Shown here one piece after another: positions 1-64,000 of a stretch of 64,000 nucleotides of DNA. The position numbers were made by a program, and so were the translations under genes. The notes beneath the pieces are model-generated. The model was not told where the DNA came from. It saw nothing but the letters and a program-made list of their open reading frames with translations, and made no database searches. Source of the stretch: Deltaproteobacteria bacterium. Lineage in GTDB: Bacteria; Desulfobacterota; Desulfarculia; Adiutricales; JAFDHD01. The stretch spans positions 64,241-128,240 of the forward strand of contig JAFDHD010000001.1 of assembly GCA_019308995.1 (NCBI GenBank), given 5' to 3'. How positions within the stretch are numbered: the first letter of the stretch is position 1; each line of letters opens with the position of its first letter.

Positions 1-120
1 GGCCGGGAAAATCATGACCTGGACTCCCAGAGATGAACGGGATTATTCCCGCCTGTTTGCCAAGGCCTAGCGCCTGCTAAGACCAATCTCCCCGCCTTTC
101 TAAATGTCATCAGTTACCAT

Positions 121-148
121 GTAGGTCAGGGTGCGAAGCTCCCTGACA
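121..148 (+). repeat. REP-like unit: GTAGG followed by a short hairpin (TCAGGG...CCCTGA)
   Basis: The sequence is gtaggtcagggtgcgaagctccctgaca. The same GTAGGTCAGGGTG...CCCTGACA layout recurs at 36016-36054. Confidence 0.5.
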
Positions 149-252
149 GAGCTAGCTCAATATTTTATAAAATAAGGGATAAGCTTCGCCTTGAATTGAT
201 GTGTATTTACATCATAGAGAAATCTAGTCATATTCCTTTCTAAACTAAAATA

Positions 253-329
253 TGGTCGGGACGACTGGATTTGAACCAGCGACCCCTGCGTCCCGAACGC
301 AGTGCTCTACCAGACTGAGCCACGTCCCG
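253..329 (-). tRNA. tRNA-Pro (anticodon CGG), CCA encoded
   Basis: The reverse complement folds as CGGGACG/TG/GCTC-AGTCTGGTA-GAGC/A/CTGCG-TTCGGGA-CGCAG/GGGTC/GCTGG-TTCAAAT-CCAGT/CGTCCCG/A/CCA. It has a 7-bp acceptor stem, a canonical T-loop and the anticodon loop UU-CGG-GA. Confidence 0.9.
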
Positions 330-340
330 ACCAGGAGACA

Positions 341-369
341 ACTATAGCGAACCCGGTAAATGATGGCAA
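341..369 (-). promoter_or_regulatory. sigma70-like promoter for tRNA-Pro
   Basis: The minus strand reads TTGCCA-N17-TATAGT. The -10 element ends 11 nt upstream of the tRNA 5' end. Confidence 0.45.
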
Positions 370-483
370 GGGTAATATGGATGAACGATTATTCTGACTT
401 AAGTCAGCTTAAAGTGAAAAAAACGGGCTTAGTCATTTCGCCATAACTGTTAACATTCTAATTTTACGTGTAAATTAATTGAC

Positions 484-512
484 TTGACAGGAACGGTCAA
501 ATAGCCTACAGT
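484..512 (+). promoter_or_regulatory. sigma70-like promoter for the GerMN-like / EF-G paralog genes
   Basis: TTGACA-N17-TACAGT lies about 40 nt upstream of the 549 start. Confidence 0.4.
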
Positions 513-548
513 CCCTTTTCATGTTATTTAAGCATGTCAGGTTAACGG

Positions 549-1085
549 GTGGGCAAGCTAAGTGGCGAAAAAGACAGCGAAAAACCGATAGGCCCATGGC
601 CTATCTGGCTGGCCCTCCTTTTCACCCTTTTGTTCGCTTCCCCTGCTTACTCACTGCAAATAACTTTATACTTCCCTCACAAGAATGAGCCTTCCTTAGG
701 TGTTGAGAAACGGGAGATCAACTTTGGCTCATCCCTGACCGAGCAAGCCCGGAACGTGGTCCTAGCCCTCATGGCCGGCCCGCAAACCAACCTCACGCCG
801 GTCTTTAATCCCGGTGAGCATCTGAGGCAGGTCTTTGTGGACCAGGCCGGGATCGCCTACGTGGATCTCATGGCGACTGCCATTCGAGGGCTGCACGCCG
901 GCGTGCTGCGGGAACGTTTGTGCCTGTGGTCTCTGATCAACTCCCTCTGCCTGAACCTGGAAGGCGTCAAGGCGGTCGAGGTCCTGATCGAGGGCCAGAA
1001 GGTCCGGACCCTTTTCGGGCATGTGGATTTATCCCATGCCCTTTACCCTGACTTGAGCTTGATAAAAAAACATGGCCGAAAGTAA
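549..1085 (+). CDS. Exported GerMN-like domain protein
   Basis: 178-aa ORF with a GTG start and a hydrophobic N-terminal leader ([19 protein letters not shown]). The remainder resembles the GerMN (sporulation/germination) domain by eye. It overlaps the next gene by 14 nt. Confidence 0.5.
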
Positions 1086-3120
1086 CCGACTGCGCAGAAC
1101 CCGGAACATCGGGATCATCGCTCACATTGACGCGGGTAAGACCACTCTGACCGAGCGAATTTTATACTATACCGGCCGGACGCACAAGATGGGCGAGGTC
1201 CACAACGGCGAGGCCACCATGGACTGGATGCCCGAGGAGCAGGAACGAGGCATCACCATCACTTCGGCCGTGACGACCTGCCAGTGGCGGGAGGCGGTCA
1301 TTAACATCATTGACACTCCCGGTCACGTGGACTTCACCATCGAGGTCGAACGAAGCCTTCGCATTTTAGATGGCGCCATCGGGGTCTTCTGCGCCGTGGG
1401 CGGGGTGGAGCCTCAATCCGAAACCGTGTGGCGTCAGGCCGATCATTACCACGTGCCCAAGATTGCGTTTATCAATAAGATGGACCGAATCGGGGCGGAT
1501 TTTAATAACGTCGTTTCCATGCTCAGAGAGCGGTTGGAGGCGAATGTTCTTGAGCTTCAGCTTCCCTGGGGCAAGGAGGAAAACTTTCAGGGGGTCATTG
1601 ACCTGCTCCGCATGAAGTGTCTGACCTGGGATGCGGAAACCCTGGGGGAGGTGATGGAGGAGACGGAGATACCGCCGGAGATGATCCCAGAGGCTGAAAA
1701 GGCCAGGCTGAGGCTCCTGGAGACGGTGGCTGAGACCGACGACCAGATCATGGAAAAGTACCTGAGCGACGAGGAGATTACTACGGCCGAGCTCCTGTCC
1801 GCTATTGGGCGGGCGACCGTCAATCTTGAACTGGTGCCTGTTTTTTGCGGCGCGGCCTTGAGAAATCAGGGCGTGCAGCCGCTCCTGGATGGCATCGTGA
1901 ATTTCCTGCCTTCCCCGCTGGACATCGAGGTTGTCAGGGGTATGGTCCCAGAGAGCAATAAACTGGAAACGCGGCCGGCTGCGGCAAATGTCCCGCTGGC
2001 CGCTCTGGTTTTTAAGGTTATGATGGATCAGGGCCGAAAGCTATCCTACCTCAGGGTTTACTCTGGAAGGATGAAGAGAGGGGGCGAGGTCCTGAATGTT
2101 CGGCCGAATCAGCGCGAGCGGCTGGCGCGTATCCTGAGGATGCACTCGAACAAGCGGGAGCGGATTGATGAGGCCTCTGCCGGGGACATCGTCGCCGTAA
2201 TGGGGCTCAAGTCCGCCATCACCGGTGACACCATCTCCGACCCGGACCATCCTATTCAGCTTGAATCCATCGAGGTTTATGAGCCGGTCATCAATGTGGC
2301 CGTGGAACCGAAGACCTCTTCGGATCAGGAGAAGGTCACGACCGTCCTGGCCAAGCTGGCTGAGGAGGACCCGACCTTTCGTTTCTGGATGGACGAGGAC
2401 ACCGGCCAGACCATCATCTCTGGCATGGGGGAACTGCATCTTGACGTGCTGGTCCATCGGCTCGAACGGGAGTTTTCCGTGGACCTGAACGTGGGCCGGC
2501 CTCAGGTGGTCTTTCGGGAGACGGTGAGCCAAGAGGTCGAAGTCAAAGGCTGTTTTGACCGGGCGTTGGGCGGCACGCCTCATTTCGCCTCAGTCTGGCT
2601 GAGGGTATGGCCTTTGAAAAGAGGGTCCGGCTTTCGATATTACAGCGGCCTGGATGCCGGGGTCCTGCCAGAACCCTTCGAGCAGGCCGTGGAAGAGGCG
2701 GTGATGAATGCGGCCGGAAGCGGAGTCATCCTGGGCTATCCGGTCATTGACGTCGCAGTGACCTTATTTAAGGCTGAATACAAGGAGGGGGTTTCAACCG
2801 AGCCCGACTTTCGTGTGGCGGCCGGTCAGGCTTTTCAGGAGGCCTGCCAGCAGGCCGCGCCGGTCCTTCTGGAACCGATCATGAAGGTCGAGGTCATCGT
2901 GCCTGAGGAGTTCGTGGGCGATGTGATTACTGACTTAAACACCCGCCTGGGCAGGATCGAAAACATTGCCTCCCGCAAGACATTCAGAGTCATTACCACG
3001 GTGGTGCCGCTTTCTGAATTATTCGGATACGCCACGGCCCTGCGCTCGGCCAGTCAGGGTCGAGGCACCTTTACCATGCAGTTCTTCAGCTTCGACCTGG
3101 TGGCGCGAAAGAATCAGTGA
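1072..3120 (+). CDS. fusA: Elongation factor G paralog (translational GTPase)
   Basis: 682 aa with G motifs [17 protein letters not shown] and NKMD, plus EF-G domains II-V along its length. It is not in an rpsL-rpsG-fusA-tuf context, so it is likely a second EF-G copy. Confidence 0.9.
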
Positions 3121-3204
3121 TACCGGGCACTCCCAGCAAGGCCTGTAATATAGTCTGTATAAGGTGCTGGATAGAAAAGCATCCGCTCCGGGCCTTACTT
3201 GGCC

Positions 3205-5097
3205 TTACATCAACTCTTCATTGATCTTGATTATGGACCGGGCGCGTAAATCCTCAAGCCACTGACGCAGGTAATTCTGGCTCTTTATGATCTGGAGGCG
3301 CCGGGTCAGGGCTGTCTGTTCTTTTTCAAATGATTCCTCGGAAGCAGGGATGATCTTTTTAAGGCGAATGATGTAGAAGCCTTTATCATCCTCATAGGGC
3401 TCTGGTGCGGTTTGTCCGGGCTGGGTCAGGGCGAAGGCGGCCGCGGTGAGGGTTTCATTGATTCCAATCTTGGGGATGCCGCCAATACGTGTGAAAGGGC
3501 CGGTGGATTCAGGACTGAGGTTAAAATCCTGGGTCAGTTGATCCCAGCGGCCATCTTTACCAAGCGCGGCCAGAAAACGAACAGCCTCTTTCCGGGCCAG
3601 CTCACCGGCCTTTTCATCCACCAGGTTACTCCTGACCGATTCCTTGATCTTATCCAGGGCCGGGATATATGAGTCTCTTTTTTCCAGCGCCTTGATGAGG
3701 TAATGACCATCCGGGAGGTCAACCAGGGGGCCGATCTCTCCTTCTTTAAGCGAGTGGGCCAATTCTGTGAATGTCCTCTGAAGGCCCAGATCATCCACCG
3801 GCTCGTTGATGGAGAAAAAATCTGTGAAGACCGGAGTGAGCTTGTATTCCTTGATCACCGCTTTGAAATCCTGGTTCAGACTGGCTTTTTCATAAACCTC
3901 AACCGCCAGGTCCGCAGCCAGTTCCCGGGCATTGTCCGAGATGATCTTCTTCTCGATTTCAGCCTTCACTTCTTCCAGGGGGCGTATTCCAGCTTCACGG
4001 TGATCTTCGACCTTGATGATATGAAACCCGTATTGAGTCCGGACCAGGTCGCTGACCTCACCCTTTTTAAGCTTAAACGCAGCTTCAGAAAAAGGTTTGA
4101 CCAACTGGTCCCGGGCCATCCAGCCCAACTCTCCACCTTCCTTGGCGGTGGAGTCCTGGGAATGCTTTCTGGCCAGAGTGGCAAAGTCTTCTCCTGCCTT
4201 GGCCTGCTTGAGCACGAGTTCGGCCTGAGTCTTGATCCGGGCGACCTCATCAGGAGAAGCGGCCTCGTCCACCTTGAACAGGATATGCCGGGCCTTGACC
4301 TTTTCCGGCTCTCGATATTTATCTAGGTTGAACTCATAGAACTCCTCGACCTCAGACGGTTCAATCGTAATCTGGTCTTCCAGGTCTTTGGGCCGGATAG
4401 CCAGGTAGGCGACTTTGACCTTGGCCGGAACCTGGTACCTGAGCTTGTTCTTTTCAAAGTAGTCCTTCAGTTCTTCTGGAGTAGTCTTGACCTTGTTTCT
4501 GAAATCCCCGGCTTTAAAGAGAATGAACTCCACGTCAACCCTGTCCCTGGTGAAATGGTAATTTTCACGGACCTCCGCTGGAACGACCTTGACGAAACTT
4601 ATGATGAGGCGGTTCATTTGCTGGATGGTCAGATCTCTGCGCTTGAGAATTTCGTAACTCTCCGGCGTGAAACCGATCCGGGCCAGAATGCTGCGGTATT
4701 TCCCTGCATTGAAGAGGCCGTCAACCTGGAAAGCGGGTGAGTTTAAAATGCCTTCTTGGAGTTCATTCTGGGTGACTTCGAGATTCAAAGAGCGCGCCAT
4801 CTGCGAAAGCAGCCGCTGGTTGATCAGGGTTTCGAGGGCCTGGTTTTTCAGGTCCAGGGTCTTGACCAGGTCGTCACTCCAGATCTGCCGGTACTGGTTC
4901 CGGGCCTGTTCGTACAGGTTGCGGTAAGCTTCCTGATACTCGGTAAACCCAATGGCTTCGTCATTGACTATTGCGACGTACTGGGGACTGCGTTCGCGAA
5001 AGCTTCCTGCTCCCCAGAAAACGAAGACCACGACAATGGCTCCAATCATGACATTAATGATCCAACTCTTGGCATGTCTTCGCATTAAATCAAGCAT
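3205..5097 (-). CDS. ppiD: Periplasmic chaperone / PpiD-like parvulin-type peptidyl-prolyl isomerase
   Basis: 630 aa. It starts MLDLMRRHAKSWIINVMIG followed by one TM helix, and carries a parvulin domain (ARHILFKV...GGELGWM...YGFHIIKVEDH). Confidence 0.8.
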   Translation of the reverse strand: MLDLMRRHAKSWIINVMIGAIVVVFVFWGAGSFRERSPQYVAIVNDEAIGFTEYQEAYRNLYEQARNQYRQIWSDDLVKTLDLKNQALETLINQRLLSQMARSLNLEVTQNELQEGILNSPAFQVDGLFNAGKYRSILARIGFTPESYEILKRRDLTIQQMNRLIISFVKVVPAEVRENYHFTRDRVDVEFILFKAGDFRNKVKTTPEELKDYFEKNKLRYQVPAKVKVAYLAIRPKDLEDQITIEPSEVEEFYEFNLDKYREPEKVKARHILFKVDEAASPDEVARIKTQAELVLKQAKAGEDFATLARKHSQDSTAKEGGELGWMARDQLVKPFSEAAFKLKKGEVSDLVRTQYGFHIIKVEDHREAGIRPLEEVKAEIEKKIISDNARELAADLAVEVYEKASLNQDFKAVIKEYKLTPVFTDFFSINEPVDDLGLQRTFTELAHSLKEGEIGPLVDLPDGHYLIKALEKRDSYIPALDKIKESVRSNLVDEKAGELARKEAVRFLAALGKDGRWDQLTQDFNLSPESTGPFTRIGGIPKIGINETLTAAAFALTQPGQTAPEPYEDDKGFYIIRLKKIIPASEESFEKEQTALTRRLQIIKSQNYLRQWLEDLRARSIIKINEELM

Positions 5098-5573
5098 CGG
5101 TGTATTCCTCAGAATGAATTTTTATTTATATATCTTGCCAATTGACAAGCTCTTCTTAAAGTCCAGACCGGAGATGTTATTATTTCATAATATAACCGTA
5201 GCTGAAAAGCAAGCCAGGGCCGAACCCGGAAGGTTTTTTTTATATTTACTCGCTGATAAATTGGAAAAGGGGAAAAGGCGGTCAAGTAAACCAGGATTAG
5301 AACTAAAGACTGAAGGAAAGGCATGAAGAGCGGGCCGTCAGTAGTCTTCATTTCCGTATTTGGTATGGATTGAAGGGATTTTTTGACCGAAAGAGGGAGG
5401 CTAGCCTTCCTATTGCGGCGGAGTGAAGACCGGCGATTTTGATAAGTATTTGATATTACAGCGTGAATTGTTTCACTAAAGAAACAAGTTGACAAATCCC
5501 TGTCATCTTGGATATACATCACCACGACCTTTGTAATCAACGCGCATCGGGATGCAAAGTGGATAAGGGGACC

Positions 5574-5945
5574 ATGGCTGCTTTCTTGTTGAAAGACTAC
5601 TTCTTTGTATTGATTTTTTTCCTGGTCGGGATTGCTTTTGCTGCGGTTCCTTTAATTTTAGCCGCTCTGATTACTCCCAAAACCATAGGACAAGACACGC
5701 TCAAGACTTATGAAAGCGGGATGCTTCCTTTTGGGAGCGCCTGGGTTCAATTTGGCGTGGCTTACTACCTTTTTGCCTTGATCTTTCTGGCCTTTGACGT
5801 AGATGTCCTCTTTCTCTTCCCCGTACTTATGGCTTACGGGGAGCAGTTTGTCATTCGGGACTTCATTGAATTAATTATTTTTATAGGCATTCTTAGTCTG
5901 GCCATTATTTACGCCTGGCGTGAGGGTGTTTTTGATTGGAAGTAA
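5574..5945 (+). CDS. nuoA: NADH-quinone oxidoreductase subunit A
   Basis: Three-TM NuoA/ND3-like sequence. I prefer the ATG at 5574, which is preceded by AAGGGGA, over the ORF-track start at 5508. Confidence 0.85.
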   Translation: MAAFLLKDYFFVLIFFLVGIAFAAVPLILAALITPKTIGQDTLKTYESGMLPFGSAWVQFGVAYYLFALIFLAFDVDVLFLFPVLMAYGEQFVIRDFIELIIFIGILSLAIIYAWREGVFDWK

Positions 5946-5991
5946 ATTTTAAGCTATCCTGGCATGGATCTCGCCAGGGGCCGTCTGAACT

Positions 5992-6576
5992 TTGAAAGGC
6001 AGTTTGAGCGTGACTTCTGAAAGTGAGGGAAAACTGATTCGTTCGGCCGAGCCGATCATTCACCTTACTACCCTGGAAAATATTCTCGGCGTACCGCGGG
6101 CCAGTTCGCTCATGGTCTTGACCTTCGGGCTTGCCTGCTGCGCCATTGAGATGATGGCTGCCGGCGCGGCAAAGTTTGACTGGGGGCGTTTCGGTGTCAT
6201 TCCCAGAGGTACGCCCCGGCAGGCGGACTTGATGATCATCGCCGGGACCATCTCGCGTAAGATGGCGCCGACCATTGTAACCTTATGGGAACAGATGGCC
6301 GCCCCGAAATGGGTTCTCGCCATGGGCAACTGCGCTATCTCCGGGGGGCCATTCGCTCATGAAACCCAGTATGCCATTGTCAACGGTGCGGATGAGATTG
6401 TGCCGGTTGACGTTTATGTTCCTGGCTGCCCTCCCCGGCCGGAGGGATTGATCCAAGGCATTTTAACCCTCCAGGATAAGATCACCGGCGGTCAGAAAAA
6501 CAACGTCCTTCGGAGATTTGACAGACAGCGAGGCGACAGGCGTGACTTCATCAAACGTGTCAAAAGAATTGATTGA
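5992..6576 (+). CDS. nuoB: NADH-quinone oxidoreductase subunit B
   Basis: The N2-cluster motifs are present: [19 protein letters not shown] and VPGCPPRPE. Confidence 0.9.
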
Positions 6577-7021
6577 AGAGTTGGCGCCGGTGGAGGTCCA
6601 CGATGTGGACTACACCAAAGCCGGGTCTCACGTGGACGTGACCGTAGAGCCGGACCAGGTGCACAGGGTTGCCGAATGGCTGAACGGCCGGGGGTACTTC
6701 CTGGAGGACCTTACTGCGGTGGACAGAGGAAGCCTTCGGGAGATGGTATACCGCTTTAATCAGCATATCGAGGCTCACCGCATTACTATCAGGGTCAATC
6801 TTGGTCCTGAGGACGAGGTGGATACGATCAGCGATATTTACGCTGCCGCGAACTGGCAGGAGCGGGAGTGTCACGAGTTTTTAGGGGTCAAGTTCAAGGG
6901 TCATCCAGACCTGAGGCGCCTCCTTTTACCGGAAGACGCCGACTTCTTTCCTTTGCGCAAGGATTTCAAGGTTCCGCCTGAGGCGCTGGCGCCTGAATAT
7001 TATCAGGAAGAAAATGACTGA
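6518..7021 (+). CDS. nuoC: NADH-quinone oxidoreductase subunit C
   Basis: 167-aa NuoC/30-kDa-like protein ([26 protein letters not shown]). The start is uncertain: the 59-nt overlap with nuoB suggests a downstream GTG or TTG. Confidence 0.8.
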
Positions 7022-8165
7022 AGGCAATATCACATCCCTTGACACGGAAAAAAAAGTCGCCTCCGGCCTGACCGAACAAACGTTCTGGCTGAACATGGGC
7101 CCCCAGCATCCGGCCACGCATGGGGTGCTCCGGATTGTACTTCACCTGGACGGCGAAAGGGTGGTTGAGGCTGAGCCGGTCATTGGTTATGTCCATCGCG
7201 GTCATGAAAGGATGGGCGAAACCCGCGGCTACGCGCAGTTCTTGCCCAATAACTCCCGCATGGACTACCTCGGCGCCATGACATACAACCACGCCTACTG
7301 CGCGGCCGTGGAAAAGCTGGCGGGTATCGAGGTTCCTCCCCGGGCGGAATATATTCGTGTCATCACCTCGGAATTCAACAGACTATCTTCCCACCTCCTG
7401 TTTCTCGGCGCCTATCTCATGGACCTGGGCGCCTTCACGCCGTTTCTGTATATCTGGGAGGAACGAGAAGAGATCAATGATATTTTGAATCATGTTACCG
7501 GGTCCCGGCTGACTTACTGTTACAATCGGTTTGGCGGTGTGCACAAGGATATTGACGATCAGTTCACGGCCGGGGCCCGGGCCTATATCAAACGCCAGCG
7601 CAAGCGGTTTAAGATGTATGATAAGCTGGTCACAGGCAACGTCATTTTTCAGAACCGGACCCAGGGTGTGGGCGCGATCACTCCTGAACAGGCCTTTAAT
7701 TACGGTGTGACCGGACCATGCCTCAGGGCCTGCGGCGTGGAGTACGACATTCGCAAGAAGGAGCCTTACTCGGTCTACTCCGAGGTTGAGTTTATGATCC
7801 CCACGGGCCGTAACGGCGACGCCTTTGATCGTTATGCGGTCAGGCTTGCTGAAATGGAGCAGAGCCTGCGCATCATCGAACAATGTCTCGACCGTCTGCC
7901 TCAGGGCGCATACATTAACGATAATGTTCCTCAGTATCTGGCCCCGGACCCTGGCGAGGTGTTCTTCGCCTTTGAGAGTCCGAGGGGAGAGACGAATATT
8001 TTCATAGTCAGCGACGGGAGCCGCATCCCCTACCGCATGCACTGGAAAACGCCTTCTTACACTAACCTTTCGATTTTAGCCGAACTGGTCCGCGGTCAGT
8101 TCATTGCTGATGTTATCTCAATCATGGGCAGCCTGGATCTGGTCATCCCGGAGATTGACAAATGA
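7014..8165 (+). CDS. nuoD: NADH-quinone oxidoreductase subunit D
   Basis: 383-aa NuoD/49-kDa-like protein with [12 protein letters not shown] near the N-terminus. Confidence 0.9.
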
Positions 8166-9211
8166 GCCCTGTCTCTGATCCTGGTTTCTTATTGTACTTC
8201 TTAACGCAGGCGACCGAGCGTGAGCCAGGTTTTTGGAACTGGGCTTTTTACTGGTTCAGTCAGGAGGTGGTCGTGGTGGTGGTGGGGCTGCTTCTAATCA
8301 TCGGCTTTGTGACCATCAATGCCATAGGCCTGATATACGCAGAACTTAAAATTGCGGGTCATATTCAGCGTCGTCCGGCCATGATGGAGGTGGGGTGGCA
8401 TGGATTCCTGCAGCCGGTCATGGACGCGGTCAAACTCCTGGTCAAGGAGCTGACCACGCCGACGGCCGTCAACAGACCGCTTTTTGTGGTGGCGCCGGTG
8501 ATCGTTTTCCTGCCGGTTTTAATCGCCTTTATCGTCATCCCCTTCAGCGAGCGACTCATTGTCCGGGACTTGAATTTGGGGCTGCTTTTAATCTTTGCCT
8601 TTTCCGCTCTCAACGTTATCGGAATCCTGATCGGCGGTTGGGCTTCAAACAATAAATACTCCCTCCTGGGCGCCCTGCGGTCGGTGTCTCAGAATGTGGC
8701 CTATGAGATCCCCATTCTCCTTTCGGTGATGTCCGTGGTGATCATGACCAACACCTTGAGGATGACGGAACTGGTTGCGGCTCAGGAAAAGGTCTGGTTT
8801 GTACTTGTGCAGCCGGTGGCGGCGATACTTTATTTTATTGCCGCTACGGCTGAAACGAACCGGCTGCCTTTTGATATCCCGGAGGCGGAGGGAGAACTCG
8901 TGGCTGGATTTCACTCGGAGTATTCTGGCATGCGTTTCGCCCTGTTCTTCCTGGCTGAATACAGCAACATGTTTATCGTGGCCGCAGTCTTTGCCACCCT
9001 TTTTCTCGGGGGCTGGCACGGCCCTATCTTACCGGGACCGATCTGGTTCTTGCTAAAGGTTTATGTCCTTGTCTTCCTGGTTATTGTGGCGCGGTGGACT
9101 TTTCCCCGGCTGCGTTTCGACCAGCTAATGACACTGGCCTGGAAGGTTTTAATCCCGTTCGCCCTGGCCAATCTGCTGGTCACCGCTCTGGTCATCAAGT
9201 TGATCAGGTGA
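8162..9211 (+). CDS. nuoH: NADH-quinone oxidoreductase subunit H
   Basis: Polytopic NuoH/ND1-like protein ([25 protein letters not shown]). It has an ATGA overlap with nuoD and follows nuoD directly. Confidence 0.9.
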
Positions 9212-9223
9212 GAAAGACGCTCA

Positions 9224-9688
9224 ATGAATAGTGTCATAAAATATTTTCGTAATATCATCGTAGGCGGATGGTCTCTTGTCCTGGGCTACTCTGTGACCAT
9301 CCCCGAGATCTTCAAGCCGATAATCACGGTCCAGTATCCGCGCCAGAAGCTCGAAATGGATGTGGGTTACCGGGGTCATATCGAGCTGGTCAGGCTGCCC
9401 GGGGAGGATGGTCATTTTTGCTTGGCCTGCGGCACCTGCGAACGGGCCTGTCCTTCAAAAGTGATAAAAATCCAGGGGGTCAAACCAAAAGCCGGCGCAA
9501 ATAAGGCGGGGGTGATGTATTTGATTGATTTTTCACGGTGCAGTCTGTGCGGTATTTGCGTGGATGTCTGTCCGGTGGACGCTCTTCGTCACTCCATGGC
9601 CTATGATCTTGCTTTTTACTCCAGGTGGGACAACGTCATTGATCTAGTGGCTCGTTTTAAGGAACAGCAGGAGCAGGAGAGAAGTTAA
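9224..9688 (+). CDS. nuoI: NADH-quinone oxidoreductase subunit I (2x[4Fe-4S])
   Basis: It contains two CX2CX2CX3CP motifs: CLACGTCERACP and CSLCGICVDVCP. Confidence 0.9.
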   Translation: MNSVIKYFRNIIVGGWSLVLGYSVTIPEIFKPIITVQYPRQKLEMDVGYRGHIELVRLPGEDGHFCLACGTCERACPSKVIKIQGVKPKAGANKAGVMYLIDFSRCSLCGICVDVCPVDALRHSMAYDLAFYSRWDNVIDLVARFKEQQEQERS

Positions 9689-9691
9689 GCC

Positions 9692-10255
9692 ATGGAATCT
9701 CTACTGGAGCTGATTAAACCCTTACCTGAGATTATAAAACCCGAATGGGTCGCTCAAGCCGCCTTTTATTTCATCGTCGGCGTTACTTTAGCCGGGGCGA
9801 TCTTCGCTGTATTCCTGAGGCAGATCGTCCACAACATTCTAGGATTGATTGTGGCTCTTTTTGGAGTGGCTGGCCTGTTCGTCTATTTGAATTCAGAATT
9901 CCTGGCCTTGATGCAGATTCTTATTTACATTGGAGCGGTTTGTATTGCCATCGTTTTTGCCATCATGCTGTCCGATCCGATGTACAAGAAGCCGCCCCAG
10001 CGCCGTCTGCCCCAGGTGCTCTTATCCGTGCTGCTCAGCCTGCTGATCCTGGGGGTTTTTCTATCCGTAATTACCAGGACGCCATTGAAAGCGGCGGCTG
10101 AAAGGTCAAACGATTGGTCTGTGAGCACCATTGGCAGTTTGCTTTTGACTCGCTACGCCCTCGTCTTTGAACTGATCTCTCTGGTTCTGGTGGTGGCCAT
10201 TATAGGGGCGATCGTCATCGCCGGCGAAGGCCGGAAACAGAGGTCGGCCAAGTGA
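9692..10255 (+). CDS. nuoJ: NADH-quinone oxidoreductase subunit J
   Basis: 187-aa multi-TM protein in the position expected within the nuo operon. Confidence 0.8.
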   Translation: MESLLELIKPLPEIIKPEWVAQAAFYFIVGVTLAGAIFAVFLRQIVHNILGLIVALFGVAGLFVYLNSEFLALMQILIYIGAVCIAIVFAIMLSDPMYKKPPQRRLPQVLLSVLLSLLILGVFLSVITRTPLKAAAERSNDWSVSTIGSLLLTRYALVFELISLVLVVAIIGAIVIAGEGRKQRSAK

Positions 10256-10560
10256 ACCAGCTTGAAGTTTACCTTTTTGTGGCACTGGTCATGTTCTGTC
10301 TGGGCCTGCTGGGCGTCCTGCAGCACCGCTCTCTGATCGCCATGCTCATCTCCGTGGAGTTGATGCTCAACGCCGCCAGCATTAATTTCATGGCTTTCAA
10401 CCGGTTTTTGACGCCAGAGCCGGCGGTGGGACAGATCGTGACCCTGTTTATCATCGGCACCGCCGCGGCCGAGGCCGCCGTTGGGCTATCCATCATTCTG
10501 GCTGTATTCAGGCGTTACCAGAGCATTGATGTCGAAAAGGCCCGGGAACTCAAGGGATAA
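10252..10560 (+). CDS. nuoK: NADH-quinone oxidoreductase subunit K
   Basis: 102-aa three-TM NuoK/ND4L-like protein, overlapping nuoJ by 4 nt. Confidence 0.85.
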   Translation: MNQLEVYLFVALVMFCLGLLGVLQHRSLIAMLISVELMLNAASINFMAFNRFLTPEPAVGQIVTLFIIGTAAAEAAVGLSIILAVFRRYQSIDVEKARELKG

Positions 10561-10563
10561 ATT

Positions 10564-12471
10564 ATGCTGGATGGATTAAGTTTTGAACTCTTCATGGCCA
10601 TCCTGGTCTCCGTAACGCCGGTGGTATGCTTCGGCCTGATCATGATCTTCACCCTTCGTTCCATTTCTGCTTCGGTCACGATAGGCATTATTGGTTCATT
10701 CCTGGTCTGGTTCGCCTCCCTCTATTTATTTATTCATCATTGGCCGGCTACGGAAGTTGTGATTCATCAAGCCAACTGGGTTGTCTCTGAAAGCATAAAA
10801 ATTCCTTTCGGCTTTTATTTCGATCCCCATTCTCTTCTGATGCTAATGATCGTGGCGACCATCAGCCTGGTTATCCAGATTTATTCCATGGGCTACATGG
10901 CTGGTGATCCCGGGAAGTCCCGGTATTACGCTTTTCTCTGTCTTTTCGCCTGGTCCATGATCAACCTCGTCATTGCCCCCGGTCTGCTTCAGCTTTATGT
11001 CTTCTGGGAACTTGTGGGCCTGTCTTCCTATCTGCTGATCGGGTTCTACTTTGAAAAATGGTCGGCCTCCGAAGCAGGCAAGAAGGCCTTTGTCATGACC
11101 AGGGCCGGTGACATCGGCTTCTTCATCGGTCTGGTGATGCTGATGCTGACCACCGGCCACCTTTCTGTGGCCGTATTCAGCGATGCGGCGGAGTTGAGCA
11201 AGGCTGGTCTGAGCCAAACTTTTTTGACCGTCTCGGCCATCCTGATTTTTTGCGGCGCAGTCGGGAAGTCTGCGCAGTTCCCGCTTTTGACCTGGCTTCC
11301 CGATGCCATGGAAGGTCCGACTCCGGTTTCAGCCCTGCTCCACTCTGCGACCATGGTTGCCGCCGGTGTCTATCTGACGGCCCGGGTCTTTCCTTTTTAC
11401 GAGGCCAGCGCCGCCGCCATGCTGGTGGTGCTGGTCATCGGGACCATCACCATGCTCCTCAGCTCGACCATGGCCATGACGGCCAGGGATATAAAACAGG
11501 TCTGGGCGTTTTCCACGGTCAGCCAGCTTGGGTTCATGTTCATGGGACTGGGCGCCGGCGCATATTTTGCCGGTGTTTTTCACCTGACGACTCATGCCTT
11601 TTTCAAAGCGCTTCTCTTCCTGTGCGCCGGCGTTTTCATTCATCATTTCGATACCAATGACTTCTTTGAGATGTCCAAGCTCGGAGCGCGCAAAATGCTC
11701 ATCCCCATGATCACCGTGACCATCGGTGTGTGCGCCCTGAGCGGTATCCCGCCCTTTTCCGGCTTTTTCTCCAAGGAGGCCATCATGGGCGCCCTGGCTG
11801 ACAAGCACAACAAGATCTGGCTCGTGGCCGGACTGTTAGGCGCGGCCATGACCGCTTACTATAGTTTCCGGGTCATCTTTACCATGTGGTTCCCCAAGGG
11901 CGAGTCAGTCGAGCATGGCCATGGACACGAAAGCGGCCATGGGGAAGGGCATGATGAAGGTCGCTGGGCCTGGGCCGTGGAATGGTCCATGCTCATCGTT
12001 CTACTGATATTAGCCGCCATTACGGTTGTCCTGGGCTTTTTTCATACCAGGATCGAGGTCTTTTTGACCGGACATCACGCAGAGCATGCTGGTAGTTATG
12101 TCGTTCTTGCCTTGGCCCTCCTCTGCGCCTTGGCCGGTGTGGTTCTGGCCTGGTTCGAGTTTGGAGCCAAAAAAGCCAAGCAGGTCGGCTTTCTGAGTTA
12201 CATCAAGCCGGTGGAGGCGCTGTTCTCCAACCGCTGGTACATGGACCATTTCTATCGTTGGCTTTTGGATTATGTCGCCTACGGCGTCTTTACCAATCTG
12301 TTTACACGAAATGACCGCGTGGTCATTGACGGCGGGATTGATGGTTTAACCAGATTTACCATTTCCATGGGAAGAGTCATCTCTCGCGTCCAATCCGGAC
12401 TCTTGCAGTATAACCTTTACCTCACCTTTTTTATTTTAGCCTTGATGGGACTCTACTTCCTCCTGGTTTAA
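10564..12471 (+). CDS. nuoL: NADH-quinone oxidoreductase subunit L
   Basis: 635-aa antiporter-like subunit (WLPDAMEGPTPVSALLHSATMVAAGVYL) with a His/Gly/Glu-rich insert at 11911-11961. Confidence 0.9.
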   Translation: MLDGLSFELFMAILVSVTPVVCFGLIMIFTLRSISASVTIGIIGSFLVWFASLYLFIHHWPATEVVIHQANWVVSESIKIPFGFYFDPHSLLMLMIVATISLVIQIYSMGYMAGDPGKSRYYAFLCLFAWSMINLVIAPGLLQLYVFWELVGLSSYLLIGFYFEKWSASEAGKKAFVMTRAGDIGFFIGLVMLMLTTGHLSVAVFSDAAELSKAGLSQTFLTVSAILIFCGAVGKSAQFPLLTWLPDAMEGPTPVSALLHSATMVAAGVYLTARVFPFYEASAAAMLVVLVIGTITMLLSSTMAMTARDIKQVWAFSTVSQLGFMFMGLGAGAYFAGVFHLTTHAFFKALLFLCAGVFIHHFDTNDFFEMSKLGARKMLIPMITVTIGVCALSGIPPFSGFFSKEAIMGALADKHNKIWLVAGLLGAAMTAYYSFRVIFTMWFPKGESVEHGHGHESGHGEGHDEGRWAWAVEWSMLIVLLILAAITVVLGFFHTRIEVFLTGHHAEHAGSYVVLALALLCALAGVVLAWFEFGAKKAKQVGFLSYIKPVEALFSNRWYMDHFYRWLLDYVAYGVFTNLFTRNDRVVIDGGIDGLTRFTISMGRVISRVQSGLLQYNLYLTFFILALMGLYFLLV

Positions 12472-12474
12472 GCT

Positions 12475-13962
12475 ATGACTGACTTTTACGAAATAATCCG
12501 GCAATGGCCTCTGCTGAGCGGCATTCAGGTGGTGACCGCCCTTGGTCTGCTGACCGTCATGCTCGTCCCGGAGAACCGGCCCGGGTTGATCAAGAAGTTG
12601 GCCGCCGTATTTTCCGGCGTGGACCTGTTGATCTGCATCCTCATTTTTCTGGCTTACGATCAGGAGGCAGGGGGGTTTCAGTTCGTTGAAAAGCATTTAT
12701 GGGTCAAGGCCCTGGGCATTCATTACTTCAATGCCGTGGACGGGATCAACCTGCCCATGATCCTCCTGACCGGTATTGTGCTTTTCACCGGCTGCCTGAC
12801 CATGTGGGAGTTGGAGAACCGGGTCAAGGAGTTCTTCGCTTTTTCCTTTCTCCTGGTTCTTGGCGTCTTCGGCGTCTTCATGTCCATGGACCTCTTCTTC
12901 CTTTTCGTCTATTACGACATCGCCCTCTTTCCGATGTACCCCCTGATTGCTATCTGGGGCAGCACGCGGAAGGAATACGGGGCCATGAAGCTGACGCTTT
13001 ACCTTCTGGCCGGGAGCGCGCTCATCCTGCCGGGTATCATCCTGCTTTACGTCAAGTCCGGCCTCTGGACCTTTGATATCATAGCCCTCAGCGGCGCTGA
13101 GTTCACCCCATATATCCAGAGTATCGGTTTTCTGCTCTTTTTTTTCGGTTTTGGGATCCTGGCTGGCGTCTGGCCGTTCCACACCTGGTCGCCCGTCGGC
13201 CATGTGGCCGCTCCGACTTCCGTGTCAATGATTCACGCCGGCGTGCTCATGAAACTGGGGGCCTATGGCGTCTTGCGGGTCGGAGCCTTTCTCTGCCCGG
13301 AAGGGTGGGTGCAGTGGGCCGATCTGATGGCGGTTCTGGCTGTCATAGGTATCTTGTATGGGGCCTTTGTCGGCCTGGCCCAGACAGACCTCAAGTACGT
13401 CATCGGCTACTCCTCGGTTTCTCACATGGGAATTGTGGGGTTGGGTTTATCTACGGTCACGGTGAGCGGTATGAATGGCGCCGTCTTTCAGATGTTTGCC
13501 CACGGCATCATGACCGCCCTCCTCTTCTCCTCCGTCGGTTACATCTATGACAAGACCCATACGAAAACGACTTTCGAGTTGGGAGGCATGTCCCGAAACA
13601 TGCCTGTCATTTCGGGCTTTTTTATCCTGGCCGCCCTGGCCGGCGTCGGCGTCCCATGTCTGGCCAGTTTCTGGGCCGAACTACTCGTTTTTATCTCGGC
13701 GGTTAAGGTCTATCCGGTCAGGGGGATACTGGCTATCAGCGGTTTGCTTATTTCCGCTCTGTTTATGCTGCGTGTGGTCATGAAGACTTATTACGGACCA
13801 GCCAACGAGAAATATGCCGGATTGTCCGACGTGACCGCCTGGCTGGCCACTCCCAGGGTTATCCTGGCTGGAGTCATCGTGTTTTTTGGTTTGTTCCCGT
13901 GGTTGATGTTGAATCTGATCCAGACCGCGACCGTGTCATTCCCCAAAGTCATGGGTTTTTAA
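12475..13962 (+). CDS. nuoM: NADH-quinone oxidoreductase subunit M
   Basis: 495-aa antiporter-like subunit (FHTWSPVGHVAAPTSVSMIHAGVLMKLGAYG). Confidence 0.9.
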   Translation: MTDFYEIIRQWPLLSGIQVVTALGLLTVMLVPENRPGLIKKLAAVFSGVDLLICILIFLAYDQEAGGFQFVEKHLWVKALGIHYFNAVDGINLPMILLTGIVLFTGCLTMWELENRVKEFFAFSFLLVLGVFGVFMSMDLFFLFVYYDIALFPMYPLIAIWGSTRKEYGAMKLTLYLLAGSALILPGIILLYVKSGLWTFDIIALSGAEFTPYIQSIGFLLFFFGFGILAGVWPFHTWSPVGHVAAPTSVSMIHAGVLMKLGAYGVLRVGAFLCPEGWVQWADLMAVLAVIGILYGAFVGLAQTDLKYVIGYSSVSHMGIVGLGLSTVTVSGMNGAVFQMFAHGIMTALLFSSVGYIYDKTHTKTTFELGGMSRNMPVISGFFILAALAGVGVPCLASFWAELLVFISAVKVYPVRGILAISGLLISALFMLRVVMKTYYGPANEKYAGLSDVTAWLATPRVILAGVIVFFGLFPWLMLNLIQTATVSFPKVMGF

Positions 13963-14000
13963 CTGGTTGAGGTGCTGATTTAGCCTGAAATACTGAGTTT

Positions 14001-15440
14001 GTGATGCAAGACCAAATTATTTTATTTCTTCCGGAACTGTTCTTTCTGTTGATGGCCCTGGTCCTGTTCGGGTTGACCCTTGGGTCCGGCCGGCCGAAGC
14101 CGCGGCGGGATTACTATGTAGCCCTGGTTCTCGGCGCGGTGGGATTGGTCCTCACCCTGGGTTCGATCAAGGCAGAGGGACACCTCTTTTTCCAGGCTTA
14201 CCGGCTTGACCTTTTCTCTCAGCTTTTTAAATGTTTCTTGAGCTTCGGCCTGTTTCTGGTCATCTGCATCTCCTCGCGGCTGGATGACATCGAGGAGCGG
14301 CGGCATCCTGAATTCTACCTCTTCCTGACTACTTCTACCCTGGGGATGATGCTGCTGGTCTCAGCCGTGGAACTTATCACTCTCTTCGTCGCTCTGGAAC
14401 TGTCTTCCTACTCCCTGTATATCCTGATTCCGCTCCGCAAGGGGTCTAGCCATAGCACCGAGGCTGGAATCAAATTCTTTTTCATCGGCGCCATGGCTTC
14501 CGCCACCATGCTTTTTGGTATGAGCTACCTGTACGGTGTCTGCCATACCACCTATCTGACCGGAATTCTGAGCAGCCTGCCAGCGCAGATCCATGCGCCC
14601 GGCGCTGTAATTGGAATGGTCTTGACCCTCTGCGGCCTCTTTTTCAAACTGGCTGTCTTTCCCTTTCACAATTGGGCCCCGGACGTCTATGAAGGGGGAA
14701 CTAACCAGGTTATCACCTTTATCGCCACCGCTTCCAAGCTGGCTGGTATGGCCATCCTGATTCGACTGACAGCCCTGACAAATGGAAGCAGCGCCTACCT
14801 GATCAACCTGCTGATCGTGTTATCAATGATTGGCATGACCTTCGGCAATCTGGTCGCCATCAAACAGAAAGACTTCAAACGTCTGCTGGCTTACTCCTCT
14901 ATCGCTCACGCCGGGTACATTCTTATAGGTATCCTGACCATGTCTAAACTGGGTTACAGCAGTGTGATTTATTATGCCTTAGCCTACCTGATTTTGAATT
15001 TCGCCTGTTTCATGGTTTTGATAACCACCTCTGAAAAAGGTAAAAACGTTGCGATCGAGGACTTCAACGGGTTATACAGCCGAGCGCCGCTGCTGGCCAT
15101 GACCTTGCTTCTGGGTGTGTTTGGGCTTGCCGGTCTGCCTCCGACCGGCGGGTTCACTAGCAAGTTTCTTGTTTTTATCGCGGCCATAGAAAAAGGCTAC
15201 TTTTGGCTCGTCGTCTTTGCCATGGTCAACGTAACCATCTCCCTTTACTACTATATCAACGTTGTTAAAGCCGCTTATCTCAATCCTCCGGCTGAAGGCA
15301 GTGAAAAAATAAAGATCTCAGTCCCCTTGCGCCTCCTCAATTATGTGGTCATCATCATTATCCTCTGGCTGGGGCTCTATCCCGCCACGCTTCTTGATCG
15401 GGCCAGAACAGCGGCCGAGGCTGTGTTAGCCGTGCTCTAA
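14001..15440 (+). CDS. nuoN: NADH-quinone oxidoreductase subunit N
   Basis: 479-aa antiporter-like subunit (FHNWAPDVYEGGTNQVITFIATASK). The start is either GTG 14001 or ATG 14004. Confidence 0.9.
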   Translation: MMQDQIILFLPELFFLLMALVLFGLTLGSGRPKPRRDYYVALVLGAVGLVLTLGSIKAEGHLFFQAYRLDLFSQLFKCFLSFGLFLVICISSRLDDIEERRHPEFYLFLTTSTLGMMLLVSAVELITLFVALELSSYSLYILIPLRKGSSHSTEAGIKFFFIGAMASATMLFGMSYLYGVCHTTYLTGILSSLPAQIHAPGAVIGMVLTLCGLFFKLAVFPFHNWAPDVYEGGTNQVITFIATASKLAGMAILIRLTALTNGSSAYLINLLIVLSMIGMTFGNLVAIKQKDFKRLLAYSSIAHAGYILIGILTMSKLGYSSVIYYALAYLILNFACFMVLITTSEKGKNVAIEDFNGLYSRAPLLAMTLLLGVFGLAGLPPTGGFTSKFLVFIAAIEKGYFWLVVFAMVNVTISLYYYINVVKAAYLNPPAEGSEKIKISVPLRLLNYVVIIIILWLGLYPATLLDRARTAAEAVLAVL

Positions 15441-15451
15441 GAGAGAAAATC

Positions 15452-16225
15452 ATGCTCACTTTGATGAAACGACAAGATCCTTTTACTATTAAACGCACCT
15501 GGCGTGATGATGAAATGAGAGACGCCAGGGCGCGGGGCGAGAAGTTGAATAACTCTCCAGTAACGGCCTTGACCTTCTGTCATCACCCTGAATGTGCGCG
15601 GGATATTGCAGAGCTCAAGACGACCTTCAAGAGGGAGATCGCCAGGGTCGGTTATGAGGATGTGTCGCTTTTGGACACCAAGACTATCTGTTCTGGCAGC
15701 TGCAGTCGCGGCCCATACATTGGAATGATGGGCCTGGGTCTTTTTTACCGGGGTATCAGGAAAATAGAGGTCTCGGAACTGCTTTACGAGACCTTGTTCA
15801 AGAACAAGTTTTTATTTCACCGCATTGCCCTCGATCCCTTGAAGTGCACCGATCCGCGAGTAATCTTCCATTACAAGGAAGGGGTATTGGTCACTCTGGA
15901 CCCGAAAACCTGCATGGTTGGCCTGGCTAAGTATTTATATGAGTTTAACGCCCTCGAATCATGCGGTAAGTGCACCCCTTGCCGTGCCGGATGCTTTCAT
16001 GTGACTGAAATTATGAAGGCCCTAGTGGAAGGCAGTGCCACGGCCGGCGACCTGACGCAGCTTGAGGCTTTGATCTGGTTAATGGATCAAGGGGCTTACT
16101 GCGAATTTGCTCCCAAGGTGGCTTCCTCCATTACCCTGACTCTTAAAGAGTTTCGGGAGGAATACGAGGCTCATCTTAATGGCGGCACCTGTGCCATCGC
16201 AGGATGCGGCGATTGGGGTCTGTAA
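15452..16225 (+). CDS. Fe-S protein with a NuoE-like [2Fe-2S] motif and a NuoF C-terminal-like [4Fe-4S] motif, lacking an FMN/NADH domain
   Basis: 257 aa. The N-terminal half has CHHPEC-X31-CSGSC, matching the CX4C...CX3C pattern of thioredoxin-like 2Fe-2S ferredoxins. The C-terminal half has ESCGKCTPCR-X36-C, matching the NuoF N3-cluster region. No glycine-rich flavin or NAD motif is visible. The gene sits 11 nt after nuoN and is followed by a terminator. Confidence 0.65.
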   Translation: MLTLMKRQDPFTIKRTWRDDEMRDARARGEKLNNSPVTALTFCHHPECARDIAELKTTFKREIARVGYEDVSLLDTKTICSGSCSRGPYIGMMGLGLFYRGIRKIEVSELLYETLFKNKFLFHRIALDPLKCTDPRVIFHYKEGVLVTLDPKTCMVGLAKYLYEFNALESCGKCTPCRAGCFHVTEIMKALVEGSATAGDLTQLEALIWLMDQGAYCEFAPKVASSITLTLKEFREEYEAHLNGGTCAIAGCGDWGL

Positions 16226-16300
16226 AAATTATTTACAGGCTTATTCCTGTTAAAAATATCTATTAGCGCGTCTTTGAATCAGACTTATATTTTTCATTTG

Positions 16301-16336
16301 GGGGGACGTTTTAATAGAAAGTCCCCCTCTTTTTTT
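16301..16336 (+). terminator. Rho-independent terminator closing the nuo operon
   Basis: The stem GGGGGAC (16301-16307) pairs with GTCCCCC (16321-16327), followed by TCTTTTTTT. Confidence 0.6.
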
Positions 16337-16455
16337 ATAAGCTTTTTAGCTGACGTTTCTTTGCTTGAAAAAAAAACAGCGATATGTCAACATTTAAGTA
16401 TTCAGATTTGAAAACTGATTTCCAAGAAAAATAAATTAATAAGAGGTTGCGGACA

Positions 16456-19149
16456 GTGGCTAAGAAGTTTGTTTACACCTTTGGGGGAGGCCGGGCCGAT
16501 GGGTCGGCTGAGATGAAAAATTTACTGGGGGGCAAGGGCGCTAACCTGGCCGAAATGGCCAGGATCGGTATTCCTGTTCCGGCTGGATTCACCATTACGA
16601 CCGAAGTTTGCACGGCTTATTACGAGAACAAGGGGAAGTACCCGCCTGAACTGCCGAAACAGGTCAACAAAGCTATTAAGTTTATCGAGGAACAGATGGA
16701 AACCCGCTTCGGTAATCCGGATGATCCTCTCCTGCTTTCAGTCCGCTCCGGGTCCAGGGTTTCCATGCCCGGCATGATGGATACCGTCCTGAACATCGGC
16801 CTTAATGACCGCACGGTTGAAGGTCTGATTAACAAGACCGGGAATCCCCGTTTCGTTTACGACGCCTATCGTCGCTTCGTTTCCATGTATGGGGACGTGG
16901 TCATGGGTGTCAAAGCTGAAGCCATGGAGGAGGACCCTTTTGAGGTCGTCATGCAGAAACGGAAAAACCAGAAGGGGATTACACAGGACCTTGAACTGGA
17001 TGTGGAAGACCTGAAGTGGCTGGTTAAGGAATTCAAGGCCATGATCAAACAAAGACTCAAGGTGGACTTCCCTGAGGAGCCGGAAGATCAGCTCTGGGGC
17101 GGTATCGGCGCGGTATTCAGCTCCTGGATGGTGCCGCGGGCCGTTTCTTACCGCGAGCTGCACCACATCCCTGGCGACTGGGGAACGGCTGTCAGTATCC
17201 AGGCCATGGTTTTTGGAAACATGGGCCATGATTCCGCCACAGGCGTGGCCTTTACTCGCGATCCAGCCACGGGTGAAAACTACTTTTATGGTGAGTACCT
17301 GACGAACGCTCAGGGCGAGGACGTCGTTGCGGGCATCCGAACCCCTCAACCCATTAACCGTTCAAAACCGGTAGTTGCGGATGCGGTCTCTCTCGATGAA
17401 ATCATGCCTGAAATCTATAAAGAGTTGGATGATATCCGCAGTAAACTGGAAAAGCATTACCGGGAGATGGAGGATGTCGAGTTCACCATTCAGCAAGGCA
17501 AGCTGTGGATGCTTCAGACCAGGACTGGCAAACGGACAGCCCGCGCAGCCATTAAAATTGCTCACGATATGGTCAAAGAGAACCTGATTTCCAGAGAGGA
17601 AGCCGTTGCCAGGATTGACCCGGATCAGCTCGATCAGCTCCTCCACCCCATGTTCGATCCTCAGGCTGAAAAAAAGGTGCTGGCCAAGGGTTTGCCAGCT
17701 TCCCCCGGCGCGGCCGTGGGGCAGGTTGTTTTTTCGGCGGAAGACGCAGAAGAATTACACGATAATGGTCATGAGGTCATTTTAGTTCGTATCGAAACCT
17801 CACCGGACGACATCCGGGGAATGCATGCGGCCGAAGGCATTCTGACAGCCCGCGGCGGCATGACTTCTCACGCCGCCGTGGTGGCTCGCGGTATGGGTAA
17901 GTGTTGCGTTGCCGGCGTCTCCGAGATCAATGTGGATTACGCTAAAGAAGTTTTTCATGTGGGCGACCAGACGATCAGGAAGATGGACTGGATATCGCTT
18001 GATGGTACCTTGGGCGAGGTTGTCGAGGGGAAACTCCCCACTGTTGCTCCTCAGGTGGCCGGTGATTTTGAAACGATCATGAAATGGGTGGATGAAATCC
18101 GCCGTCTGGGGGTTCGAACCAATGCTGACACGCCTCACGACGCCAAGACCGCCCTGGATTTTGGCGCAAAAGGCATCGGACTTTGTCGAACTGAGCATAT
18201 GTTCTTCGAAGGCGAACGTATTGACGCCGTGCGGCAGATGATCCTGGCCTCAGACCAGGAAGGCCGCCAGGAGGCCCTGGCTAAGATTGAGCCGATGCAG
18301 CGCCAGGATTTTGAAGGCATCTTTCGGGTCATGGATGGTCTGCCAGTGACCATTCGCACCCTTGATCCCCCTCTGCATGAGTTTCTGCCTCATACAGAGG
18401 AGGAAATGAAGGACCTGGCCGAACAGATGAAGGTCAAGGTTGAGGTTATCAAGGAGAAGGTTGACAGCCTCTATGAAGCCAATCCCATGCTCGGGCATCG
18501 CGGCTGCCGTCTGGGGATCATTTATCCTGAGATCACGGAGATGCAGGCCAGGGCCATTTTCAAGGCTGCCTGCCAGGTCATCAAGGAAGGGAAAAAGGTT
18601 TATCCTGAAATCATGATTCCGCTGGTGGGCCATGTCAACGAACTGAAACTCCAGAAAGAGATCGTGGACAAGGCGGCCGTTGAGGTTATGGAAGAGATGA
18701 ACTGCAAGATCGAATACCTGGTTGGCACCATGATCGAACTGCCTCGGGCGGCCGTAACCGCCGATCAGATTGCTCAGGTAGCTGAATTCTTTTCATTTGG
18801 GACCAATGACCTGACCCAAACCACCTTTGGCCTCTCCCGGGACGATGCCGGTAAATTCCTTCCGGACTATGTCAAACAGGGCATCCTGGAAAGGGACCCC
18901 TTTATAATTCTCGATCAGGAAGGTGTGGGCTTTCTGGTCCGCATGGGCCTGGAGAAAGGACGCCAGACAAAACCCAAGCTGAAGGTGGGCATCTGCGGCG
19001 AACACGGCGGCGAACCCAGCTCTGTGGAATTCTGCCATGAAATCGGCATGGATTATGTATCGTGTTCCCCATACCGCGTGCCTATTGCCCGCCTGGCTGC
19101 GGCCCAGGCAGTGATCAAGGAAAAACGAGAAATTGAGCGGGATGTATAG
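16456..19149 (+). CDS. ppdK: Pyruvate, phosphate dikinase
   Basis: About 897 aa with the catalytic His region [16 protein letters not shown] and the PEP-utilising C-terminal domain. I prefer the GTG at 16456, which lies 9 nt after AAGAGG, over the TTG at 16447. Confidence 0.95.
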
Positions 19150-19272
19150 ATTCCAGCATCAGGCCAGCGAGCGTATCATTTAAGCCCTGACCACCTTATC
19201 GCAAGGGCGGTCAATTAATGTGCTATGAACACCGGCAATTTTATCTGCTATTGACAACCAGCCCGAAATAAC

Positions 19273-19301
19273 TTGACAATCCTGGGGGGATACACTATAG
19301 T
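19273..19301 (+). promoter_or_regulatory. Near-consensus sigma70 promoter about 620 nt upstream of rho
   Basis: TTGACA-N17-TATAGT. Confidence 0.45.
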
Positions 19302-19655
19302 TTAATAGAGTTATCTTATAGTCGCGTAATCTTCATGCGCAGGGAGCAAATTCCACCCCAATTCAATGAATAGCATGGACTTCCCGTTAGACTGCTTGGT
19401 TATTATTCTTAAGTCCTAAAAAATCCTACAGTGGAAATAGCTGGATCTGGCTTTATTCGTTGAGAATAGAGTAAGTTGACACCAAGATAAAAATTGAATT
19501 ATCCCTACCCGGATGGCTCTCAGCGCGAATGAGGCTAAATCTTCTAACCTTTATTCAATGCCTGGTGATGGACCGTGGGTGGAATTATCTAATAGAGAGA
19601 ATGTTAAAAAGATGTTCTGATTGAAAAGTCCAGGATTGCTTCATCGCTCACGCTT

Positions 19656-19701
19656 CTCGCAATGACATTTTATAATAATATCAATCGTATGTTATTGCGA
19701 G
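19656..19701. repeat. Two inverted copies of the GT(C/T)ATTGCGAG repeat family
   Basis: ctcgcaatgac (19656-19666) and gttattgcgag (19691-19701) face each other. On the minus strand, 19656-19685 is identical to 26060-26089 over 30 nt. Confidence 0.7.
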
Positions 19702-19922
19702 CCCTTGGCTCACGCTCTGGACAGGCTCCGTAAAGTAATCTCTTCTTTAGTTTCCCCCTGAAAAGGTTTATCGGAATATTATTTTTTTGATCGCAATAAA
19801 TAAGGCATATCGAATTTTTTTCCCGGCTCCAGATCGTCAGGACCGTTTCGGGATCAAAAACAAATAAGGAAGTTACATTAAAAAAGGGATGATAATAGAC
19901 ACCATTCATCCCAGGGAAAGGA

Positions 19923-21182
19923 ATGACAACCAAAATGAATTTGGCTGAATTGAAAACCAAAAAGATATCTGAGCTGACCTCCATGGCCAAGGAACACAAC
20001 ATTGAAGGGGCGACCGGTCTCAGAAAGCAAGAATTGATCTTCACCATTCTCCAGGCAGAAACGGAAAAAAACGGTTTGATTTATGGAGGCGGCGTCCTGG
20101 AAACCCTGCCGGACGGGTTTGGGTTTCTTCGAGCCCCGGAGTCCAATTATCTTCCCGGCCCGGATGATATTTATATCTCTCCCAGTCAGATCAAGCGCTT
20201 CAATCTCCGTACCGGTGATACCGTGACCGGCCAGATAAGGCCCCCTAAGGAGAACGAGCGCTACTATGCCTTGCTGAAGGTGGATGGCGTTAATTACGAG
20301 GATCCGGAACTAGCCAGAGATAAAATCCTTTTTGACAACCTGACGCCTCTCTATCCTGATTTAAGAATCCATCTTGAAACAAAATCGGAAAATTACTGCA
20401 TGCGGATCATGGACATTTTAACGCCCGTTGGAATGGGTCAGCGCGGTTTGATCGTGGCCGCGCCCCGAACAGGCAAGACCATGCTTCTGAAGGACCTGGC
20501 CAACAGCGTCACGGCGAATCACAAAAATATGATCCTGATTGTGCTGCTTATTGACGAGCGACCTGAAGAGGTGACTGACATGCAGCGGTCTGTCCAAGGG
20601 GAGGTCATTAGCTCCACCTTTGATGAACCGGCACAGCGCCATGTCCAGGTCGCCGAAATGGTTCTGGAAAAGGCGAAGCGCCTGATCGAACACAAAAAGG
20701 ATGTTGTTATTCTCCTGGACAGCATCACCCGCCTGGCTCGGGCGTATAATGCCGTTGTCCCGCCTTCAGGGAAGATACTTTCCGGCGGTGTTGATTCCAA
20801 CGCCTTGCATCGGCCGAAGCGCTTTTTCGGTGCAGCGCGCAACATAGAGGAAGGCGGGTCCCTGACCATCGTCGCCACCGCCCTGGTCGAAACGGGCAGC
20901 CGCATGGATGAGGTCATTTTCGAGGAGTTTAAAGGCACAGGCAATATGGAACTGCACCTGGACCGCAAGCTTGCGGACCGGAGAATCTTTCCGGCCATTG
21001 ATATCAACCGCTCCGGAACGCGGAAAGAAGAACTCCTTCTTAATGAGGAGGAGCTTAATCGGGTCTGGATTCTGCGCAAGGTTCTCGCCCCGCTGACTCC
21101 CATAGACAGCATGGAATTTCTGCTGGATAAGATGCGTGGCACTAAGGATAATAAAGATTTTTTTAATTCCATGAACACCTAG
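19923..21182 (+). CDS. rho: Transcription termination factor Rho
   Basis: 419 aa with an N-terminal Rho RNA-binding region and the Walker A motif [15 protein letters not shown]. Confidence 0.95.
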
Positions 21183-21362
21183 CCCCCTCGTATCCCCTAA
21201 AGCCTAAGCCAGCCTGTCTTACTTAAACACAGGCAGCTCCCTCTGTAAATCTTCAGGCAGGTGAACCGTTTCGGCTAGAAAAAGCCAGAACCTGGCCGGC
21301 CAGCCTCATTAGCCTTTACATGAAAAACCGCGGGTCTTCATCAGGGCTTTCAAGGAAAGGGA

Positions 21363-21390
21363 TTGAAACTACTTATGAAATATGTATAAT
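21363..21390 (+). promoter_or_regulatory. sigma70-like promoter for rpmE
   Basis: TTGAAA-N16-TATAAT lies 40 nt upstream of the rpmE start. Confidence 0.45.
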
Positions 21391-21429
21391 TAACTACTTA
21401 CTAATGATTATGGAGGATGAAAGATAAAC

Positions 21430-21699
21430 ATGAAAAAGGACATTCACCCGGAATTTAATATCATAAAAGCCAGTTGTGCATGTGGCAATGAATTCGAGAC
21501 CGGATCCACGGCCAAAAAGATTCGGGTCGAAATTTGCGCCGCCTGCCATCCCTTTTTTACGGGCAAGCAGAAACTGATAGATACTGCCGGACGGGTCGAG
21601 CGATTCCAGAGGAAATACGCCGGCCTGGCTGGCAAGTATGACACAGGTAAGAAAAAGACTGCTTCAGCGAAAGACTCCCAAACCTCAAACAGCACCTGA
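21430..21699 (+). CDS. rpmE: 50S ribosomal protein L31 (Zn-ribbon type)
   Basis: It starts MKKDIHPEF, has the cysteine pairs CACG and [10 protein letters not shown], and carries a Lys/Ser-rich C-terminal tail. Confidence 0.9.
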
Positions 21700-21714
21700 G
21701 CCTTTTTTTACCTC

Positions 21715-22674
21715 ATGATTTTACCCGGGATTTCCTTAATGAATGAGGGACTTAACGTCGGCGGACAGGCCGTTCTGGAAGGGGTGATGATGCGTTCCCC
21801 TTCAGCCTTGGCCGTGGCCGTGCGCAAGGCCAACGGGGAGGTGGCTATCAAGAAAAATCCATGGAGATCAATATCCACCAGATTTCCCTGGCTGTCTTTG
21901 CCATTTATCCGTGGGAGCGTCGTTCTTTTCGAGGCCCTGGTCAACGGGTTGGACGCCTTGACCTTTTCTGCGAACCAGGCGCTGGATGATGAGGATGAAG
22001 GTGAGATGAATCTTTGGGTCATGGGCCTGACCATTGCCGCCGCCATTGGTCTGGGCCTATTTTTATTCGTGGTCCTGCCTCACTACCTGAGTCTGCTGCT
22101 CGGCCGCGTCGGCCCGGTACGTTTTGGTGTCGCCTCAGCGGCCTTTCACACCCTAGACGGATTCTTTAAACTCGCCTTTTTCATCGGCTATATCTGGCTT
22201 ATCTCCAGAGTGAAGGAAATCGGCCGCCTTTTCGAGTATCATGGAGCGGAGCACAAGTCTATCTATGCTTATGAAGCGGGACAGGAACTGACGGTCGAAA
22301 ACGCCCGCAGGCACACGACCCTGCACCCGCGCTGCGGCACCGCCTTTATCCTGATTGTCCTGATAATCAGCATCCTGTTTTTTTCCGTCATCTTTCCCTT
22401 GATCAGCTCAACCGGCCGGGAAGGAGGCTGGGCCTTGAACCTGATCTACGTCGCCATCAAGATCGTTCTTATGCTGCCCATTGCGGGTATCGCTTACGAG
22501 ATAAATCGTTACGCCAGCAAGCACATGGATCAAATCCTTTTCAAGGCCGCCATTATGCCGGGTCTGTGGGTTCAGAAGTTAACGACCCGTGAACCATCCG
22601 ATGATCAGATTGAGATTGCCCTTATCGCCCTCAAAACAACGCTTTCCCTTGAGGCCGCCCAGAGCGCCTCGTGA
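21715..22674 (+). CDS. DUF1385-like membrane protein (commonly found next to prfA/prmC)
   Basis: It has GGQAVLEGVMMR near the N-terminus, an EYHGAEHK motif and several TM helices. The position between rpmE and prfA is typical for this family. Confidence 0.7.
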   Translation: MILPGISLMNEGLNVGGQAVLEGVMMRSPSALAVAVRKANGEVAIKKNPWRSISTRFPWLSLPFIRGSVVLFEALVNGLDALTFSANQALDDEDEGEMNLWVMGLTIAAAIGLGLFLFVVLPHYLSLLLGRVGPVRFGVASAAFHTLDGFFKLAFFIGYIWLISRVKEIGRLFEYHGAEHKSIYAYEAGQELTVENARRHTTLHPRCGTAFILIVLIISILFFSVIFPLISSTGREGGWALNLIYVAIKIVLMLPIAGIAYEINRYASKHMDQILFKAAIMPGLWVQKLTTREPSDDQIEIALIALKTTLSLEAAQSAS

Positions 22675-22680
22675 GCCAGC

Positions 22681-23742
22681 ATGCTTGAAGATTTGACCAA
22701 AGTGGAGCAGAGGTTTAACCGGCTCGAAAATGAGCTGTCGCAGCCCGAGATTCTCAAAGACAGGGACCTCTATCAGAAAACCCTGCGCCAGCATGCCGAG
22801 CTTTCCAAGGTTGTGAACGCTTACCGCCGCCTTAAGAAATTACGAACTGAAAAGGAGGAGACCCAGGAACTCCTGCAGGACCCGGATGAGGAAATGCGGC
22901 AGATGGCTGAAACCGAGCTTGCCCGGTACCAGGACCTCATTAAGGCCGCGGAGAAAAATCTTGAGCTGCTTCTGCAACCTAAAGATCCCAATGACAGCAA
23001 GAATGCCCTCCTCGAGATTCGGGCCGGGACCGGAGGCGAGGAGGCAGCCCTTTTTACGGCTGACCTCTTTCGGATGTACAGCCGGTATGCTGAAAAATTG
23101 AAGTGGCGCATCGAAGTCCTGAGCAGCCATCCGACTGGCACGGGCGGGTTTAAGGAGATTATCGCCCTGATTGAGGGAGACCGGGTATACGGCCAGCTCA
23201 AATATGAGAGCGGGGTTCATCGGGTCCAGCGTGTTCCCACGACCGAGTCTCAGGGCCGCATTCATACCTCAGCCGTAACCGTAGCCGTCCTGCCCGAAGC
23301 TGAAGATGTGGATGTGGATATTAAGCCCGAGGACCTGAAGGTTGATGTCTATCGCTCATCAGGTCCGGGCGGTCAGAGCGTCAATACCACAGACTCAGCG
23401 GTCCGGATCACTTACCTGCCCAGCGGTCTAGTGGTAACCTGCCAGGACGAAAAGTCTCAACACAAGAATAAGGCCAAGGCCCTTAAAGTGCTTAAGGCTC
23501 GCCTTCTTGATATAAAGGTTCAGGAACAGCAGGATAAAATCTCTGAGGATCGGCGCGGCCAAGTGGGCTCCGGCGACCGCAGCGAACGCATTCGAACTTA
23601 TAATTTTCCGCAGGGCCGCATGACCGATCACCGGATTAACCTGACCATTTACCGCCTTGATTCGATTCTTGAGGGGGACATCCAGGAGATTATTGACACC
23701 CTGGCGACCCACTTTCAAGCCCGGACTTTAAAGACGTTTTGA
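22681..23742 (+). CDS. prfA: Peptide chain release factor 1
   Basis: 353 aa with the GGQ motif ([20 protein letters not shown]) and the PxT region ([12 protein letters not shown]). Confidence 0.95.
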
Positions 23743-24680
23743 GCAAGCAAGTCCCATCCGGCGGTCATTCAGAACCCTGGACCGTCCTGCGCCTCATCCA
23801 GTGGACAACGAGTTACCTGACTGGCAAGGGTGTGAAGAGAGCCCGGTTTGATGCTGAGGTCCTGTTGGCTGATTTACTGGAATTGAGTCGGGTTAAACTG
23901 TACCTCAACTATGATCGCCCTTTAAACCAGCCGGAGCTGAAGGCCTTTCGGGAACGAGTGCGGCGCCGGGCTGATTTTGAGCCTGTGGCTTATATCACCG
24001 GTCATAAGGAATTCTATTCACTCGAACTTAAGGTTGACCGCGGAGTGCTCATACCCAGGCCCGAGACTGAACTTCTGGTTGACGAGACTCTCAAAGCGGC
24101 TCAAAACCAGCTTTCAGATCATGAAGCAGAAATCGGGTCCCTTCATATCGTTGACCTTGGGACAGGCTGCGGCGCGATTGCCTTGGCTCTTGCCAGCAGG
24201 TTGTCACAGGCCAGGATCTGGGCAATAGATCTCTCGGAAAAGGCCGTAGAGATCGCCAGGGCCAACGCTAAGCGGCATGGACTGGAATCACGAATCACCT
24301 TCCTGCAGGGTGACCTGCTTGAACCGCTGAGAGATCGAACCGATTACTTCCACCTCATCGCCGCCAACCTGCCTTACGTTCCCCGGATCGCCTTTGACGA
24401 CATGGCTCCGGATGTCAAGGACTTTGAGCCCAGGCTGGCGCTGAATGGCGGGGAAGACGGATTGGACCTGATCACGAAGGCTGTCGCCCAGGCCAGAGCG
24501 CTTCTGCGGCTTCAAGGCGCGCTGCTCTTAGAGATCTGGCATACCCACGCCCCGGCGGTCAGAGAGATGGGAAGGACGTGCGGCTACAATCAGGTCAGGA
24601 TATGCAAGGACCTGGCCGGGCGTGACCGTGTGGCAGTGCTGATAAAGAACAATCCCGGAGGTTCAGTCAGTCATGGATAA
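23739..24680 (+). CDS. prmC: Release-factor glutamine N5-methyltransferase
   Basis: SAM-binding motif [10 protein letters not shown] and a catalytic NLPY (variant of NPPY). The TTG start overlaps the prfA stop. Confidence 0.85.
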
Positions 24681-25935
24681 GATGATCATTGACGGTGGCG
24701 AGAGGCTCGAGGGCGAGGTGACCATTAGCGGGGCGAAGAATGCGGCCCTGCCCATCATGGCCGCAACCCTGCTGGCCGATGGAACCTCGGTCCTGGAAAA
24801 TATCCCGGATTTACGAGACATCAGGACCATAGCCGAATTACTGCGCCGGTTGGGCGCTCAGGTTGATCTCGACTCGGGTCGGGCTGAAATCAATACCAGC
24901 CCAGTCAATAACCTGATCGCTCCTTATGATCTGGTCAGAACCATGCGGGCCTCAGTCCTGGTGCTGGGGCCGTTGCTGGCCCGTCATGGCAGAGCCCAGG
25001 TCTCATTGCCCGGCGGCTGTGCCATTGGCACCCGACCGATCAACCTGCACCTCAAGGGCCTGGCAGCCATGGGGGCCGAGATCACGCTGGAACATGGCTA
25101 CGTCAAAGCAAAGGCCCCTTCCCAGGGACTACAGGGGGCGGAGATCTTCCTCGATCTGCCCACAGTGACCGGTACTGAGAATCTCCTTATGGCCGCCGTC
25201 CTGGCTGAGGGTACGACGGTCCTTAGAAATGCAGCCCGGGAACCGGAGATTTCCGACCTGGCAGGCGCCTTGTCCGCCATGGGGGCTCAAATCGAGGGAA
25301 GTGGCACAGATGTCATCACTGTTCAAGGAGTCAAATCCCTGGAGGCGATGTCTTACAATGTCATGCCTGACAGGATTGAAGCCGGGACGTTCATGGTTGC
25401 CGCCGGAGTAACCCACGGCCGGATCACCATGAGGCAGGTCCCCCTGGCCACTCTGACAACCGTGGAAAACAGGCTCAGACAGGCCGGCCTGACATTCGAC
25501 CGTCAAGGCGAGGATGCGGTCGTGGTAACCGGCCCTGCGGTAATCAATTCCGTTGACGTCAAGACCGAACCCTACCCCGGTTTCCCCACAGATATGCAGG
25601 CCCAGTTTATGGCCCTGATGTGCCTGGCCAGCGGCCTCTCGGTAATAACGGAAACTGTCTTTGACAACCGGTTCATCCATGTGGATGAGCTCAAGCGCAT
25701 GGGCGCTGACATCAGGTTGAGCGGGAATACAGCCATTGTCGAGGGGCTTCCCTCTCTATTGGGCGCGCCGGTCATGGCCACCGATCTTCGCGCCAGCGCC
25801 TCCCTCGTTCTGGCCGGCCTGGCTGCCAAAGGGCAGACCGAACTTTCGCGGGTTTATCACCTTGATCGAGGCTACGAACGGATTGAAGAAAAGCTTTCTG
25901 CTCTCGGCGCCCGCATCCGCCGGATTAAGGCCTAG
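24673..25935 (+). CDS. murA: UDP-N-acetylglucosamine 1-carboxyvinyltransferase
   Basis: 420 aa with SGAKNAALP near the N-terminus and the active-site loop [15 protein letters not shown]. Confidence 0.95.
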
Positions 25936-26059
25936 GTGTGGAATAAGGCATTAGTTAAAAGAAATAGACAAGCTCAAGTGAAAACTATTGCGATTGGCAC
26001 AAGGACTTTTAGAAGAAATTAAAGGAGAGATTACTTCGCGGCGCTCTCAATTATATGCC

Positions 26060-26089
26060 ATTGATATTATTATAAAATGTCATTGCGAG
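26060..26089 (+). repeat. 30-nt exact repeat ending in GTCATTGCGAG
   Basis: attgatattattataaaatgtcattgcgag is identical to the reverse complement of 19656-19685. Confidence 0.8.
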
Positions 26090-26147
26090 CCCCCGGCCCT
26101 TCGGCAGAAGCCATAGGGTTATTTGACAAAGAAATTGTTTTCAAGTT

Positions 26148-26480
26148 TTGGAGGGCGGGGATAAACCCCGCCTCTACTCAAAAATTTGCTTCGTCTAGAA
26201 AATCTGTGGGTGAACGATTAAGCCCATTTGAGATAACAAATTGTTTTTTCATAAAAATTTATACGTCAGGAGCAAATATTTTTCAGTCTCAGATGGCAAA
26301 CGTTGGCCGGTTCGACGGTGCGATGAGAATGGGCCTCTAAAAAGCTCGTCGGAATTGCGCCGCCGCAAACCGGCCGGCGCTCCGGAGATAAAAATATGGT
26401 TTGACAACCCACAGATTTTTTCAAAGAACCTAAAATTTTAAATCGGTATTGTAGGGGCGGGGTTTATCCCCGCCCGTATT
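26148..26480. repeat. ~330-bp element bounded by inverted repeats (MITE/REPIN-like or a structured RNA)
   Basis: A 20-nt exact inverted repeat joins gggcggggataaaccccgcc (26153-26172) with 26456-26475, and each copy is itself a hairpin. A second exact inverted pair is aaaatctgtgggt (26199-26211) with 26407-26419. The centre adds further pairing: 26305-26312 with 26368-26375, and 26313-26317 with 26347-26351. Confidence 0.6.
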
Positions 26481-26703
26481 TTTCTGGTCTTTCATATGTC
26501 ACTAAAGGCCAAGACTAGTATAAACAACGGGTCATATATAATATAAAAAAACGTGCAAATTCAATGGGTTTCATACTATTAAATCCTGAAACAGGAAAAA
26601 ATAGTTTCTTAGAAGAAACGAAGTGGCGAAGCTCAAACCTTTTCAATCGGAACGTATTTTTAGAATTCTCTTTAAAAGAATCGGAACTGGTGCTTCTTAA
26701 TCT

Positions 26704-28386
26704 CTATTTAATCCCGGCTACGGCTTCGGCGATATTGAAGCAGTAATCACCGATCTTTTCTAAATTATTCACCATATCCGTGAAAATCATGCCCGGATCA
26801 ATGGTGCAGACTCCAGTCCGGAGGCGGGCGAGGTGTTTGTGCCTCAATGTTTCCTGCAAGAGATCAATTTCACTCTCCATGGCTCGAGCCTTATCCATCA
26901 CGGTGTCCTTGCTGCGGTGTTCCAGGCTCTCCAGGATAAAATGATAAAAATCCACAACCTTTGTGGTCATCTCATCGAAATCCTCCAGGCTTTCATCCGA
27001 GAAATACACATTATTTTCAATCATTTCTTCAATCAGTTCGGCAATGTTCTCCACTGAGTCCCCGATTCGTTCAATATTGTTGGTCATCCTCATCAAGGAA
27101 GAGATTTGCCTGGATTCGTCAAGCGTGCAGTCACGCTGTGAAATTCGGACCAGGTAATCGGTGACCTCACGCTGGAGAATATCCAGGGCGTCTTCCCGCT
27201 GCCGCCAACTACTGAGCTCCTTTAATTTTCTTTCGGGTAAAGACTTTATGACCGTTGCCATCATCATGTCTGCAATACTTCCCATGCGTCTGACTTCTTG
27301 CCGGGCCTGTTCGAGGCCCACTGTAGGCAGCTCGATGAAGCTCGAATCCAGGTATTGGGGTTTATACAGGTCCAGTTCCTCTTCTATTTCGTGGGCAGGG
27401 GTCAGCCATTTGGCGGCCCTGATGAGCAAACTAAAAAAGATTAAAAAGAAAATGCCATTGACCACGTTAAACATGGTGTGAGCGCAGGCGATGTAGCGTG
27501 CGACATTAGGCAGTTCGCCGCCGACGATCATTTCCGCCGGGCCCAGATACAGCACGTGAGAGGTTACCCAGCGGACTATGGTCAGGAAAAAGGGAAAGAG
27601 GATAACTATGTAACTTACACCAATGACGTTGAACAGGGTGTGCGCCCGCGCCGTCCAGTGAGCGGCGCCGCTGGAGCCAATGCTGGCCAGTTCAGCTGTA
27701 ATGGTTGTACCGATGTTTTCACCCAGGATCAGGGCCACCGCCCCAGGGAAACCTATCAACCCTTCGGCGGCCAGGGTCATGGTGAGACCAACCGTGGCGC
27801 TTGAACTCTGGAGGGCCATGGTTATAATGGCGCCGACCAGGACACACAAAAGGATGCCTCCAATATTGTCAGCCTGGAACCTGGTAAAAAAATCAATAAA
27901 TGCAGGGGACTCCCTTAAAGGAATCACCCCCATCTTCATGGTTGCCATGCCGAAAAAAACCAGGCCAAACCCCAAGATAACTCCGCCAATTTCCGCGTAG
28001 TGCCGTTGTCTGGCAAAGATTTTAATGGCAACGCCAATAGCAATGGCTGGCAAGGCATACTCGGTTATCCTGAAGGCGATAAGCTGAGCCGTGACAGTGG
28101 TCCCGATATTGGCCCCCAGTATTACCCCCACGGCCTGGGAAACATTCAAAAGCCTGGCATTGACAAAACCGACCAGCATGACCACGGTGGCACTTGAGCT
28201 TTGAATAGCCCCGGTGACTAAGGCCCCGGTCAGACAGGCTATAACCCGGTTGGCTGAAACAGCAGCCAGTATATTGCGCAGTCTGGGTCCGGCCACGTGC
28301 TGAAGACTTTCAGACATGGTCTTCATGCCGAAAAGGAAGAGACCTAACCCGCCAATGGTAGTGAACAGAATTCCGGTATAACTCAT
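26704..28386 (-). CDS. Na+/phosphate cotransporter family protein with C-terminal PhoU-like repeats
   Basis: 560 aa with the duplicated QSSSATV motif (GAIQSSSATVVM and ALQSSSATVGL) in the membrane half, and a helical PhoU-like cytoplasmic half. Confidence 0.8.
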   Translation of the reverse strand: MSYTGILFTTIGGLGLFLFGMKTMSESLQHVAGPRLRNILAAVSANRVIACLTGALVTGAIQSSSATVVMLVGFVNARLLNVSQAVGVILGANIGTTVTAQLIAFRITEYALPAIAIGVAIKIFARQRHYAEIGGVILGFGLVFFGMATMKMGVIPLRESPAFIDFFTRFQADNIGGILLCVLVGAIITMALQSSSATVGLTMTLAAEGLIGFPGAVALILGENIGTTITAELASIGSSGAAHWTARAHTLFNVIGVSYIVILFPFFLTIVRWVTSHVLYLGPAEMIVGGELPNVARYIACAHTMFNVVNGIFFLIFFSLLIRAAKWLTPAHEIEEELDLYKPQYLDSSFIELPTVGLEQARQEVRRMGSIADMMMATVIKSLPERKLKELSSWRQREDALDILQREVTDYLVRISQRDCTLDESRQISSLMRMTNNIERIGDSVENIAELIEEMIENNVYFSDESLEDFDEMTTKVVDFYHFILESLEHRSKDTVMDKARAMESEIDLLQETLRHKHLARLRTGVCTIDPGMIFTDMVNNLEKIGDYCFNIAEAVAGIK

Positions 28387-28727
28387 GAGCGCCTCTGCTC
28401 AGCAATCGCTTCCCGGTTGTCTCCAAAGGCAAAGAGGCCGGGTTCGGTCAAGAATTTGAAGGTGTAATTTTGCAAATCAGGCACGGTTTCTACTGTTCCT
28501 TTCTGTCCCAACAAGCCGATCAAACAGCTGCCTCTGGTAAAAGGCACAACACCAGGCTAGATGGTCTGACAAGGTAAAAATGACTGCTTTTTTCATATAT
28601 GATTCAAAGACAGTGGGAGCCTGGGATCTTGTTTTTTTAGCAATAGATGTTTTAAAAGGACTTCATTTCGAGCAGTTACCCTGGACAGGCTGAGGCAGGT
28701 CTAAAATGAATGAACTGCTTCGCTTCA

Positions 28728-28738
28728 CTCGCAATGAC
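28728..28738 (-). repeat. Another copy of the GTCATTGCGAG core
   Basis: ctcgcaatgac is preceded by gcttcgcttca. The reverse complement reads gtcattgcgagtgaagcgaagc. Confidence 0.4.
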
Positions 28739-28920
28739 AGCCCATGACTTGATCATATTTTCATTACGATTTATTATACATCTAAGAGGGACCTTTGCGT
28801 CAATTTTTTTCTAATGTAGATTTATTTTTGTCTTTGATCAAGCCTTGAATTTTTTCAGGTCCAAAATTGACAGGCCAGGACGCAAAAAGCAACTTAATTT
28901 AGGATTCGTGGAGGGGAGAA

Positions 28921-29952
28921 ATGAGCCAGGACAACCGCCGGTATCAGAAACAGGAACTTTTCAGGGGGTTGGGCCCTGAAGGACAGGCCAGGTTGAGAGA
29001 GGCCGGTGTTCTGGTTGCCGGTTGTGGTGCCCTCGGCGGGACTATCGCCACGCTGCTTGTGCGGGCGGGAATCGGTCGGCTGCGGGTCGTGGACAGGGAT
29101 TTCCTGGAATTGAGCAACCTGGGCCGGCAATTGCTTTATGACGAGGCCGACCTGAATTCCGGATTGCCCAAGGCTATCTTGGCTGCGCGAAAGTTAAAGC
29201 AAATGAATAGTCAGGTCGAGGTCCAAGGGGTGGTGGCCGACCTGAACCCGGATAATGTCTGCGAGTTGATATCCGGGGTGGATCTGATCCTGGATGGCCT
29301 GGACAATCAGGAGACCCGCTACCTGATCAACGATGCTGCGGTCAGCCTCGATCTTCCATGGATTTACGCCGGTGTGATCGGCGCTACAGGCAACGTCATG
29401 GTTATCATTCCAGAGAAGACTCCCTGCCTGCGGTGTTTGTTTCCGGATCCGGCCCCGCCGGGCGTCCTTCCCACTTGTGACACAGCCGGGATAATTGGCT
29501 CGACACCGAATCTGGCTGCCTCAATCGCTGTGACTGAGGCTATTAAGCTTCTCTCCGGTGCTCAGGAGTATTTGAGTCCGGGTCTTTTTACTTTTGATCT
29601 CTGGAACAATTCTTATCAATTAATACCATTTGAAACAGGCCCGCGTCAGACCTGCCCCTGCTGCCAAGAAAAACAGTTCGAGTTCCTAAGGGGCCGGGGC
29701 CGGTCCACCACTGAAACCATGTGCGGTATTGACGCCGTTCAGATCAATCCCCCCCAAGAGTTTTCTTTTAACCTGGATCAGTTGGTTCAACACCTGGAAC
29801 CCGAGGATATCATTTCCTCCAATAAATACCTGGTCCGCTTTGAGGCCGAAGGGTTCCAATTCTCAGTCTTCCCTGACGGCCGGGTCATTATCCATGGCAC
29901 CAGTGACCATGGCCAGGCCAGGGCTCTTTATGACCGATACATAGGCTTCTGA
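28921..29952 (+). CDS. ThiF/MoeB-family (E1-like) adenylyltransferase, long form
   Basis: Nucleotide loop VAGCGALGG and two Zn-type CxxC pairs (CLRC, CPCC), with a C-terminal extension of about 90 aa. No ThiS/MoaD-like gene is adjacent. Confidence 0.75.
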   Translation: MSQDNRRYQKQELFRGLGPEGQARLREAGVLVAGCGALGGTIATLLVRAGIGRLRVVDRDFLELSNLGRQLLYDEADLNSGLPKAILAARKLKQMNSQVEVQGVVADLNPDNVCELISGVDLILDGLDNQETRYLINDAAVSLDLPWIYAGVIGATGNVMVIIPEKTPCLRCLFPDPAPPGVLPTCDTAGIIGSTPNLAASIAVTEAIKLLSGAQEYLSPGLFTFDLWNNSYQLIPFETGPRQTCPCCQEKQFEFLRGRGRSTTETMCGIDAVQINPPQEFSFNLDQLVQHLEPEDIISSNKYLVRFEAEGFQFSVFPDGRVIIHGTSDHGQARALYDRYIGF

Positions 29953-29973
29953 TTCGACGAATTTTTAATTCAA

Positions 29974-30699
29974 TCAGTGATATGTCTGAGATCTGGAGGC
30001 CAGGGACCGCAGGTGGTAATCCCACCAAAGACGGAAGATGTTATAGAACCGATAGAGGGCTTCATTTAACAAATTAAATTTGCTGGCACGAAAGTCCTCA
30101 CAGAACACCGGGATCTCTATGGCCCGCCCCCCGTCGGACAAGGCATGGTAGATGATATCCAGGACATAGGAGGTCCCATGGTTGATGCGGTCGAGATACT
30201 TGACGATTATCTCCCGGCGGTAGGCCTTGGCCGCGATGGAGTAATCTTCAAACGGGAGGCCGACCAGGGCGCGGACGGTAAGAATAAAGGCCGTGCTTCC
30301 GGCTTTACGCCACAGGGCGCGCCTTTGGGTGCCCATTTTCTTGGAGCCGATCACGATATGATAGTCCTGCATGAGATCCAGCGCCTGGCTGATGAAACTC
30401 AGATCAACGGAGAGATCCATGTCCACCGAGATGATCTGGTCATAGCGCGCTTGATTTACTCCCAAAGAAAAAGCGCGCCCGACCCCCTTTTCAGGAATTT
30501 CGAGGAAGTGAACCTGATTATGCGCCTGGGCCAGGTTCCGGCCAAGCCGAGTGGTCTGATCGGTCGAGCCGTTACTGACGAGGATAATCTCAAAGGGCCG
30601 CTCTAAATCTTCACAGAAGCCCAGGAGACGACCTGTATTGGCCTCAATAATATCTCCCTCATTTAAGACCGGGATCAGCACTGTCAGGCCGGACTTCAC
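29974..30699 (-). CDS. Family-2 glycosyltransferase (polyprenyl-phosphate sugar synthase-like)
   Basis: 241 aa starting LTVLIPVLNEG, with an acidic VDMD motif. The short soluble form resembles Dpm1/GtrB/ArnC-type enzymes. Its start overlaps the upstream gene's stop by 4 nt. Confidence 0.75.
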   Translation of the reverse strand: MKSGLTVLIPVLNEGDIIEANTGRLLGFCEDLERPFEIILVSNGSTDQTTRLGRNLAQAHNQVHFLEIPEKGVGRAFSLGVNQARYDQIISVDMDLSVDLSFISQALDLMQDYHIVIGSKKMGTQRRALWRKAGSTAFILTVRALVGLPFEDYSIAAKAYRREIIVKYLDRINHGTSYVLDIIYHALSDGGRAIEIPVFCEDFRASKFNLLNEALYRFYNIFRLWWDYHLRSLASRSQTYH

Positions 30700-32027
30700 T
30701 GCACGAACTCCCAGAACAACCGCATCCGCCTGAGCTTCTCCTTAAAAGTTCCTTCCCTGAAGCGGGCCAGGACGTAAGCCGGACGGAGATAAAAAGAAAG
30801 AAAGGCTCGTCGAGCCTGTCGGGATAAAAGATCAAGATCGTGCTCGCGGCTCAGGCAGGCAGGAAAAGGATCATCCTCACCGGCCAGCCTGTTCAGTTCG
30901 GTCCCGGGATAGGGTGAGGCAATATGGAAAGAGGCAAAGGTGGGATTCAGCTCACGGGCAAGTCTCATCGTAGCCCTGCGGTCCGCCTCTGTTTCGCCTG
31001 GCAGACCAAAAAGAAAGAAGCAGGCCGTAGCCATGCCCAGCCGGTGACAGTGGTCCAGGCTGGTTCTGATCTGATTTAAAGAGATCTTCTTGTTCGTTTC
31101 GTCAAGCAGGCGGGGTGAACCCGTTTCCACCCCGAAATGAATCAGGGCGCAACCTGCTTCCTTCATCAGGGCCAGTAGTTCAGGGTCCACCGCATCGGCC
31201 CTGGTCTGGCAGCACCAGCGAAAGTCCAGATTCATCCTGATTAATTCCTGGCAAAGATTGATCGTATCCTCTTGTTTCAGACCGAACTCCAGGTCAATAA
31301 AATAGACAGATTCGGCCCTGTACCGGCCCACGACCTCTTCCACTTCGGCCAGAACCCGCGGCCAGGCCTTTGTCCTTAACCCGGAACCATACATGGCCTT
31401 CAGGCAGAAAATGCAGGAAAAGGGACAGCCCCTGGAAGTTTCGAGCAGAGCGAGGCGGCGGCCCAGCAGCTCATAGCCGTAATACTTAAAATCAATTAGA
31501 TCATAGGCAGGCCGGGGAAGCAGGTCAAGACTAATCTGGCCCTGATCCGGCTCCTGAATGATCCTTCCGGAGTCCTGGTAGGACAGCCTGGCAATGCCTC
31601 GCGGATTTCCGCCGGCCTCGGCCAGTTCAACTATCGCAGCTTCGGGTTCTCCCCGAATCAGGGCCGCGGCCCGGGTCTCTCTGAGCATTAGTTCCGGCCG
31701 CACCGTACCATGAGCCCCGGCCAGGACCAGTTTTTCCCGCGGCAGCCGCCGCGCCAGGTTTACCAGCCCCTCCCAGTTAAGGTCCGGGCACTGCCAGCGG
31801 TCTAATGGACTGGACTCAAGCACCACCAGATCAGCGCTCCGCGCGGCGCGCCTTATTTCTTCGAACCCGGTTCCAGTGGCCCGGGCGTCTATCAAGGCAA
31901 CCTCGTGCCCGGCCTGCCGGAGCATGGAGGCGGCGATGAGTAAATCGAGCGGAGGCCAGGCCCGGTTGTAGCGCCGGGCCCTGGAACGAGCCGCCTTGAA
32001 ATCAGGGTTGATCAGGAGTACTTTCAT
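30696..32027 (-). CDS. B12-binding-domain radical SAM protein
   Basis: 443 aa. The N-terminal Rossmann-like region (MKVLLINP...LLIAASMLRQAGHEVALID) is typical of class B radical SAM enzymes, and the CX3CX2C cluster motif is GCPFSCIFC. Confidence 0.8.
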   Translation of the reverse strand: MKVLLINPDFKAARSRARRYNRAWPPLDLLIAASMLRQAGHEVALIDARATGTGFEEIRRAARSADLVVLESSPLDRWQCPDLNWEGLVNLARRLPREKLVLAGAHGTVRPELMLRETRAAALIRGEPEAAIVELAEAGGNPRGIARLSYQDSGRIIQEPDQGQISLDLLPRPAYDLIDFKYYGYELLGRRLALLETSRGCPFSCIFCLKAMYGSGLRTKAWPRVLAEVEEVVGRYRAESVYFIDLEFGLKQEDTINLCQELIRMNLDFRWCCQTRADAVDPELLALMKEAGCALIHFGVETGSPRLLDETNKKISLNQIRTSLDHCHRLGMATACFFLFGLPGETEADRRATMRLARELNPTFASFHIASPYPGTELNRLAGEDDPFPACLSREHDLDLLSRQARRAFLSFYLRPAYVLARFREGTFKEKLRRMRLFWEFVQ

Positions 32028-35000
32028 GGCCGGGCTTTCTGATTAAGACTTTCCATAACCTGCCGCGAATACCTGCCCCACCGGGTTTCCGAATAGTCGT
32101 CTATGACCTTCTGGAGCGCCTTCCGGCCCTCCTCTATGGCGCCGAGATGGAGGTTGACCAGTCCGAGGTGATAATACGCTTCAGCAGTATATTCACCCGG
32201 CGCATAAGCTGCCAGTAAATCTTGAAACGCAATCAGGGCCTCAGGCCATTCTTCCGCCTTGAATAAAGAGATGGCGCTGAAATAGGCGGCACGCTCCTTT
32301 AAGTCTTGGCGGTCTGCTTTTTCCCGCGTCCGATCAAAAAGGATTCGCGCTTCCCTGTAGCGTCCTTGATCAAATAGATGCATGGCCTTCTGAAAAAGCT
32401 CGTTCGGTCTGTATATTTCGGATAAGCGGCGGCCGGATTCCACGGCCCACACCGAATCCGGGAATTTATGCAGCACCTCTCTGAAGACGCGAACGGCTTG
32501 CTCAGACCGACCCAGGCGCAGGTGGCAGAGTCCGATGTGGTAGAAGGCCTCAGGTAAAACCCGGCTCTCCGGGTATTCAGCCGGGAAGCGGGTCCAGGCA
32601 GCCAGGGCCTCTTCATAATGCTTCTCGTTAAAATAAGAAAGGGCCAGATGGTGCAGGGTCTGTCCCACGATAGGCGAAAGTGGAAACCGCTCGAGCGCTT
32701 CGTTGAAAACGGTTCGAGCCTTTTTATAATTCTGAGCCTTAAAAAATTTGAGGCCGCGGTTGTGATAGATGGTCGGATCCCGGTAATGTACGGCCAGGAT
32801 AAAGAGCATGAGGCCCGTCAAAGCCAGGCCGATCACGATTCCCAGGATAAGGCCGGCCCGGGGCCGTATCATGGCCGCCAGCCCGGCCAGGGGCCGGTCA
32901 AGGGGCGTTGAGAAATCCGGCTCCAATGCCCGGCCGCGCTTGGAAAAAAGACGGCTCAAGGCATAGAAGACGCCCAGGATGCTCAGCCCCAAACCCAGGT
33001 ATTCAGGCCAGGTGCGGTGAAAATAAAGCCGAACCCGGGACTCTGTCGGAAAGACAAGCATAAAGGCCGGGCTGGCCCGCCAGACCCGGTCTGCGCCTTC
33101 AACACGCCAGTTGGGGTGGTAAGAAACTTTAATCCAGAGCGGGCGGCCGGGCACTGCGCCTTGGATGATGATTTCATTATTTTTAATGGTCTCCCTGAGT
33201 TCGTCCGAAGAGGCAAGAGGGCGCCGGGGAAGGTTGCGTACCTGGTCCTTGAACTCGCCCGGGCCGATAACAGCGTCAAAATACTTTTCCTCCGCCGCGC
33301 TGACCTTTGCCGCAAATACCAGAGGCACTTCAAGGTCGCTCCACCTGAACCAGGTGAAGGCGTCGGCTTTGGGATCTTCTGATCGCGCCAGGACCGGTCT
33401 GAATCGGGGCTGAATGACATACCGGTTCTGGTTCTGAGCCAACCCGAAAATGGCAAAAGGAGGATATTCTTTGTCTAGCTCAAGACCAGGGGCCCGCAGG
33501 GCCTCGGCCCTGGCTTTTTCGGTCACGGTTATATACTGACTCACATTAAAGAGCTCCAAATGCCTTTGCCCTCTGGCCAGATCGAAGCGGCTGTAATTAT
33601 AATTTGGGAGCGGCGAGGAGTAGATTTTAGAGACCTCGGACTGGATGTAGAACACAAAGGGAGACGAGAGGCTGGACTGCATATACAGCCCCTCCAGGGT
33701 TGCCCGGCCAGCAAAAAGAGGCAGGGATTCAAAAGCCCGGAGCGTGCCGACCGCTCTGGTTTCAGCGGCATGTTCATAGACTACCCGCGGATCGGCAAAG
33801 GTGCCTTGCAGGTAGTCATTCAACTCTTTGAAGGGCGCCCAGAGCCGCTTGTTTTCGTAACCGGTATAATTCCAATCCATCCACTGACCGATAAAATGCA
33901 CCTGATGGGCGATCCAGACCATGGCGCCAATGGTTAAGGCCAGGGCGGCCAGGGATTTCAGACGAAAACGGCCCAGCAGGCGTCCCGCGCCCACTGCTCC
34001 AAGAAGAACGAGCAAGACCTGCCCAAAAGGCACAAAGCGGATGTCTACCATCCCGATCTTGGGGGCGATGAGATAAAAAATGCAGACGATGAAGATTAGA
34101 TAGACAAAAAAAAGGACCCGGCTTTTTTCGGCCGGTGATTGGCGAACAAGCGGCAGGCCGAGAGCCGCTCCAACCAAGGCCAGCCCAATAAACGGCCACA
34201 GGATGCGCGGGAAAACCTGCAAAACACCGTCTATGATCCAGATAAAATTATAAGGCACGGTGTAAGGTAAAAAGAGGAGTAAAGGCACGATCCAGAAACC
34301 CATGAAGCAGAAGGCCAGCAGATTAACCTTGAGGATATAGACCAGCCGGAAAAGCCAGTTGCGGGTCGTAATCAGGAAAAAACTCACCCCGGCTACACAA
34401 AAAAGCAGAGGGTAACCGTGGGCCAGACCGATCAAAGCCAGGAGGAGGGCGTTGGAAACAACGTGCCGGCCGGATTCGATGCCGCGATAGAAGCGGCCGA
34501 GATAGATCAGGGCCAGGGTCAGCCCCATACCGTAAGCAAATTCGCCGGCCAGCGTTGAAGGAATGTTGCCTCCCCACATGGAATTGGCCTCCATGAAAAG
34601 AAAAGACAGCACAAAAACCATGCCCAGTTCAGGTTCAGGAGTCTTAAAACCCATCTGTTTAAGACCAAGGTAAGCCCCGACCGGAAGAGTGAAAACGCCA
34701 GCAAGGCTGATGATCCTGAAGGCTATGGTCATGGGCATGACCAGGCTCAGCAGGCTCATCACTAGAAACGGCAGGGGGAAATAAAACTGGAACAAGGGAA
34801 AACCGGCATAGTTGCCCGGCAGCCAGCCCATGATACGCCACTGAGGCAGAAGATGCTCCTTGAGAAAAACCGCGCTCAAATAGTGGCTGGCCGTGTCGCC
34901 CCCGGTGACAAGGGCGTCTTTCAGGATGAGTTCGAGTTTAAGGTGGCTGAAAAGAAAGAGATAGGCAAGTATGAACAGACTGACTTTTGCCAGCCGGTTC

Positions 35001-35038
35001 AAGTTTTTTTCCCTGGGGTAAAGAGAGATCAAGCCCAA
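32024..35038 (-). CDS. Large polytopic membrane protein with a periplasmic domain and C-terminal TPR repeats (possible GT-C-type transferase)
   Basis: 1004 aa. By eye it has about 11-13 TM helices in the first ~380 aa, then a ~300-aa soluble region, then 2 TM helices, then ~260 aa of TPR-like repeats (AEAYYHLGL, EAFYHIGLCHLRLGR). It has GGDTASHY in the first loop and QWMDWNYTGY right after the last N-terminal TM. Confidence 0.6.
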   Translation of the reverse strand: MGLISLYPREKNLNRLAKVSLFILAYLFLFSHLKLELILKDALVTGGDTASHYLSAVFLKEHLLPQWRIMGWLPGNYAGFPLFQFYFPLPFLVMSLLSLVMPMTIAFRIISLAGVFTLPVGAYLGLKQMGFKTPEPELGMVFVLSFLFMEANSMWGGNIPSTLAGEFAYGMGLTLALIYLGRFYRGIESGRHVVSNALLLALIGLAHGYPLLFCVAGVSFFLITTRNWLFRLVYILKVNLLAFCFMGFWIVPLLLFLPYTVPYNFIWIIDGVLQVFPRILWPFIGLALVGAALGLPLVRQSPAEKSRVLFFVYLIFIVCIFYLIAPKIGMVDIRFVPFGQVLLVLLGAVGAGRLLGRFRLKSLAALALTIGAMVWIAHQVHFIGQWMDWNYTGYENKRLWAPFKELNDYLQGTFADPRVVYEHAAETRAVGTLRAFESLPLFAGRATLEGLYMQSSLSSPFVFYIQSEVSKIYSSPLPNYNYSRFDLARGQRHLELFNVSQYITVTEKARAEALRAPGLELDKEYPPFAIFGLAQNQNRYVIQPRFRPVLARSEDPKADAFTWFRWSDLEVPLVFAAKVSAAEEKYFDAVIGPGEFKDQVRNLPRRPLASSDELRETIKNNEIIIQGAVPGRPLWIKVSYHPNWRVEGADRVWRASPAFMLVFPTESRVRLYFHRTWPEYLGLGLSILGVFYALSRLFSKRGRALEPDFSTPLDRPLAGLAAMIRPRAGLILGIVIGLALTGLMLFILAVHYRDPTIYHNRGLKFFKAQNYKKARTVFNEALERFPLSPIVGQTLHHLALSYFNEKHYEEALAAWTRFPAEYPESRVLPEAFYHIGLCHLRLGRSEQAVRVFREVLHKFPDSVWAVESGRRLSEIYRPNELFQKAMHLFDQGRYREARILFDRTREKADRQDLKERAAYFSAISLFKAEEWPEALIAFQDLLAAYAPGEYTAEAYYHLGLVNLHLGAIEEGRKALQKVIDDYSETRWGRYSRQVMESLNQKARP

Positions 35039-35043
35039 GTCTT

Positions 35044-35847
35044 TTACGCCTTCTTGTCAGGACGAAGCAATTGAAACAAGACCACCACAAGACCCAGGGC
35101 CAATCCGAAGATAATCAGGGCCACGGAGTGCTTTTTAAAAAAATTTTGATCCTGAGCCACCCGGACCTTGCTTTCGGCCACATTGCTGTAATGCCGTCCG
35201 TCGGCCTCGTATTCAAGGAAGGATATGACAGGGTATACTGAGCCTTCAAGGGCTGAGAAGTTTTTCAGTTTAAAGCTCACCTTCCCCTTCCCCTGGGCTT
35301 TGATGCGCAGACCTTGCTCCGCCGGGTTCACCTTTAACTCTTGCGGTACGATCAAGCGGATTCGTACTTCCCGCTCGACCCGGTCCATATTGAGCACCTC
35401 GAGGCGCAGCCTGGTCTTGCCAGTCATAACGACTTCAGTCGGCCGCACAAAGACCTGCATATTGACGCCTTCTTGATAAACAAAGGACGCATGAGACAAA
35501 CTGGAGAAAAGATAGCCGTTGAGGTCGTGAAAATCCACCCGAACCTCAACCGGATAGGAGCCAGGTAGGGACAGCTGCGGATGCAGGGTCAAAAAAGCGG
35601 TAAAAGACTCGCCCGGCTTGAGCGCGGGTTTTATCCCGGATGAACGGACCGTATTCTGAAAAATGGCATGGATCTGGACGTTCGCCGCGGCTTCATCTCC
35701 CATATTGGTCGTGGTGACATTTATTCTGACTCCGTCCTGCATTACCGTACAGGTAGCGTAAGTCTGTATGGAAATGAAACCGGCTTCAGCGGAGAAGGCC
35801 CATGAAATAACAGCGAGATAAAGAATGGAAAATAGTAATCTTTTCAT
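35044..35847 (-). CDS. Exported beta-rich protein with a C-terminal membrane anchor
   Basis: 267 aa with a signal peptide (MKRLLFSILYLAVISWAFSAEA) and a C-terminal TM followed by a basic tail (ALIIFGLALGLVVVLFQLLRPDKKA). The middle looks like two Ig/CARDB-like beta domains, which is inference. It is the first gene of the operon. Confidence 0.55.
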   Translation of the reverse strand: MKRLLFSILYLAVISWAFSAEAGFISIQTYATCTVMQDGVRINVTTTNMGDEAAANVQIHAIFQNTVRSSGIKPALKPGESFTAFLTLHPQLSLPGSYPVEVRVDFHDLNGYLFSSLSHASFVYQEGVNMQVFVRPTEVVMTGKTRLRLEVLNMDRVEREVRIRLIVPQELKVNPAEQGLRIKAQGKGKVSFKLKNFSALEGSVYPVISFLEYEADGRHYSNVAESKVRVAQDQNFFKKHSVALIIFGLALGLVVVLFQLLRPDKKA

Positions 35848-35906
35848 GAAAGCACGCTCTTTATAGAGATGGCCTAATCTTTACCACATGACCCCCCAAC
35901 ATCAAA

Positions 35907-35947
35907 GAGCCTTTTTTAAATTCTACGGGGAACTTTCAAAAAGGCTC
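35907..35947. other. 10-bp perfect hairpin in the divergent region upstream of the 35847 operon
   Basis: gagccttttt (35908-35917) pairs with aaaaaggctc (35938-35947), with a 20-nt loop. Confidence 0.5.
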
Positions 35948-36015
35948 CACCCTAAATAACCCCTTCAAAAAGCATTTCACAGAAGCGACTGTTTACCTGA
36001 TGCCGGCTCAGCCTT

Positions 36016-36054
36016 GTAGGTCAGGGTGATCCGCAAAGCGGGCCTCCCTGACAA
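36016..36054 (+). repeat. REP-like unit: GTAGG plus hairpin
   Basis: gtaggtcagggtgatccgcaaagcgggcctccctgaca shares both ends with the unit at 121-148. Confidence 0.5.
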
Positions 36055-36126
36055 TATTGACTCACAGCTGCCTTGTGAATCCCAAGCATGAACCTTGACA
36101 TTCCACAGGCTTTTGCGGTAGTCTGA

Positions 36127-37848
<1,722 letters not shown>

Positions 37849-37888
37849 GCCAGGCTCCCTGGTTGAGAGGAATTATAAGGAATAGTCT

Positions 37889-38737
37889 ATGACGAAGATT
37901 ATACATATCGGCGACCTTGCGGTCGGGGGTGATCAGCCGCTGCTGGTGGTGGCCGGACCCTGCGTTCTCGAGGAACCGGAGATGGTGTTGAACCTGGCCC
38001 GCTTCCTGAAGACCGAAACTGAAAAGCTGGGTCTGCCTTATGTCTTTAAGGCCTCATATGACAAGGCCAACCGAACCGATATCCATTCCTTTCGCGGCCC
38101 CGGATTGAAAGAAGGCCTGGCTCTGCTTAAAAAAATTCGGGAAGAGGTCGGGGTCCCGGTCCTGAGCGACGTTCACTCGGTGGCTGAGGCTGAGGCCGCG
38201 GCCGAGGTCCTTGACGTCATTCAGGTCCCGGCCTTCCTGAGTCGTCAGACGGATATCGTTCAGGCAGCGGCCCGGACGGGAAAGGTCGTCAATGTCAAAA
38301 AAGGCCAGTTCCTGGCTCCAATGGATATTCGTTACGTCATTAAGAAGATTACCGCGGCAGACAATGAGAATATCATGATCACCGAACGAGGCACCTCCTT
38401 TGGTTACAACAATCTGGTCGTGGATATGCGTTCGCTGCCCATTATGCGCTCGTTCGGCTATCCGGTTATCTTTGACGCCACTCACAGTGTTCAGCTGCCC
38501 GGGGGCGGCCAGGGTGCTTCCGGGGGTGAAAGACAGTTCGTGGGACCGCTGGCCCGGGCCGCGGTGGCGGCCGGAGTGGACGGGGTCTTTATGGAGGTGC
38601 ATCCTGATCCTGATTGCGCCCTGTGTGACGGCCCCAATTTACTACCTCAAGATCATTACCCGAACCTGCTTCGGCTCCTGAAGGAGATAGATTCGGTAGT
38701 CAAACGCGAATTAAAGGAGACCAGGCGTGAATCCTGA
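37889..38737 (+). CDS. kdsA: 3-deoxy-8-phosphooctulonate (KDO8P) synthase
   Basis: 282 aa with the motifs QVPAFLSRQTD and FDATHSVQLPGG. Confidence 0.9.
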   Translation: MTKIIHIGDLAVGGDQPLLVVAGPCVLEEPEMVLNLARFLKTETEKLGLPYVFKASYDKANRTDIHSFRGPGLKEGLALLKKIREEVGVPVLSDVHSVAEAEAAAEVLDVIQVPAFLSRQTDIVQAAARTGKVVNVKKGQFLAPMDIRYVIKKITAADNENIMITERGTSFGYNNLVVDMRSLPIMRSFGYPVIFDATHSVQLPGGGQGASGGERQFVGPLARAAVAAGVDGVFMEVHPDPDCALCDGPNLLPQDHYPNLLRLLKEIDSVVKRELKETRRES

Positions 38738-39248
38738 CCGGACCCGAATTGAGCCGATCAAGCTGGTTATCTTTGACGTGGATGGGGTCCTGACCGATGG
38801 GCGCATTGTTATTGACAATAACGGCATCGAGAGCAAGTTCTTTGATGTTCGAGATGGCACCGGCATTAAATGGCTCGTACGGGCCGGGCTTCGAGCGGCC
38901 TTTCTGACCGGCCGTGAGAGTCGGGTGGTGGAGTTTCGGGCGGCAGAACTGGGAGTGACCATCATCCGCCAGGGGGCAAAGGACAAGGTCAAGGCCTATG
39001 AGGAGATACTGGCAGAGTTAGGCTTGAGCGACCGGGAGGTAGCTTTTGCCGGGGACGATTTGATTGATTTGCCGGTCCTGCGCCGGGTCGGCCTGGCCAT
39101 AGCCCCGGCCGACGCCAGGCCTGAAGTCAAGGCCGTAGCGCATTATGTCTGCCAGAATGCCGGCGGCCGGGGTGCAGTCCGGGAGATGGCTGAAATGATC
39201 CTGAAGGGTCGAGGACTCTGGGAGGAGGTTGCGGCCAGGTATTTTTAA
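38727..39248 (+). CDS. kdsC: KDO 8-phosphate phosphatase (HAD family)
   Basis: HAD motif I is FDVDGVLTDG. It is 173 aa and sits between kdsA and lptC. Confidence 0.8.
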   Translation: MNPDRTRIEPIKLVIFDVDGVLTDGRIVIDNNGIESKFFDVRDGTGIKWLVRAGLRAAFLTGRESRVVEFRAAELGVTIIRQGAKDKVKAYEEILAELGLSDREVAFAGDDLIDLPVLRRVGLAIAPADARPEVKAVAHYVCQNAGGRGAVREMAEMILKGRGLWEEVAARYF

Positions 39249-39391
39249 TTTGCTTCGGTACGCTTATTGTTTCTTTTCCTGCCTCTGATTGTTGAATATC
39301 GGCATAATTTTTGCTTTACAGGTTTCGACTTCCCTGATATTATTTGATTGAACAGAAAGGATCTCGGTGAATTGACCGCTGGAGAAAGGGT

Positions 39392-39955
39392 GTGCTGCAT
39401 TTACGGAAAGTCAAAATCCTGCTCCTAACCTCCTTGGTAGCCCTAGCCGTGGCGAGTGTGGGCTTGTTCTTCTGGGGGAAACACCTGCACCCTGCTCCCA
39501 CACGGGCGCTCAGCCTGCTGCCGATAAATGTGGACATGCACCTCAAAGGTGTGAATTATACGGAAATGAAAGAAGGGCGTAAGGAGTGGACTCTCAAGGC
39601 CGACACGCTGCGATACTCCAAAGCCGCGCAGCTTCTTCATTTTGATCAGGTTGAGATAGCCCTTCTTCGCGCTTCCCAGGGAGTGATCATTGTGACCGGA
39701 GAAAAGGCCGATTATGATCGAAAGATCAACCTGGTTCGCCTCAGCGGCCGCGTTCTGGTCCATAACCTCGAAGGTTATCGCGTCACAGCAAGGGAGCTGA
39801 TTTATAAAGTGGACACAAACCAGGTGCTCATTCCAGGCCGCTTCAGAATCGTCGGTCCCAAACTTACCCTGGAGGGACGCGGTTTGTCCTTGGATATAGG
39901 TAACCGTCTTTTGCAGATAGGTCAGAAAACCAGGATTTTTTTCAAGACAACCTAG
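39392..39955 (+). CDS. lptC: LPS export system protein LptC
   Basis: 187 aa with a single N-terminal TM and a beta-jellyroll-like remainder. The kdsC-lptC-lptA-lptB synteny supports the call. The GTG start follows GGAGAAAGG. Confidence 0.65.
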   Translation: MLHLRKVKILLLTSLVALAVASVGLFFWGKHLHPAPTRALSLLPINVDMHLKGVNYTEMKEGRKEWTLKADTLRYSKAAQLLHFDQVEIALLRASQGVIIVTGEKADYDRKINLVRLSGRVLVHNLEGYRVTARELIYKVDTNQVLIPGRFRIVGPKLTLEGRGLSLDIGNRLLQIGQKTRIFFKTT

Positions 39956-39971
39956 GAGCTTCATTAAAGAA

Positions 39972-40694
39972 ATGAAGATTTCCATCGTCTTTCTTTTTCT
40001 ACTCTTGTCCCCTTTTTTACTCCTGTCAACTAGCCCGGGCAGGGTCCTGTCTGCAGAGGCGCAAACCCGGAAGGCGAGTGCGGCTTCCATTGAGCAGGAT
40101 GTTTCAAAAGTCAAACCTCCTTCAACTTTGCAGAAAAAAAAGGCGCCCCACGGTTCAATACAAATCGTCACAGACCGCCTTGAAGCCGATGATAAGAAGA
40201 AGGTGGTCCTTTTAACCGGAAACATCACCATTCGCTGGGAGGATTTCGTCCTGACCTGCGATCAGGCACGGGCATACTATAAAGAAGTGAGGGTTAAACC
40301 AAAGGCAAAGGACAAAGGCTCGATTCATAAGGCGTCTTCTGCCAAATCAGATCCCTCCCCTGAAAGTCCATCAGGTAAAGAAACAGAAATCCATCATGAG
40401 ATCATACGGTTAGAGGCTGAAGGGCATGTCAAGGTCACCCTGAAAAACAGGGTCGCCCTTTCTGGAAAAGCGGTTTATGAAGCTAAATCGCGTTTGATTA
40501 TCCTGACCGACTCTCCCCGCGTCTGGCGCGGCAAGGATTTCCTATGCGGCGACCGAATCACGGTTTATCTTGATGAGGACCGGAGCGTCATTGAGAGCGG
40601 ACCAAAGAAAAAGGTCAGCGCCACCTTTTATCAGCCGCCAGAAACAAAGGGACAGGCTCCAGTGAAAAAAAACAGCGGCAAGGTGAACCCGTAA
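39972..40694 (+). CDS. lptA: LPS transport periplasmic protein LptA (OstA-like)
   Basis: It has a signal peptide and an OstA-like repeat pattern ([33 protein letters not shown]). Synteny also supports the call. Confidence 0.7.
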
Positions 40695-41473
40695 TGTCTT
40701 CCCTAGCCGTCAAGACGCCTGTTTTACGAGACCTCTCGTCCAAGGCTCCGGAGGTCAGGCTCAGGGCTGAGGAACTGGTCAAGAGCTATGGGCGGAAAAG
40801 AGTAGTGGACCGGATTTCTTTCAAACTCGACCATGGTGAGATTGTGGGACTTTTAGGCCCTAACGGTGCAGGAAAAACAACCACTTTTTACATGACCGTT
40901 GGTTTGATTCAGCCGGATGGAGGCCGCGTTTTTCTTAATGAAACCGACCTGACCCAGGTTCCGATGTACAAACGCGCCCGGCAAGGCATTTCCTATCTCC
41001 CCCAGGAACCGAGCGTCTTTCGAAAATTAACGGTTCAGGATAACATTCTGGCCATCCTGGAGACCTTACGCCTCTCACGGGCCGAACGGCAGCGCCGACT
41101 GGAAGAGCTGCTCGAGGAACTGGGCATTGCGCACCTGGCCAGGACCAAGTCTTACGCCTTATCCGGCGGTGAGCGGCGACGTGTGGAAATAAGCCGAGCC
41201 CTGGCCACCGTACCGTGCTTTATCCTTTTAGATGAGCCTTTCGCCGGTATTGACCCCCTGGCCGTGATTGATATTCAGAACATCATCTTACATCTCAGGA
41301 AGCAGGGCATTGGGATTCTAATCTCGGATCACAATGTCCGGGAAACCTTGGGCGTCTGTGACCGGGCTTATATTCTCAATGATGGGGTCGTCATTGAGGA
41401 AGGTTCGCCAGAGAAGATCGCGGACAGTGAACTGGCCCGTAAGGTTTATCTGGGTGATAATTTCAAGCTTTAA
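40694..41473 (+). CDS. lptB: LPS export ABC transporter ATP-binding protein
   Basis: Walker [10 protein letters not shown], signature LSGGERRR and Walker [10 protein letters not shown]. It lies immediately upstream of rpoN. Confidence 0.9.
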
Positions 41474-41498
41474 TCTTCAGGTTAATATATAGATATCC

Positions 41499-42941
41499 AT
41501 GGGCCTGCAATTACGACAAACCCTCAAACTTACCCAGCAGCTGGTGATGACTCCCCAGTTGCAGCAGGCCATTAAGATGCTTCAGCTATCACGGTTGGAG
41601 CTGCTGCAGACCATTCGTCAGGAGCTTGAGGAGAACGCTGTCCTGGAAACAGACCAGGATGAGGATATAATTACTGATGAAGGGGATGGGCCTGACGGCG
41701 AGCAGCCAAAAACTGTCTCTGAGAATGATTTTACCGAGGTTCGGGTGGAAGAAAAGGCCCGGGAAGATATTGACTGGGCAAGTTATCTGGATGAATACAG
41801 TTCATCTTCAGCCCCGAGCATGCGTGAAGTCCCGGAAGAGAGTAATTACGAAACCTTTATTTCAGCAAAAACCTCCCTGGTTGACCACCTGACCTGGCAA
41901 TGGCGCATGGGCGACCTCACCCCCCGGGAAGACCTCATAGCCGCCCAGATTATCGGCAACCTCGGCGAGGACGGGTACCTGCAGATAAGCCTGGAAGAGA
42001 TCACGGTCATGGAAAACATGCCGCTGGAGGAGGTGCAGCAGGTCTTGGCCAAGGTTCAGGAACTGGACCCGGTCGGAGTCGCTGCCCGTGATTTACGCGA
42101 GTGCCTTCTCATTCAGTTAAAATACCTGGGGCAGACAGGGAGCCTTGCTGAAAGGATAGTGTCCGAGCACCTGTCTGAACTGGAAAAGAAGAATTATCAA
42201 AAGATCGCTAGAAAGCTTAAGACCAGCAAGGAGAAAGTCTTCGAAGCCGTTGAGATCATCCTCAATTTGGAACCCAAACCCGGGCGGTCATTTATCACCG
42301 AGGAGCCACAGTATATTACGCCTGATGTTTATATTTACAAGATCGGTGGTGAGTATGTCATCGTACTAAATGAAGACGGGCTGCCTCGACTCAAGGTTAA
42401 CCGGTACTACCGGGATATTCTTACCAATCGGAAGGCCGTCTCAGACCAGACCAAGGAGTACATCCAAGGCAAGCTTCGGTCCGCCGTCTGGCTGATTAGA
42501 AGCATTCATCAGCGGCAGCGAACTATTTACCGCGTCACAGAATCAATTATCAAATTTCAGCGTGAATTTCTGGATAAAGGCATCCCCTACCTCAAACCAC
42601 TGGTGCTGCGGGATGTGGCTGAAGATGTTGAGATGCACGAATCCACCATCAGCCGGGTAACCAGTAACAAGTATGTCCATACACCCCAAGGAATCTTTGA
42701 GCTGAAGTTCTTTTTCAACAGCTCCATAAGTAAATTTGACGGTGAGTCCTTGGCTTCGGAAAGCGTTAAGGAACGCATCCGGAAAATCATAGCCGCCGAG
42801 GACCCCCATAAGCCCCTATCTGATCAGCGCATTGTTGAAATTTTAAGGGCGTCCAATATTAACATCGCTCGACGGACAGTAGCTAAGTACAGGGACATGC
42901 TGGGTATTCTGTCATCGAGCAAAAGGAAAAAGCACTTCTAG
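41499..42941 (+). CDS. rpoN: RNA polymerase sigma-54 factor
   Basis: The N-terminus is Gln/Leu-rich (LTQQLVMTPQLQQAIKMLQLSRLEL), and the RpoN box ARRTVAKYR is near the C-terminus. Confidence 0.95.
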   Translation: MGLQLRQTLKLTQQLVMTPQLQQAIKMLQLSRLELLQTIRQELEENAVLETDQDEDIITDEGDGPDGEQPKTVSENDFTEVRVEEKAREDIDWASYLDEYSSSSAPSMREVPEESNYETFISAKTSLVDHLTWQWRMGDLTPREDLIAAQIIGNLGEDGYLQISLEEITVMENMPLEEVQQVLAKVQELDPVGVAARDLRECLLIQLKYLGQTGSLAERIVSEHLSELEKKNYQKIARKLKTSKEKVFEAVEIILNLEPKPGRSFITEEPQYITPDVYIYKIGGEYVIVLNEDGLPRLKVNRYYRDILTNRKAVSDQTKEYIQGKLRSAVWLIRSIHQRQRTIYRVTESIIKFQREFLDKGIPYLKPLVLRDVAEDVEMHESTISRVTSNKYVHTPQGIFELKFFFNSSISKFDGESLASESVKERIRKIIAAEDPHKPLSDQRIVEILRASNINIARRTVAKYRDMLGILSSSKRKKHF

Positions 42942-42989
42942 CCGCATCGCAAACGCACGGCAAGAATTAGTTATTAAAGGAGATTATTC

Positions 42990-43538
42990 ATGCAACTTTC
43001 TGTTACATTTCGACATATGGAACCTTCAGACGCATTAAAAGATTATGCTTATGAGAAAATTTCCCGTATTGAAAAATATTTCGATTCTGTGATGGAGGTT
43101 CATGTCGTTCTATCCGTGGAAAAATTCAGGCATACTGCGGATGTCAGCATTATTTCCGACGGTCTCAAGATAAAGGGCCAAGGGCAGACAGGGGACATGT
43201 ATTCCGCTATTGACACGGTTATTAATAAGATGGATAAACAGGCGAAACGGTACCGGGAGAAGATAAAAAGGCGTAAGTCTGGCAAGCGGGTCAAGGCTCG
43301 AAGCGTTCGCATGGACGTCATTGCCTCTGACGTTGAAGACGAATCAGATAAAGGACCGGAAATCATTCGTTCCATGCAGGTTTTTGCCAAGCCCATGGAT
43401 ACGGACGAGGCAGTTATGCAGCTTAATCTTTCGCAGGAACAATTTTTAGTCTTTACTGACGCGGAAACAGGGGCTATTAACATCCTGTATCGTCGTGAGG
43501 ATGGAAACTATGGACTAATCGAGCCAATTTCAGAATAA
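42990..43538 (+). CDS. hpf: Ribosome hibernation promoting factor (long form)
   Basis: 182 aa with a sigma-54 modulation/S30EA N-terminal domain and a C-terminal dimerisation-type domain. Confidence 0.85.
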   Translation: MQLSVTFRHMEPSDALKDYAYEKISRIEKYFDSVMEVHVVLSVEKFRHTADVSIISDGLKIKGQGQTGDMYSAIDTVINKMDKQAKRYREKIKRRKSGKRVKARSVRMDVIASDVEDESDKGPEIIRSMQVFAKPMDTDEAVMQLNLSQEQFLVFTDAETGAINILYRREDGNYGLIEPISE

Positions 43539-43563
43539 TTAGCCATAACTATGGGAAGTAATA

Positions 43564-44022
43564 ATGAAACTTACAGATATTTTAAAAGAAAAGGCTACAA
43601 TTTCTGAGTTGGCTGGCAGGAATAAGAAAGAGGTGTTGGGAGAGCTGTGCTCTGTTTTGGCCTCCCAGGAGCAGTTGGACCCAGAACCGCTGCTCAAGGT
43701 TCTCCTTGAGCGGGAGAAGTTGGGAAGTACTGGTATCGGAGATGGTATTGCCATCCCCCATGGCAAGTACGAAGATATCAACAAAACACTGGTCGCCTTT
43801 GGCCGAAGCCTGGCCGGGGTGGATTTTGAATCCCTGGATAGCCAGCCGGTGCATCTTTTTTTCCTTATCCTTGCCCCGGGAAAGTCAAGCGGGATTCATC
43901 TCAAGGTCCTGGCCAAGATTTCCAGGCTGCTTAAAGATGCTTCCTTCAGGCAGGAGCTTTACGCCGCCAAAGGAAGCTCAGAAATTTATAAACTAATCGC
44001 TTCCCAGGATGATGAGTTCTAA
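43564..44022 (+). CDS. ptsN: PTS IIA-Ntr-like protein
   Basis: 152 aa with the phospho-His region GIGDGIAIPHGK. It sits downstream of rpoN-hpf. Confidence 0.8.
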   Translation: MKLTDILKEKATISELAGRNKKEVLGELCSVLASQEQLDPEPLLKVLLEREKLGSTGIGDGIAIPHGKYEDINKTLVAFGRSLAGVDFESLDSQPVHLFFLILAPGKSSGIHLKVLAKISRLLKDASFRQELYAAKGSSEIYKLIASQDDEF

Positions 44023-44097
44023 GCTGGCCGTTAAAGACGAGCTTCTGCTGTCTGCAGTCCAGTCTTGGAATCTTCTTTGGAAGTTCCGGAAAAACAC

Positions 44098-44973
44098 ATG
44101 GATCAACGGCGCGGCAGTATCGTTATCATAACCGGCCTATCCGGCTCTGGAAAAACCACGGCTCTTGCAGCCCTGGAAGACCAGGGCTTTTTCTGTATTG
44201 ACAACCTGCCGGTCCTGTTGCTGCCCAAATTTCTCTCGCTGTATAATCAAACCAGTTCGGAGTTCCTCAAACTGGCGGCGGTTATGGATATGCGGGAAAG
44301 GAACTTTGTTCAGAACTTCCAGGAGGTTTTTACTCAGATTCAATCCGATAACTATGATCTGCAAATGGTTTTCCTTGAGGCCTCCAACGAAACACTGGCG
44401 CGGAACTTTTCTTATACCCGCCGTCCCCATCCCTTGGCACAGGAAGGGAAATTGCTTGAGGCTATTGAGAAGGAACGTCAGATGATGAGCCCGGTCAAAG
44501 AGGCGACTCACCAGGTAGTGGACACATCTGAGTTTAATGTTCATCAATTAAGGGACCTGATCGTTCAAAAGTTTGCCAAGGCCAAGGATGGGATGTCCAT
44601 CGAGCTGCTTTCATTCGGATACAGACATGGTATTCCACATGAGGCTGATATCATAATGGATGTGCGTTTTCTGTCTAATCCCTATTATCAGGATGACTTA
44701 CGGGAACTTAACGGCCTGGACCCCGAGGTTATTGAATATGTGATGTCGCGCCATGAGAGTCTTCAGTTTATCACCGACTTTTCAAATCTCCTCGAACAGC
44801 TGTTCCCTCTTTACCAGAATGAAGGCAAATCTTACCTGACCATCGCTATTGGCTGTTCAGGAGGACGACATCGCTCGGTGACCATATCCCATGAACTGGC
44901 GCAGCGGTTTGAAGGAAAGCCATATCGTATCTCGGTTCGGCACCGGGATATAAATCAAGGAAAAAATTTATGA
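44098..44973 (+). CDS. rapZ: RNase adapter / nucleotide-binding protein RapZ
   Basis: P-loop GLSGSGKT near the N-terminus and CSGGRHRSV near the C-terminus. I prefer the ATG at 44098 to the TTG at 44065. Confidence 0.85.
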   Translation: MDQRRGSIVIITGLSGSGKTTALAALEDQGFFCIDNLPVLLLPKFLSLYNQTSSEFLKLAAVMDMRERNFVQNFQEVFTQIQSDNYDLQMVFLEASNETLARNFSYTRRPHPLAQEGKLLEAIEKERQMMSPVKEATHQVVDTSEFNVHQLRDLIVQKFAKAKDGMSIELLSFGYRHGIPHEADIIMDVRFLSNPYYQDDLRELNGLDPEVIEYVMSRHESLQFITDFSNLLEQLFPLYQNEGKSYLTIAIGCSGGRHRSVTISHELAQRFEGKPYRISVRHRDINQGKNL

Positions 44974-45380
44974 TTGGTGTTGTCATCGTAACTCACTGTC
45001 GGCTTGGCGCTGAATTGATTAGCACGGCTGAGTTTATTCTTGGTAGGATCGAAGGGATAATATCCGTTTCAATCGATCTGCAGGTCTCCACAGAGGTTAT
45101 GCGGACCGAAATTGAAAAAAGTATTAACCAGGTTGATCAAGGAGACGGGATCATCATCCTGACAGATATGTTTGGGGGAACTCCCTCGAATTTGAGCCTT
45201 TCCTTTTTATCCGCCGCCAAGGTTGAGGTACTGACCGGTGTAAATCTGCCCATGCTCATTAAACTGATTCAATCGCGGGAAAAAACTGAATTGGCCGAAT
45301 TGGCTGAAATGGTTGGGGCTTACGGCCGCAACAGTATAAATGTCGCCGGGGAAGTCTTGAGCCGTCGTTCGGAAGATTAA
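44970..45380 (+). CDS. PTS EIIA component, mannose/fructose family
   Basis: 136 aa starting MIGVVIVTHCRLGAEL, consistent with an EIIA-Man fold and an N-terminal active His. It has an ATGA overlap with rapZ. Confidence 0.7.
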   Translation: MIGVVIVTHCRLGAELISTAEFILGRIEGIISVSIDLQVSTEVMRTEIEKSINQVDQGDGIIILTDMFGGTPSNLSLSFLSAAKVEVLTGVNLPMLIKLIQSREKTELAELAEMVGAYGRNSINVAGEVLSRRSED

Positions 45381-45691
45381 AAAAATATCAGCAAAGGACA
45401 ACTTCAGAACTGGTCTGAATCAACAGCCGGTTTATTTATGCCCAGATACTTATAGCCTGGATTCTTATCTCCTGGACTGATGACGCGGTTAAGGGAAACC
45501 ACGAGGCGGCGCATGATGATATCCAATGGCCGCCGGGATCATAGGTATATTATCCTTAATCGTAATAATTTATCCAGACTAACCATGGGAAGGGCGGCCA
45601 TGCAATCTGACATTCTTCCAGCAGGGGGGGCTGAAGGAGTCATCATTCTCCACTTCTTGTTGGCCGCTTCCTGCTTCTTCCTCAGCCTGTC

Positions 45692-46165
45692 ATGACCTCT
45701 TTAAGGGACAAGAATCCTTTGCTGGATCGAATCGTAATCGAACCGATGCGGGAGTGTGACCTTGATCAGGTTCTGGCTGTTGAAAAGGCCTCTTTCCGGC
45801 ATCCCTGGTCACGGGCCGGTTTTAAGGCGGAGCTGCATAGAGCCTGCGCGGTCTCGCTGGTCGTGCGCGAGAAGGAAGAGGTCTTGGGTTACCTGGTCTT
45901 TTGGGCTATCAGAGAGGAAATTCATATTCTCAACCTGGTCTTGAGGTCGGATCGAAGGCGCATGGGCTTGGGCCGATTCCTCCTGGAATACATGTTCGAC
46001 TGGGGGCGGAAACGAAAACTGCGGCGTATTTTTTTAGAGGTTCGCGTCTTTAACCTGCCCGCCCGTAAGCTTTATGAACAGGCCGGATTCATTATGACCG
46101 GCCGCCGTAAAAACTACTATGCTGAAGACCAGGAGGACGCCATCCTGATGGCCCGAAGCCTTTGA
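45692..46165 (+). CDS. rimI: GNAT N-acetyltransferase, RimI-like
   Basis: 157 aa with the acetyl-CoA loop RRRMGLGRFLL and the tail NYYAEDQEDAILM, which is typical of RimI. Confidence 0.7.
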   Translation: MTSLRDKNPLLDRIVIEPMRECDLDQVLAVEKASFRHPWSRAGFKAELHRACAVSLVVREKEEVLGYLVFWAIREEIHILNLVLRSDRRRMGLGRFLLEYMFDWGRKRKLRRIFLEVRVFNLPARKLYEQAGFIMTGRRKNYYAEDQEDAILMARSL

Positions 46166-46230
46166 ACAAACCCCATGAACCTTCGTCTCAGGGCCCGGCC
46201 TGTTTTAAAGGGGCTTCTTTGAAAAAGTAT

Positions 46231-46259
46231 TTGACGTCAGGTGAAACAAAAACTAATAT
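46231..46259 (+). promoter_or_regulatory. sigma70-like promoter for pgk-tpiA-secG
   Basis: TTGACG-N17-TAATAT. Confidence 0.4.
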
Positions 46260-46303
46260 AATCATGATTAATTTTTAAAACAGCAACCAGGAGATTCGTC
46301 CAA

Positions 46304-47569
46304 ATGGCTGACAGTTTTGGCATTATGTCTCTTACTTCTTCCCCGGAGGAACGCTTTAAGTTCATCAATGAAGTGGACATCCAGGGTAAAATAATTCTGG
46401 TTCGCGTTGACCTGAACGTTCCTCTGGACGAAAACCTGAACATCACCGACGACATGCGGATTCGCACCATCCTGCCCACGGTTAATTATGCCTTGGACGA
46501 GGGTGCGCGGGTCATTCTGTGTTCGCATATGGGCCGACCGAAAGGCAAGGTGGTGCCAGAACTCAGCTTGAGCCCGGTGGCTCGGCGTTTGAGGCGGCTC
46601 CTGAAGAAGGAGATCCTCCTCGCTCCCGACTGTGTCGGAGAAGAGATTCAAAAGTTGATTTCAGAAATGAAATCCGGGGATATTCTGCTCTTGGAAAACC
46701 TGCGTTTTCATATTGGAGAAGAGAAAAATGACGATGAATTCGCCCGGCAGCTGGCAAATCTCAGCGATGTTTATATAAACGACGCCTTTGCGGTCGCCCA
46801 TCGGCCTCACGCCAGCATGGTCGGCATCACCAAACATGCTTCCGTGTGCGGGGCAGGCTTTCTGATGAAAAATGAGTTGACCTACTTTTACCGCGCCATG
46901 GAAGATCCGGCTCGACCTTTCGTGGCCGTCATCGGCGGCGCCAAGGTATCCTCCAAGCTCTCGGCCATTGAAAACCTGGTGGATAGAGTTGATAAACTCA
47001 TTATTGGCGGCGCCATGGCCAACACGTTTCTCAAGGCGATTTATCCTGCCATTGGTCATAAATCTCTGGTCGAGGAAGACCTTGTTGAAACGGCGCGGGA
47101 GATAATGCGTAAAGCCCGCCGTCAAGGCATCAAGTTCTATATTCCGGTGGATTGTGTCGTGGCTGACCGTTTTGATTCCAAGGCTGAAACCAAGATGACC
47201 ACGGTCCAGGAAGTACCGGAAAACTGGATGATCGTTGATATTGGTCCGGCGACCTCCTCTCTATTTGCAGAGGCCCTGCAGGATGCCAAGACCATTATCT
47301 GGAACGGCCCCATGGGCGCCTTTGAGATAGACGCCTTTTCTCGCGGGACATACCAGATGGTTCATACCATAGCCAACTCGTATTCCCTGACCATCGTCGG
47401 CGGCGGGGACACCGATGTGGCGGTGAATAGACTAGGGGAGTCTTCCCGCATGACCTACATCTCCACTGGCGGCGGTGCTTTCCTGAAATTACTGGAAGGA
47501 GATCAGCTCCCTGGGATTACGGCCCTTGAGGAGCATGCCCGCCGCACAAATCAAAGGGAGGGATCTTGA
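46304..47569 (+). CDS. pgk: Phosphoglycerate kinase
   Basis: The motifs [14 protein letters not shown] and GGGDT are present. The start could be the internal ATG at 46325. Confidence 0.95.
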
Positions 47570-48346
47570 ATGAGCGAGGTGTTTTCAAATCGCCGGCCCC
47601 TGATTGCAGGCAATTGGAAGATGTATAAGACCGGAGCCGAGGCAGCGGCTTTCATCGAGCATCTCAAGACCCTGCTGCCTTCTGATCTCGAAGTGGACGT
47701 GGCGGTGGCCCCTTCATTTGCGGCCCTGGAATCCGCGCTTCGGGCCGCGGCTGGTTCATCCATCATGATTGCGGCCCAGAACGTTTTCTGGGAAGAGGAA
47801 GGCGCTTACACCGGTGAGGTCTCAGTCCCGATGCTTAAGGGCCTTGGGATCAAATTGGTCATCATTGGCCACTCGGAACGACGGCAGTACTTCGGCGAGA
47901 CCGATGAAACCGTGAACCAACGGGTAAGGACCGCCATGACCCACGGACTGACGCCAATCGTTTGCATCGGTGAAACCTTGGAGCAAAGGGAAGCCAACCA
48001 GACCCGCGAGATCCTCAAGAATCAGGTAAATAAAGGGTTAGCCGGGCTGGATATCGAGGCAGCCCAGAGACTGATCATCGCTTATGAGCCGGTCTGGGCC
48101 ATTGGCAGCGGGCGAACCGCCACACCGGAAATAGCTCAAGAAGCTCACACAGTTATCCGTGGTATGCTTGAGAAAGTCTTTGATAAAGACCTTGCAAATT
48201 CCATTCGGATTCTGTATGGTGGTTCTGTCAAACCGGAAAATGCAACGGAGCTCTTAATCCAGCCGGACATTGACGGGGCTTTAGTTGGAGGCGCCAGCTT
48301 AAAGCCGGATATTTTCTTTGAGATCATCAATTTCAAGGGAGCGTGA
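47570..48346 (+). CDS. tpiA: Triosephosphate isomerase
   Basis: The motifs AGNWKM, IGHSERR and [11 protein letters not shown] are present. Confidence 0.95.
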
Positions 48347-48372
48347 GGACAGTTTTTGTCCCTGATTGCTAA

Positions 48373-48708
48373 ATGGCTTTTTTCATAATTTTACTGCATA
48401 TTGCGGTCTGCTTGGCTCTCATTATGATCGTGCTGCTCCAAACAGGTAAGGGAGCTGACATCGGAGCTGCCTTTGGCGGTGGAGCAAGTCAGACCATATT
48501 CGGGAGCCAGGGCGCTGGAAGTTTTTTAACCAAGCTGACGGCTGTGGCGGCAATCATCTTCATGTTGACCTCACTGGGGCTGAATCTCCTGTCGAGCCAT
48601 CGCCTCGGTAGTTCAGTGATGGAAAGTGTCAAGGAGCCTGTTGCTCAGGAAGAGCCTGCTGAAACGAGCACCCCGATCGAGCGCGGAGAACCGATCAAAA
48701 CGCGGTAA
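48373..48708 (+). CDS. secG: Preprotein translocase subunit SecG
   Basis: 111 aa with two TM helices and the motif LLQTGKGADIGAAFGGGASQTIFG. Confidence 0.85.
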   Translation: MAFFIILLHIAVCLALIMIVLLQTGKGADIGAAFGGGASQTIFGSQGAGSFLTKLTAVAAIIFMLTSLGLNLLSSHRLGSSVMESVKEPVAQEEPAETSTPIERGEPIKTR

Positions 48709-48740
48709 GAGGAAAGTAAGTAAAAAAATTAAATATCCGT

Positions 48741-48827
48741 GCCGAAGTGGTGGAATCTGGTAGACACGCCGTCTTGAGGGGGCGGTGAGCTCCGCTCGTG
48801 CGGGTTCAAATCCCGCCTTCGGCACCA
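48741..48827 (+). tRNA. tRNA-Leu (anticodon GAG), class II with a long variable arm, CCA encoded
   Basis: The GCCGAAG acceptor pairs with CTTCGGC. The anticodon stem CCGTC/GGCGG encloses the loop UU-GAG-GG. The variable arm is TGAGCTCCGCTCGTG and the T-loop is TTCAAAT. Confidence 0.9.
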
Positions 48828-49066
48828 ATTTTTCCTTTAATATCAACGACTTTGTCTCCGTTATTTGCCTCTGAACCAGGTGCAGAATCGGTGCAGGAGT
48901 AAATAGCCCTTTCATCGTCCATATCTATCTGAAAATATCTCTCAAAAGCTTTATTAGTGTGGTGCATGGTAGCCCGTTTAATCTGGTCGGGTGTGAAGTG
49001 CTTTCTTAACGCCGACGTATCGGTTTCGGCCCGGGTACCGATGGTGTCTATGAACACTGAAAAATT
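48806..49066 (-). pseudogene. Possible C-terminal remnant of a tyrosine recombinase (integrase) abutting tRNA-Leu
   Basis: The short open frame ...GTRAETDTSALRKHFTPDQIKRATMHHTNKAFERYFQ... resembles the box II / catalytic Tyr end of phage integrases (R...(G)H-X9-Y). An upstream stop at 49067-49069 truncates it, and the rest of the gene is absent. Confidence 0.3.
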
Positions 49067-49265
49067 TTAACTTGCACAAGCCCGCTTTACCCTCTAAAAT
49101 TTCTATAAAAGCCCTTATTTTTATGCATGGATTCCTTTAGACTTCATCGCCCTGACACGGGTGTTGTGAATCAAGGCAGCGGTATTATCAGTCGCAGTCT
49201 GTGAAAAATTTTTGAAAGGGGTTTTGGGGGCAACTTTTTTCAAGAAGTTTCCCCCAAATATAAAA

Positions 49266-49901
49266 ATGATCGCCATCGTTGATTATAAGGCCGGGAATCT
49301 GCCTAGCGTGGAGAAGGCGGTGCGGTTCCTTGGCTTTGACTGCCAGATCACCCGCGACCCTGCCCAGATAGAAGCTGCCGAGCGGGTCATCTTCCCTGGC
49401 GTGGGCGCTGCCGGTGCGGCCATGGCTGATCTCAAGCGCACGGGGCTCGATCTAGTCCTGAAAACCGTGGTTAATAAAGGCACACCGCTTCTGGGTATTT
49501 GTTTGGGAACGCAGATCATCTTTGACTTCAGCGAGGAGGACGGCGGGACCGACTGCCTGGGCCTGGTACCTGGCAAGGTCAATCGTTTTCCTTCGGATAT
49601 GTCTGAGAACGGCCAGCGGCTCAAGGTCCCTCACATGGGCTGGAACCGGATCAGGTTTGTGCAGGATCACCCGGTCTTCTCGGGCTTAGACCCTGATCAT
49701 GAGTTTTATTTTGTGCACGTTTACTACCCGGCCCCGGCAGAGGAATCCCTTGTCGTGGGGTTGACCGATTATGGGTTGAACTTTGCCTCGGTCGTCGCCC
49801 GGGGGAGCCTGGCGGCGGTGCAGTTTCACCTTGAAAAGAGCGGGCGACCGGGCCTGAAGATCTTGAAAAATTTTTGTAAATGGAATGGAAAAGATGCTTA
49901 G
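49266..49901 (+). CDS. hisH: Imidazole glycerol phosphate synthase, glutaminase subunit
   Basis: It starts [12 protein letters not shown], has the catalytic Cys in GICLGTQ, and has the HMGWN motif. I prefer the ATG at 49266. Confidence 0.9.
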
Positions 49902-50673
49902 CCGCAGGATCATACCCTGCCTGGACGTCCGGAACGGTAAGCTGACCAAAGGCATCAAGTTCAAAGGCAACGTGGATATCGGGAACCCGGTTGAAATGGC
50001 GCGTCTTTATTACGAGGCCGGCGCGGACGAGCTTGTCTTTTATGACATTACCGCGTCTTCGGATCGCCGCGACATCCTGATTGACGTGGTTCGCCGGACC
50101 GCGGAAGAGATCTTTATCCCATTTTCCGTAGGCGGCGGCATCCGCACCATGGAAGACATGCGCCGCGTTCTGCTTGCTGGAGCGGAAAAGGTCAGCATTA
50201 ATTCCGCGGCCGTTAAAAACCCTGGGCTGATCAGACAGGGGGCCGAAGCCTTTGGAAGTCAATGTATCGTCCTGGGGATGGACGTGTTAAAGGTTGAAAA
50301 GACTGAACAAATCTCTTGCGGCTATGAGATTGTCATTCACGGCGGCCGGAAACGGACTGGCATGGATGCCTTGTGGTGGGCTCATGAAGCAGAGCGGCGC
50401 GGCGCAGGCGAGATTTGCCTGAACTCTATTGACGCGGACGGAACCAAAGACGGGTATGAAATGACCCTGACCCGGCTGATTTCCACGAACGTGAATATCC
50501 CGGTCATCGCCTCGGGTGGGGCGGGCAGTCCGGAGCATCTCCGCGCCGTGCTGATCGAGGCTCAGGCTGACGCCGCCCTGATCGCCTCAATAACCCATTA
50601 TGGGGAATACACCATCAAACAGATCAAGGATTACCTTGACGACCACGGCGTAAAAGTACGCAAGGTCTGGTAG
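49885..50673 (+). CDS. hisF: Imidazole glycerol phosphate synthase, cyclase subunit
   Basis: It has [19 protein letters not shown] and SVGGGIR, and overlaps hisH by 17 nt. Confidence 0.95.
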
Positions 50674-50678
50674 AGCGT

Positions 50679-51698
50679 TTACTCGCGAATCATGTCCTGG
50701 AGGCTGCGCATCTTCTGGCGCGCGTCTTCCAGGAGGGACATCAACTGAAGCGAATGGTTGGCGAAAATAGACCCCCGGGAGCCGTTGAGGACAACCAGGG
50801 GTTCGAACTGCGCTTCATTGAGCAGCTCAATAACCCGATCCAGGAGTTCTTCGGCGTTTTTAACTTCAAGGATATTCTTAAAGTCATATTTTATGGCGAT
50901 CATCATGTGCCTGATGCCATAGGCCACCCCCCTGGCAAAATAGAAATTGTCATCAATCTTGGTCCTGGGCACCTTGATATGGACACGCTTTTCCCCTTTA
51001 GTGAATTCGTCTCCAGCCGTCTCTGCTGAAAGAACCCTGTCCTTTCTCCGAGGCGCGTTGGAAAGACGGGTGTTGACCCCGCCCAATAAGGAGGCATACT
51101 GATTCAGGATTTCATTCAGATTATCCGCCCGCGGATAGAAGTAGGCTTCACGGGCAAGCAGCCGAGCCTCAAAATCCCTAAGACTCTTTTCTCCAGCCCT
51201 GAACTTACTCTCAGCCGAAGGCATAATCCACTTAAAGGGATCGTTGGAATAATAGATAAATGCTTTCTCCATGTCCGGGTCAATCTTGTCCGTGGTCCTC
51301 AACCTGGTCAGCTTGTCTCGAAAAACACGGGTGGTGTATCGGACAGACTCAAGGAGACCTAGCTGAAAATTCTGCGGATTATCCAGAAAGATAGTTGGAT
51401 AAAATTTGTCATTTGGCAGCCAGCGTTTGGTCATCTTCTCTGACAAGGTGATGATGGTCCTGGTAGACGCCAGCCCGACAGCCTCCTGGTCGGCCTGAAC
51501 CTCGAAAAACGACGGAAACCTGTAGTTGGCGATCATTATGACAACGCATATCACGACCAGAAGACCGAAGATGCCGAGTATAATCAGGATCCATCTGCGG
51601 CCGGCCGAAATTCGACCTAGACGTCGCTCTCCAGTCTCCATTTTCGAGGCATTGTCCTTTTTCTCTCTCCATAATTTCATATCGAGCTCCTTAGCCAC
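50679..51698 (-). CDS. Conserved-looking hypothetical protein with an N-terminal membrane anchor (possibly DUF2333-like)
   Basis: 339 aa with one TM helix (WILIILGIFGLLVVICVVIMI). The family name is from memory only. It is a single gene convergent with hisF. Confidence 0.5.
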   Translation of the reverse strand: MAKELDMKLWREKKDNASKMETGERRLGRISAGRRWILIILGIFGLLVVICVVIMIANYRFPSFFEVQADQEAVGLASTRTIITLSEKMTKRWLPNDKFYPTIFLDNPQNFQLGLLESVRYTTRVFRDKLTRLRTTDKIDPDMEKAFIYYSNDPFKWIMPSAESKFRAGEKSLRDFEARLLAREAYFYPRADNLNEILNQYASLLGGVNTRLSNAPRRKDRVLSAETAGDEFTKGEKRVHIKVPRTKIDDNFYFARGVAYGIRHMMIAIKYDFKNILEVKNAEELLDRVIELLNEAQFEPLVVLNGSRGSIFANHSLQLMSLLEDARQKMRSLQDMIRE

Positions 51699-51863
51699 AT
51701 TTTCTCCAAGTATAAAGCTAAAATAACAAAACAGGAATGGTTTTCCAAGATAAAGAAGTAAATTTTTCTGTCATTTCTCCCTTTTATTCTTAACCCGTAC
51801 CCATGGGCCTGAACATGGAGTCATGCCTGATCCCCAGTGGATTTAAATACGAAATGAAAATGA

Positions 51864-51892
51864 TTGACAAGGCTGGGACTAGCCTGTATATT
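51864..51892 (+). promoter_or_regulatory. Near-consensus sigma70 promoter for the selenoprotein gene
   Basis: TTGACA-N17-TATATT. The spacer contains the inverted repeat aggct-N7-agcct. Confidence 0.5.
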
Positions 51893-52033
51893 CACTCGCT
51901 ACAGGCTTTCTTGAGAAGGTGGTCAGATTTTTACGGCTTGATCAAGGTGTCCTGCTGGTATAAAATTAGATAGAAATGGCTGAATCAAGGTAAAAACGGC
52001 CTGCCAAAATATGCTCCAAGGAGGGTTTCTTAC

Positions 52034-53335
52034 ATGGCAGAACCCATTGTTTTATCTGAACAGAAAGGGGAGTTTAAGCAGAGAATCCAGCCTCTTCTGC
52101 CAGAGGGAGGGAACCTGGACCTCTGTTTTACATGCGGCACGTGCGCCAGCGGCTGCCCGGCTTCGGGTCTGGCCGACATGGATCCCAGAAAATTCTTGAG
52201 AATGGTCCTGCTGGGCATGGACGAGGAGGTTCTCACCACCCCCTGGGTCTGGATGTGCACCGGGTGTCAGAGATGTATTGCGGCCTGCCCCATGAAGATA
52301 GACATTCCCCAGCTAGTTTATCAAGCGCGAGCGAGCTGGCCGCGCGATAAGCGCCCCACAGGCATTCTCAAGTCATGCGATCTATCCGCTACCAGAGATA
52401 CTTGCAGTGCTATGGGGGCGTCCGAAGAAGACTGGAGATTTGTGGTCGAGGACGTGGCGGAAGAGGTGAGAGAAGAACAACCAGGATTCGAGCATCTTCA
52501 GGCGCCTATGGATAAGAAAGGGGCCTACTTCTTCCTTAACCAGAATTCCCGCGAACCGGTGACCGAGCCGGACGAGATGGTCCCGCTCTGGAAAATAATG
52601 GATGCTGTTGGGGCAGATTGGACTTATGGTTCGAAAGGCTGGGCCGCGGAAAATTACTGTATGTTTCTCGCGGACGACGAGGCCTGGGAACACATTTTAC
52701 GGGTCAAAGTCAAAGCGATGGAGGATTTGGGCTGTAAGGTCTGGCTCAACACTGAGTGAGGCCACGAATTCTTCGCAGTCCGGTCCGGACTGAAAAAATT
52801 CAACATCCCTTACAATTTCGAAATCAGAAGCATCATCGAATTTTACGCGCAATGGATCAGGGAGGGTAAGCTCAAGGTCAACTCCGACTGGAACAAGGAC
52901 CTGAAGATCAAGTTTACGGTTCAAGACCCCTGCCAGCTCGTCAGGAAGTCGCTGGGCGATCCGGTGGCTGATGACCTGCGGTTTGTAATTAAGACAGTGG
53001 TTGGTGAAGAGAACTTCATTGATATGACCCCGAATAAATCGAACAACTACTGCTGCGGCGGCGGCGGCGGCACGCTGCAAAGTATTTATCCTGAGGAGCG
53101 TCGGGCCTATGGCAGGGTAAAGCTGGATCAAATTTTAGCTACGGGCGCAGATTACTGCATTGCCCCTTGCCATAACTGCCATTCTCAAATCCACGATCTG
53201 CAAGAATACTATGAAGACGCTAAACACCATACGGTTCATTTGTGGACAATCATCTGCCTGGCCATGGGCATACTTGGTGAAAACGAACGAACATACCTTG
53301 CTCCCGATCTGGCAGAGTTTGGATTAGAGTCATGA
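52034..53335 (+). CDS. HdrD/GlpC/DsrK-like Fe-S oxidoreductase with a predicted selenocysteine (UGA at 52757-52759)
   Basis: One frame is open across 434 codons except for a single TGA. It contains two ferredoxin motifs (CFTCGTCASGCP and CTGCQRCIAACP) and a CCG-type cysteine-rich domain (DPC-X39-CCGGGGG...CIAPCHNC). A strong RBS, AAGGAGGG, lies upstream. Confidence 0.75.
52766..52801 (+). promoter_or_regulatory. SECIS-like hairpin
   Basis: The lower stem is GAAUU/AAUUC and the upper stem is CAGUCC/GGACUG. The apical loop is GGUCC, starting 23 nt past the UGA. Confidence 0.6.
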
Positions 53336-53376
53336 GTTTGGCATTAAAAAACGCCTAGCATCAGACAATGAACTGC

Positions 53377-53413
53377 AAATGGACTCGTGGACTTCCCCGG
53401 GTCCATTTTTTTT
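53377..53413 (+). terminator. Rho-independent terminator after the selenoprotein gene
   Basis: AAATGGAC (53377-53384) pairs with GTCCATTT (53401-53408), which runs straight into a T8 tract. Confidence 0.55.
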
Positions 53414-53520
53414 GTTAACCTGACCCGATAGAGGCGGGGACCAAAGAGGCTAAAGGGCTTGCCCATACAAAATTTTAGCCAGACTGAGCCTTGCACTCCT
53501 TGCCCAAGGACTGATCCTTG

Positions 53521-55509
53521 ATGACCTTAGTCACGCTCCAGGACATTGACAAATTCTATGGCCGCCAGGATGTTCTCAAGCAGGCCGGCCTGCAAATCAG
53601 GGCGGGTGAACGTGTGGGCCTGATTGGACCCAACGGCGCGGGTAAGACGACTCTCCTCAGAATCATCCTTGGCCGCATAGCTCCGGACGGCGGTCAGGTG
53701 CATAAGGCCAAGAGACTGCGTCTGGATTACCTGCCGCAGGATGTCCTGACCTTTTCTGGCAAGACCGTGCTTCAGCTCGTGATGGACACGGCTGAGGAGG
53801 CCCGGGCCGTTGAAGCTGAACTGCAAGACCTGGCCCTGGAACTGAAGGCGCTGGCTGACAAGGATCCATCGAACAAGGAAGCCCTGGTTGAGCTGACCAA
53901 TCGGCAGAGCCGTCTTCTCGATCTCTTCGAGATTTTGGGCGGCTATCAGTTAGAGGCTCAGGCAGGCAAGATCCTCAAAGGTTTGGGGTTTGCTGAAGCT
54001 GATTTTGACCGGCCGGTCGAGGAATTCTCCGGCGGGTGGGTCATGCGAGCGGCTTTAGCCCGGCTGCTTCTGGCTGAACCCGACCTGCTTCTCCTGGACG
54101 AGCCGACCAATCACCTGGACTTGGACTCCCTCCTCTGGCTTGAAAGTTACCTCAAGGCCTGCCCTTCAGCCCTGCTCCTTATTTCTCATGACCGAACGTT
54201 CCTCAATAACCTGGTCCATCGCATCGTGGAAATTGACCGGGCCGAGGTTATCAGCTACCCAGGTAATTACGATCAATACCTTAAGGAAAAGGAAAAACGC
54301 CTGGCCGCTCAGGCCGCGGCCTATACCCATCAGCTGGAACGGATAAAACAGGTCGAACGCTTCATTGACCGAAGCCGTGTCCGAAAAAGCTCGGCCCGAC
54401 AGGTTCAGAGCCGCATCAAAGCCCTGGAAAAAATGGAGCGGATCGAGGCTCCTTCGCCAAAAAGCAGAAAGATCAATTTTTCCTTTTCCCTGGCGCCGCG
54501 TTCTCCAAAAACGCTGGTCGAGCTGGTCGGCGTGACCAAGTCATACGGACGTCAGACAGTTTATCGTGATCTGGACTTCATCGTCCAGCGCGAGGACCGG
54601 ATCGCTATTCTTGGCGCCAATGGCGCGGGCAAGACCACCTTGATGCGCCTCCTGGCCGGAGTGACGGATTGCCAGGCAGGGACCAGAAAACTAGGACCAG
54701 GCGTGGTTCCGGCTTATTTTGCTCAGCATCAGCTTGAAGAACTAGATGAGAACCTGACCGTGCTGGAAGAACTATCTGTGGCCGCTCCTGATCAAACCGT
54801 CGGAAGACTCCGGACCATGCTGGGCAGCTTCCTCTTTCGCGGAGACGACGTCCTTAAAAAGGTGGCTGTACTATCAGGCGGGGAAAAAACACGCCTCATC
54901 CTGGCCAAGATCATGCTCAGCAGCCCTAACCTCCTCCTTCTAGATGAACCATCCAATCACCTGGACATCCCAGGGCAGGTGATGCTCGAACAGGCCCTGA
55001 TGCAGTATCAAGGCAGTCTGGCCCTGATCAGCCACGACCGAAAGCTCATCAACTCCGTGGCCAATAAAACCGCTATCGTCTGCAAAGGCAGGGTCGAAGT
55101 TTATCTCGGAAACTTCGATGAGAATGAGGCCCGTCTGGACAAGACACTCACGGCCGAGGAGAAGAAAAAAGCACAACCTGTCAAGAGTGTGACCCGGGCC
55201 GAAAGGGAGGTACGTAAAAGGGCTGAGGCCGAAGCCCGGCAGCGTTTATATCGGTTAAAAACACCACTCCTTGAGGAGATGAATCAGCTCGAAAAACGTT
55301 TGGACGAGCTCGGGAATCGTCTGGATGAAATTTCCGCTCAGCTGGCCATCCCAGAAACTTACCAGGATCAAGAACGATCCAGGGTCCTTCTTCAGGAGTA
55401 CACCCGCCTGAAAACTGAAAGCGAGGGTCTCATGAAAAACTGGGAAGCTGTTGCCTTGAAGCTGGAGGAGCTAGAAGAGCGCCTGGACGAGACTGATGAG
55501 TTGAGATAA
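53521..55509 (+). CDS. ABC-F family ATPase (two ABC domains, no TM; translation/antibiotic-resistance-type factor)
   Basis: Walker A motifs GPNGAGKTT and GANGAGKTT, signatures FSGGWVMR and LSGGEKTR, and a charged coiled-coil C-terminal tail. Confidence 0.9.
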   Translation: MTLVTLQDIDKFYGRQDVLKQAGLQIRAGERVGLIGPNGAGKTTLLRIILGRIAPDGGQVHKAKRLRLDYLPQDVLTFSGKTVLQLVMDTAEEARAVEAELQDLALELKALADKDPSNKEALVELTNRQSRLLDLFEILGGYQLEAQAGKILKGLGFAEADFDRPVEEFSGGWVMRAALARLLLAEPDLLLLDEPTNHLDLDSLLWLESYLKACPSALLLISHDRTFLNNLVHRIVEIDRAEVISYPGNYDQYLKEKEKRLAAQAAAYTHQLERIKQVERFIDRSRVRKSSARQVQSRIKALEKMERIEAPSPKSRKINFSFSLAPRSPKTLVELVGVTKSYGRQTVYRDLDFIVQREDRIAILGANGAGKTTLMRLLAGVTDCQAGTRKLGPGVVPAYFAQHQLEELDENLTVLEELSVAAPDQTVGRLRTMLGSFLFRGDDVLKKVAVLSGGEKTRLILAKIMLSSPNLLLLDEPSNHLDIPGQVMLEQALMQYQGSLALISHDRKLINSVANKTAIVCKGRVEVYLGNFDENEARLDKTLTAEEKKKAQPVKSVTRAEREVRKRAEAEARQRLYRLKTPLLEEMNQLEKRLDELGNRLDEISAQLAIPETYQDQERSRVLLQEYTRLKTESEGLMKNWEAVALKLEELEERLDETDELR

Positions 55510-55538
55510 ACGGCCCGGCCTAGGAAGAATGGCACAGG

Positions 55539-55578
55539 TACGTTCCGATAAAGCCTTTTTGAATAGGAACGTATTTTT
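55539..55578 (+). terminator. Rho-independent terminator after the ABC-F gene
   Basis: TACGTTCC (55539-55546) pairs with GGAACGTA (55566-55573), followed by TTTTT. Confidence 0.5.
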
Positions 55579-55735
55579 GTCATTCACTAAAGGCGGTGAA
55601 ATAGATTTAATCAGACCCTTTGAACGCACCTGGGCATTCTTTTGCGTTCATTTTCCAACAATTGGCTTGATAAAATAAAATGAAGAATAGTGATTCGTTG
55701 CTCTAAATGGCAAACCGAACCAGCGTGGCGAGAAT

Positions 55736-57427
55736 TTACATTTGCTCTGTCTTTAAAGTCAGCACATCGCCGGGTCGAATGAGGTTGGTCTTGATATTGT
55801 TCCAGGCCCTGATCTGTTTCGGTGCAATATTAAAACGCCGAGCAATGGCCCATAGTGTGTCGCCAGAACGAACCGTATAAGAAATAGCCTTCTCCTCACC
55901 AGCCTGGAAAGGTGTGGATGTTTTATCAGGTATCCTAAGGGTTGCTGAGGCTGCTGCAGGTTGAGGTTTCTTTTGGATTTTAGCTGCCGAGGCCAACCTG
56001 ACTCCCGGTTCGGCCAGATACAGCACCAGCTCCTGTCCTGGCATCAGCCGCCTCACGTTTTTGATGTCGTTCCAAGCGGCAATGTCTCTCCAGTCAAGAT
56101 TAAAGCGCCGGGCAATCTGCCAGGGGTTATCGCCGGGTTTCACCTGATAGATGATATGCGGGCCTTTGGCCGACCGATGTTTTGTTTGACTTGCCGGTCT
56201 TTTCTGACGTTTTTTAAGGCCAGCCCGGTAAGCGGCCGCCTTGGCCGGGATCCTGAGCATCGAGCCAGCATAGATCCGATCGGAACGCAGCTTATTAAAA
56301 TTCCTGAGATTCTTAATCGAAAGACCATAGAGACGGGCGATGGATCCAAGGGTCTCACCCCTAACCACCTTGTGTTTGGTACTCACCAGCCGTTGATTCG
56401 GGTTGAGCCTGGCATAGGCAGTTCGAAATCGGTCCCCAGTTCCCTTCGGCACCCAGAGCTTGTAATTTTTTTCGTTTAAAGGTGTATACCATGCCCTGAT
56501 CTCAGGGTTGAGGCTGCGGATGGTTTTCAGAGAACAACCACAAAGGCGGGCAATCACCCCCAGGTCAACCGGGTGTGAGACCTGGACCTCATCAAATTCA
56601 AGAGGCGGCTCATATTCCACCTCGGTCAAGCCATAACGCTCCGGGTCCTTAGCCAGCAAAACGGCTGCCAAGAACTTGGGAACATAATTTCTGGTTTCGC
56701 GGCGCAGGTGGCCTTTTTTCGCAATCTCCCAGAATGTTTCAGCCTTATATCTCTTAAGGCTTTTCTTAATCTTGTTCTCACCTGCATTGTAGGCGGCCGC
56801 GGCAAGATACCATGATCCGAACATCTCATGCAGATCGGAAAGATAGGCCGTGGCGGCTCGGGTTGATTTTTCAGGATGACGCCTTTCGTCAACCCAGCCG
56901 TTTATCTTGAGGCCATAGCGCCTGGCCGTAGGCGAGATGAACTGCCAAAGACCTGCCGCGTGGGCCCTGGAATAGGCGCTGACCATAAAGTGACTTTCTA
57001 TCAAAGATAGATAGACCAGATCCTCAGGCAGGCCTTCCTCTCGAAAAATCCGCTTCATCAGTGGAAGATAGCGAGTCGAACGACCCAGAGCCCGAACAAA
57101 ATGCTTTTGTCCTCGACCTAGAAAATAGGTGATCCAGGTCTGAACATCCTTATTTATGGTCACCGGAACATCGAACGTGACCGGTTCTTTTCCGCCCTCT
57201 AAAGCGCGAAGCTCGGCGGAAACCATATCCTCAAGTTTTTCTTCGACCTCAAGGGTTAATTCAGGCAGGGCCTGGATTTCGGGTTCTTTGGCAGGTTCCT
57301 CGATGACAACGACAGCTTGTTCTTCTTCAGGAAGGGTTTTATGAATGATCGGTTCGGAGGTCCTATCCAGCGTGGCGCAGGAACTCAGAAAGATGAGAAC
57401 AAGCACAGATACCAACAAATAGCGCAT
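55736..57427 (-). CDS. mltD: Membrane-bound lytic murein transglycosylase D-like lipoprotein with 3 LysM domains
   Basis: Lipobox LSSC after MRYLLVSVLVLIF, an SLT catalytic region (LSLIESHF...AAGLWQF) and three LysM repeats. I prefer the ATG at 57427. Confidence 0.8.
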   Translation of the reverse strand: MRYLLVSVLVLIFLSSCATLDRTSEPIIHKTLPEEEQAVVVIEEPAKEPEIQALPELTLEVEEKLEDMVSAELRALEGGKEPVTFDVPVTINKDVQTWITYFLGRGQKHFVRALGRSTRYLPLMKRIFREEGLPEDLVYLSLIESHFMVSAYSRAHAAGLWQFISPTARRYGLKINGWVDERRHPEKSTRAATAYLSDLHEMFGSWYLAAAAYNAGENKIKKSLKRYKAETFWEIAKKGHLRRETRNYVPKFLAAVLLAKDPERYGLTEVEYEPPLEFDEVQVSHPVDLGVIARLCGCSLKTIRSLNPEIRAWYTPLNEKNYKLWVPKGTGDRFRTAYARLNPNQRLVSTKHKVVRGETLGSIARLYGLSIKNLRNFNKLRSDRIYAGSMLRIPAKAAAYRAGLKKRQKRPASQTKHRSAKGPHIIYQVKPGDNPWQIARRFNLDWRDIAAWNDIKNVRRLMPGQELVLYLAEPGVRLASAAKIQKKPQPAAASATLRIPDKTSTPFQAGEEKAISYTVRSGDTLWAIARRFNIAPKQIRAWNNIKTNLIRPGDVLTLKTEQM

Positions 57428-57519
57428 ACAGAGAACTTTCTTCCACTTGAAATGTTCGCTTGAATAATTTGCGCTAAAAGTATCATAAGCTACCGTAAAT
57501 AGCAAGACGAATTGAAAAT

Positions 57520-57566
57520 ACCCAAAGGATATGAATCCATCTCTCCTTTGGGTTTAAGATTTTTTT
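57520..57566 (+). other. Orphan 10-bp perfect hairpin followed by a T-rich tract
   Basis: acccaaagga (57520-57529) pairs with tcctttgggt (57544-57553), followed by ttaagattttttt. It lies between the divergent mltD and gntR-like genes. Confidence 0.45.
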
Positions 57567-57660
57567 CAAACAAGGTCATGAAAAAAAGCAAAGAATGCCA
57601 TGTCTCAGGATACTGTCACGAAATGAGGTTTGGCTTCCTCTTTCTACTTTAAAAAAAAGC

Positions 57661-57718
57661 TTGACAGGGTGGATAAAGGTGTTAAGATTGTATTAGTTAA
57701 CTATTGTTCTATAACAAT
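57661..57718 (+). promoter_or_regulatory. Promoter plus palindromic operator candidates for the GntR-led cluster
   Basis: TTGACA-N16-TAAGAT is followed immediately by the palindromes tagttaacta (57694-57703) and attgtt-ctat-aacaat (57703-57718). The second has the GT...AC core typical of GntR operators. Confidence 0.4.
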
Positions 57719-57814
57719 TTTATAGATTAATTAAAAAAATCAGCTTCAAAATTTGTATCAGAAAATGTGCAATCCGTCAGAAGTCCATCTACCTGAGGAT
57801 CAGAGGTCGGGTAT

Positions 57815-58570
57815 ATGAATAAAATGCTGGGAGCCGTGAGAAATAAAACTTCCGATCCAACTCCAATATACTACAAGCTTCAACAGGAGCTTAAACAGCT
57901 CATTGAAAGCGGCCAGTGGGCGCCGGGAGACCACATTCCCCCTTCCCGGAAGATTGCCGAAACCTACGGCGTGAGCATGGGCACGGTCCTAAAGGCGATA
58001 TCAAACCTGGTCAACGAGAAATATCTTTACTCTATTCAAGGTAAAGGAACTTTTGTAGCCACCACTAACATCAAGCAGGAAAGCCTGCGTTATATACGAT
58101 TGCGCAGAGATTTTCGCGGCGATGACCTTGGTTTCAAGATTAAACTGATCAATTTTAAAGTCATGAGTGGATTTCAACCGGTCAGCCGTTTCCTTAAAAG
58201 CAGGGTCACTGAAAATCTTTATACGCTCAAACGAGTTTTCATCACTTCCATTGGCCCGATCGTCTACAACACTTCTTACCTACCCTGTAAAATGTTTAAG
58301 GATTTTGAAGATCTGGCGAGAAGCCGGTTTGAAAGGGAAACACTGTATCAGTCCATTGAACAGGCTTATGGCCTGCCCACACTCTATAACCATGAATTGA
58401 TCGGAGTAACTTTAGCGGATAAGGAAATTGCTGAAGTGTTAGGCCTTGAACTAGGACAACCTGTTCTAACGATTGAAATGCTTTCCTTCACTTATAAAGA
58501 TCAGCCTTACGAATACAGGATCAGCTATTGTCTGACCGATAACCGAAAGCTTTACAGGGAAATAACATAG
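57815..58570 (+). CDS. GntR/HutC-family transcriptional regulator (wHTH + UTRA-like effector domain)
   Basis: The N-terminal region LPPSRKIAETYGVSMGTVLKAISNLVNEKYLYSIQGKGTFV is a typical GntR wHTH. The size (251 aa) and C-terminal half fit the HutC subfamily. Confidence 0.8.
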   Translation: MNKMLGAVRNKTSDPTPIYYKLQQELKQLIESGQWAPGDHIPPSRKIAETYGVSMGTVLKAISNLVNEKYLYSIQGKGTFVATTNIKQESLRYIRLRRDFRGDDLGFKIKLINFKVMSGFQPVSRFLKSRVTENLYTLKRVFITSIGPIVYNTSYLPCKMFKDFEDLARSRFERETLYQSIEQAYGLPTLYNHELIGVTLADKEIAEVLGLELGQPVLTIEMLSFTYKDQPYEYRISYCLTDNRKLYREIT

Positions 58571-58603
58571 TTACAGAAAGAATAAGAATACTAAGACGAA
58601 CAT

Positions 58604-60274
58604 ATGAAATCTGATTGTCCTGTTATAAAAGCGGAGGTATTAATCATTGGCGGCGGTAGTGCTGGGGCCATGGCGGCTATCCGGGCTAAGGAGGTTAAAC
58701 CGGCGCAAAAAGTGGTCGTATTCGAAAAAGGGGACATTAAGTATTCAGGCTGTATTGCCCGGGGTATGGACGCCCTCAATATAGTGGCCGTTCCAGAGAT
58801 AAGCACGCCAGAGCTATACGTTGAATCCAACGGCATAGCCTGCGAAGGAATCATGGACGAACCGGTAAACTATCGTATGGCCGAAAGAAGCTGGTCAATG
58901 ATGAAAAAGCTGGAATCCTGGGGCGTCTATTTTCCAAAAAACGATAATGGACAGTACGATGTCCTCCAGGTGCATCCCAAAGGGCGCTTTTGTGTGACCA
59001 TGAAAGAACCTGAATTGAAAACAATTCTAGCCAAAAAACTGATGGATCTGGGCGCTCAGGTTGTTAACCGAACCATGGCCGTGCGCTTGATTAAAGATGA
59101 AGGACGTATTGCCGGCGCGATCGGAATGAATGTTCGGACCGGGGAAGTAATCGTCTGTCTGGCCAAGACCGTCATATTGACCTCCGGTGGAACGGCGCGC
59201 TTCGGCCTGCCCGATAACGGCCATCTTTACGGGGTATATGACTTCCCTGGAAATACCGGAGACGGTTATTGCCTGGCTTATCGGGCGGGCGCTGAGTTGA
59301 GCGGTTTCGAATACACGCTGGTTTATTACATTGTAAAGGATATTAACGCGCCCCTGCTTTACATCACTCTGACGCGTGGAGCCCAACTTTTCAACGCTTT
59401 TGACGAGCGCCGCGACCAAGACCACCCTTCCATCAGATCAATGTATCAGGAGCATCTGGAGCTTAAAGGGCCGATGAGAATCAAGATGAATCATCTGCCA
59501 GAAGAACGCATCAAAGAAATCGAGGAGCTTCTTTTTACTACTGAACGGCCAGCTTGTGAGAGATTTTACAAAGGGCGCGACATAGATTTCCGAGACGATG
59601 AAATTGAACTCTGGCCCACAGAATGCTTTTTATGCGGCGGTCACGGTTTGACCGGGGTCAGGGTCAACGAAAACGCTGAAACTTCGGTTCCCGGTCTTTA
59701 CGCTGCTGGAGACACGTCGCTCGTAGCTCGCGGGCATCTTTCCGGTGCATTTGTATTTGGAGAGATTGCCGCTGAAAACGCGTCTGAGTACGCGGCGTCA
59801 AATGTGGACATCTCTTTGGACGATGGCCGGGTAAACGCCTTTTTGAACGAAATAGAAAATAGAATGACCCAAGACACGAATCCGGTGGCCATCGAAGAGT
59901 TCGAGTACAAGGTCAGACGGATGATAACTGATTATATTGCCCCGCCGAAAAACGAATATAAGCTTAACCGGGCATTATGGTGGATGAATCGGTTTACAGA
60001 GGAATTGACAGATATAGTTCGTATTGATGATGTTCATGACCTTTTCAAATTCTTTGAGGTGGAAAACATTATTCAATGCGCCAGACTGAGCGCAACTGCC
60101 TCCAAAGAGCGCAAAGAAAGCCGATGGATTCCCTGGCATTATCGAAGTGATTACCCTGAAAAAAATGATCAGGACTATTTGAAACACATTGTTTTAACCA
60201 TGGGAGACGAGCCCGGAGATATCAAGGTGTCGTATGCGCCTATCATTCGACTTGAAAAGGACGGCAAGCATTGA
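58604..60274 (+). CDS. FAD-dependent oxidoreductase of the fumarate reductase / APS reductase alpha (AprA)-like superfamily
   Basis: Dinucleotide fold VLIIGGGSAGAMAA, the motif GLYAAGD, and a C-terminal KESRWIPWHYRSDYPEKND motif resembling the FrdA/AprA capping region. Confidence 0.7.
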   Translation: MKSDCPVIKAEVLIIGGGSAGAMAAIRAKEVKPAQKVVVFEKGDIKYSGCIARGMDALNIVAVPEISTPELYVESNGIACEGIMDEPVNYRMAERSWSMMKKLESWGVYFPKNDNGQYDVLQVHPKGRFCVTMKEPELKTILAKKLMDLGAQVVNRTMAVRLIKDEGRIAGAIGMNVRTGEVIVCLAKTVILTSGGTARFGLPDNGHLYGVYDFPGNTGDGYCLAYRAGAELSGFEYTLVYYIVKDINAPLLYITLTRGAQLFNAFDERRDQDHPSIRSMYQEHLELKGPMRIKMNHLPEERIKEIEELLFTTERPACERFYKGRDIDFRDDEIELWPTECFLCGGHGLTGVRVNENAETSVPGLYAAGDTSLVARGHLSGAFVFGEIAAENASEYAASNVDISLDDGRVNAFLNEIENRMTQDTNPVAIEEFEYKVRRMITDYIAPPKNEYKLNRALWWMNRFTEELTDIVRIDDVHDLFKFFEVENIIQCARLSATASKERKESRWIPWHYRSDYPEKNDQDYLKHIVLTMGDEPGDIKVSYAPIIRLEKDGKH

Positions 60275-61884
60275 GAGTGAATCCCTTAGAAGCTCTGTCC
60301 GACAACATTGCCATTGACAAGGATAAATGCACCTTCTGCGGGATATGCATCGAAACGTGCATACTAGATAATTTAAGGATGAAACTGGCGCCCTGCCGTC
60401 AGGCTTGTCCTCTTGGCGTCAATTGCCAGGGATACGTTCAACTTATCGCTCGAGGCGAGGAGGCCAGGGCTCTGGAATTGCTCAGGGAGACCCTGCCTTT
60501 TCCGGGTATTGTCGGGCGTATTTGTTCCCAGCCTTGTGAAAGGAGATGCTATCGCCGTGAGGTTGAAGGGGAAGCGGTGGCTATTCGCGCGCTCAAGCGT
60601 TATCTGGCCGATCAATTCGAGAAAGAAGAGCTGCAACTGCCGCAGATTGAACAGGATACGCGCAAACACGTGGCTGTTATCGGGTCCGGTCCGGCCGGCT
60701 TGATCGCAGCCTATGATCTAAGAATCCAAGGTCATGCTCTAACCGTTTTTGAAGCCGAGAGCGCACCGGGCGGGATGCTTCGATGGGCCATGCCCGAGTT
60801 TAGACTGCCTGGGCGAATCCTGGAAAAAGAACTTCATTTACTGGAAAGCATGGGTATTGATTTTCACTGCCAATGTAAAATCGGAAGAGACAAAGGCTTT
60901 GAAGATTTGAAAAATGAATTCGATGCTGTGATCATAGCCATCGGCTGCCAGGAACATGACAGGCTGAATATCGAAGATGAAGATAAGCACAGTGTATATC
61001 ACGCCCTGCCTTTTCTTAAAGAGGTGCGTGACGGAACCGCGCCTGAGATCGGAAAAAAAATCCTGGTAATTGGCGGTGGAAATGTGGCCATTGACTCCGC
61101 CCAAACCGCGCTCAGGCTGGGCGCGGTGAACGTAACTCTGGTCACTCTCGAATCCGAAAATGAACTGCCAGCCTTTCCCTGGGCTATTGAAAGTGCGTTA
61201 AGTGAAGGAGTCAAGCTCAAATGTTCACTGGGTAACCCCAGATTTATTTTTCAGGAGGGACAGCTGAAAGGAGCCGAGTTTAAGCGCTGTCTCGCGGTAT
61301 TCGATGAAAGCGGCTGTTTCAAACCAAATTTTGATAACAGCCAGTTGAAATTCCTGGAGGCAGACTCTGTCATTATCGCCATAGGCCAACACTCTGATAA
61401 AGCGATTTTTCAATCGGCCGGATTGCTGGAGGATGATTCTTTTACGGTGGATCCGCTTACACTTCAAACACCTATGGAGAACACTTTTATTGCCGGAGAC
61501 GCCTTCAGCAGCCCTTCATCCGTTATAGAGGCCATGGCCAGCGGGCGACGGGCTGCAGAGTCTGTAAACCGTTTCTTGAATGGCGATGACATCCGTTATG
61601 GCCGTCAGTATGAAGGCCCAATAGAGACCGAATTTGAGATTGATACCAGCCGGGCCTCACCTGAAGAAAGGGCGGACATCCCCCTTTACCGTTTGAAAGG
61701 CAGGGGCGATTTTAAAGAAATTGAACAAGGTTTTGATACGGCCACAGCTCGCCGTGAGGCGACGCGCTGTTATTCATGCGGGCAGCCCTTTGGTAAATAC
61801 CGAACCTGCTGGTTTTGCTTGCCCTGCGAAGTGGAATGTCCCCATGATGCGCTTCGGGTTGAGATTCCGTACTTGATCAGATGA
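60271..61884 (+). CDS. GltD/NfnB-like NAD(P)H-dependent Fe-S flavoprotein with an extra C-terminal ferredoxin-type motif
   Basis: N-terminal Cys clusters (CTFCGICIETC, CRQACPLGVNC), two Rossmann motifs (VAVIGSGPAGLIAAYDL, ILVIGGGNVAIDSA) and a C-terminal CYSCG...CWFCLPCEVECP. It overlaps the upstream gene by 4 nt. Confidence 0.75.
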   Translation: MRVNPLEALSDNIAIDKDKCTFCGICIETCILDNLRMKLAPCRQACPLGVNCQGYVQLIARGEEARALELLRETLPFPGIVGRICSQPCERRCYRREVEGEAVAIRALKRYLADQFEKEELQLPQIEQDTRKHVAVIGSGPAGLIAAYDLRIQGHALTVFEAESAPGGMLRWAMPEFRLPGRILEKELHLLESMGIDFHCQCKIGRDKGFEDLKNEFDAVIIAIGCQEHDRLNIEDEDKHSVYHALPFLKEVRDGTAPEIGKKILVIGGGNVAIDSAQTALRLGAVNVTLVTLESENELPAFPWAIESALSEGVKLKCSLGNPRFIFQEGQLKGAEFKRCLAVFDESGCFKPNFDNSQLKFLEADSVIIAIGQHSDKAIFQSAGLLEDDSFTVDPLTLQTPMENTFIAGDAFSSPSSVIEAMASGRRAAESVNRFLNGDDIRYGRQYEGPIETEFEIDTSRASPEERADIPLYRLKGRGDFKEIEQGFDTATARREATRCYSCGQPFGKYRTCWFCLPCEVECPHDALRVEIPYLIR

Positions 61885-61976
61885 TGAGTTTTAGTTTGAT
61901 AAAAAGAACCACAGTCCTTTGCAAAGACAGCTTTTAGATTCTCTGGGGATTCATCTTTTAACTGGAGGCAGAAAAA

Positions 61977-63398
61977 ATGAAAGATAGCCGTCCGAATATC
62001 CTATTCTTTTTTCCCGATCAGCACCGGTTCGACTGGCTCGGTTCAAACCCCGGTATTCCTGTTCGAACACCGAATATAGATCGGTTGGGCGAAAATGGCA
62101 TAAGATTCACCAATACGATTACGCCTTCTCCCCTCTGTTCTCCGGCCCGGGCATGCCTGGCCTCTGGAAAAGAATACGCGCGCTGTCGTGTGCCTGAGAA
62201 TGATGTTGATTACCCTCTTGATCAGGTATCTTTTTATACTTTACTCCGTGAAGCAGGTTATCATGTGACCGGCTGCGGGAAGTTTGATTTAAATAAAGGC
62301 AGCTTTGATTGGGGCCTGGACGGGAAAAATTTCCTGAAGGAGTGGGGTTTCTCGGACGGCATCAATAACGAAGGTAAAAATGATGGAATCCTAACAATGA
62401 TCAGAGGGGACAAAAAACCCAAAGGGCCTTACATTTCTTATCTTGCCCGAAAAGGACTGCTCGATCTACATATCCAGGATATTTTCCCTCGCTACTTCAA
62501 GTCAGCTATATTTAACGGAAATTGGGCAGCAACTTATCCCACCCCGCTGCCTGATGATGCCTACTGTGATAACTGGCTGGCTGAAAATGGACTTCATTTG
62601 ATGGACAATTTTCCTGACGACCAACCATGGTTTCTTCAAGTCAATTTCACAGGCCCTCATCAACCACTCGATATCACAGAAAAAATGAAAACATGGTATG
62701 AGGATGTGGACTTTCCTCAACCAAATGATGAAGAAAAGAGAACCTCGCCTTATCCCCCATATGGCTTGGAATATTACGCTGAGATTAATAAAAGCTGGCA
62801 TGAGCCCTATCATCCGGGCAAGCCTCATACACCGGAACAGCATAATGAAGTCCGGCAAAATTATTCGGCCATGGTGGAAAATATAGACCGCTGGCTGGGT
62901 ATCTACATAGAGAAGCTGAGAGAAAGAGGTGAGTTGGAAAACACACTGATCGTTTTCAGCAGCGATCATGGCGAAATGCTGGGCGATCACGGTTATTGGG
63001 AAAAACACAGGCCGTATCAACCCTCGATCGGTGTTCCTTTCATCACGGCAGGCCCGGGTGTTCGTGAAGGCAGTGTTATTGACGTCCCAATTACCATTCT
63101 GGACCTGACCGCGACGTTTCTGGATTATGGCGAAGTGCCAAGGCAGGATGGCATGGACAGCCGCTCAATGAGACCCCTGTTCGAGGGTCAGACAAATAAA
63201 CACCGGGATTATGTTCTTTCCGCCATGGGGGATTGGCGCCTGGTATATGACGGTCGCTTTAAACTTGTACAAGGTTACGGAAATAAACCTTTGCTGTTTG
63301 ACCTTAAAAACGATCCTTTCGAAAATAATGATATTTTCATGACGGCTAAGGATGAAGCGAACAGGCTCTCGGCGGAGTTGAAACGGGAAGCGCTTTAA
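61977..63398 (+). CDS. Cys-type sulfatase without a signal peptide
   Basis: It starts MKDSRPNILFFFPDQHR and has the formylglycine motif LCSPARACLASG and the motif SDHGEMLGDHG. No hydrophobic leader is visible. Confidence 0.85.
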   Translation: MKDSRPNILFFFPDQHRFDWLGSNPGIPVRTPNIDRLGENGIRFTNTITPSPLCSPARACLASGKEYARCRVPENDVDYPLDQVSFYTLLREAGYHVTGCGKFDLNKGSFDWGLDGKNFLKEWGFSDGINNEGKNDGILTMIRGDKKPKGPYISYLARKGLLDLHIQDIFPRYFKSAIFNGNWAATYPTPLPDDAYCDNWLAENGLHLMDNFPDDQPWFLQVNFTGPHQPLDITEKMKTWYEDVDFPQPNDEEKRTSPYPPYGLEYYAEINKSWHEPYHPGKPHTPEQHNEVRQNYSAMVENIDRWLGIYIEKLRERGELENTLIVFSSDHGEMLGDHGYWEKHRPYQPSIGVPFITAGPGVREGSVIDVPITILDLTATFLDYGEVPRQDGMDSRSMRPLFEGQTNKHRDYVLSAMGDWRLVYDGRFKLVQGYGNKPLLFDLKNDPFENNDIFMTAKDEANRLSAELKREAL

Positions 63399-63633
63399 TA
63401 TTAAGAAGCAATGTTGCCTTAAAGTCAGCACCGATTCTAAGGAAGCGTCATTATGAAAATTAGGCTAGCGTAACCCTTATTAACATCTGGCAGATAGAGG
63501 TAATCCTTGATGATTCATGTTTACCCGGCTTTTAGTGATAGACAGGCAGAGTTAACTTCCGTGAGAGCGGAATCGTGTGCTTGCTTTCCAGCTTGTACAC
63601 AAATCAATCATAGAAAAAGATAGGAGGATAATT

Positions 63634-64000
63634 ATGAAAAGAATCGGTTTTATAGGGCTTGGTGTCATGGGAAAATCAATGGCTTCCAATCTACTTAAGG
63701 CAGGCCAGTCAGTAACTGTGTATGACATAAACCCTGAAGCAGTTGAGAATCTGGTGTCTGAGGGCGCCGGTGCGGCTGAATCTCCAAGCGCTTTGGCAAA
63801 GGTGTCAGACGTGGTCTGGACCATGCTCCCTGATGGTCCGGACGTGGAGAAGGTTTGTTTAAGTGAAGATGGGGTGTTCGCCGGCGCCAGAGAAGGCCTG
63901 ATCTTTATTGACTCCAGCACAGCTGATCCTGCTGTGACAGAGAGGCTGGGTCAAGAAGCTGCCAAGGTTGGCGTCAAAATGCTGGACGCGCCTGTTGGTG
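63634..64000 (+). CDS. NAD(P)-dependent 3-hydroxyisobutyrate dehydrogenase-family (beta-hydroxyacid) dehydrogenase, 5' partial
   Basis: This ORF is not in the ORF track because it runs off the window. AGGAGG lies 6 nt before the ATG. The product starts MKRIGFIGLGVMGKSMASNL and reaches ...KMLDAPVG, which is typical of HIBADH/6PGDH NAD-binding domains. Confidence 0.8.
   Translation, partial: MKRIGFIGLGVMGKSMASNLLKAGQSVTVYDINPEAVENLVSEGAGAAESPSALAKVSDVVWTMLPDGPDVEKVCLSEDGVFAGAREGLIFIDSSTADPAVTERLGQEAAKVGVKMLDAPVG

Follow-up and report, generated by a model that had tools for sequence, protein, structure and literature searches.

A flavin-less HydB-type iron–sulfur protein encoded behind nuoN: a candidate electron-entry subunit for the 11-subunit complex I of uncultured Desulfobacterota

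The nuo operon and its last gene

The DNA analysed here (the window, a stretch of 64,000 nucleotides from a Deltaproteobacteria MAG) carries on its forward strand an 11-gene nuo operon (5508..15440), delimited from the ORF list and from the Pfam matches of each ORF. With the reservation that certain start codons (TTG/GTG) are uncertain, the genes identified by Pfam, all on the plus strand, are nuoA (5508-5945), nuoB (5992-6576), nuoC (6518-7021), nuoD (7014-8165), nuoH (8162-9211), nuoI (9224-9688), nuoJ (9692-10255), nuoK (10252-10560), nuoL (10564-12471), nuoM (12475-13962) and nuoN (14001-15440). Pfam searches over the ORFs revealed no nuoE, nuoF or nuoG in the nuo operon of the window.

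The final gene of this nuoABCDHIJKLMN operon is an ORF of 257 amino acids (15452..16225, plus strand), which is separated by 11 nt from the end of nuoN at 15440. Pfam, equivalog models and PDB alignments assign its product to the Bfu-B/HydB type of Fe–S proteins, in a flavin-less form. In GenBank the identical protein is deposited from a Deltaproteobacteria MAG as ‘hypothetical protein JRI95_00400’ (MBW2060001.1). The operon is closed by an intrinsic terminator (16300..16336, plus strand), in which a U-run comes after a G/C stem of 8 bp, with a folding energy of -17.2 kcal/mol (z -2.87). The position of the gene, 11 nt past nuoN and ahead of the terminator, is the one given in a preliminary description made from the nucleotide letters.

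Within the 64-kb window neither a ferredoxin nor a flavodoxin gene was found, and no NuoG-like or NfnA-like gene adjoins the gene of the 257-aa protein. A GltD-like gene with Fer4_20 and Pyr_redox_2 domains is located 44 kb away (60271-61884), beside a GntR regulator in a separate unit. This gene was considered as the missing partner and set aside: its product shares 35% identity with the partner protein found in one subfamily of relatives (subfamily C, see below), over the GltD module only, and the N-terminal [2Fe-2S] and molybdopterin-fold parts of the NuoG type are missing from it. As a lead it is weak.

Domain architecture and cluster motifs

The polypeptide begins with a basic leader (aa 1-35, pI 10.2), kept in subfamily A only, which includes a helix at aa 10-27 (15479..15532, plus strand) according to AF2 models and the alignment. 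A thioredoxin-like [2Fe-2S] domain follows at aa 36-128 (15557..15835, plus strand), as determined by comparing a profile with the PDB. Its proposed ligands form the motif C43-x4-C48-x31-C80-x3-C84, in agreement with the CHHPEC-X31-CSGSC pattern noticed earlier. A short junction (aa 129-146; 15836..15889, plus strand), defined by two-segment alignments to 8a6t_B and 7p5h_B, leads to a NuoF-type N3 [4Fe-4S] four-helix bundle (aa 147-240; 15890..16171, plus strand), recognised by PF10589 and by Foldseek. The proposed ligands are C171-x2-C174-x2-C177 and, further downstream, C217. The spacing of 39 residues between C177 and C217 is what we take to be the canonical NuoF N3 spacing; the N3 motif had been recognised correctly before, with a slight miscount of this distance as 36. 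Between these two cysteines lies C181, which is non-conserved. The chain ends with H241-x5-C247-x4-C252 (16172..16207, plus strand), placed by residue mapping onto 7t2r_B.

The sole Pfam match of the protein is PF10589 (NADH_4Fe-4S) at aa 158-241, with an E-value of 7.7e-22 and coverage of 84 of the 85 profile positions. Neither Complex1_51K (PF01512, FMN/NADH binding) nor SLBB (PF10531) gave a Pfam match at E<=10, and these profile searches bear out the earlier proposal that an FMN/NAD domain is absent. In the PDB alignments, only the last β-strand of the SLBB region, ahead of the N3 domain, is aligned. NuoF equivalog models (TIGR01959) match the protein only over positions 312-409 of 410; the score of 76.3 bits lies below the cut-off of 558.65. 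A C-terminal 2x[4Fe-4S] ferredoxin-type domain (B3/B4) was also looked for: no Fer4 match was obtained, and the protein stops five residues past C252. Pfam and equivalog models showed no similarity to known Fe–S assembly families.

Both halves of the protein are related most closely to HydB. The best PDB sequence matches are 8a6t_B (E 5.8e-26) and 7t2r_B (E 2.7e-24). The alignment to 8a6t_B comprises two segments, in which query residues 77-129 correspond to 79-131 and query residues 144-252 to 461-569. Hence about 330 HydB residues, which form the FMN/NAD Rossmann-like domain and the SLBB domain, are swapped for about 14, and a HydB counterpart is missing only for about aa 132-141. A profile of the N-terminal domain matched the N-terminal domain of HydB (7t2r_B residues 6-94, E 7.7e-18; 7p5h_B, E 1.4e-12) and, at weaker scores, Aquifex Fd4 (1f37, E 2.3e-9) and NuoE/NDUFV2 (E 2.5e-4 to 0.6). 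PF01257 did not match the N-terminal domain of the window protein at E<=10 and matched that of 8 of 16 relatives weakly (best E 0.0012). The preliminary description had read the protein as a combination of NuoE and the NuoF C-terminus. Its division into a thioredoxin-like [2Fe-2S] half and an N3 half stands, while the better fit is to proteins of the HydB/NfnB/StnB type, NuoE being a much weaker match.

AF2 predicts a compact fold (pLDDT 92, pTM 0.87), and in the deep-alignment model the junction reaches a pLDDT of about 86. A β-α-β-β-β-α order is predicted for the N-terminal domain. Foldseek superimposes the predicted C-terminal domain on NuoF and HydB with an rmsd of 1.4-2.0 Å over ~96-100 residues. 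The protein as a whole is near-neutral (pI 6.97), its N-terminal half being basic and its N3 domain acidic; this charge pattern does not discriminate an acidic carrier from a basic docking adaptor.

A third metal site

A third conserved metal site, overlooked in the preliminary description, is formed by C154 (nt 15911-15913) together with H241, C247 and C252. These residues align to C438, H525, C531 and C536 of 7t2r_B and correspond to the Bfu-type Cys3His site. The equivalent site was modelled with Zn2+ in Thermotoga maritima HydB, whereas for HydB of A. mobile it was modelled as the [2Fe-2S] cluster B2 (PMC8880783, PMC9304861, PMC9499530), and it is reported to be missing from Nqo1 (PMC9499530). 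By analogy of sequence, the site in the window protein would hold either Zn or a second [2Fe-2S] cluster. Among 85 relatives, it is retained as C-H-C-C in 43, and in each of the 17 sequences that have a serine at position 154 its residues are lost together.

Conservation and selection

The eight cluster cysteines are invariant across 14 close relatives and likewise across a set of 56 relatives. The same domain junction is common to about 60 clusters distributed over seven subfamilies. Values of dN range from 0.12 to 0.30 and omega (dN/dS) from about 0.02 to 0.16, comparable to those of nuoC, nuoD, nuoI and nuoN; dS is saturated and these values are therefore rough.

Relatives and their gene neighbourhoods

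Members of these subfamilies are rare and known solely from MAGs and metagenomes. In JGI annotation, relatives are labelled ‘(2Fe-2S) ferredoxin’; the 257-aa protein itself is listed in databases as ‘hypothetical’. Placement directly after nuoN recurs in 10 of the 11 distinct relatives examined (subfamilies A-E), down to ~30% identity, and the synteny with 11-subunit nuo operons expected at the outset is thus found.

In subfamilies C, D and E, a gene for a large A-type partner is located immediately downstream of the relative. The subfamily C partner is an NfnA/StnC-like NADPH flavoprotein, with matches to NfnA (9bov_A, E 1.7e-172) and StnC (8oh5_C, E 3.5e-168), and that of subfamily D is FdsA/NuoG-like. 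Subfamily D also carries a full-length HydB-like gene just upstream of nuoA, so that there the flavin-less protein adds to a flavoprotein and does not replace it. No adjoining A-type partner was found at nine places of five subfamily A/B proteins (subfamily A: window, L001, L002-L004, L086, L088, L089; subfamily B: L005). With no NuoG- or NfnA-like gene adjoining in the window and in these two subfamilies, the canonical partner surface of the N3 domain is left unaccounted for. An 80-aa C-terminal extension in subfamily B was inspected as a possible remnant of an NfnA-like gene and showed no similarity.

Subfamily G, at about 28% identity, lies away from nuo, in the company of the Wood–Ljungdahl genes FTHFS, FolD, CODH and CCG-protein. 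The module is therefore not intrinsically Nuo-specific.

Two scans addressed the spread of the family. A search of GTDB species representatives for the SCGKCTPC motif contained no true member among the 80 matches listed; since this motif is common to ordinary NuoF and HydB, the scan is uninformative on the spread in named genomes. A metagenome scan with the subfamily-A junction alignment returned four loci, two of which lie on contigs of relatives known before. A 218-aa protein with PF10589 only (P0024), which resembled a second short form, is actually a frameshift fragment of hoxF in a Hox hydrogenase cluster.

A proposed role in electron input

Directly observed are the domain content, the conserved ligands, the purifying selection, the place in the operon, the synteny and, in the sister clades, the partner genes. 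Which cofactors are bound, whether the protein joins Nuo, what donates to it and which way electrons flow are matters that we infer. The preliminary description had suggested an electron-input wire or adaptor, and such a role agrees with the observations. With slightly better than even confidence, we consider the 257-aa protein to be a B-subunit descendant, incapable of flavin and NAD binding, which acts as an Fe–S adaptor feeding the Q-module of Nuo.

The ancestor of the protein would be a Bfu-type B subunit of the ‘long NuoF’ kind (HydB/NfnB/StnB), from which the core with FMN/NAD(H) and SLBB domains, together with the 2x[4Fe-4S] domain at the C-terminus, would have been lost in frame. What remains would be a single compact unit comprising the thioredoxin-like [2Fe-2S] domain, the N3-type [4Fe-4S] domain and the Cys3His site with Zn or a second [2Fe-2S] cluster. 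Co-produced with the 11-subunit Nuo, this unit would most likely be seated at the cytoplasmic tip. Single electrons from a low-potential donor, either a ferredoxin or a partner dehydrogenase subunit, could enter the 257-aa protein and reach menaquinone by way of NuoI and NuoB; the reverse flow is conceivable as well. In sister lineages, the N3-type cluster would touch the N-terminal [2Fe-2S] domain of the partner, in the manner of NuoF and NuoG. The partner genes beside the subfamily C, D and E relatives suggest that the ‘wire’ probably acts by way of a large A-type subunit, or arose alongside one, whose gene is non-adjacent in the window.

Several other explanations have to be weighed against this adaptor. 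The gene has the appearance of a longer one with a large internal deletion, as expected for a decaying nuoF or hydB remnant without present function. Such decay is effectively refuted by the conservation data: the junction is shared across the seven subfamilies, the cluster ligands are invariant, omega is like that of core nuo genes and a compact fold is predicted with confidence. The protein could also be a soluble, dedicated two-cluster ‘ferredoxin’, co-expressed with Nuo and shuttling electrons between a cytoplasmic oxidoreductase and the exposed NuoI cluster. The ferredoxin labels in JGI annotation, the portable module suggested by subfamily G with its Wood–Ljungdahl/CODH genes and the want of an adjoining docking partner gene in subfamilies A and B speak in favour of it. 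We nevertheless find a soluble carrier rather unlikely. With 257 aa and a pI of 6.97 (4.9-7.0 in subfamily A), the protein is unlike the small acidic ferredoxins, and the N3 domain is a fixed subunit–subunit interface in every solved structure. Moreover, the last position in nuo, kept at ~30-40% identity, and the pairing with NuoG/NfnA-like proteins point to a stoichiometric member of the complex.

Alternatively, the 257-aa protein may be one half of a two-subunit input module whose A-type partner, NfnA-like (NADPH/FAD) or NuoG/FdsA-like, is encoded elsewhere, resulting in a 13-subunit complex I linked to NAD(P)H or formate instead of a 12-subunit enzyme linked to ferredoxin. Such a partner lies immediately downstream in subfamilies C, D and E, a genome may carry its BfuA homologs at another locus (PMC9304861), and the resemblance of the distant GltD-like protein to a module of the subfamily-C partner can be read in the same sense. 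However, none of the nine subfamily A/B places has an adjoining partner, the operon is closed by its terminator, and the GltD-like protein lacks the NuoG-type parts and belongs to a separate unit; we hold a distantly encoded partner to be unlikely. A role outside the electron path, in the maturation, stability or redox sensing of Nuo (such as Fe–S delivery, or that of a structural cap comparable to Nqo15 of Thermus), appears very improbable. It would be compatible with the peripheral thioredoxin-like domain of HydB in HydABCSL, which is said to stabilise a neighbouring subunit (PMC8880783), and with the structural Zn assigned to the Cys3His site of T. maritima HydB (PMC9499530). Against it, the full ligand sets of the two redox clusters are invariant whereas some relatives do without the Cys3His site, redox partner genes are paired with the protein, and there is no likeness to known Fe–S assembly families.

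Returning to the adaptor, a broader proposal can be made tentatively and with considerable doubt. The family might constitute a previously unrecognised input module of complex I, in which a Bfu-B subunit that lost its flavin turns a bifurcating B/A pair into an Fe–S conduit on the 11-subunit core, with NADPH-linked (C), NuoG/FdsA-linked (D, E) or ferredoxin-docking (A, B) variants. If so, subfamily C with its NfnA-like partner would be an NADPH:menaquinone-oxidoreductase form of complex I, and subfamilies D and E with a NuoG/FdsA-like partner would represent a different 13-subunit enzyme. The lone protein of subfamilies A and B would then be a cluster-bearing docking site for ferredoxin, the missing donor interface of the NuoEFG-less complex I in these Desulfobacterota.

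Relevance to the donor question

The donor question for the 11-subunit complex I of anaerobes has stood since at least 2011. One study reported no common partner protein for the NuoEFG-less complex (PMC3144371), and its electron donor is still called unknown (PMC11238625, PMC12142623, PMC9386147). The 257-aa protein is a concrete candidate for the electron-entry subunit in a single group of uncultured Desulfobacterota. The sister operons with NfnA- or NuoG-like partners suggest that parts of bifurcating enzymes have been recycled into respiratory input modules. Our literature searches found no paper describing a flavin-less HydB-type protein after nuoN, and domain-based surveys of NuoF and BfuB miss flavin-less derivatives by design. 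In one such survey, BfuB is defined by IPR011538, IPR019554, IPR019575 and IPR017896 in combination (PMC9304861); the flavin-less proteins were left out because flavin, SLBB and ferredoxin domains were required.

Comparison with known systems

Judged by its sequence, the 257-aa protein looks like a HydB-type ‘long NuoF’ minus the flavin/NADH core. HydB, NfnB and StnB (of HydABC/HydABCSL, NfnABC and StnABC) share with it the thioredoxin-like [2Fe-2S] domain, the N3-type bundle and the Cys3His site in identical order. In addition, they possess three domains that are absent here: FMN/NAD(H) (the catalytic/bifurcating site), SLBB and, at the C-terminus, 2x[4Fe-4S]. Lacking the FMN/NAD(H) domain, the 257-aa protein can therefore neither oxidise NADH nor bifurcate electrons. 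In the 257-aa protein the two remaining domains are predicted to be packed directly together, an arrangement found in no PDB chain. The genetic context differs too: HydB-type genes are housed in hyd/nfn clusters, and the present gene sits after nuoN instead. A further likeness is that the neighbouring gene in subfamily C encodes a close NfnA/StnC homolog.

NuoF/Nqo1/NDUFV1 (the 51-kDa subunit) has the C-terminal N3 domain (PF10589) in common with the 257-aa protein, with an rmsd of about 1.7-2 Å. NuoF has the FMN/NADH domain, which is absent from the 257-aa protein, and has neither the N-terminal [2Fe-2S] domain nor, as reported for Nqo1 (PMC9499530), the Cys3His site. NuoE/NDUFV2/HydC and Aquifex Fd4 share the CX4C...CX3C pattern and the thioredoxin-like fold with the N-terminal half; the 257-aa protein lacks the N-terminal helical domain of NuoE and carries a fused N3 domain.

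Alternative inputs of complex I include FpoF/FqoF (F420H2), the cyanobacterial NdhS/V/O (ferredoxin docking) and Campylobacter Cj1574c/Cj1575c (flavodoxin). These families are unrelated to the 257-aa protein and none is a flavin-less NuoF/HydB derivative with two Fe–S clusters of its own, but the concept is the same, namely an 11-subunit core with a lineage-specific accessory as electron entry (see also PMC3144371, PMC11238625). Schut et al. 2022 (PMC9304861) proposed, for Geobacter and other organisms, a ‘Nuo-Bfu’ complex I whose input module is likewise Bfu-derived and not the canonical NuoEFG. In Nuo-Bfu, full FMN-bearing BfuABC genes lie midway in a cluster of 14 genes, whereas the present cluster has 11 genes and, behind its nuoN, one B-type gene of the flavin-less form.

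Gene and operon structure

The window protein is encoded by a 257-aa ORF at 15452-16225 (+) and is identical to GenBank MBW2060001.1, a 'hypothetical protein' from a Deltaproteobacteria MAG. Its gene is the twelfth and final member of a cluster in which Pfam assigns nuoA, B, C, D, H, I, J, K, L, M and N, and no nuoE, F or G was found among the cluster genes. The preliminary description had placed it last in the nuo operon. This position is confirmed both by the 11 nt which separate it from the nuoN stop at 15440 and by a terminator at 16300-16336, a G/C-rich hairpin with a U-run (-17.2 kcal/mol, z -2.9). Directly 3′ of the terminator, 220 nt past the stop codon of the window protein, starts a pyruvate phosphate dikinase gene (16447-19149, +), which has the same place in loci L001, L002/L003 and L088 of subfamily A, to which the window protein belongs. 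Although this synteny is conserved, the dikinase gene is probably transcribed as a unit of its own. Rfam matched two tRNA genes in the window (256-329, -; 48741-48824, +) and nothing beyond them.

Cluster motifs and domain content

Two sets of cysteines are present as previously reported: an N-terminal CX4C...CX3C motif (C43-x4-C48-x31-C80-x3-C84) and a CxxCxxC motif resembling the N3 [4Fe-4S] site of NuoF (C171-x2-C174-x2-C177, fourth ligand C217). The distance between C177 and the fourth cysteine, first given as 36 residues, is in fact 39, the normal spacing in NuoF N3. The only Pfam match is PF10589, the NuoF iron-sulfur region (aa 158-241, E 7.7e-22). Of the families initially suggested for profile checks, NADH_4Fe-4S (PF10589) is recovered, and 2Fe-2S_thioredx yields a weak match at best. 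Against the NCBIfam NuoF equivalogs, just the last ~100 model positions match (76 bits versus a 559-bit cut-off). The absence of an FMN/NAD domain, originally judged by eye, holds: neither a flavin/NAD domain nor SLBB was matched by Pfam, even at E<=10. Judged from its sequence, the window protein cannot bind FMN or NAD(H).

A third metal site has to be considered. In T. maritima HydB, the site adjoining the N3 motif is a Cys3His Zn2+ site, which is reported to be absent from Nqo1 (PMC9499530). The corresponding site in A. mobile HydB harbors a five-ligand [2Fe-2S] cluster called 'B2' (PMC8880783; PMC9304861). In an alignment with PDB sequences, the ligands C438, H525, C531 and C536 correspond to C154, H241, C247 and C252 of the window protein. 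The fifth B2 ligand, C476, is replaced by V192; this position is Thr in about two-thirds of the BfuB sequences, the B subunits of bifurcating enzymes (PMC9304861). Among 85 relatives, C-H-C-C is kept in 43 and C-H-C-x in 17, and in the 17 sequences with Ser at position 154, the His and the CX4C are missing in every case. The ligands are therefore kept or lost as a set, as expected of a single metal site, and the site ties the ancestry of the protein to bifurcating-type B subunits.

Descent from HydB-type subunits

The best PDB-sequence matches are likewise Bfu-type B subunits: HydB (8a6t_B, E 5.8e-26; 7t2r_B; 7p5h_B), NfnB and StnB, with complex I NuoF at E 1e-15 or weaker. Residues 77-129 and 144-252 are collinear with HydB 79-131 and 461-569, which implies that about 330 HydB residues, comprising the FMN/NAD(H) and SLBB core, were swapped for about 14. 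Also missing is the 2x[4Fe-4S] domain that HydB carries at its C terminus. By itself, a profile of the N-terminal domain matches the N-terminal thioredoxin-like [2Fe-2S] domain of HydB at E 7.7e-18 and Aquifex Fd4 at 2.3e-9, versus merely 2.5e-4 to 0.6 for NuoE/NDUFV2. Given this domain content and these matches, the protein is best viewed as a 'long NuoF' of the HydB type that has lost its catalytic core, rather than as NuoE joined to a NuoF tail.

Family, constraint and predicted fold

A first homolog search returned 14 full-length relatives (39-78% identity), all from Deltaproteobacteria/Desulfarculus MAGs and none with an assigned protein name. Thirteen of them were aligned (A1); the fourteenth, P0011, is a partial copy that matches the window protein at 100% identity. 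When 1.84 billion representatives were searched exhaustively with a profile, 27 proteins reached E<1e-30, and about 30 representatives showed the same contiguous architecture. A profile-seeded search extended this to about 60 clusters of 229-331 aa, labelled '(2Fe-2S) ferredoxin' by JGI and with a generic domain name by NCBI. In relatives of 400-650 aa (P0033-P0051, P0097), the extra length consists only of low-complexity Ala/Pro/Glu-rich tails and poly-Lys ends. Most of these long-tailed proteins lack the Cys3His site, which is kept in P0034, P0044, P0047 and P0097; in subfamily D, the poly-Lys tail at the end of the protein is shorter.

Across a 56-sequence alignment, none of the eight cluster cysteines varies. 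Within subfamily A, dN (0.12-0.30) and omega (0.02-0.16), which are rough values because dS is saturated, are similar to those of nuoC, D, I and N. AlphaFold2 reached pLDDT 92 and pTM 0.87 on the 56-sequence alignment (75 and 0.52 on a shallow one), with predicted order in the two domains, their junction and the C-terminal stretch. By Foldseek, the C-terminal domain superimposes on NuoF/HydB at 1.4-2 A, full-length HydB alignments give an rmsd of ~17 A, and no PDB chain carries both domains in a matching relative position (TMq <=0.41). For this reason, the way in which the two cluster domains pack directly against each other, as predicted without cofactors, is specific to this family.

Genomic context and partner genes

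The proposed synteny with 11-subunit nuo operons was checked in the contexts of 11 distinct relatives and upheld; in 10 of them, the gene follows nuoN. The gene directly follows nuoN of nuoABCDHIJKLMN in subfamily A (L001, L002-L004, L086, L088, L089). It also follows nuoN in subfamily B (L005, from a Desulfarculus MAG, 39% identity, other genes downstream), subfamily C (40%; L090, L093, L094) and subfamily D (31-36%; L091, L096). In subfamily E, the frameshift-ridden assembly L095 has antiporter-subunit fragments 5′ of the gene. Subfamily G (229-238 aa, ~28% identity) is the exception: at L092 3780-4484 the gene adjoins no nuo genes and neighbours formate-THF ligase, FolD, a CODH/prismane-type protein and a CCG protein, which suggests that the two-domain module also serves Wood-Ljungdahl-linked redox enzymes. 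The gene thus has a conserved place at the end of nuo operons that lack nuoEFG.

The nuo operons of subfamilies B and C end with an ORF of ~52 aa (L005 10972-11130; L090 14216-14377; 54% identity, E 1e-21), which overlaps the preceding stop codon and encodes a hydrophobic C-terminal segment. It may be an extra small membrane subunit and was found neither in the window nor in the subfamily A or D loci.

What follows the flavin-less gene differs between subfamilies. In subfamily C, its stop codon is overlapped by a gene for a 1160-aa protein with a NuoG-type N-terminal [2Fe-2S] domain, a GltD-type Fer4_20/FAD/NAD(P)H module, 2x[4Fe-4S] and a molybdopterin fold. Over its full length, this protein is homologous to NfnA (9bov_A, E 1.7e-172) and StnC (8oh5_C, E 3.5e-168), which are the large, NADPH-binding subunits in Bfu-type transhydrogenases. 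NfnA and StnC pair with NfnB and StnB, exactly the subunit type from which the window protein derives. Subfamilies D and E have an FdsA/NuoG-like gene in this place. At L091 (D), a full-length 617-aa HydB-like gene (1-70) ends just 5′ of nuoA and a NuoG/FdsA-like gene lies at 10944-13259; the order hydB-like, nuoA-N, flavin-less gene, nuoG-like is an unusual split of input-module genes.

No related partner gene follows in subfamilies A and B, and no gene for a NuoE/F/G-like protein, a ferredoxin or a flavodoxin is present in the 64-kb window. Its only distant candidate is a GltD-like Fer4_20/Pyr_redox_2 protein (60271-61884, +), which shares 35% identity with the subfamily C partner over the GltD module. 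The gene overlaps that of a FAD_binding_2/Succ_DH_flav_C protein (58604-60274, +), and both follow a GntR/UTRA regulator gene, the three together spanning 57815-61884 (+). Elsewhere in the window, an HdrD/GlpC-like gene (4Fe-4S dicluster and CCG domain; 52034-53335, +) forms one frame with a single in-frame TGA at 52757-52759 ('WLNTE*GHEFF'), followed by a stable hairpin (-16.1 kcal/mol, z -2.85); the TGA may encode selenocysteine, with the hairpin as a putative SECIS-like element.

A proposed role in the peripheral arm

In structures of complex I, HydABC and NfnABC, electrons leave the B/F subunit through the N3-type cluster and enter the A/G subunit at its N-terminal [2Fe-2S] domain. On balance, we lean towards the window protein being an Fe-S adaptor that is bound as a subunit to the peripheral arm. 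Its site in subfamilies C-E would be the one that NuoF normally takes, on the NfnA-like or NuoG-like subunit; the proteins of subfamilies A and B would either dock directly on the NuoI/NuoCD surface or have a partner encoded elsewhere. Electrons would probably come from ferredoxin or another one-electron carrier of low potential, or else from an attached dehydrogenase, and their flow could be reversible. The preliminary observation is confirmed and its interpretation partly supported.

Other roles are conceivable for a protein that closes the operon. It is unlikely to be a soluble dedicated carrier, and somewhat less likely still to form half a module with a partner encoded elsewhere, the GltD-like protein being the sole distant candidate in the window. 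The protein keeps two complete redox-cluster ligand sets and the Cys3His site, and it is under purifying selection. We consider a maturation or structural factor improbable and a dead remnant extremely so.

Relation to known input systems of complex I

Schut et al. proposed 'Nuo-Bfu' enzymes with intact BfuABC inside 14-gene clusters, from a search which demanded flavin, SLBB and ferredoxin domains (PMC9304861); these requirements made the flavin-less family invisible to it. Moparthi and Hagerhall did not find a common partner for the 11-subunit enzymes (PMC3144371), and recent papers still call the electron donor unknown (PMC11238625; PMC9386147; PMC12142623). Our full-text literature search, of incomplete coverage and hence absence of evidence only, returned no description of the window protein. 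To the preliminary description, the analysis adds a Bfu-B origin, a third site, a compact predicted fold, a wider family and a set of partner genes. The protein offers a concrete handle on the long-standing donor question, in lineages that are rare and uncultured. It is homologous to BfuB and NuoF, but the flavin/NAD domain which defines both is missing here. By analogy, its role would be comparable to that of FpoF, NdhS/V/O and Campylobacter Cj1574c/75c, which are accessory input subunits of complex I.

Follow-up and report, generated by a model that had tools for sequence, protein, structure and literature searches.

A conserved four-gene module built around a PF10131 GT-C protein, with a proposed role in glycosylation from polyprenyl-phosphate-linked sugars

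Four adjacent genes in a deltaproteobacterial genome, encoding an exported protein, a large GT-C protein, a radical SAM enzyme and a GT2, belong to a module that is conserved in many bacterial phyla and in some archaea. On balance, and with modest assurance, we favour the view that this operon carries out polyprenyl-phosphate-sugar-dependent glycosylation outside the cytoplasmic membrane, organised around a GT-C enzyme of Pfam family PF10131 and including modification of the lipid-linked sugar by radical chemistry. This sizeable GT-C family, in which no member is characterised and no structure solved, now has a conserved genetic context of donor synthase, partner subunit and tailoring enzymes, which makes it a directly testable unit.

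The operon and its distribution

The window, the whole 64-kb stretch of DNA that was analysed, carries the operon on the minus strand at 35847-29974. The open reading frames and junctions, read directly from the sequence, are as follows:

35044-35847, minus strand: exported-protein ORF, 267 aa, with a pair of CARDB/Ig-like domains and anchored C-terminally by a TM segment
32024-35038, minus strand: large GT-C ORF, 1004 aa, TTG start
30696-32027, minus strand: radical SAM ORF, 443 aa, N-terminal B12-binding-type domain
29974-30699, minus strand: GT2 ORF, 241 aa, GTG start
35848-36135, no strand: spacer between the operon and the divergent pyrG, presumed to hold the operon promoter

A gap of 5 nt separates the exported-protein gene from the GT-C gene (TAA-aagac-TTG) and the two remaining junctions are 4-nt overlaps (ATGA and GTGA), exactly the tight coupling that a previous sequence-only reading of this DNA had claimed. 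The start given for the large gene agrees with the annotation (P0001, 1004 aa, 100% identical), the TTG codon being a putative start. The start codons of the operon and of pyrG are 288 nt apart; the region between them contains one sigma-70-like match on the minus strand (36079-36051), which is a match to consensus only, and gave neither an Rfam family nor a riboswitch.

Across 80 related loci from more than eight phyla, archaea included, only the four operon families recur. Among the 41 loci with sufficient flanking sequence, the CARDB gene is present in 32, the GT2 gene in 26 and the radical SAM gene in 17, whilst five have none of the partner genes nearby. All three partners are present in 12 of the 41, and the proposal that these genes belong together, which had been made to depend on their co-occurrence in other genomes, stands on this point. 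The gene order and strand seen in the window recur in at least eight loci, including examples from Acidobacteriota and Gammaproteobacteria. The exported protein, the GT-C protein and the GT2 form the core of the module; the radical SAM gene is an optional accessory module outside the universal core. The sequence-only reading had counted it as part of the unit, and it does recur beside the system genes, but in only about 40% of loci. The module was also found in Aenigmatarchaeota, Hydrothermarchaeota and one Actinomycetota MAG, and the archaeal copies, at 42-45% identity, suggest that an envelope-modifying system has passed from one domain to another.

The absence of a match to any known pathway, suspected from the outset, was also confirmed: the NCBIfam scan of the operon proteins reached no equivalog cut-off, the matches to HpnJ, ArnC and HpnB (16 bits against 379 for the last) all lying far below. 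A literature search found no published description of the four-gene system.

The GT-C protein and its exported partner

The large protein matches PF10131 (PTPS_related) over residues 83-583 with an E-value of 2e-41 (142.4 bits against a gathering threshold of 26.4). This family is a member of the Pfam GT-C clan CL0111 and is listed as 'function unknown' (PMC7801869). When an AF2 model of residues 1-705 (pLDDT 89.3, pTM 0.90) was compared with the PDB by Foldseek, ranks 1-17 were all GT-C enzymes (E 1e-7 to 1e-1), headed by AftD (E 1e-7, TMq 0.47) and followed by STT3, AftA, AglB, PglB, ArnT, Pmt4 and AftB; beyond rank 17 came unrelated transporters with E>0.1 and TM-scores of about 0.1. The model thus has the GT-C fold on which the earlier proposal had been staked, every PDB match at E<0.1 being a GT-C enzyme. 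STT3/AglB/PglB and the mycobacterial AftD/AftA are the best structural matches (TMq 0.42-0.47), but there is no similarity to them at the sequence level. The N-terminal profile gave no match to a solved structure in the PDB, and the Pfam scan gave no match to STT3 (PF02516), so that the protein does not belong to the STT3 family by sequence. A search for PF10131-type proteins returned more than 1,600 homologues, and two short family motifs were matched in 248 species genomes. The parts of the protein are:

33899-35038, minus strand: GT-C transmembrane catalytic core, residues 1-380 (PF10131, AF2 and Foldseek)
34895-34903, minus strand: G46-G47-D48, first extracytoplasmic loop, candidate catalytic aspartate, invariant in alignments
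33011-33898, minus strand: periplasmic alpha/beta domain, residues 381-676 (AF2 secondary structure)
33860-33883, minus strand: W-x-x-W-N-Y-x-G segment, residues 386-393, immediately following the final TM helix of the core
32786-33010, minus strand: two-helix TM hairpin, residues 677-751 (AF2 helices 677-699 and 715-751)
32024-32785, minus strand: C-terminal TPR domain, residues 752-1004 and stop codon (Pfam TPR families; CpoB/YbgF- and BamD-like)

The AF2 secondary structure, in which about 13 helices at the N-terminus and an alpha/beta domain (383-675) are followed by the two hairpin helices and then the TPR domain, agrees with the layout previously claimed (11-13 N-terminal TM helices, an extracytoplasmic domain of about 300 aa, two more TM helices and a long TPR region). 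The G46-G47-D48 motif lies just after TM1 (H8-32) and is invariant in alignments A1, A2 and A4 (35-39 sequences, 38-74% identity). D48 supplies the conserved acidic residue expected of GT-C enzymes in the first extracytoplasmic loop, and comparison with the acidic EL1 residues of these enzymes makes it a candidate catalytic residue. The alpha/beta domain is rich in invariant charged residues (R418, E422, R434, E437, R445 and E449). The loop of the hairpin is probably cytoplasmic because it is rich in K and R (the positive-inside rule), which would return the chain to the periplasm, and the TPR domain is likely to be periplasmic. This domain matches the NCBIfam models YbgF (109 bits) and BamD (97 bits), with CpoB, YbgF and BamD as its PDB sequence matches; archaeal homologues and some from bacteria, at about 700-760 aa, lack it.

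The sequence-only reading had drawn attention to QWMDWNYTGY and called its likeness to the WWDYG motif of oligosaccharyltransferases weak. It had placed the segment at 33861-33886, which is wrong (residues 385-394 correspond to 33857-33886), and its verdict understates the conservation. W386 and G393 do not vary and W389 reaches at least 90% conservation, which puts W..WNY.G among the most conserved parts of the PF10131-type family; it sits just after the last core TM helix, a position comparable to that of WWDYG in STT3/AglB/PglB. The segment has N in place of D and carries one extra residue, the comparison being one of position. The donors would also differ: oligosaccharyltransferases (OSTs) use a lipid-pyrophosphate oligosaccharide, whereas that of the operon is presumed to be a lipid-monophosphate monosaccharide.

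Hydropathy gives the exported protein a signal peptide (residues 4-22) and a C-terminal TM helix (242-260). It passes the Pfam CARDB threshold marginally (PF07705, E 9e-5, 23.0 bits against 22.7), and its homologues P0246, P0091 and P0098 have precomputed PF07705 matches; the export signal, beta-rich domains and C-terminal anchor recognised earlier are all there. N48, G50, A54 and D108 are invariant in the family alignment (A5). In about 27 loci a CARDB homologue is encoded immediately upstream of the GT-C, and in about ten it is fused to the GT-C N-terminus in one continuous ORF. In the P0091 fusion, residues 14-279 comprise the entire CARDB protein, anchor included, and residues 321-1169 the GT-C plus TPR. 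Because such natural fusions exist, we take the exported protein to be more probably a subunit that partners the GT-C in the periplasm than a substrate alone. Its suggested role as substrate is to that extent displaced, although it may hold in addition. The non-catalytic OST subunits Wbp1/OST48 and Swp1 have beta-sandwich domains and one C-terminal TM helix, and a GT-C with an obligatory, sometimes fused Ig-domain subunit would give eukaryotic OST, with its accessory subunits, a simple prokaryotic model.

The same observations bear on whether the system glycosylates proteins in the manner of OST, PMT or TMTC enzymes, with the CARDB Ig-domain protein or similar surface proteins as acceptor and the TPR domain binding the protein substrate. 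The CARDB gene is the commonest partner of the GT-C gene and stays with the system in archaea (L048, L055 and L074), most of the top structural matches are oligosaccharyltransferases, W..WNY.G stands where these have WWDYG, and TMTC1-4 are likewise built as a GT-C followed by a C-terminal TPR domain. Furthermore, N196 of the CARDB protein is near-invariant in A5 and in most of the bacterial proteins is part of an N-x-S/T sequon. Archaeal members (NFG, NYG) and L054 (NRA) do not have this sequon, however, and an N-x-G at this position is a general hallmark of CARDB domains. The TPR domain is missing from many homologues, and fusion of a complete CARDB protein to the GT-C fits a permanent subunit better than a substrate that is turned over. 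We therefore consider protein glycosylation of this kind unlikely, though it deserves serious attention. Both systems involve Ig-like proteins: the targets of TMTC proteins are the Ig-like domains of cadherins, whereas the Ig-like protein of the operon is apparently a fused or partner subunit. In these eukaryotic O-mannosyltransferases the N-terminal GT-C is likewise followed by a non-cytoplasmic TPR region; the operon protein is prokaryotic and has, ahead of the TPR, a further periplasmic domain of 290 aa and a TM hairpin. TMTC1-4 are components of an O-mannosylation pathway, and PF10131 is among the Pfam families most like their N-termini (HHpred E about 1e-14 to 1e-16; PMC7801869).

The GT2, the radical SAM enzyme and a proposed route

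The signature motifs of the two remaining proteins are:

31404-31427, minus strand: CxxxCxxC radical SAM cluster motif, C201/C205/C208 (GCPFSCIFC), invariant in A3
30415-30423, minus strand: D93-x-D95 (DXD) of the GT2, invariant in A6 (29 sequences)

The GT2 matches Glycos_transf_2 (Pfam, E 2e-16), and its best PDB sequence matches, ArnC (5e-14), GtrB (1e-8) and PfDPMS (2e-4), place it with the polyprenyl-phosphate glycosyltransferases, as had been proposed for this short soluble protein. The best NCBIfam match, ArnC at 68 bits against a cut-off of 529, lies below equivalog level. D47, R127, R131, D152 and E195 are invariant in A6 besides the DXD motif, and 48 loci have an orthologue at 39-77% identity. 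Its 241 aa contain no predicted TM segment, so the C-terminal TM helices of ArnC, GtrB and PfDPMS are lacking; TM-less members of this type exist, human DPM1 for example, and the lack of such helices does not exclude activity. Linkage to an ArnC/GtrB/DPMS-like GT2 lends indirect support to the use of a polyprenyl-phosphate-linked donor by the GT-C. The GtrA/GtrB/GtrC, CsbB/GtcA/YfhO and pentofuranose systems likewise combine a polyprenyl-phosphate GT2 with a polytopic GT-C acting outside the membrane (PMC11127046). The operon differs from these three-component systems in that its GT-C comes from another family, in that it adds a TPR domain, a radical SAM enzyme and an Ig-domain partner that looks obligate, and in the flippase, since no GtrA/ArnE-type gene is conserved among the related loci.

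The radical SAM protein passes the Pfam B12-binding cut-off (44.6 bits against 32.1) and matches Radical_SAM with 83.7 bits, and with its CxxxCxxC core it has the domain make-up of class B, the label given to it earlier. Alignment A3 shows W78-Q79-C80-P81 (DRWQCP), E127-P128-E129 (GEPE), the three cluster cysteines and W271/C273-Q274-T275-R276 (WCCQTR) to be invariant. The protein forms a B12-domain subfamily of its own, with at least 938 homologues at E<=1e-30. Members adjoin other genes of the system in six of six sampled places, against none of 69 paralogue loci, and the subfamily is largely dedicated to the GT-C/GT2/CARDB system; some orthologues are found in other settings, as in L088, between a sulfatase-family protein and a methyltransferase. 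The nearest named relatives include two glucosamine-ring enzymes: HpnJ, the best NCBIfam match (TIGR03471, 157.5 bits, below the equivalog cut-off of 577.6; 127.8 bits for the relative in L086), and AprD4, the best PDB match (6fd2, 2e-30). Next come BchE (147 bits), ApyD (130 bits) and the MCR glutamine methylase QCMT/MgmA (PDB 9ccb, 1e-19), and because these act on tetrapyrrole or proteins, sequence similarity does not fix the substrate class. The use of B12 is likewise only putative, because AprD4, whose N-terminal domain is similar, does not bind cobalamin (PMC12931638).

A YdjC deacetylase, a GNAT protein or both accompany or replace the radical SAM gene in some lineages, as judged by Pfam. 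The combinations seen are radical SAM alone, as in the 64-kb window, which contains neither YdjC nor GNAT; YdjC and GNAT alone (L065, L067); radical SAM and GNAT (L082); and all three. In some loci YdjC, radical SAM and GNAT are adjacent with overlapping frames, by 25 nt and 4 nt in L081 and by 4 nt and 4 nt in L086, a setting that speaks for sugar tailoring.

For glycosylation outside the membrane, the reading we favour, we infer an order of steps, together with the sugar, the radical SAM substrate and the acceptor. The peripheral GT2 would transfer a monosaccharide, probably a hexosamine derivative, from a nucleotide sugar to polyprenyl phosphate at the cytoplasmic face. The cytoplasmic B12-domain radical SAM enzyme would then modify the lipid-linked sugar by C-methylation, deoxygenation or an HpnJ-like rearrangement, with the YdjC deacetylase acting before this step and the GNAT N-acyltransferase after it in related genomes. 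NaxD, a YdjC enzyme that works on a lipid-linked sugar ahead of a GT-C, offers a precedent (PMC11279074). Some flippase would carry the lipid-linked sugar across the membrane, and the complex of GT-C and membrane-anchored two-Ig-domain protein would pass the sugar to an envelope acceptor, the periplasmic TPR domain helping to select or position a protein partner. We know of no report of a radical SAM enzyme acting on a sugar donor that is bound to a lipid; the closest cases are epimerisation by DprE1/2, deacylation by ArnD or NaxD, and the action of HpnJ on a hopanoid-bound sugar.

It is possible, if rather speculative, that the dedicated radical SAM subfamily remodels the polyprenyl-phosphate-bound sugar (C-methylated, deoxygenated or ring-contracted, with optional YdjC deacetylation and GNAT re-acylation) and that the two-subunit GT-C/Ig-domain enzyme moves the product to the cell surface, in a process common to anaerobic bacteria of many phyla and to DPANN and other archaea. 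This would be new chemistry and might account for some unidentified modified sugars that sulfate reducers, syntrophs and anammox bacteria carry in their envelopes, and the module would make an as yet undescribed envelope glycoconjugate.

Likeness to lipid A and hopanoid pathways

The GT2 is nearest by sequence to the ArnC-like enzymes of the ArnC/ArnD/ArnT, FlmF2/NaxD/FlmK and LgmA/C/B pathways, in which the lipid-linked sugar is tailored before GT-C transfer. NaxD, a YdjC enzyme, deacetylates undecaprenyl-phosphate-GalNAc ahead of that transfer, and the YdjC deacetylase of the Flm and Lgm pathways has a counterpart in related loci, where the set of ArnC-like GT2, YdjC and GT-C parallels pathways of the NaxD type (PMC11279074). 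Since ArnC is the best GT2 match and the operon runs divergently from pyrG-kdsA-kdsC-lptC-lptA-lptB, the module might in the same way add a modified (amino)sugar to lipid A or the LPS core. We regard this as improbable. The kds/lpt neighbours are retained, among the loci compared, only in the closest relative (L010). The GT-C belongs to PF10131 and not to ArnT/PMT_2, ArnT ranking only 14th among the structural matches, and the radical SAM, GNAT and CARDB proteins are additional to those pathways. Moreover, the module occurs in Aenigmatarchaeota, Hydrothermarchaeota and Actinomycetota, in which, to our knowledge, no lipid A is made.

The formation of hopanoid glucosamine and cyclitol ether side chains by HpnI/HpnK/HpnJ follows the same order, from GT2 to YdjC to a B12-domain radical SAM enzyme acting on a lipid-bound aminosugar. 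That the operon serves a kindred pathway, in which GT2, YdjC and radical SAM build an aminosugar or cyclitol head group on a hopanoid or other membrane lipid, would suit HpnJ as best NCBIfam match of the radical SAM protein and the scores of 131-147 bits of the YdjC proteins against HpnK, but seems to us very improbable indeed. All the Hpn scores are far below equivalog cut-offs, and the ArnC-like GT2 has no HpnI match at E<=0.1 in the NCBIfam scan. The presumed lipid of the operon is a polyprenyl phosphate carrier and GT-C transfer follows, whereas a GT-C and an exported Ig-domain partner have no place in the known Hpn route. The module also occurs in archaea, which make no hopanoids as far as we know. 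A squalene-hopene cyclase and an HpnG-like nucleosidase do adjoin the module in L032, L082, L083 and L086, but not in the window or other loci; this adjacency is confined to one lineage, within which the cyclases are 81-86% identical.

A conserved four-gene operon

The operon consists of four minus-strand open reading frames, in agreement with the sequence-only reading:

35044-35847, minus strand: exported protein with two Ig-like domains (CARDB protein, 267 aa)
32024-35038, minus strand: large GT-C protein (1004 aa)
30696-32027, minus strand: radical SAM enzyme (443 aa)
29974-30699, minus strand: GT2 enzyme (241 aa)

Direct reading of the junctions confirmed the tight packing: a 5-nt gap (TAA, aagac, then a TTG start) separates the CARDB and GT-C genes, and 4-nt overlaps follow at the GT-C/radical SAM (ATGA) and radical SAM/GT2 (GTGA) junctions. 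Upstream, the operon is bounded by a 288-nt region common to it and the divergent pyrG, in which no riboswitch or other RNA element was found with Rfam; downstream, the end of a convergent ThiF-family gene lies 21 nt away. The flanks on both sides are ordinary chromosomal housekeeping genes:

one flank: nuo genes, ppdK, rho, prfA-prmC, an EPSP-synthase-family gene and a Na/Pi transporter
36136-44973, plus strand: other flank, pyrG-kdsA-kdsC-lptC-lptA-lptB-rpoN-hpf-ptsN-rapZ, co-directional and divergent from the operon

The pyrG-to-rapZ neighbourhood is retained only in L010, the locus of the closest relative with flanks. At 21715-25935 on the plus strand, a DUF1385 gene, prfA (RF-1), prmC and the EPSP-synthase-family gene (encoding MurA or AroA) are closely packed in one direction, separated by short gaps or overlapping. 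The GT-C and CARDB proteins are 100% identical to proteins from a 130-kb contig of a 'Deltaproteobacteria bacterium' MAG, annotated there as 'tetratricopeptide repeat protein' and 'hypothetical protein' respectively.

A scan of one genome per species identified 248 species encoding a GT-C relative, and 80 loci were examined, using crude ORF calls with a tblastn cross-check. Represented are Thermodesulfobacteriota of many orders, anammox Planctomycetota, Acidobacteriota, Gamma- and Alphaproteobacteria, Binatia, Margulisiibacteriota, an Actinomycetota MAG and, among the archaea, Aenigmatarchaeota, Hydrothermarchaeota and one other archaeon. Clustering of all ORFs from the 80 loci left only four widely recurrent families: GT-C, GT2 (in 48 loci), the CARDB protein (in 42) and the radical SAM protein (in 31); no other family exceeded 10. 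The four genes thus co-occur well beyond the window, as partner counts in the 41 loci with enough flank also show.

Partner genes within 8 kb of the GT-C gene (41 loci)
CARDB protein: 32/41
GT2: 26/41
Radical SAM protein: 17/41
All three partners: 12/41
No partner: 5/41

The order CARDB, GT-C, radical SAM, GT2 on one strand recurs in eight related loci (L002, L004, L005, L006, L010, L016, L018 and L019), including one each from Acidobacteria (L018) and Gammaproteobacteria (L019); L001 has the same order with its first gene truncated by the contig end. Taken together, the recurrence of the partners and of the window's order indicates a core of CARDB, GT-C and GT2, with the radical SAM gene as an accessory. 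A search with the CARDB alignment profile returned just 15 matches, all 'hypothetical', the word index being too insensitive for so fast-evolving a protein.

Four archaeal loci from Aenigmatarchaeota, Hydrothermarchaeota and an uncultured archaeon (L048, L055, L068 and L074) carry the module, without the TPR domain, at 42-45% identity to the window's GT-C protein, as high as for many bacterial members; this degree of sequence identity suggests transfer of the module between domains. Two of them, L055 and L074, additionally encode two GT2 enzymes and a second GT-C (PMT_2+TPR-like cluster c18).

The GT-C protein and its exported partner

The large protein matches Pfam PF10131 'PTPS_related' (E 2e-41), a member of the GT-C clan of unknown function (PMC7801869), together with TPR families. 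AlphaFold2 models built from alignments of 37-39 sequences scored pLDDT 87.8 and pTM 0.82 at full length, and pLDDT 89.3 and pTM 0.90 for residues 1-705, which were modelled alone because TPR matches swamped the full-length search: there, TPR proteins dominated the PDB list and only AftD gave a GT-C signal. In a Foldseek search of the PDB, the 705-residue model retrieved GT-C enzymes at all of its first 17 ranks, led by AftD (E 1e-7, TMq 0.47) and including yeast and human STT3, AftA, AglB, PglB, ArnT, Pmt4 and AftB; the subsequent ranks were unrelated transporters with E>0.1 and TM-scores near 0.1. The GT-C fold proposed from sequence alone is therefore upheld. Searching the PDB with a sequence profile of the first 700 residues gave no meaningful match, so that PF10131 is a family without a sequence-detectable solved relative.

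Across homologues at 38-74% identity, no variation is seen at G46-G47-D48 (first external loop), W155-G156, R334, W386 or G393, nor at many of the charged positions in the 290-aa periplasmic domain. Conservation is at least 90% at E150/N152 and W389; D332 reaches this level in every alignment and is invariant in one of them. The sequence-only reading had picked out QWMDWNYTGY, after the last N-terminal helix, as weakly recalling WWDYG. The segment lies just after the last core helix and belongs to a W-x-x-W-N-Y-x-G-[FY]-E stretch that is strongly conserved across homologues. From the full-length model and the positive-inside rule we infer that two extra TM helices and a K/R-rich connecting loop return a CpoB/BamD-like TPR domain to the periplasm. 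At L084:5481-8000 (CP070769.1, a 2.38-Mb genome), the ORF called for PF10131 is just 593 aa long, with no CARDB gene upstream and about 740 nt without a called gene before the radical SAM gene; it may be a frameshifted or decaying copy.

In the CARDB protein, a signal peptide precedes two CARDB-type Ig-like domains, and an anchor lies at the C-terminus. A natural fusion, P0091 (1169 aa), matches the whole CARDB protein over residues 14-279, signal peptide and TM anchor included, and the GT-C plus TPR protein over residues 321-1169; a continuous CARDB/GT-C ORF is also found in the homologue P0098 and in about ten genomic loci. The fusion keeps the topology, with the Ig domains outside followed by the anchor helix, a cytoplasmic linker and the first GT-C TM helix. 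Such a fusion is, at the level of sequence, classic Rosetta-stone evidence for physical association, and favours the CARDB protein being a non-catalytic subunit of the GT-C enzyme. Eukaryotic OST subunits, with a beta-sandwich plus anchor, may resemble it in this respect.

The exported protein had originally been put forward as a possible substrate, and the fusions count against that role. The idea of a protein glycosylation system whose acceptor is the CARDB protein is nonetheless kept alive by the structural likeness of the GT-C domain to OST (the likeness to OST or AftD being one of fold), by the GT-C+TPR architecture, which resembles that of TMTC, and by N196 (35260-35262), which is near-invariant in A5, the CARDB family alignment, and which most bacterial homologues have as part of an N-x-S/T sequon (NFS). 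In archaeal members, however, the sequon is missing (NFG or NYG), and the residue may instead be an N-x-G hallmark of the second CARDB domain. We regard this reading as rather unlikely, while rating it above the other alternatives considered below.

GT2, radical SAM and accessory enzymes

In the GT2 enzyme the DXD motif is invariant and no TM segment is predicted; among proteins of solved structure, the enzyme is closest to ArnC (5e-14), GtrB (1e-8) and Pyrococcus DPMS (2e-4). In the radical SAM protein a B12-binding-type domain scores above the Pfam threshold. The best named relatives, HpnJ (157 bits), BchE, ApyD and AprD4, all fall far under their equivalog cut-offs; in the PDB the protein is most similar to AprD4 and to the MCR glutamine methylase QCMT. 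AprD4 is a counter-example to inferring cobalamin use from a B12-type domain (PMC12931638), so that such use is only putative here. The orthologues form a tight subfamily with the signature motifs DRWQCP, GEPE and WCCQTR, and at least 938 members at E<=1e-30, none specifically named.

Viewed from the radical SAM side, the linkage holds: this subfamily adjoins other genes of the system in 6/6 sampled places, with PF10131 and GT2 within 5 kb in 5/6. A metagenome scan with the radical SAM profile returned mostly distant paralogues, which served as a negative control; orthologues (at least 270 bits) and paralogues (at most 182 bits) separated cleanly, and partner genes were found in 0/69 paralogue loci. 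Of the orthologues with useful flanks, those of L087 and L090 have a GT-C gene and those of L088 and L093 lack one; the L088 orthologue has a sulfatase-family membrane protein on one side and a methyltransferase on the other. A few kilobases from it, at L088:570-3574 (contig Ga0302253_1001027), a PMT_2-family GT-C gene (512 aa) overlaps a second B12-domain radical SAM gene (489 aa) by 4 nt. GT-C and radical SAM pairing thus recurs outside the PF10131 family, and may reflect a broader pattern not yet described.

The module of Desulfobacteraceae- and Desulfatiglandales-like genomes is split into two convergent operons, GT-C then GT2 in one and CARDB, YdjC (deacetylase), radical SAM and GNAT (N-acyltransferase) in the other. 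YdjC/radical SAM and radical SAM/GNAT overlap by 25 and 4 nt in L081, and by 4 nt each in L086; in one 8.2-Mb genome the two halves (L047 and L081) are about 570 kb apart. Loci L065 and L067 have GT-C, YdjC, GNAT and GT2 with the radical SAM gene absent, L082 has CARDB, radical SAM and GNAT with YdjC absent, and the window has radical SAM as its sole accessory gene, neither YdjC nor GNAT being found across the 64 kb. Such mix-and-match would be expected of sugar-tailoring enzymes. There is precedent in NaxD, a YdjC enzyme which deacetylates undecaprenyl-phosphate-GalNAc before GT-C transfer of the sugar (PMC11279074).

A proposed pathway and its alternatives

Beyond folds, families and linkage, everything is what we infer. 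The explanation that we consider best, and marginally probable as a complete chain, is that GT2 would charge polyprenyl phosphate with a monosaccharide, the radical SAM enzyme would remodel the lipid-linked sugar at the cytoplasmic face (a step flanked elsewhere by YdjC and GNAT), an unlinked flippase would move it across the membrane, and the GT-C/CARDB complex would transfer the sugar to an acceptor. Our confidence is higher for the passage from GT2 through a lipid-phosphate-sugar to GT-C transfer, and lower for the radical SAM step. No conserved flippase was found among the ORF clusters of the related loci. The YdjC and GNAT genes of related loci hint at a hexosamine, as do the nearest named radical SAM relatives, HpnJ and AprD4, which act on glucosamine rings; a UDPGP-family pyrophosphorylase neighbour (L084) and glucosamine-6-P-isomerase-like fragments (L085) are further hints.

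The logic resembles that of three-component and Arn/Flm/Lgm-type periplasmic glycosylation systems. Decoration of lipid A or LPS is improbable, being weakened both by the archaeal members and by a GT-C family other than ArnT. The trio of GT2, YdjC and B12-domain radical SAM presumably mirrors the logic of HpnI, HpnK and HpnJ, but a hopanoid head-group pathway is very improbable and is ruled out as a general explanation, since the Hpn family cut-offs are unmet and adjacency to squalene-hopene cyclase is confined to one lineage. In that Desulfatiglandales-like lineage (L086:3096-5977, L082:4678-7517, L083:498-3337 and L032:17681-20517), the cyclase, 81-86% identical among members, and an HpnG-like nucleosidase (scoring 149 bits where the cut-off is 187) directly adjoin the CARDB end of the tailoring operon, which is CARDB-YdjC-radical SAM-GNAT in L032 and L086 and lacks YdjC in L082/L083.

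None of the equivalog cut-offs tested for the window's and related proteins was reached and the GT-C protein has no sequence relative in the PDB; by these sequence criteria the system is a member of no characterised family, as the earlier suggestion of an uncharacterised system had anticipated. Literature searches on PF10131/PTPS_related, on GT-C with radical SAM and YdjC, on anammox S-layer glycosylation and on AglS found no description of the module or of PF10131-based systems. The lipid-carrier GT2 and GT-C principle is already established; what is new lies in the GT-C family, in the Ig-domain protein that partners it and in a dedicated radical SAM tailoring set with or without YdjC and GNAT.

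In four loci of anammox Brocadiaceae (L022, L025, L028 and L029), a Wza-like exporter is encoded after the paired GT-C and radical SAM genes, and beyond it, in the first three, a Wzc-like tyrosine-kinase co-polymerase and a Wzy_C/O-antigen-ligase-like protein, which hints at a polysaccharide acceptor in this lineage. Six other loci (L037, L042, L050, L051, L052 and L063) have a DUF2079 protein of about 690 aa, from another GT-C clan family, near the PF10131 gene; the one that was scanned (L037) carries a CBM_4_9 carbohydrate-binding domain as well, and these loci suggest multi-GT-C glycan assembly in some lineages.

Follow-up and report, generated by a model that had tools for sequence, protein, structure and literature searches.

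An in-frame UGA followed by a SECIS-type hairpin very probably encodes selenocysteine in a solitary HdrC/HdrB-type fusion gene of a deltaproteobacterium

A 'Fe-S oxidoreductase (GlpC)-like' selenoprotein family of Deltaproteobacteria was described by Zhang, Romero, Salinas & Gladyshev in 2006 (PMC1794560), and a 2026 review lists the GlpC-like Fe-S oxidoreductase family with the selenocysteine (Sec) motif UGH (PMC13188914). The Sec-containing hdrD4 of Desulfobacterium autotrophicum HRM2, an organism with the full Sec machinery, is of the same kind (PMC2702500). Among Cys-containing proteins, the closest described systems are DsrK, HmcF and TmcB, in which the cysteine of a T/GECGH motif, left from a lost first CCG site, has been proposed to be catalytic (PMC10861901), and mycobacterial EtfD, in which His583 ligates a noncubane cluster (PMC13083937). 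A preliminary description of the locus studied here had pointed to both a GlpC-like deltaproteobacterial selenoprotein family and an E-C-G-H cysteine of DsrK/HdrD-like proteins. Both turn out to be real, the family with UGH as its Sec motif (PMC1794560, PMC13188914) and the cysteine as a residue described as probably catalytic (PMC10861901).

We analysed the locus within a 64-kb window, meaning the whole stretch of 64,000 nucleotides of deltaproteobacterial DNA under study. Translation shows that positions 52034–53335 of the forward strand form a single 433-codon frame with TGA 52757–52759 as the sole internal stop, in the context WLNTE*GHEFF, and with TGA 53333–53335 as the true stop codon of the selenoprotein coding sequence. 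ORFs 52034–52759 and 52964–53335 lie in the same frame, 930 nt apart, and the sequence bears out the earlier claim that one TGA joins them into 433 residues. JGI gene calls split the locus into products of 241 aa and 103 aa, just as had been expected of an automatic annotator. The same sequence occurs, identical, on two independent metagenome contigs, and is present in JGI metagenomes 3300033141 and 3300033148. The features of the locus are as follows.

51864–51892, forward strand: sigma-70-type promoter candidate, TTGACA-17 nt-TATATT, from a pattern scan (11/12 matches; consensus match alone).
52020–52024, forward strand: ribosome-binding site GGAGG, read from the sequence, 9 nt 5' of the ATG.
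52034–53335, forward strand: predicted coding sequence of a 433-residue selenoprotein (one frame, ~430-aa homologues, dN/dS).
52115–52300, forward strand: two-[4Fe-4S] ferredoxin (HdrC-like) domain, residues 28–89 (Pfam Fer4_8, Fer4_9 and Fer4_17; PDB HdrC chains).
52757–52759, forward strand: UGA predicted to be read as selenocysteine, residue 242, motif N-T-E-U-G-H (Cys in homologues, TGA in orthologues).
52766–52801, forward strand: predicted bacterial SECIS hairpin (fold, pairing across orthologues, codon entropy, absence in Cys forms).
52916–53191, forward strand: complete CCG domain, residues 295–386 (Pfam PF02754, E = 2e-11).
53387–53416, forward strand: intrinsic-terminator-like hairpin followed by a T-run, from a pattern scan (8-bp stem at 53387–53406, then TTTTTTTGTT).

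The near-consensus promoter and the terminator of the preliminary description are thus both recovered by pattern scans, the former with 11/12 matches and the latter as a stem with a T-run.

Comparison with related proteins identifies the TGA as the codon of a conserved cysteine. Residue 242 aligns with Cys in every one of 120 close homologues and of 33 distant full-length relatives (27–39 % identity), within the motif (T/G)-E-C-G-H; inspection of homologues for Cys or Sec at this very residue had been proposed as a check, and the outcome is Cys throughout. At the nucleotide level, the residue-242 codon is TGA in 80 of the 80 nearest orthologous loci, each from a different Desulfobacterota species genome, and is TGT or TGC in none of them; carriers of the TGA include Desulfonema magnum 4be13, Desulfopila aestuarii DSM 18488, Desulfoprunum benzoelyticum DSM 28570, Desulfosediminicola flagellatus and Desulfosudis oleivorans. 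Full-length homologues have ~430 aa (62–69 % identity), the Cys-form relatives are all single polypeptides, and G243 and H244, directly past the UGA, are invariant in the family. Upstream of the TGA, dN/dS is 0.06–0.08; downstream it is 0.21 against the nearest relative (locus L003) and 0.11 against locus L004, showing that the downstream frame is under purifying selection. By estimate, 191 open codons past a stop have a chance of ~(61/64)^191, or ~1e-4, and the comparative evidence takes the open frame well outside what chance would give.

Directly 3' of the UGA, at a distance of 9–44 nt, the transcript is predicted to fold into a bipartite hairpin. Its lower stem pairs GAAUU with AAUUC (52766–70 with 52797–801), TT pairs with AA (52772–73 with 52795–96), and the upper stem of 7 bp pairs CAGUCCG with CGGACUG (52776–82 with 52786–92) around the loop GUC (52783–85), so that the apical loop G-[GUC]-C spans 52782–86. 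Over 66 nt the fold has an energy of -19.8 kcal/mol (z = -2.94; 2 of 200 shuffles as stable), and the MFE of nt +9 to +44 is -12.1 kcal/mol. The published bSECIS criteria specify an apical loop of 3–9 nt on an upper stem of 4–16 bp, a G in the first two loop positions with the pattern N1-G-[G/U]-N-N2, a distance of 16–37 nt from the UGA and an MFE of -7.5 kcal/mol or lower (PMC13188914). Applied by hand, all 4 of the 4 agree with the hairpin, which has G-G-U-C-C, a 7-bp stem, a spacing of 22–23 nt and -12.1 kcal/mol. Like the SECIS of E. coli fdhF, the hairpin lies just 3' of the UGA inside the ORF and has a small apical loop that opens with G-[G/U], at about the same distance from the UGA; unlike it, the window hairpin has no sequence similarity past the loop motif and no identified bulged U.

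Conservation of the hairpin at the RNA level points in the same direction. The G of the loop is present in each of 78 sequences, and the upper stem is paired in 97–100 % of 66 distinct orthologue sequences, with a closing pair that is G-C in 57, U-A in 5 and A-U in 1, that is, with compensatory swaps. Double changes affect only 3 of the 14 hairpin pairs, no more than in shuffle controls; strong conservation of the sequence keeps the covariation modest. Codons +5 to +15 have a mean codon entropy of 0.27, where the gene as a whole averages 1.32; no other stretch of the gene varies so little synonymously, and none of the 36 hairpin positions differs from L003, despite a nucleotide identity of 76 % between the two genes. 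The lower stem is weakly conserved, pair 13–42 being unpaired in 38 of the 66 sequences. Cys forms do not have the hairpin even where the peptide is the same, as in locus L085 (-0.2 kcal/mol). These data substantiate the SECIS-like element of the preliminary description, a bipartite hairpin at 52766–52801 with a G-starting loop ~23 nt past the UGA, which agrees with the bSECIS model. An Rfam scan of the whole window returned two tRNAs only, with no match to a SECIS or any further family. Since bacterial SECIS elements vary too much to be captured by a curated model, the null result has no evidential weight.

A search of the 64-kb window, with ARAGORN for tRNA-Sec, found none of selA, selB, selD and tRNA-Sec, and for this reason we infer rather than observe Sec decoding by this genome. 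Indirect support comes from the further genes with in-frame TGAs at related loci and from D. autotrophicum, whose Sec machinery is complete. Scanning the window for further TGA read-through genes gave no other Sec candidate; the other long TGA 'extensions' (nuoH to nuoI, rpmE to DUF1385 to prfA, and pgk to tpi) are adjacent same-frame genes with start codons of their own. An alternative genetic code with TGA as a sense codon is ruled out by the use of TGA as the stop of 25 of the 57 ORFs that pass a greedy ORF filter in the window.

Could the TGA be a real stop, arising in a pseudogene, from a sequencing or assembly error, or at the end of a ferredoxin-like protein cut short at 241 residues, with dead sequence beyond it? 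The JGI calls of a 241-aa and a 103-aa ORF, the many database fragments that end at ...LNTE and the ordinary use of TGA as a stop here (25 of 57 filtered ORFs) would agree with this. However, the same TGA recurs in 80 of 80 orthologues, all from separate species, and in two metagenome assemblies made independently, the 191 downstream codons are open with dN/dS of 0.11–0.21 and hold both the invariant G-H and a complete CCG motif, and Cys-form relatives are all single polypeptides of ~430 aa. We consider a real stop essentially refuted and its remaining probability very small indeed. Equally improbable, in our view, is a pair of genes, an HdrC-like one at 52034–52759 and an HdrB-like one starting at GTG 52964, with the hairpin as an inter-cistronic regulatory or stabilising element. 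The 68 codons from the TGA to that GTG are open and conserved, with the invariant G243, H244 and W274 among others. A GTG start does exist, and methanogens have HdrC and HdrB as separate subunits (as in the PDB matches); but a second ORF would begin within the fold, 55 residues ahead of the first CCG cysteine, and would do without the degenerate CCG-like domain that is modelled with pLDDT 90–97. The break would also fall exactly at an invariant Cys codon, and the hairpin matches SECIS geometry and loop motif.

It is also very unlikely that the UGA is recoded as something other than Sec, either as Cys through SelB and mis-acylated tRNA(Sec) at low selenium or as Trp or Cys through near-cognate read-through. 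SelB recognises just such a hairpin, of SECIS type and with a loop G that never varies, and the mvhD and hdrA-like operon neighbours of orthologues also have in-frame TGAs. Cys is functional at residue 242 in hundreds of homologues, which would suit an inserted Cys, as would the lack of observed Sec machinery within the 64-kb window; yet if Cys were intended, there would be a strong advantage in the single-base change to TGT or TGC, which is seen in 0 of 80 loci. We conclude with high confidence that the region is one gene, whose UGA at 52757–52759 is read as Sec via its own SECIS, in a single-CCG HdrC/HdrB-type fusion protein. The in-frame TGA and the hairpin fit a bacterial selenoprotein gene, supporting the interpretation first given to this locus.

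The predicted protein carries two CX2CX2CX3CP motifs (C31/34/37/41 and C75/78/81/85) followed by a CCG motif (C300-X39-C340 C341 ... C379-X2-C382), and Pfam places a Fer4 dicluster at residues 28–89 and CCG at residues 295–386, in agreement with the two ferredoxin motifs and the CCG-type domain read earlier. Its N-terminal half matches HdrC chains in the PDB (E = 2e-15), and its CCG domain aligns to the C-terminal CCG domain of HdrB and to the cluster D2-binding domain of EtfD; five CCG cysteines (C300, C340, C341, C379 and C382) are invariant in the family. The domain order is an HdrC-like ferredoxin domain, a degenerate CCG-like domain, which has pLDDT 90–97 in the AlphaFold model, and one complete CCG domain. 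With one complete CCG motif, one noncubane [4Fe-4S] cluster is therefore predicted. The cysteines of the first CCG site are not conserved in the family, and only the Cys/Sec and the adjacent His are kept; in a profile alignment, the family C-G-H falls on EtfD C581-P-H583 (E = 3e-22). A single-sequence PDB search aligned the HdrC part and the second CCG domain only, not the Sec region, and internal-repeat hhalign of residues 150–262 against 280–405 (probability 0.25 %) did not map Sec242 onto a CCG-motif cysteine. The best NCBIfam matches are HmcF, TmcB and DsrK, and Foldseek matches are EtfD and HdrB. Its sequence marks the protein as a single-CCG HdrC+HdrB fusion, with a predicted layout as in DsrK, HmcF and TmcB.

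The window gene is flanked by genes for a DUF2333 protein and an ABC-F ATPase and has a promoter and a terminator of its own. Most orthologues sit in hdrA-mvhD-(metVF or hydrogenase) operons: an hdrA-like gene is upstream in 48 of 80 orthologous loci, mvhD is found in the gap between hdrA and the Sec gene in four loci (those in which the gap was translated), and the mvhD and hdrA-like genes of orthologous operons also carry in-frame TGAs. The hisHF, DUF2333 and ABC-F neighbours, when sought around the orthologues, were common to L003 only, and because of this, synteny says nothing about what the solitary form does.

By the established bacterial mechanism, SelB with Sec-tRNA(Sec) would bind the mRNA hairpin at 52766–52801 and deliver Sec at the UGA. 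The product would be a soluble HdrC-like/HdrB-like fusion ('HdrD-like', 'GlpC-like') with two cubane [4Fe-4S] clusters and one predicted noncubane [4Fe-4S] cluster. Sec would take the place of the T/GECGH cysteine, the sole conserved thiol remaining from the lost first CCG cluster site, and residue 242 lies two residues ahead of the His aligned with the noncubane-cluster ligand of EtfD. Homology and the DsrK proposal suggest that Sec242 is most likely a redox-active selenol beside the noncubane cluster. The selenol could then attack or resolve a substrate disulfide, giving a selenenyl-sulfide intermediate, while the cluster would supply electrons singly. In most lineages the orthologue would partner an HdrA-like flavoprotein and MvhD, selenoproteins like itself, beside methylene-THF reductase (MetVF) or a [NiFe]-hydrogenase, a context that points to a flavin-based electron-bifurcating complex; the window gene stands by itself, outside any HdrA-MvhD operon.

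Left uncorrected, the annotation of this gene is a truncated ferredoxin and an orphan CCG fragment, as is already the case in JGI records. Public protein sets hold many halves that end in ...LNTE, and joining them restores a complete redox enzyme. The window gene is another solitary member of a family whose Sec form is widespread, in at least 80 species-level Desulfobacterota genomes, and it leaves the current understanding of Sec decoding and of Hdr-type enzymes unchanged. The positions at which Sec is selected are usually catalytic ones, either redox-active or metal-binding, and the presence of Sec at T/GECGH supports the catalytic-thiol proposal for DsrK-type enzymes. The Sec form may be a natural high-activity variant for biochemical study.

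A more speculative proposal, which we think rather unlikely, is that the window gene, L003 and possibly L004 encode a free-standing Sec reductase uncoupled from HdrA-MvhD, and that the T/GECGH residue serves all single-noncubane-cluster reductases, DsrK among them, as nucleophilic catalytic chalcogen. Were the uncoupling true, the enzyme would be expressed from a promoter of its own, take electrons from another donor and act on another disulfide (or persulfide or trisulfide) substrate; the natural Cys-to-Sec swap would, if the proposal holds, be direct evolutionary evidence for a nucleophilic T/GECGH residue. The swap is absent, as evidence for a catalytic T/GECGH residue, from the DsrK paper (PMC10861901), and a search of a limited literature collection for selenocysteine with DsrK, HdrD and CCG found no paper drawing a link between Cys-to-Sec and catalysis.

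How does the window protein compare with the Hdr-type relatives? With DsrK, HmcF and TmcB it shares two cubane clusters, a single CCG motif and the conserved T/GECGH position (PMC10861901), here with Sec for Cys. It differs from them in scoring far below the NCBIfam equivalog cut-offs (HmcF 174/750, TmcB 163/735 and DsrK 116/400 bits) and in having no adjacent gene for a membrane cytochrome partner, and related Sec loci pair with soluble HdrA-like and MvhD proteins, not with DsrM, HmcE or TmcC. On sequence grounds, the protein probably works like the single-CCG T/GECGH class, a likeness that stops short of membership in DsrK, HmcF or TmcB. Its C-terminal half resembles HdrB in sequence and fold (TM 0.65 normalised to HdrB) in comparison with methanogen HdrB/HdrC (PDB 5ODC, 8RVU) and HdrD; in HdrB and HdrD, however, both CCG motifs are complete and the heterodisulfide is held between two noncubane clusters, whereas the window protein keeps only one complete motif. 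With one CCG domain, unconserved first-site cysteines and no HdrE-like neighbour, it falls outside HdrD of methanogen HdrDE.

Mycobacterial EtfD (PDB 9OJN) is the best structural and profile match (Foldseek E = 1e-9, HMM E = 3e-22), its C581-P-H583 aligning with U242-G-H244 of the window protein. Unlike the window protein, EtfD is membrane-anchored and has haem b, and at its first CCG site four Cys bind a linear [3Fe-4S] cluster, described as non-catalytic, for which the window protein does not have three of the four ligands. GlpC itself is a poor match, with 31 vs 280 bits for TIGR03379 and 38 vs 278 bits for NF008369, and glpAB was not found in the 64-kb window; the family takes the name 'GlpC' from its COG label only. 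The family of Zhang et al. is the closest described counterpart: it shares the two ferredoxin-type clusters plus CCG (COG0247), the Sec in U-G-H and the Desulfobacterota range, and most orthologues of the window gene stand in the same operon type (hdrA-like and mvhD/frhD with in-frame TGAs). The glpC-hdrA-frhD(mvhD)-frhG-frhA type operon, typical of the family and not strictly defining, is not found at the window gene; in contrast to that arrangement, the window gene and its nearest relative L003 are solitary. The selenoprotein family was already described in 2006, and the value of the window gene lies in a correct identification and an improved annotation rather than in a discovery; what is unusual about it is that it stands alone, with its own promoter and terminator.

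The window gene at 52034-53335 (+), encoding a Fe-S oxidoreductase related to HdrD and GlpC, translates as a single frame of 433 residues whose sole interruption is the TGA at 52757-52759 (V-W-L-N-T-E-*-G-H-E-F-F). A mechanical ORF list contains its two halves in this common frame, 52034-52759 and 52964-53335, which the preliminary description had joined into one selenocysteine (Sec) gene. The promoter, terminator and cysteine motifs that it had named are likewise present, the first two recovered by pattern scans:

51864-51892: near-consensus promoter candidate, TTGACA-17-TATATT
9 nt upstream of the ATG: GGAGG
Residues 28-89: Fer4 dicluster families (Pfam), with two CX2CX2CX3CP motifs, C31/34/37/41 and C75/78/81/85
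Residue 242: in-frame TGA
52766-52801: RNA hairpin
Residues 295-386: CCG domain PF02754 (Pfam), with the complete motif C300-X39-C340C341-X37-C379-X2-C382
53387-53406: putative terminator stem, followed by a T-run

We searched 5.8 billion proteins and obtained 2,831 relatives, the best 120 of which are full-length (~430 aa, 62-69 % identity) and all carry a Cys aligned with the TGA codon, as would be expected from the proposed reading. This Cys is also invariant in 33 distant full-length relatives (27-39 % identity) from a 50 %-cluster library, mostly within (T/G/S/P)-E-C-G-H, the His of which is found in 30 of 34 aligned sequences, counting the query and P0003, the closest homologue with Cys at this position. 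Since gene callers split genes with TGA at codon 242 (Sec forms), these are invisible in protein databases, and we therefore compared the DNA of orthologous loci, drawn from a set in which each species has a single genome and with identity taken from the best tblastn segment. The Sec clade is large: the best 80 of at least 590 confirmed genomic matches (71-86 % identity) are all Sec forms, with TGA at exactly the same codon, and include the isolates Desulfonema magnum, Desulfopila aestuarii, Desulfoprunum benzoelyticum and Desulfosediminicola flagellatus.

A TGA at this place could also reflect a sequencing error, a pseudogene or a natural truncation. Two independent JGI metagenome contigs also contain the window's own sequence, and dN/dS after the TGA is 0.21 against the orthologous locus L003 and 0.11 against L004, values that are probably overestimates given the ungapped comparison, indicating that purifying selection acts on the downstream frame. 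Together with the aligned Cys and the conservation of the TGA across 80 loci, this excludes all three explanations for practical purposes.

The hairpin folds as first described, at -19.8 kcal/mol (z = -2.94) over 66 nt and -12.1 kcal/mol for nucleotides +9 to +44 after the UGA alone. The bacterial SECIS model, as set out in a 2026 review (PMC13188914), has an apical loop of 3-9 nt on an upper stem of 4-16 bp, a G at loop position 1 or 2 (usually N1-G-[G/U]-N-N2 with N1/N2 paired), a UGA-to-loop spacing of 16-37 nt and a minimum free energy of at most -7.5 kcal/mol. The window hairpin agrees with the model on 4/4 counts, with an upper stem of 7 bp (CAGUCCG/CGGACUG), the loop G-G-U-C-C and a spacing of 22-23 nt. 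All 78 distinct orthologue sequences share the loop G, which is followed by G or U in 76 of them, and the upper-stem pairs form in 97-100 % of 66 distinct sequences, with a closing pair that is G-C in 57, U-A in 5 and A-U in 1; the lower stem is weakly conserved. Covariation score and percentage of paired cells were higher than in 499-500 of 500 shuffles and in every slid control; pairs with double changes were not unusually numerous against controls, as the strong conservation of the element would predict.

The strongest argument for a SECIS element, judged from sequence comparison, is synonymous-site constraint. Codon entropy reaches its minimum for the whole gene (0.27 over 7 codons, versus a mean of 1.32) between codons +5 and +15, which correspond to the hairpin, and the hairpin has 0/36 differences from L003 although the genes are only 76 % identical in DNA. 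Folding did not recover the hairpin at the same place in homologues with Cys (Cys forms); two of these, L085 and L086, encode the near-identical peptide A-F-R-V-G-L-K-K-F with a fold of merely -0.2 kcal/mol. Selection therefore acts on the RNA structure itself, and does so only in genes with UGA at this codon.

The N-terminal 100 residues of the protein match HdrC (PDB 8RVV_C, E = 2e-15), and residues 287-416 match the C-terminal CCG domain of HdrB. HdrB and HdrD have two CCG motifs, whereas here one is complete; with no HdrE either, the protein is not a strict HdrD. The top NCBIfam models, HmcF, TmcB and DsrK, all score far below their equivalog cut-offs, so that equivalence to any of these is rejected, and GlpC proper also fails the NCBIfam test. 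An AlphaFold2 model of P0003, 67 % identical to the window protein (pLDDT 85, pTM 0.86), matches mycobacterial EtfD (E = 1e-9) and HdrB (TM 0.65 normalised to HdrB, about 310 columns), and places the Cys/Sec position where a beta-strand ends and a helix starts (local pLDDT around 97).

At the first CCG site, invariance across the wider family is limited to the Cys/Sec and the G-H after it. A profile built from the CCG half aligns with EtfD (E = 3e-22), placing C-G-H on C581-P-H583. In EtfD, as resolved by cryo-EM (PMC13083937), coordination of the noncubane cluster is completed by His583, and a linear [3Fe-4S] cluster has C581 among its ligands; the three other linear-cluster ligands have no conserved counterpart in our family. 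By homology, His244 would contact the noncubane cluster, and Sec242, two residues away, would present a free selenol beside it. The most likely role of Sec242 would be in the reduction of disulfides, persulfides or trisulfides, either as nucleophile or as resolving residue.

The window is a housekeeping region, with some genes identified by eye. Upstream lie a fusA-like gene, ppiD, nuoA-N, PPDK, rho, rpmE, prfA and prmC; a murA/aroA-type gene, CTP synthase, a kdsA-type gene, lptA/B, rpoN, hpf, ptsN and rapZ; and, nearer, pgk, tpi, secG, tRNA-Leu, hisH, hisF and DUF2333. Downstream are ABC-F, an SLT-LysM lytic transglycosylase, GntR, two flavoproteins and a sulfatase. Neither Sec-machinery genes nor tRNA-Sec were found within the 64-kb window, and among the 80 orthologous loci only L003 shares this neighbourhood. 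Several other features of the window deserve mention:

15452-16225 (+): directly after nuoN, a 257-aa protein with only the NuoF C-terminal [4Fe-4S] domain (PF10589, E = 8e-22)
35044-35847 (-): 267-aa ORF without a Pfam match at E <= 1e-5, upstream of and co-oriented with a PTPS-related/TPR membrane protein, a B12-binding radical SAM protein and a family-2 glycosyltransferase
47567-47572: pgk stop TGA abutting the tpi ATG in one frame (TGAATG)
58604-61884 (+): two overlapping genes between the GntR/UTRA regulator and the sulfatase, one for a fumarate-reductase/AprA-like flavoprotein (FAD_binding_2 plus Succ_DH_flav_C), the other for a GltD-like Fer4_20/Pyr_redox_2 protein

No nuoE, nuoF or nuoG is apparent in the nuoA-N operon, and the PF10589 protein may feed electrons into the 11-subunit complex as an alternative adaptor. 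The overlapping pair looks like a small redox module. Read-through at pgk would give a PGK-TPI fusion, for which there is neither a hairpin nor other evidence; we take pgk and tpi as ordinary adjacent genes.

Elsewhere, the orthologue follows a gene for an HdrA-like flavoprotein (about 1,100 aa, N-terminal HTH_17 domain; often TGA-split) in 48/80 loci. We translated the intervening gap in four loci, and all four encode an MvhD/FlpD-type protein that likewise has an in-frame TGA (asterisk):

L026, 3450-3900; L028, 3470-3900; L012, 3350-3800: FCCDY*GYSAADLAG
L072, 3500-3950: VIMMG*HLGECHY

With the frequent TGA in the hdrA-like gene, up to three selenoprotein genes therefore stand in a row. MTHFR (MetF) is encoded within the fetched flank in 32/80 loci, sometimes with MetV, and L072 has [NiFe]-hydrogenase subunits downstream; Cys forms occur in similar hdrA-mvhD-frhB-hydrogenase clusters or adjoin etfBA. 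The arrangement of the Sec-form operons resembles the Hdr-MvhD-MetVF organisation of acetogen methylene-THF reductases. D. magnum has both forms in one genome, the Sec form (L019) downstream of hdrA-like and metF genes, and the Cys paralogue P0046 (L083, CP061800.1, 2209972-2223279) downstream of etfBA and a 162-aa protein without a Pfam match, which suggests functional specialisation or a back-up under limiting selenium.

As predicted, automatic annotation splits the gene: the JGI contigs carry it as 241 aa plus 103 aa (L001, 3874-4599 and 4864-5175). In public protein collections, N-terminal fragments ending in LNTE make up 13 of the 150 best cluster representatives, and other fragments begin 6-15 residues past the Sec position (split calls include P0123, P0145, P0176 and P0259). 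These are Sec-form genes cut by gene callers, a systematic annotation artefact in this family. Both the observation and the interpretation of the preliminary description were correct, and on comparative sequence grounds the gene very probably encodes Sec, a sound annotation correction that will not surprise a specialist.

Sec here occupies the position of the T/GECGH cysteine emphasised for DsrK (PMC10861901) in a paper that does not mention Sec; among the papers searched for selenocysteine together with DsrK, HdrD and CCG, none makes this link, which is one of three modest additions beside the size of the Sec clade and the solitary gene copy. The selenoprotein family itself is already known, and the window gene is a new member. 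It appears in 2006 as 'Fe-S oxidoreductase (GlpC)' with 5 Sec sequences (PMC1794560), in 2009 as hdrD4 of D. autotrophicum (PMC2702500), and in 2026 as 'Fe-S oxidoreductase-like protein, PTHR43551, motif UGH' (PMC13188914). The orthologue operons are of the glpC-hdrA-frhD-frhG-frhA type, in which GlpC was described as 'an additional selenoprotein family' (Zhang et al. 2006, PMC1794560), and to these the window adds a sub-lineage with a solitary, apparently monocistronic copy.
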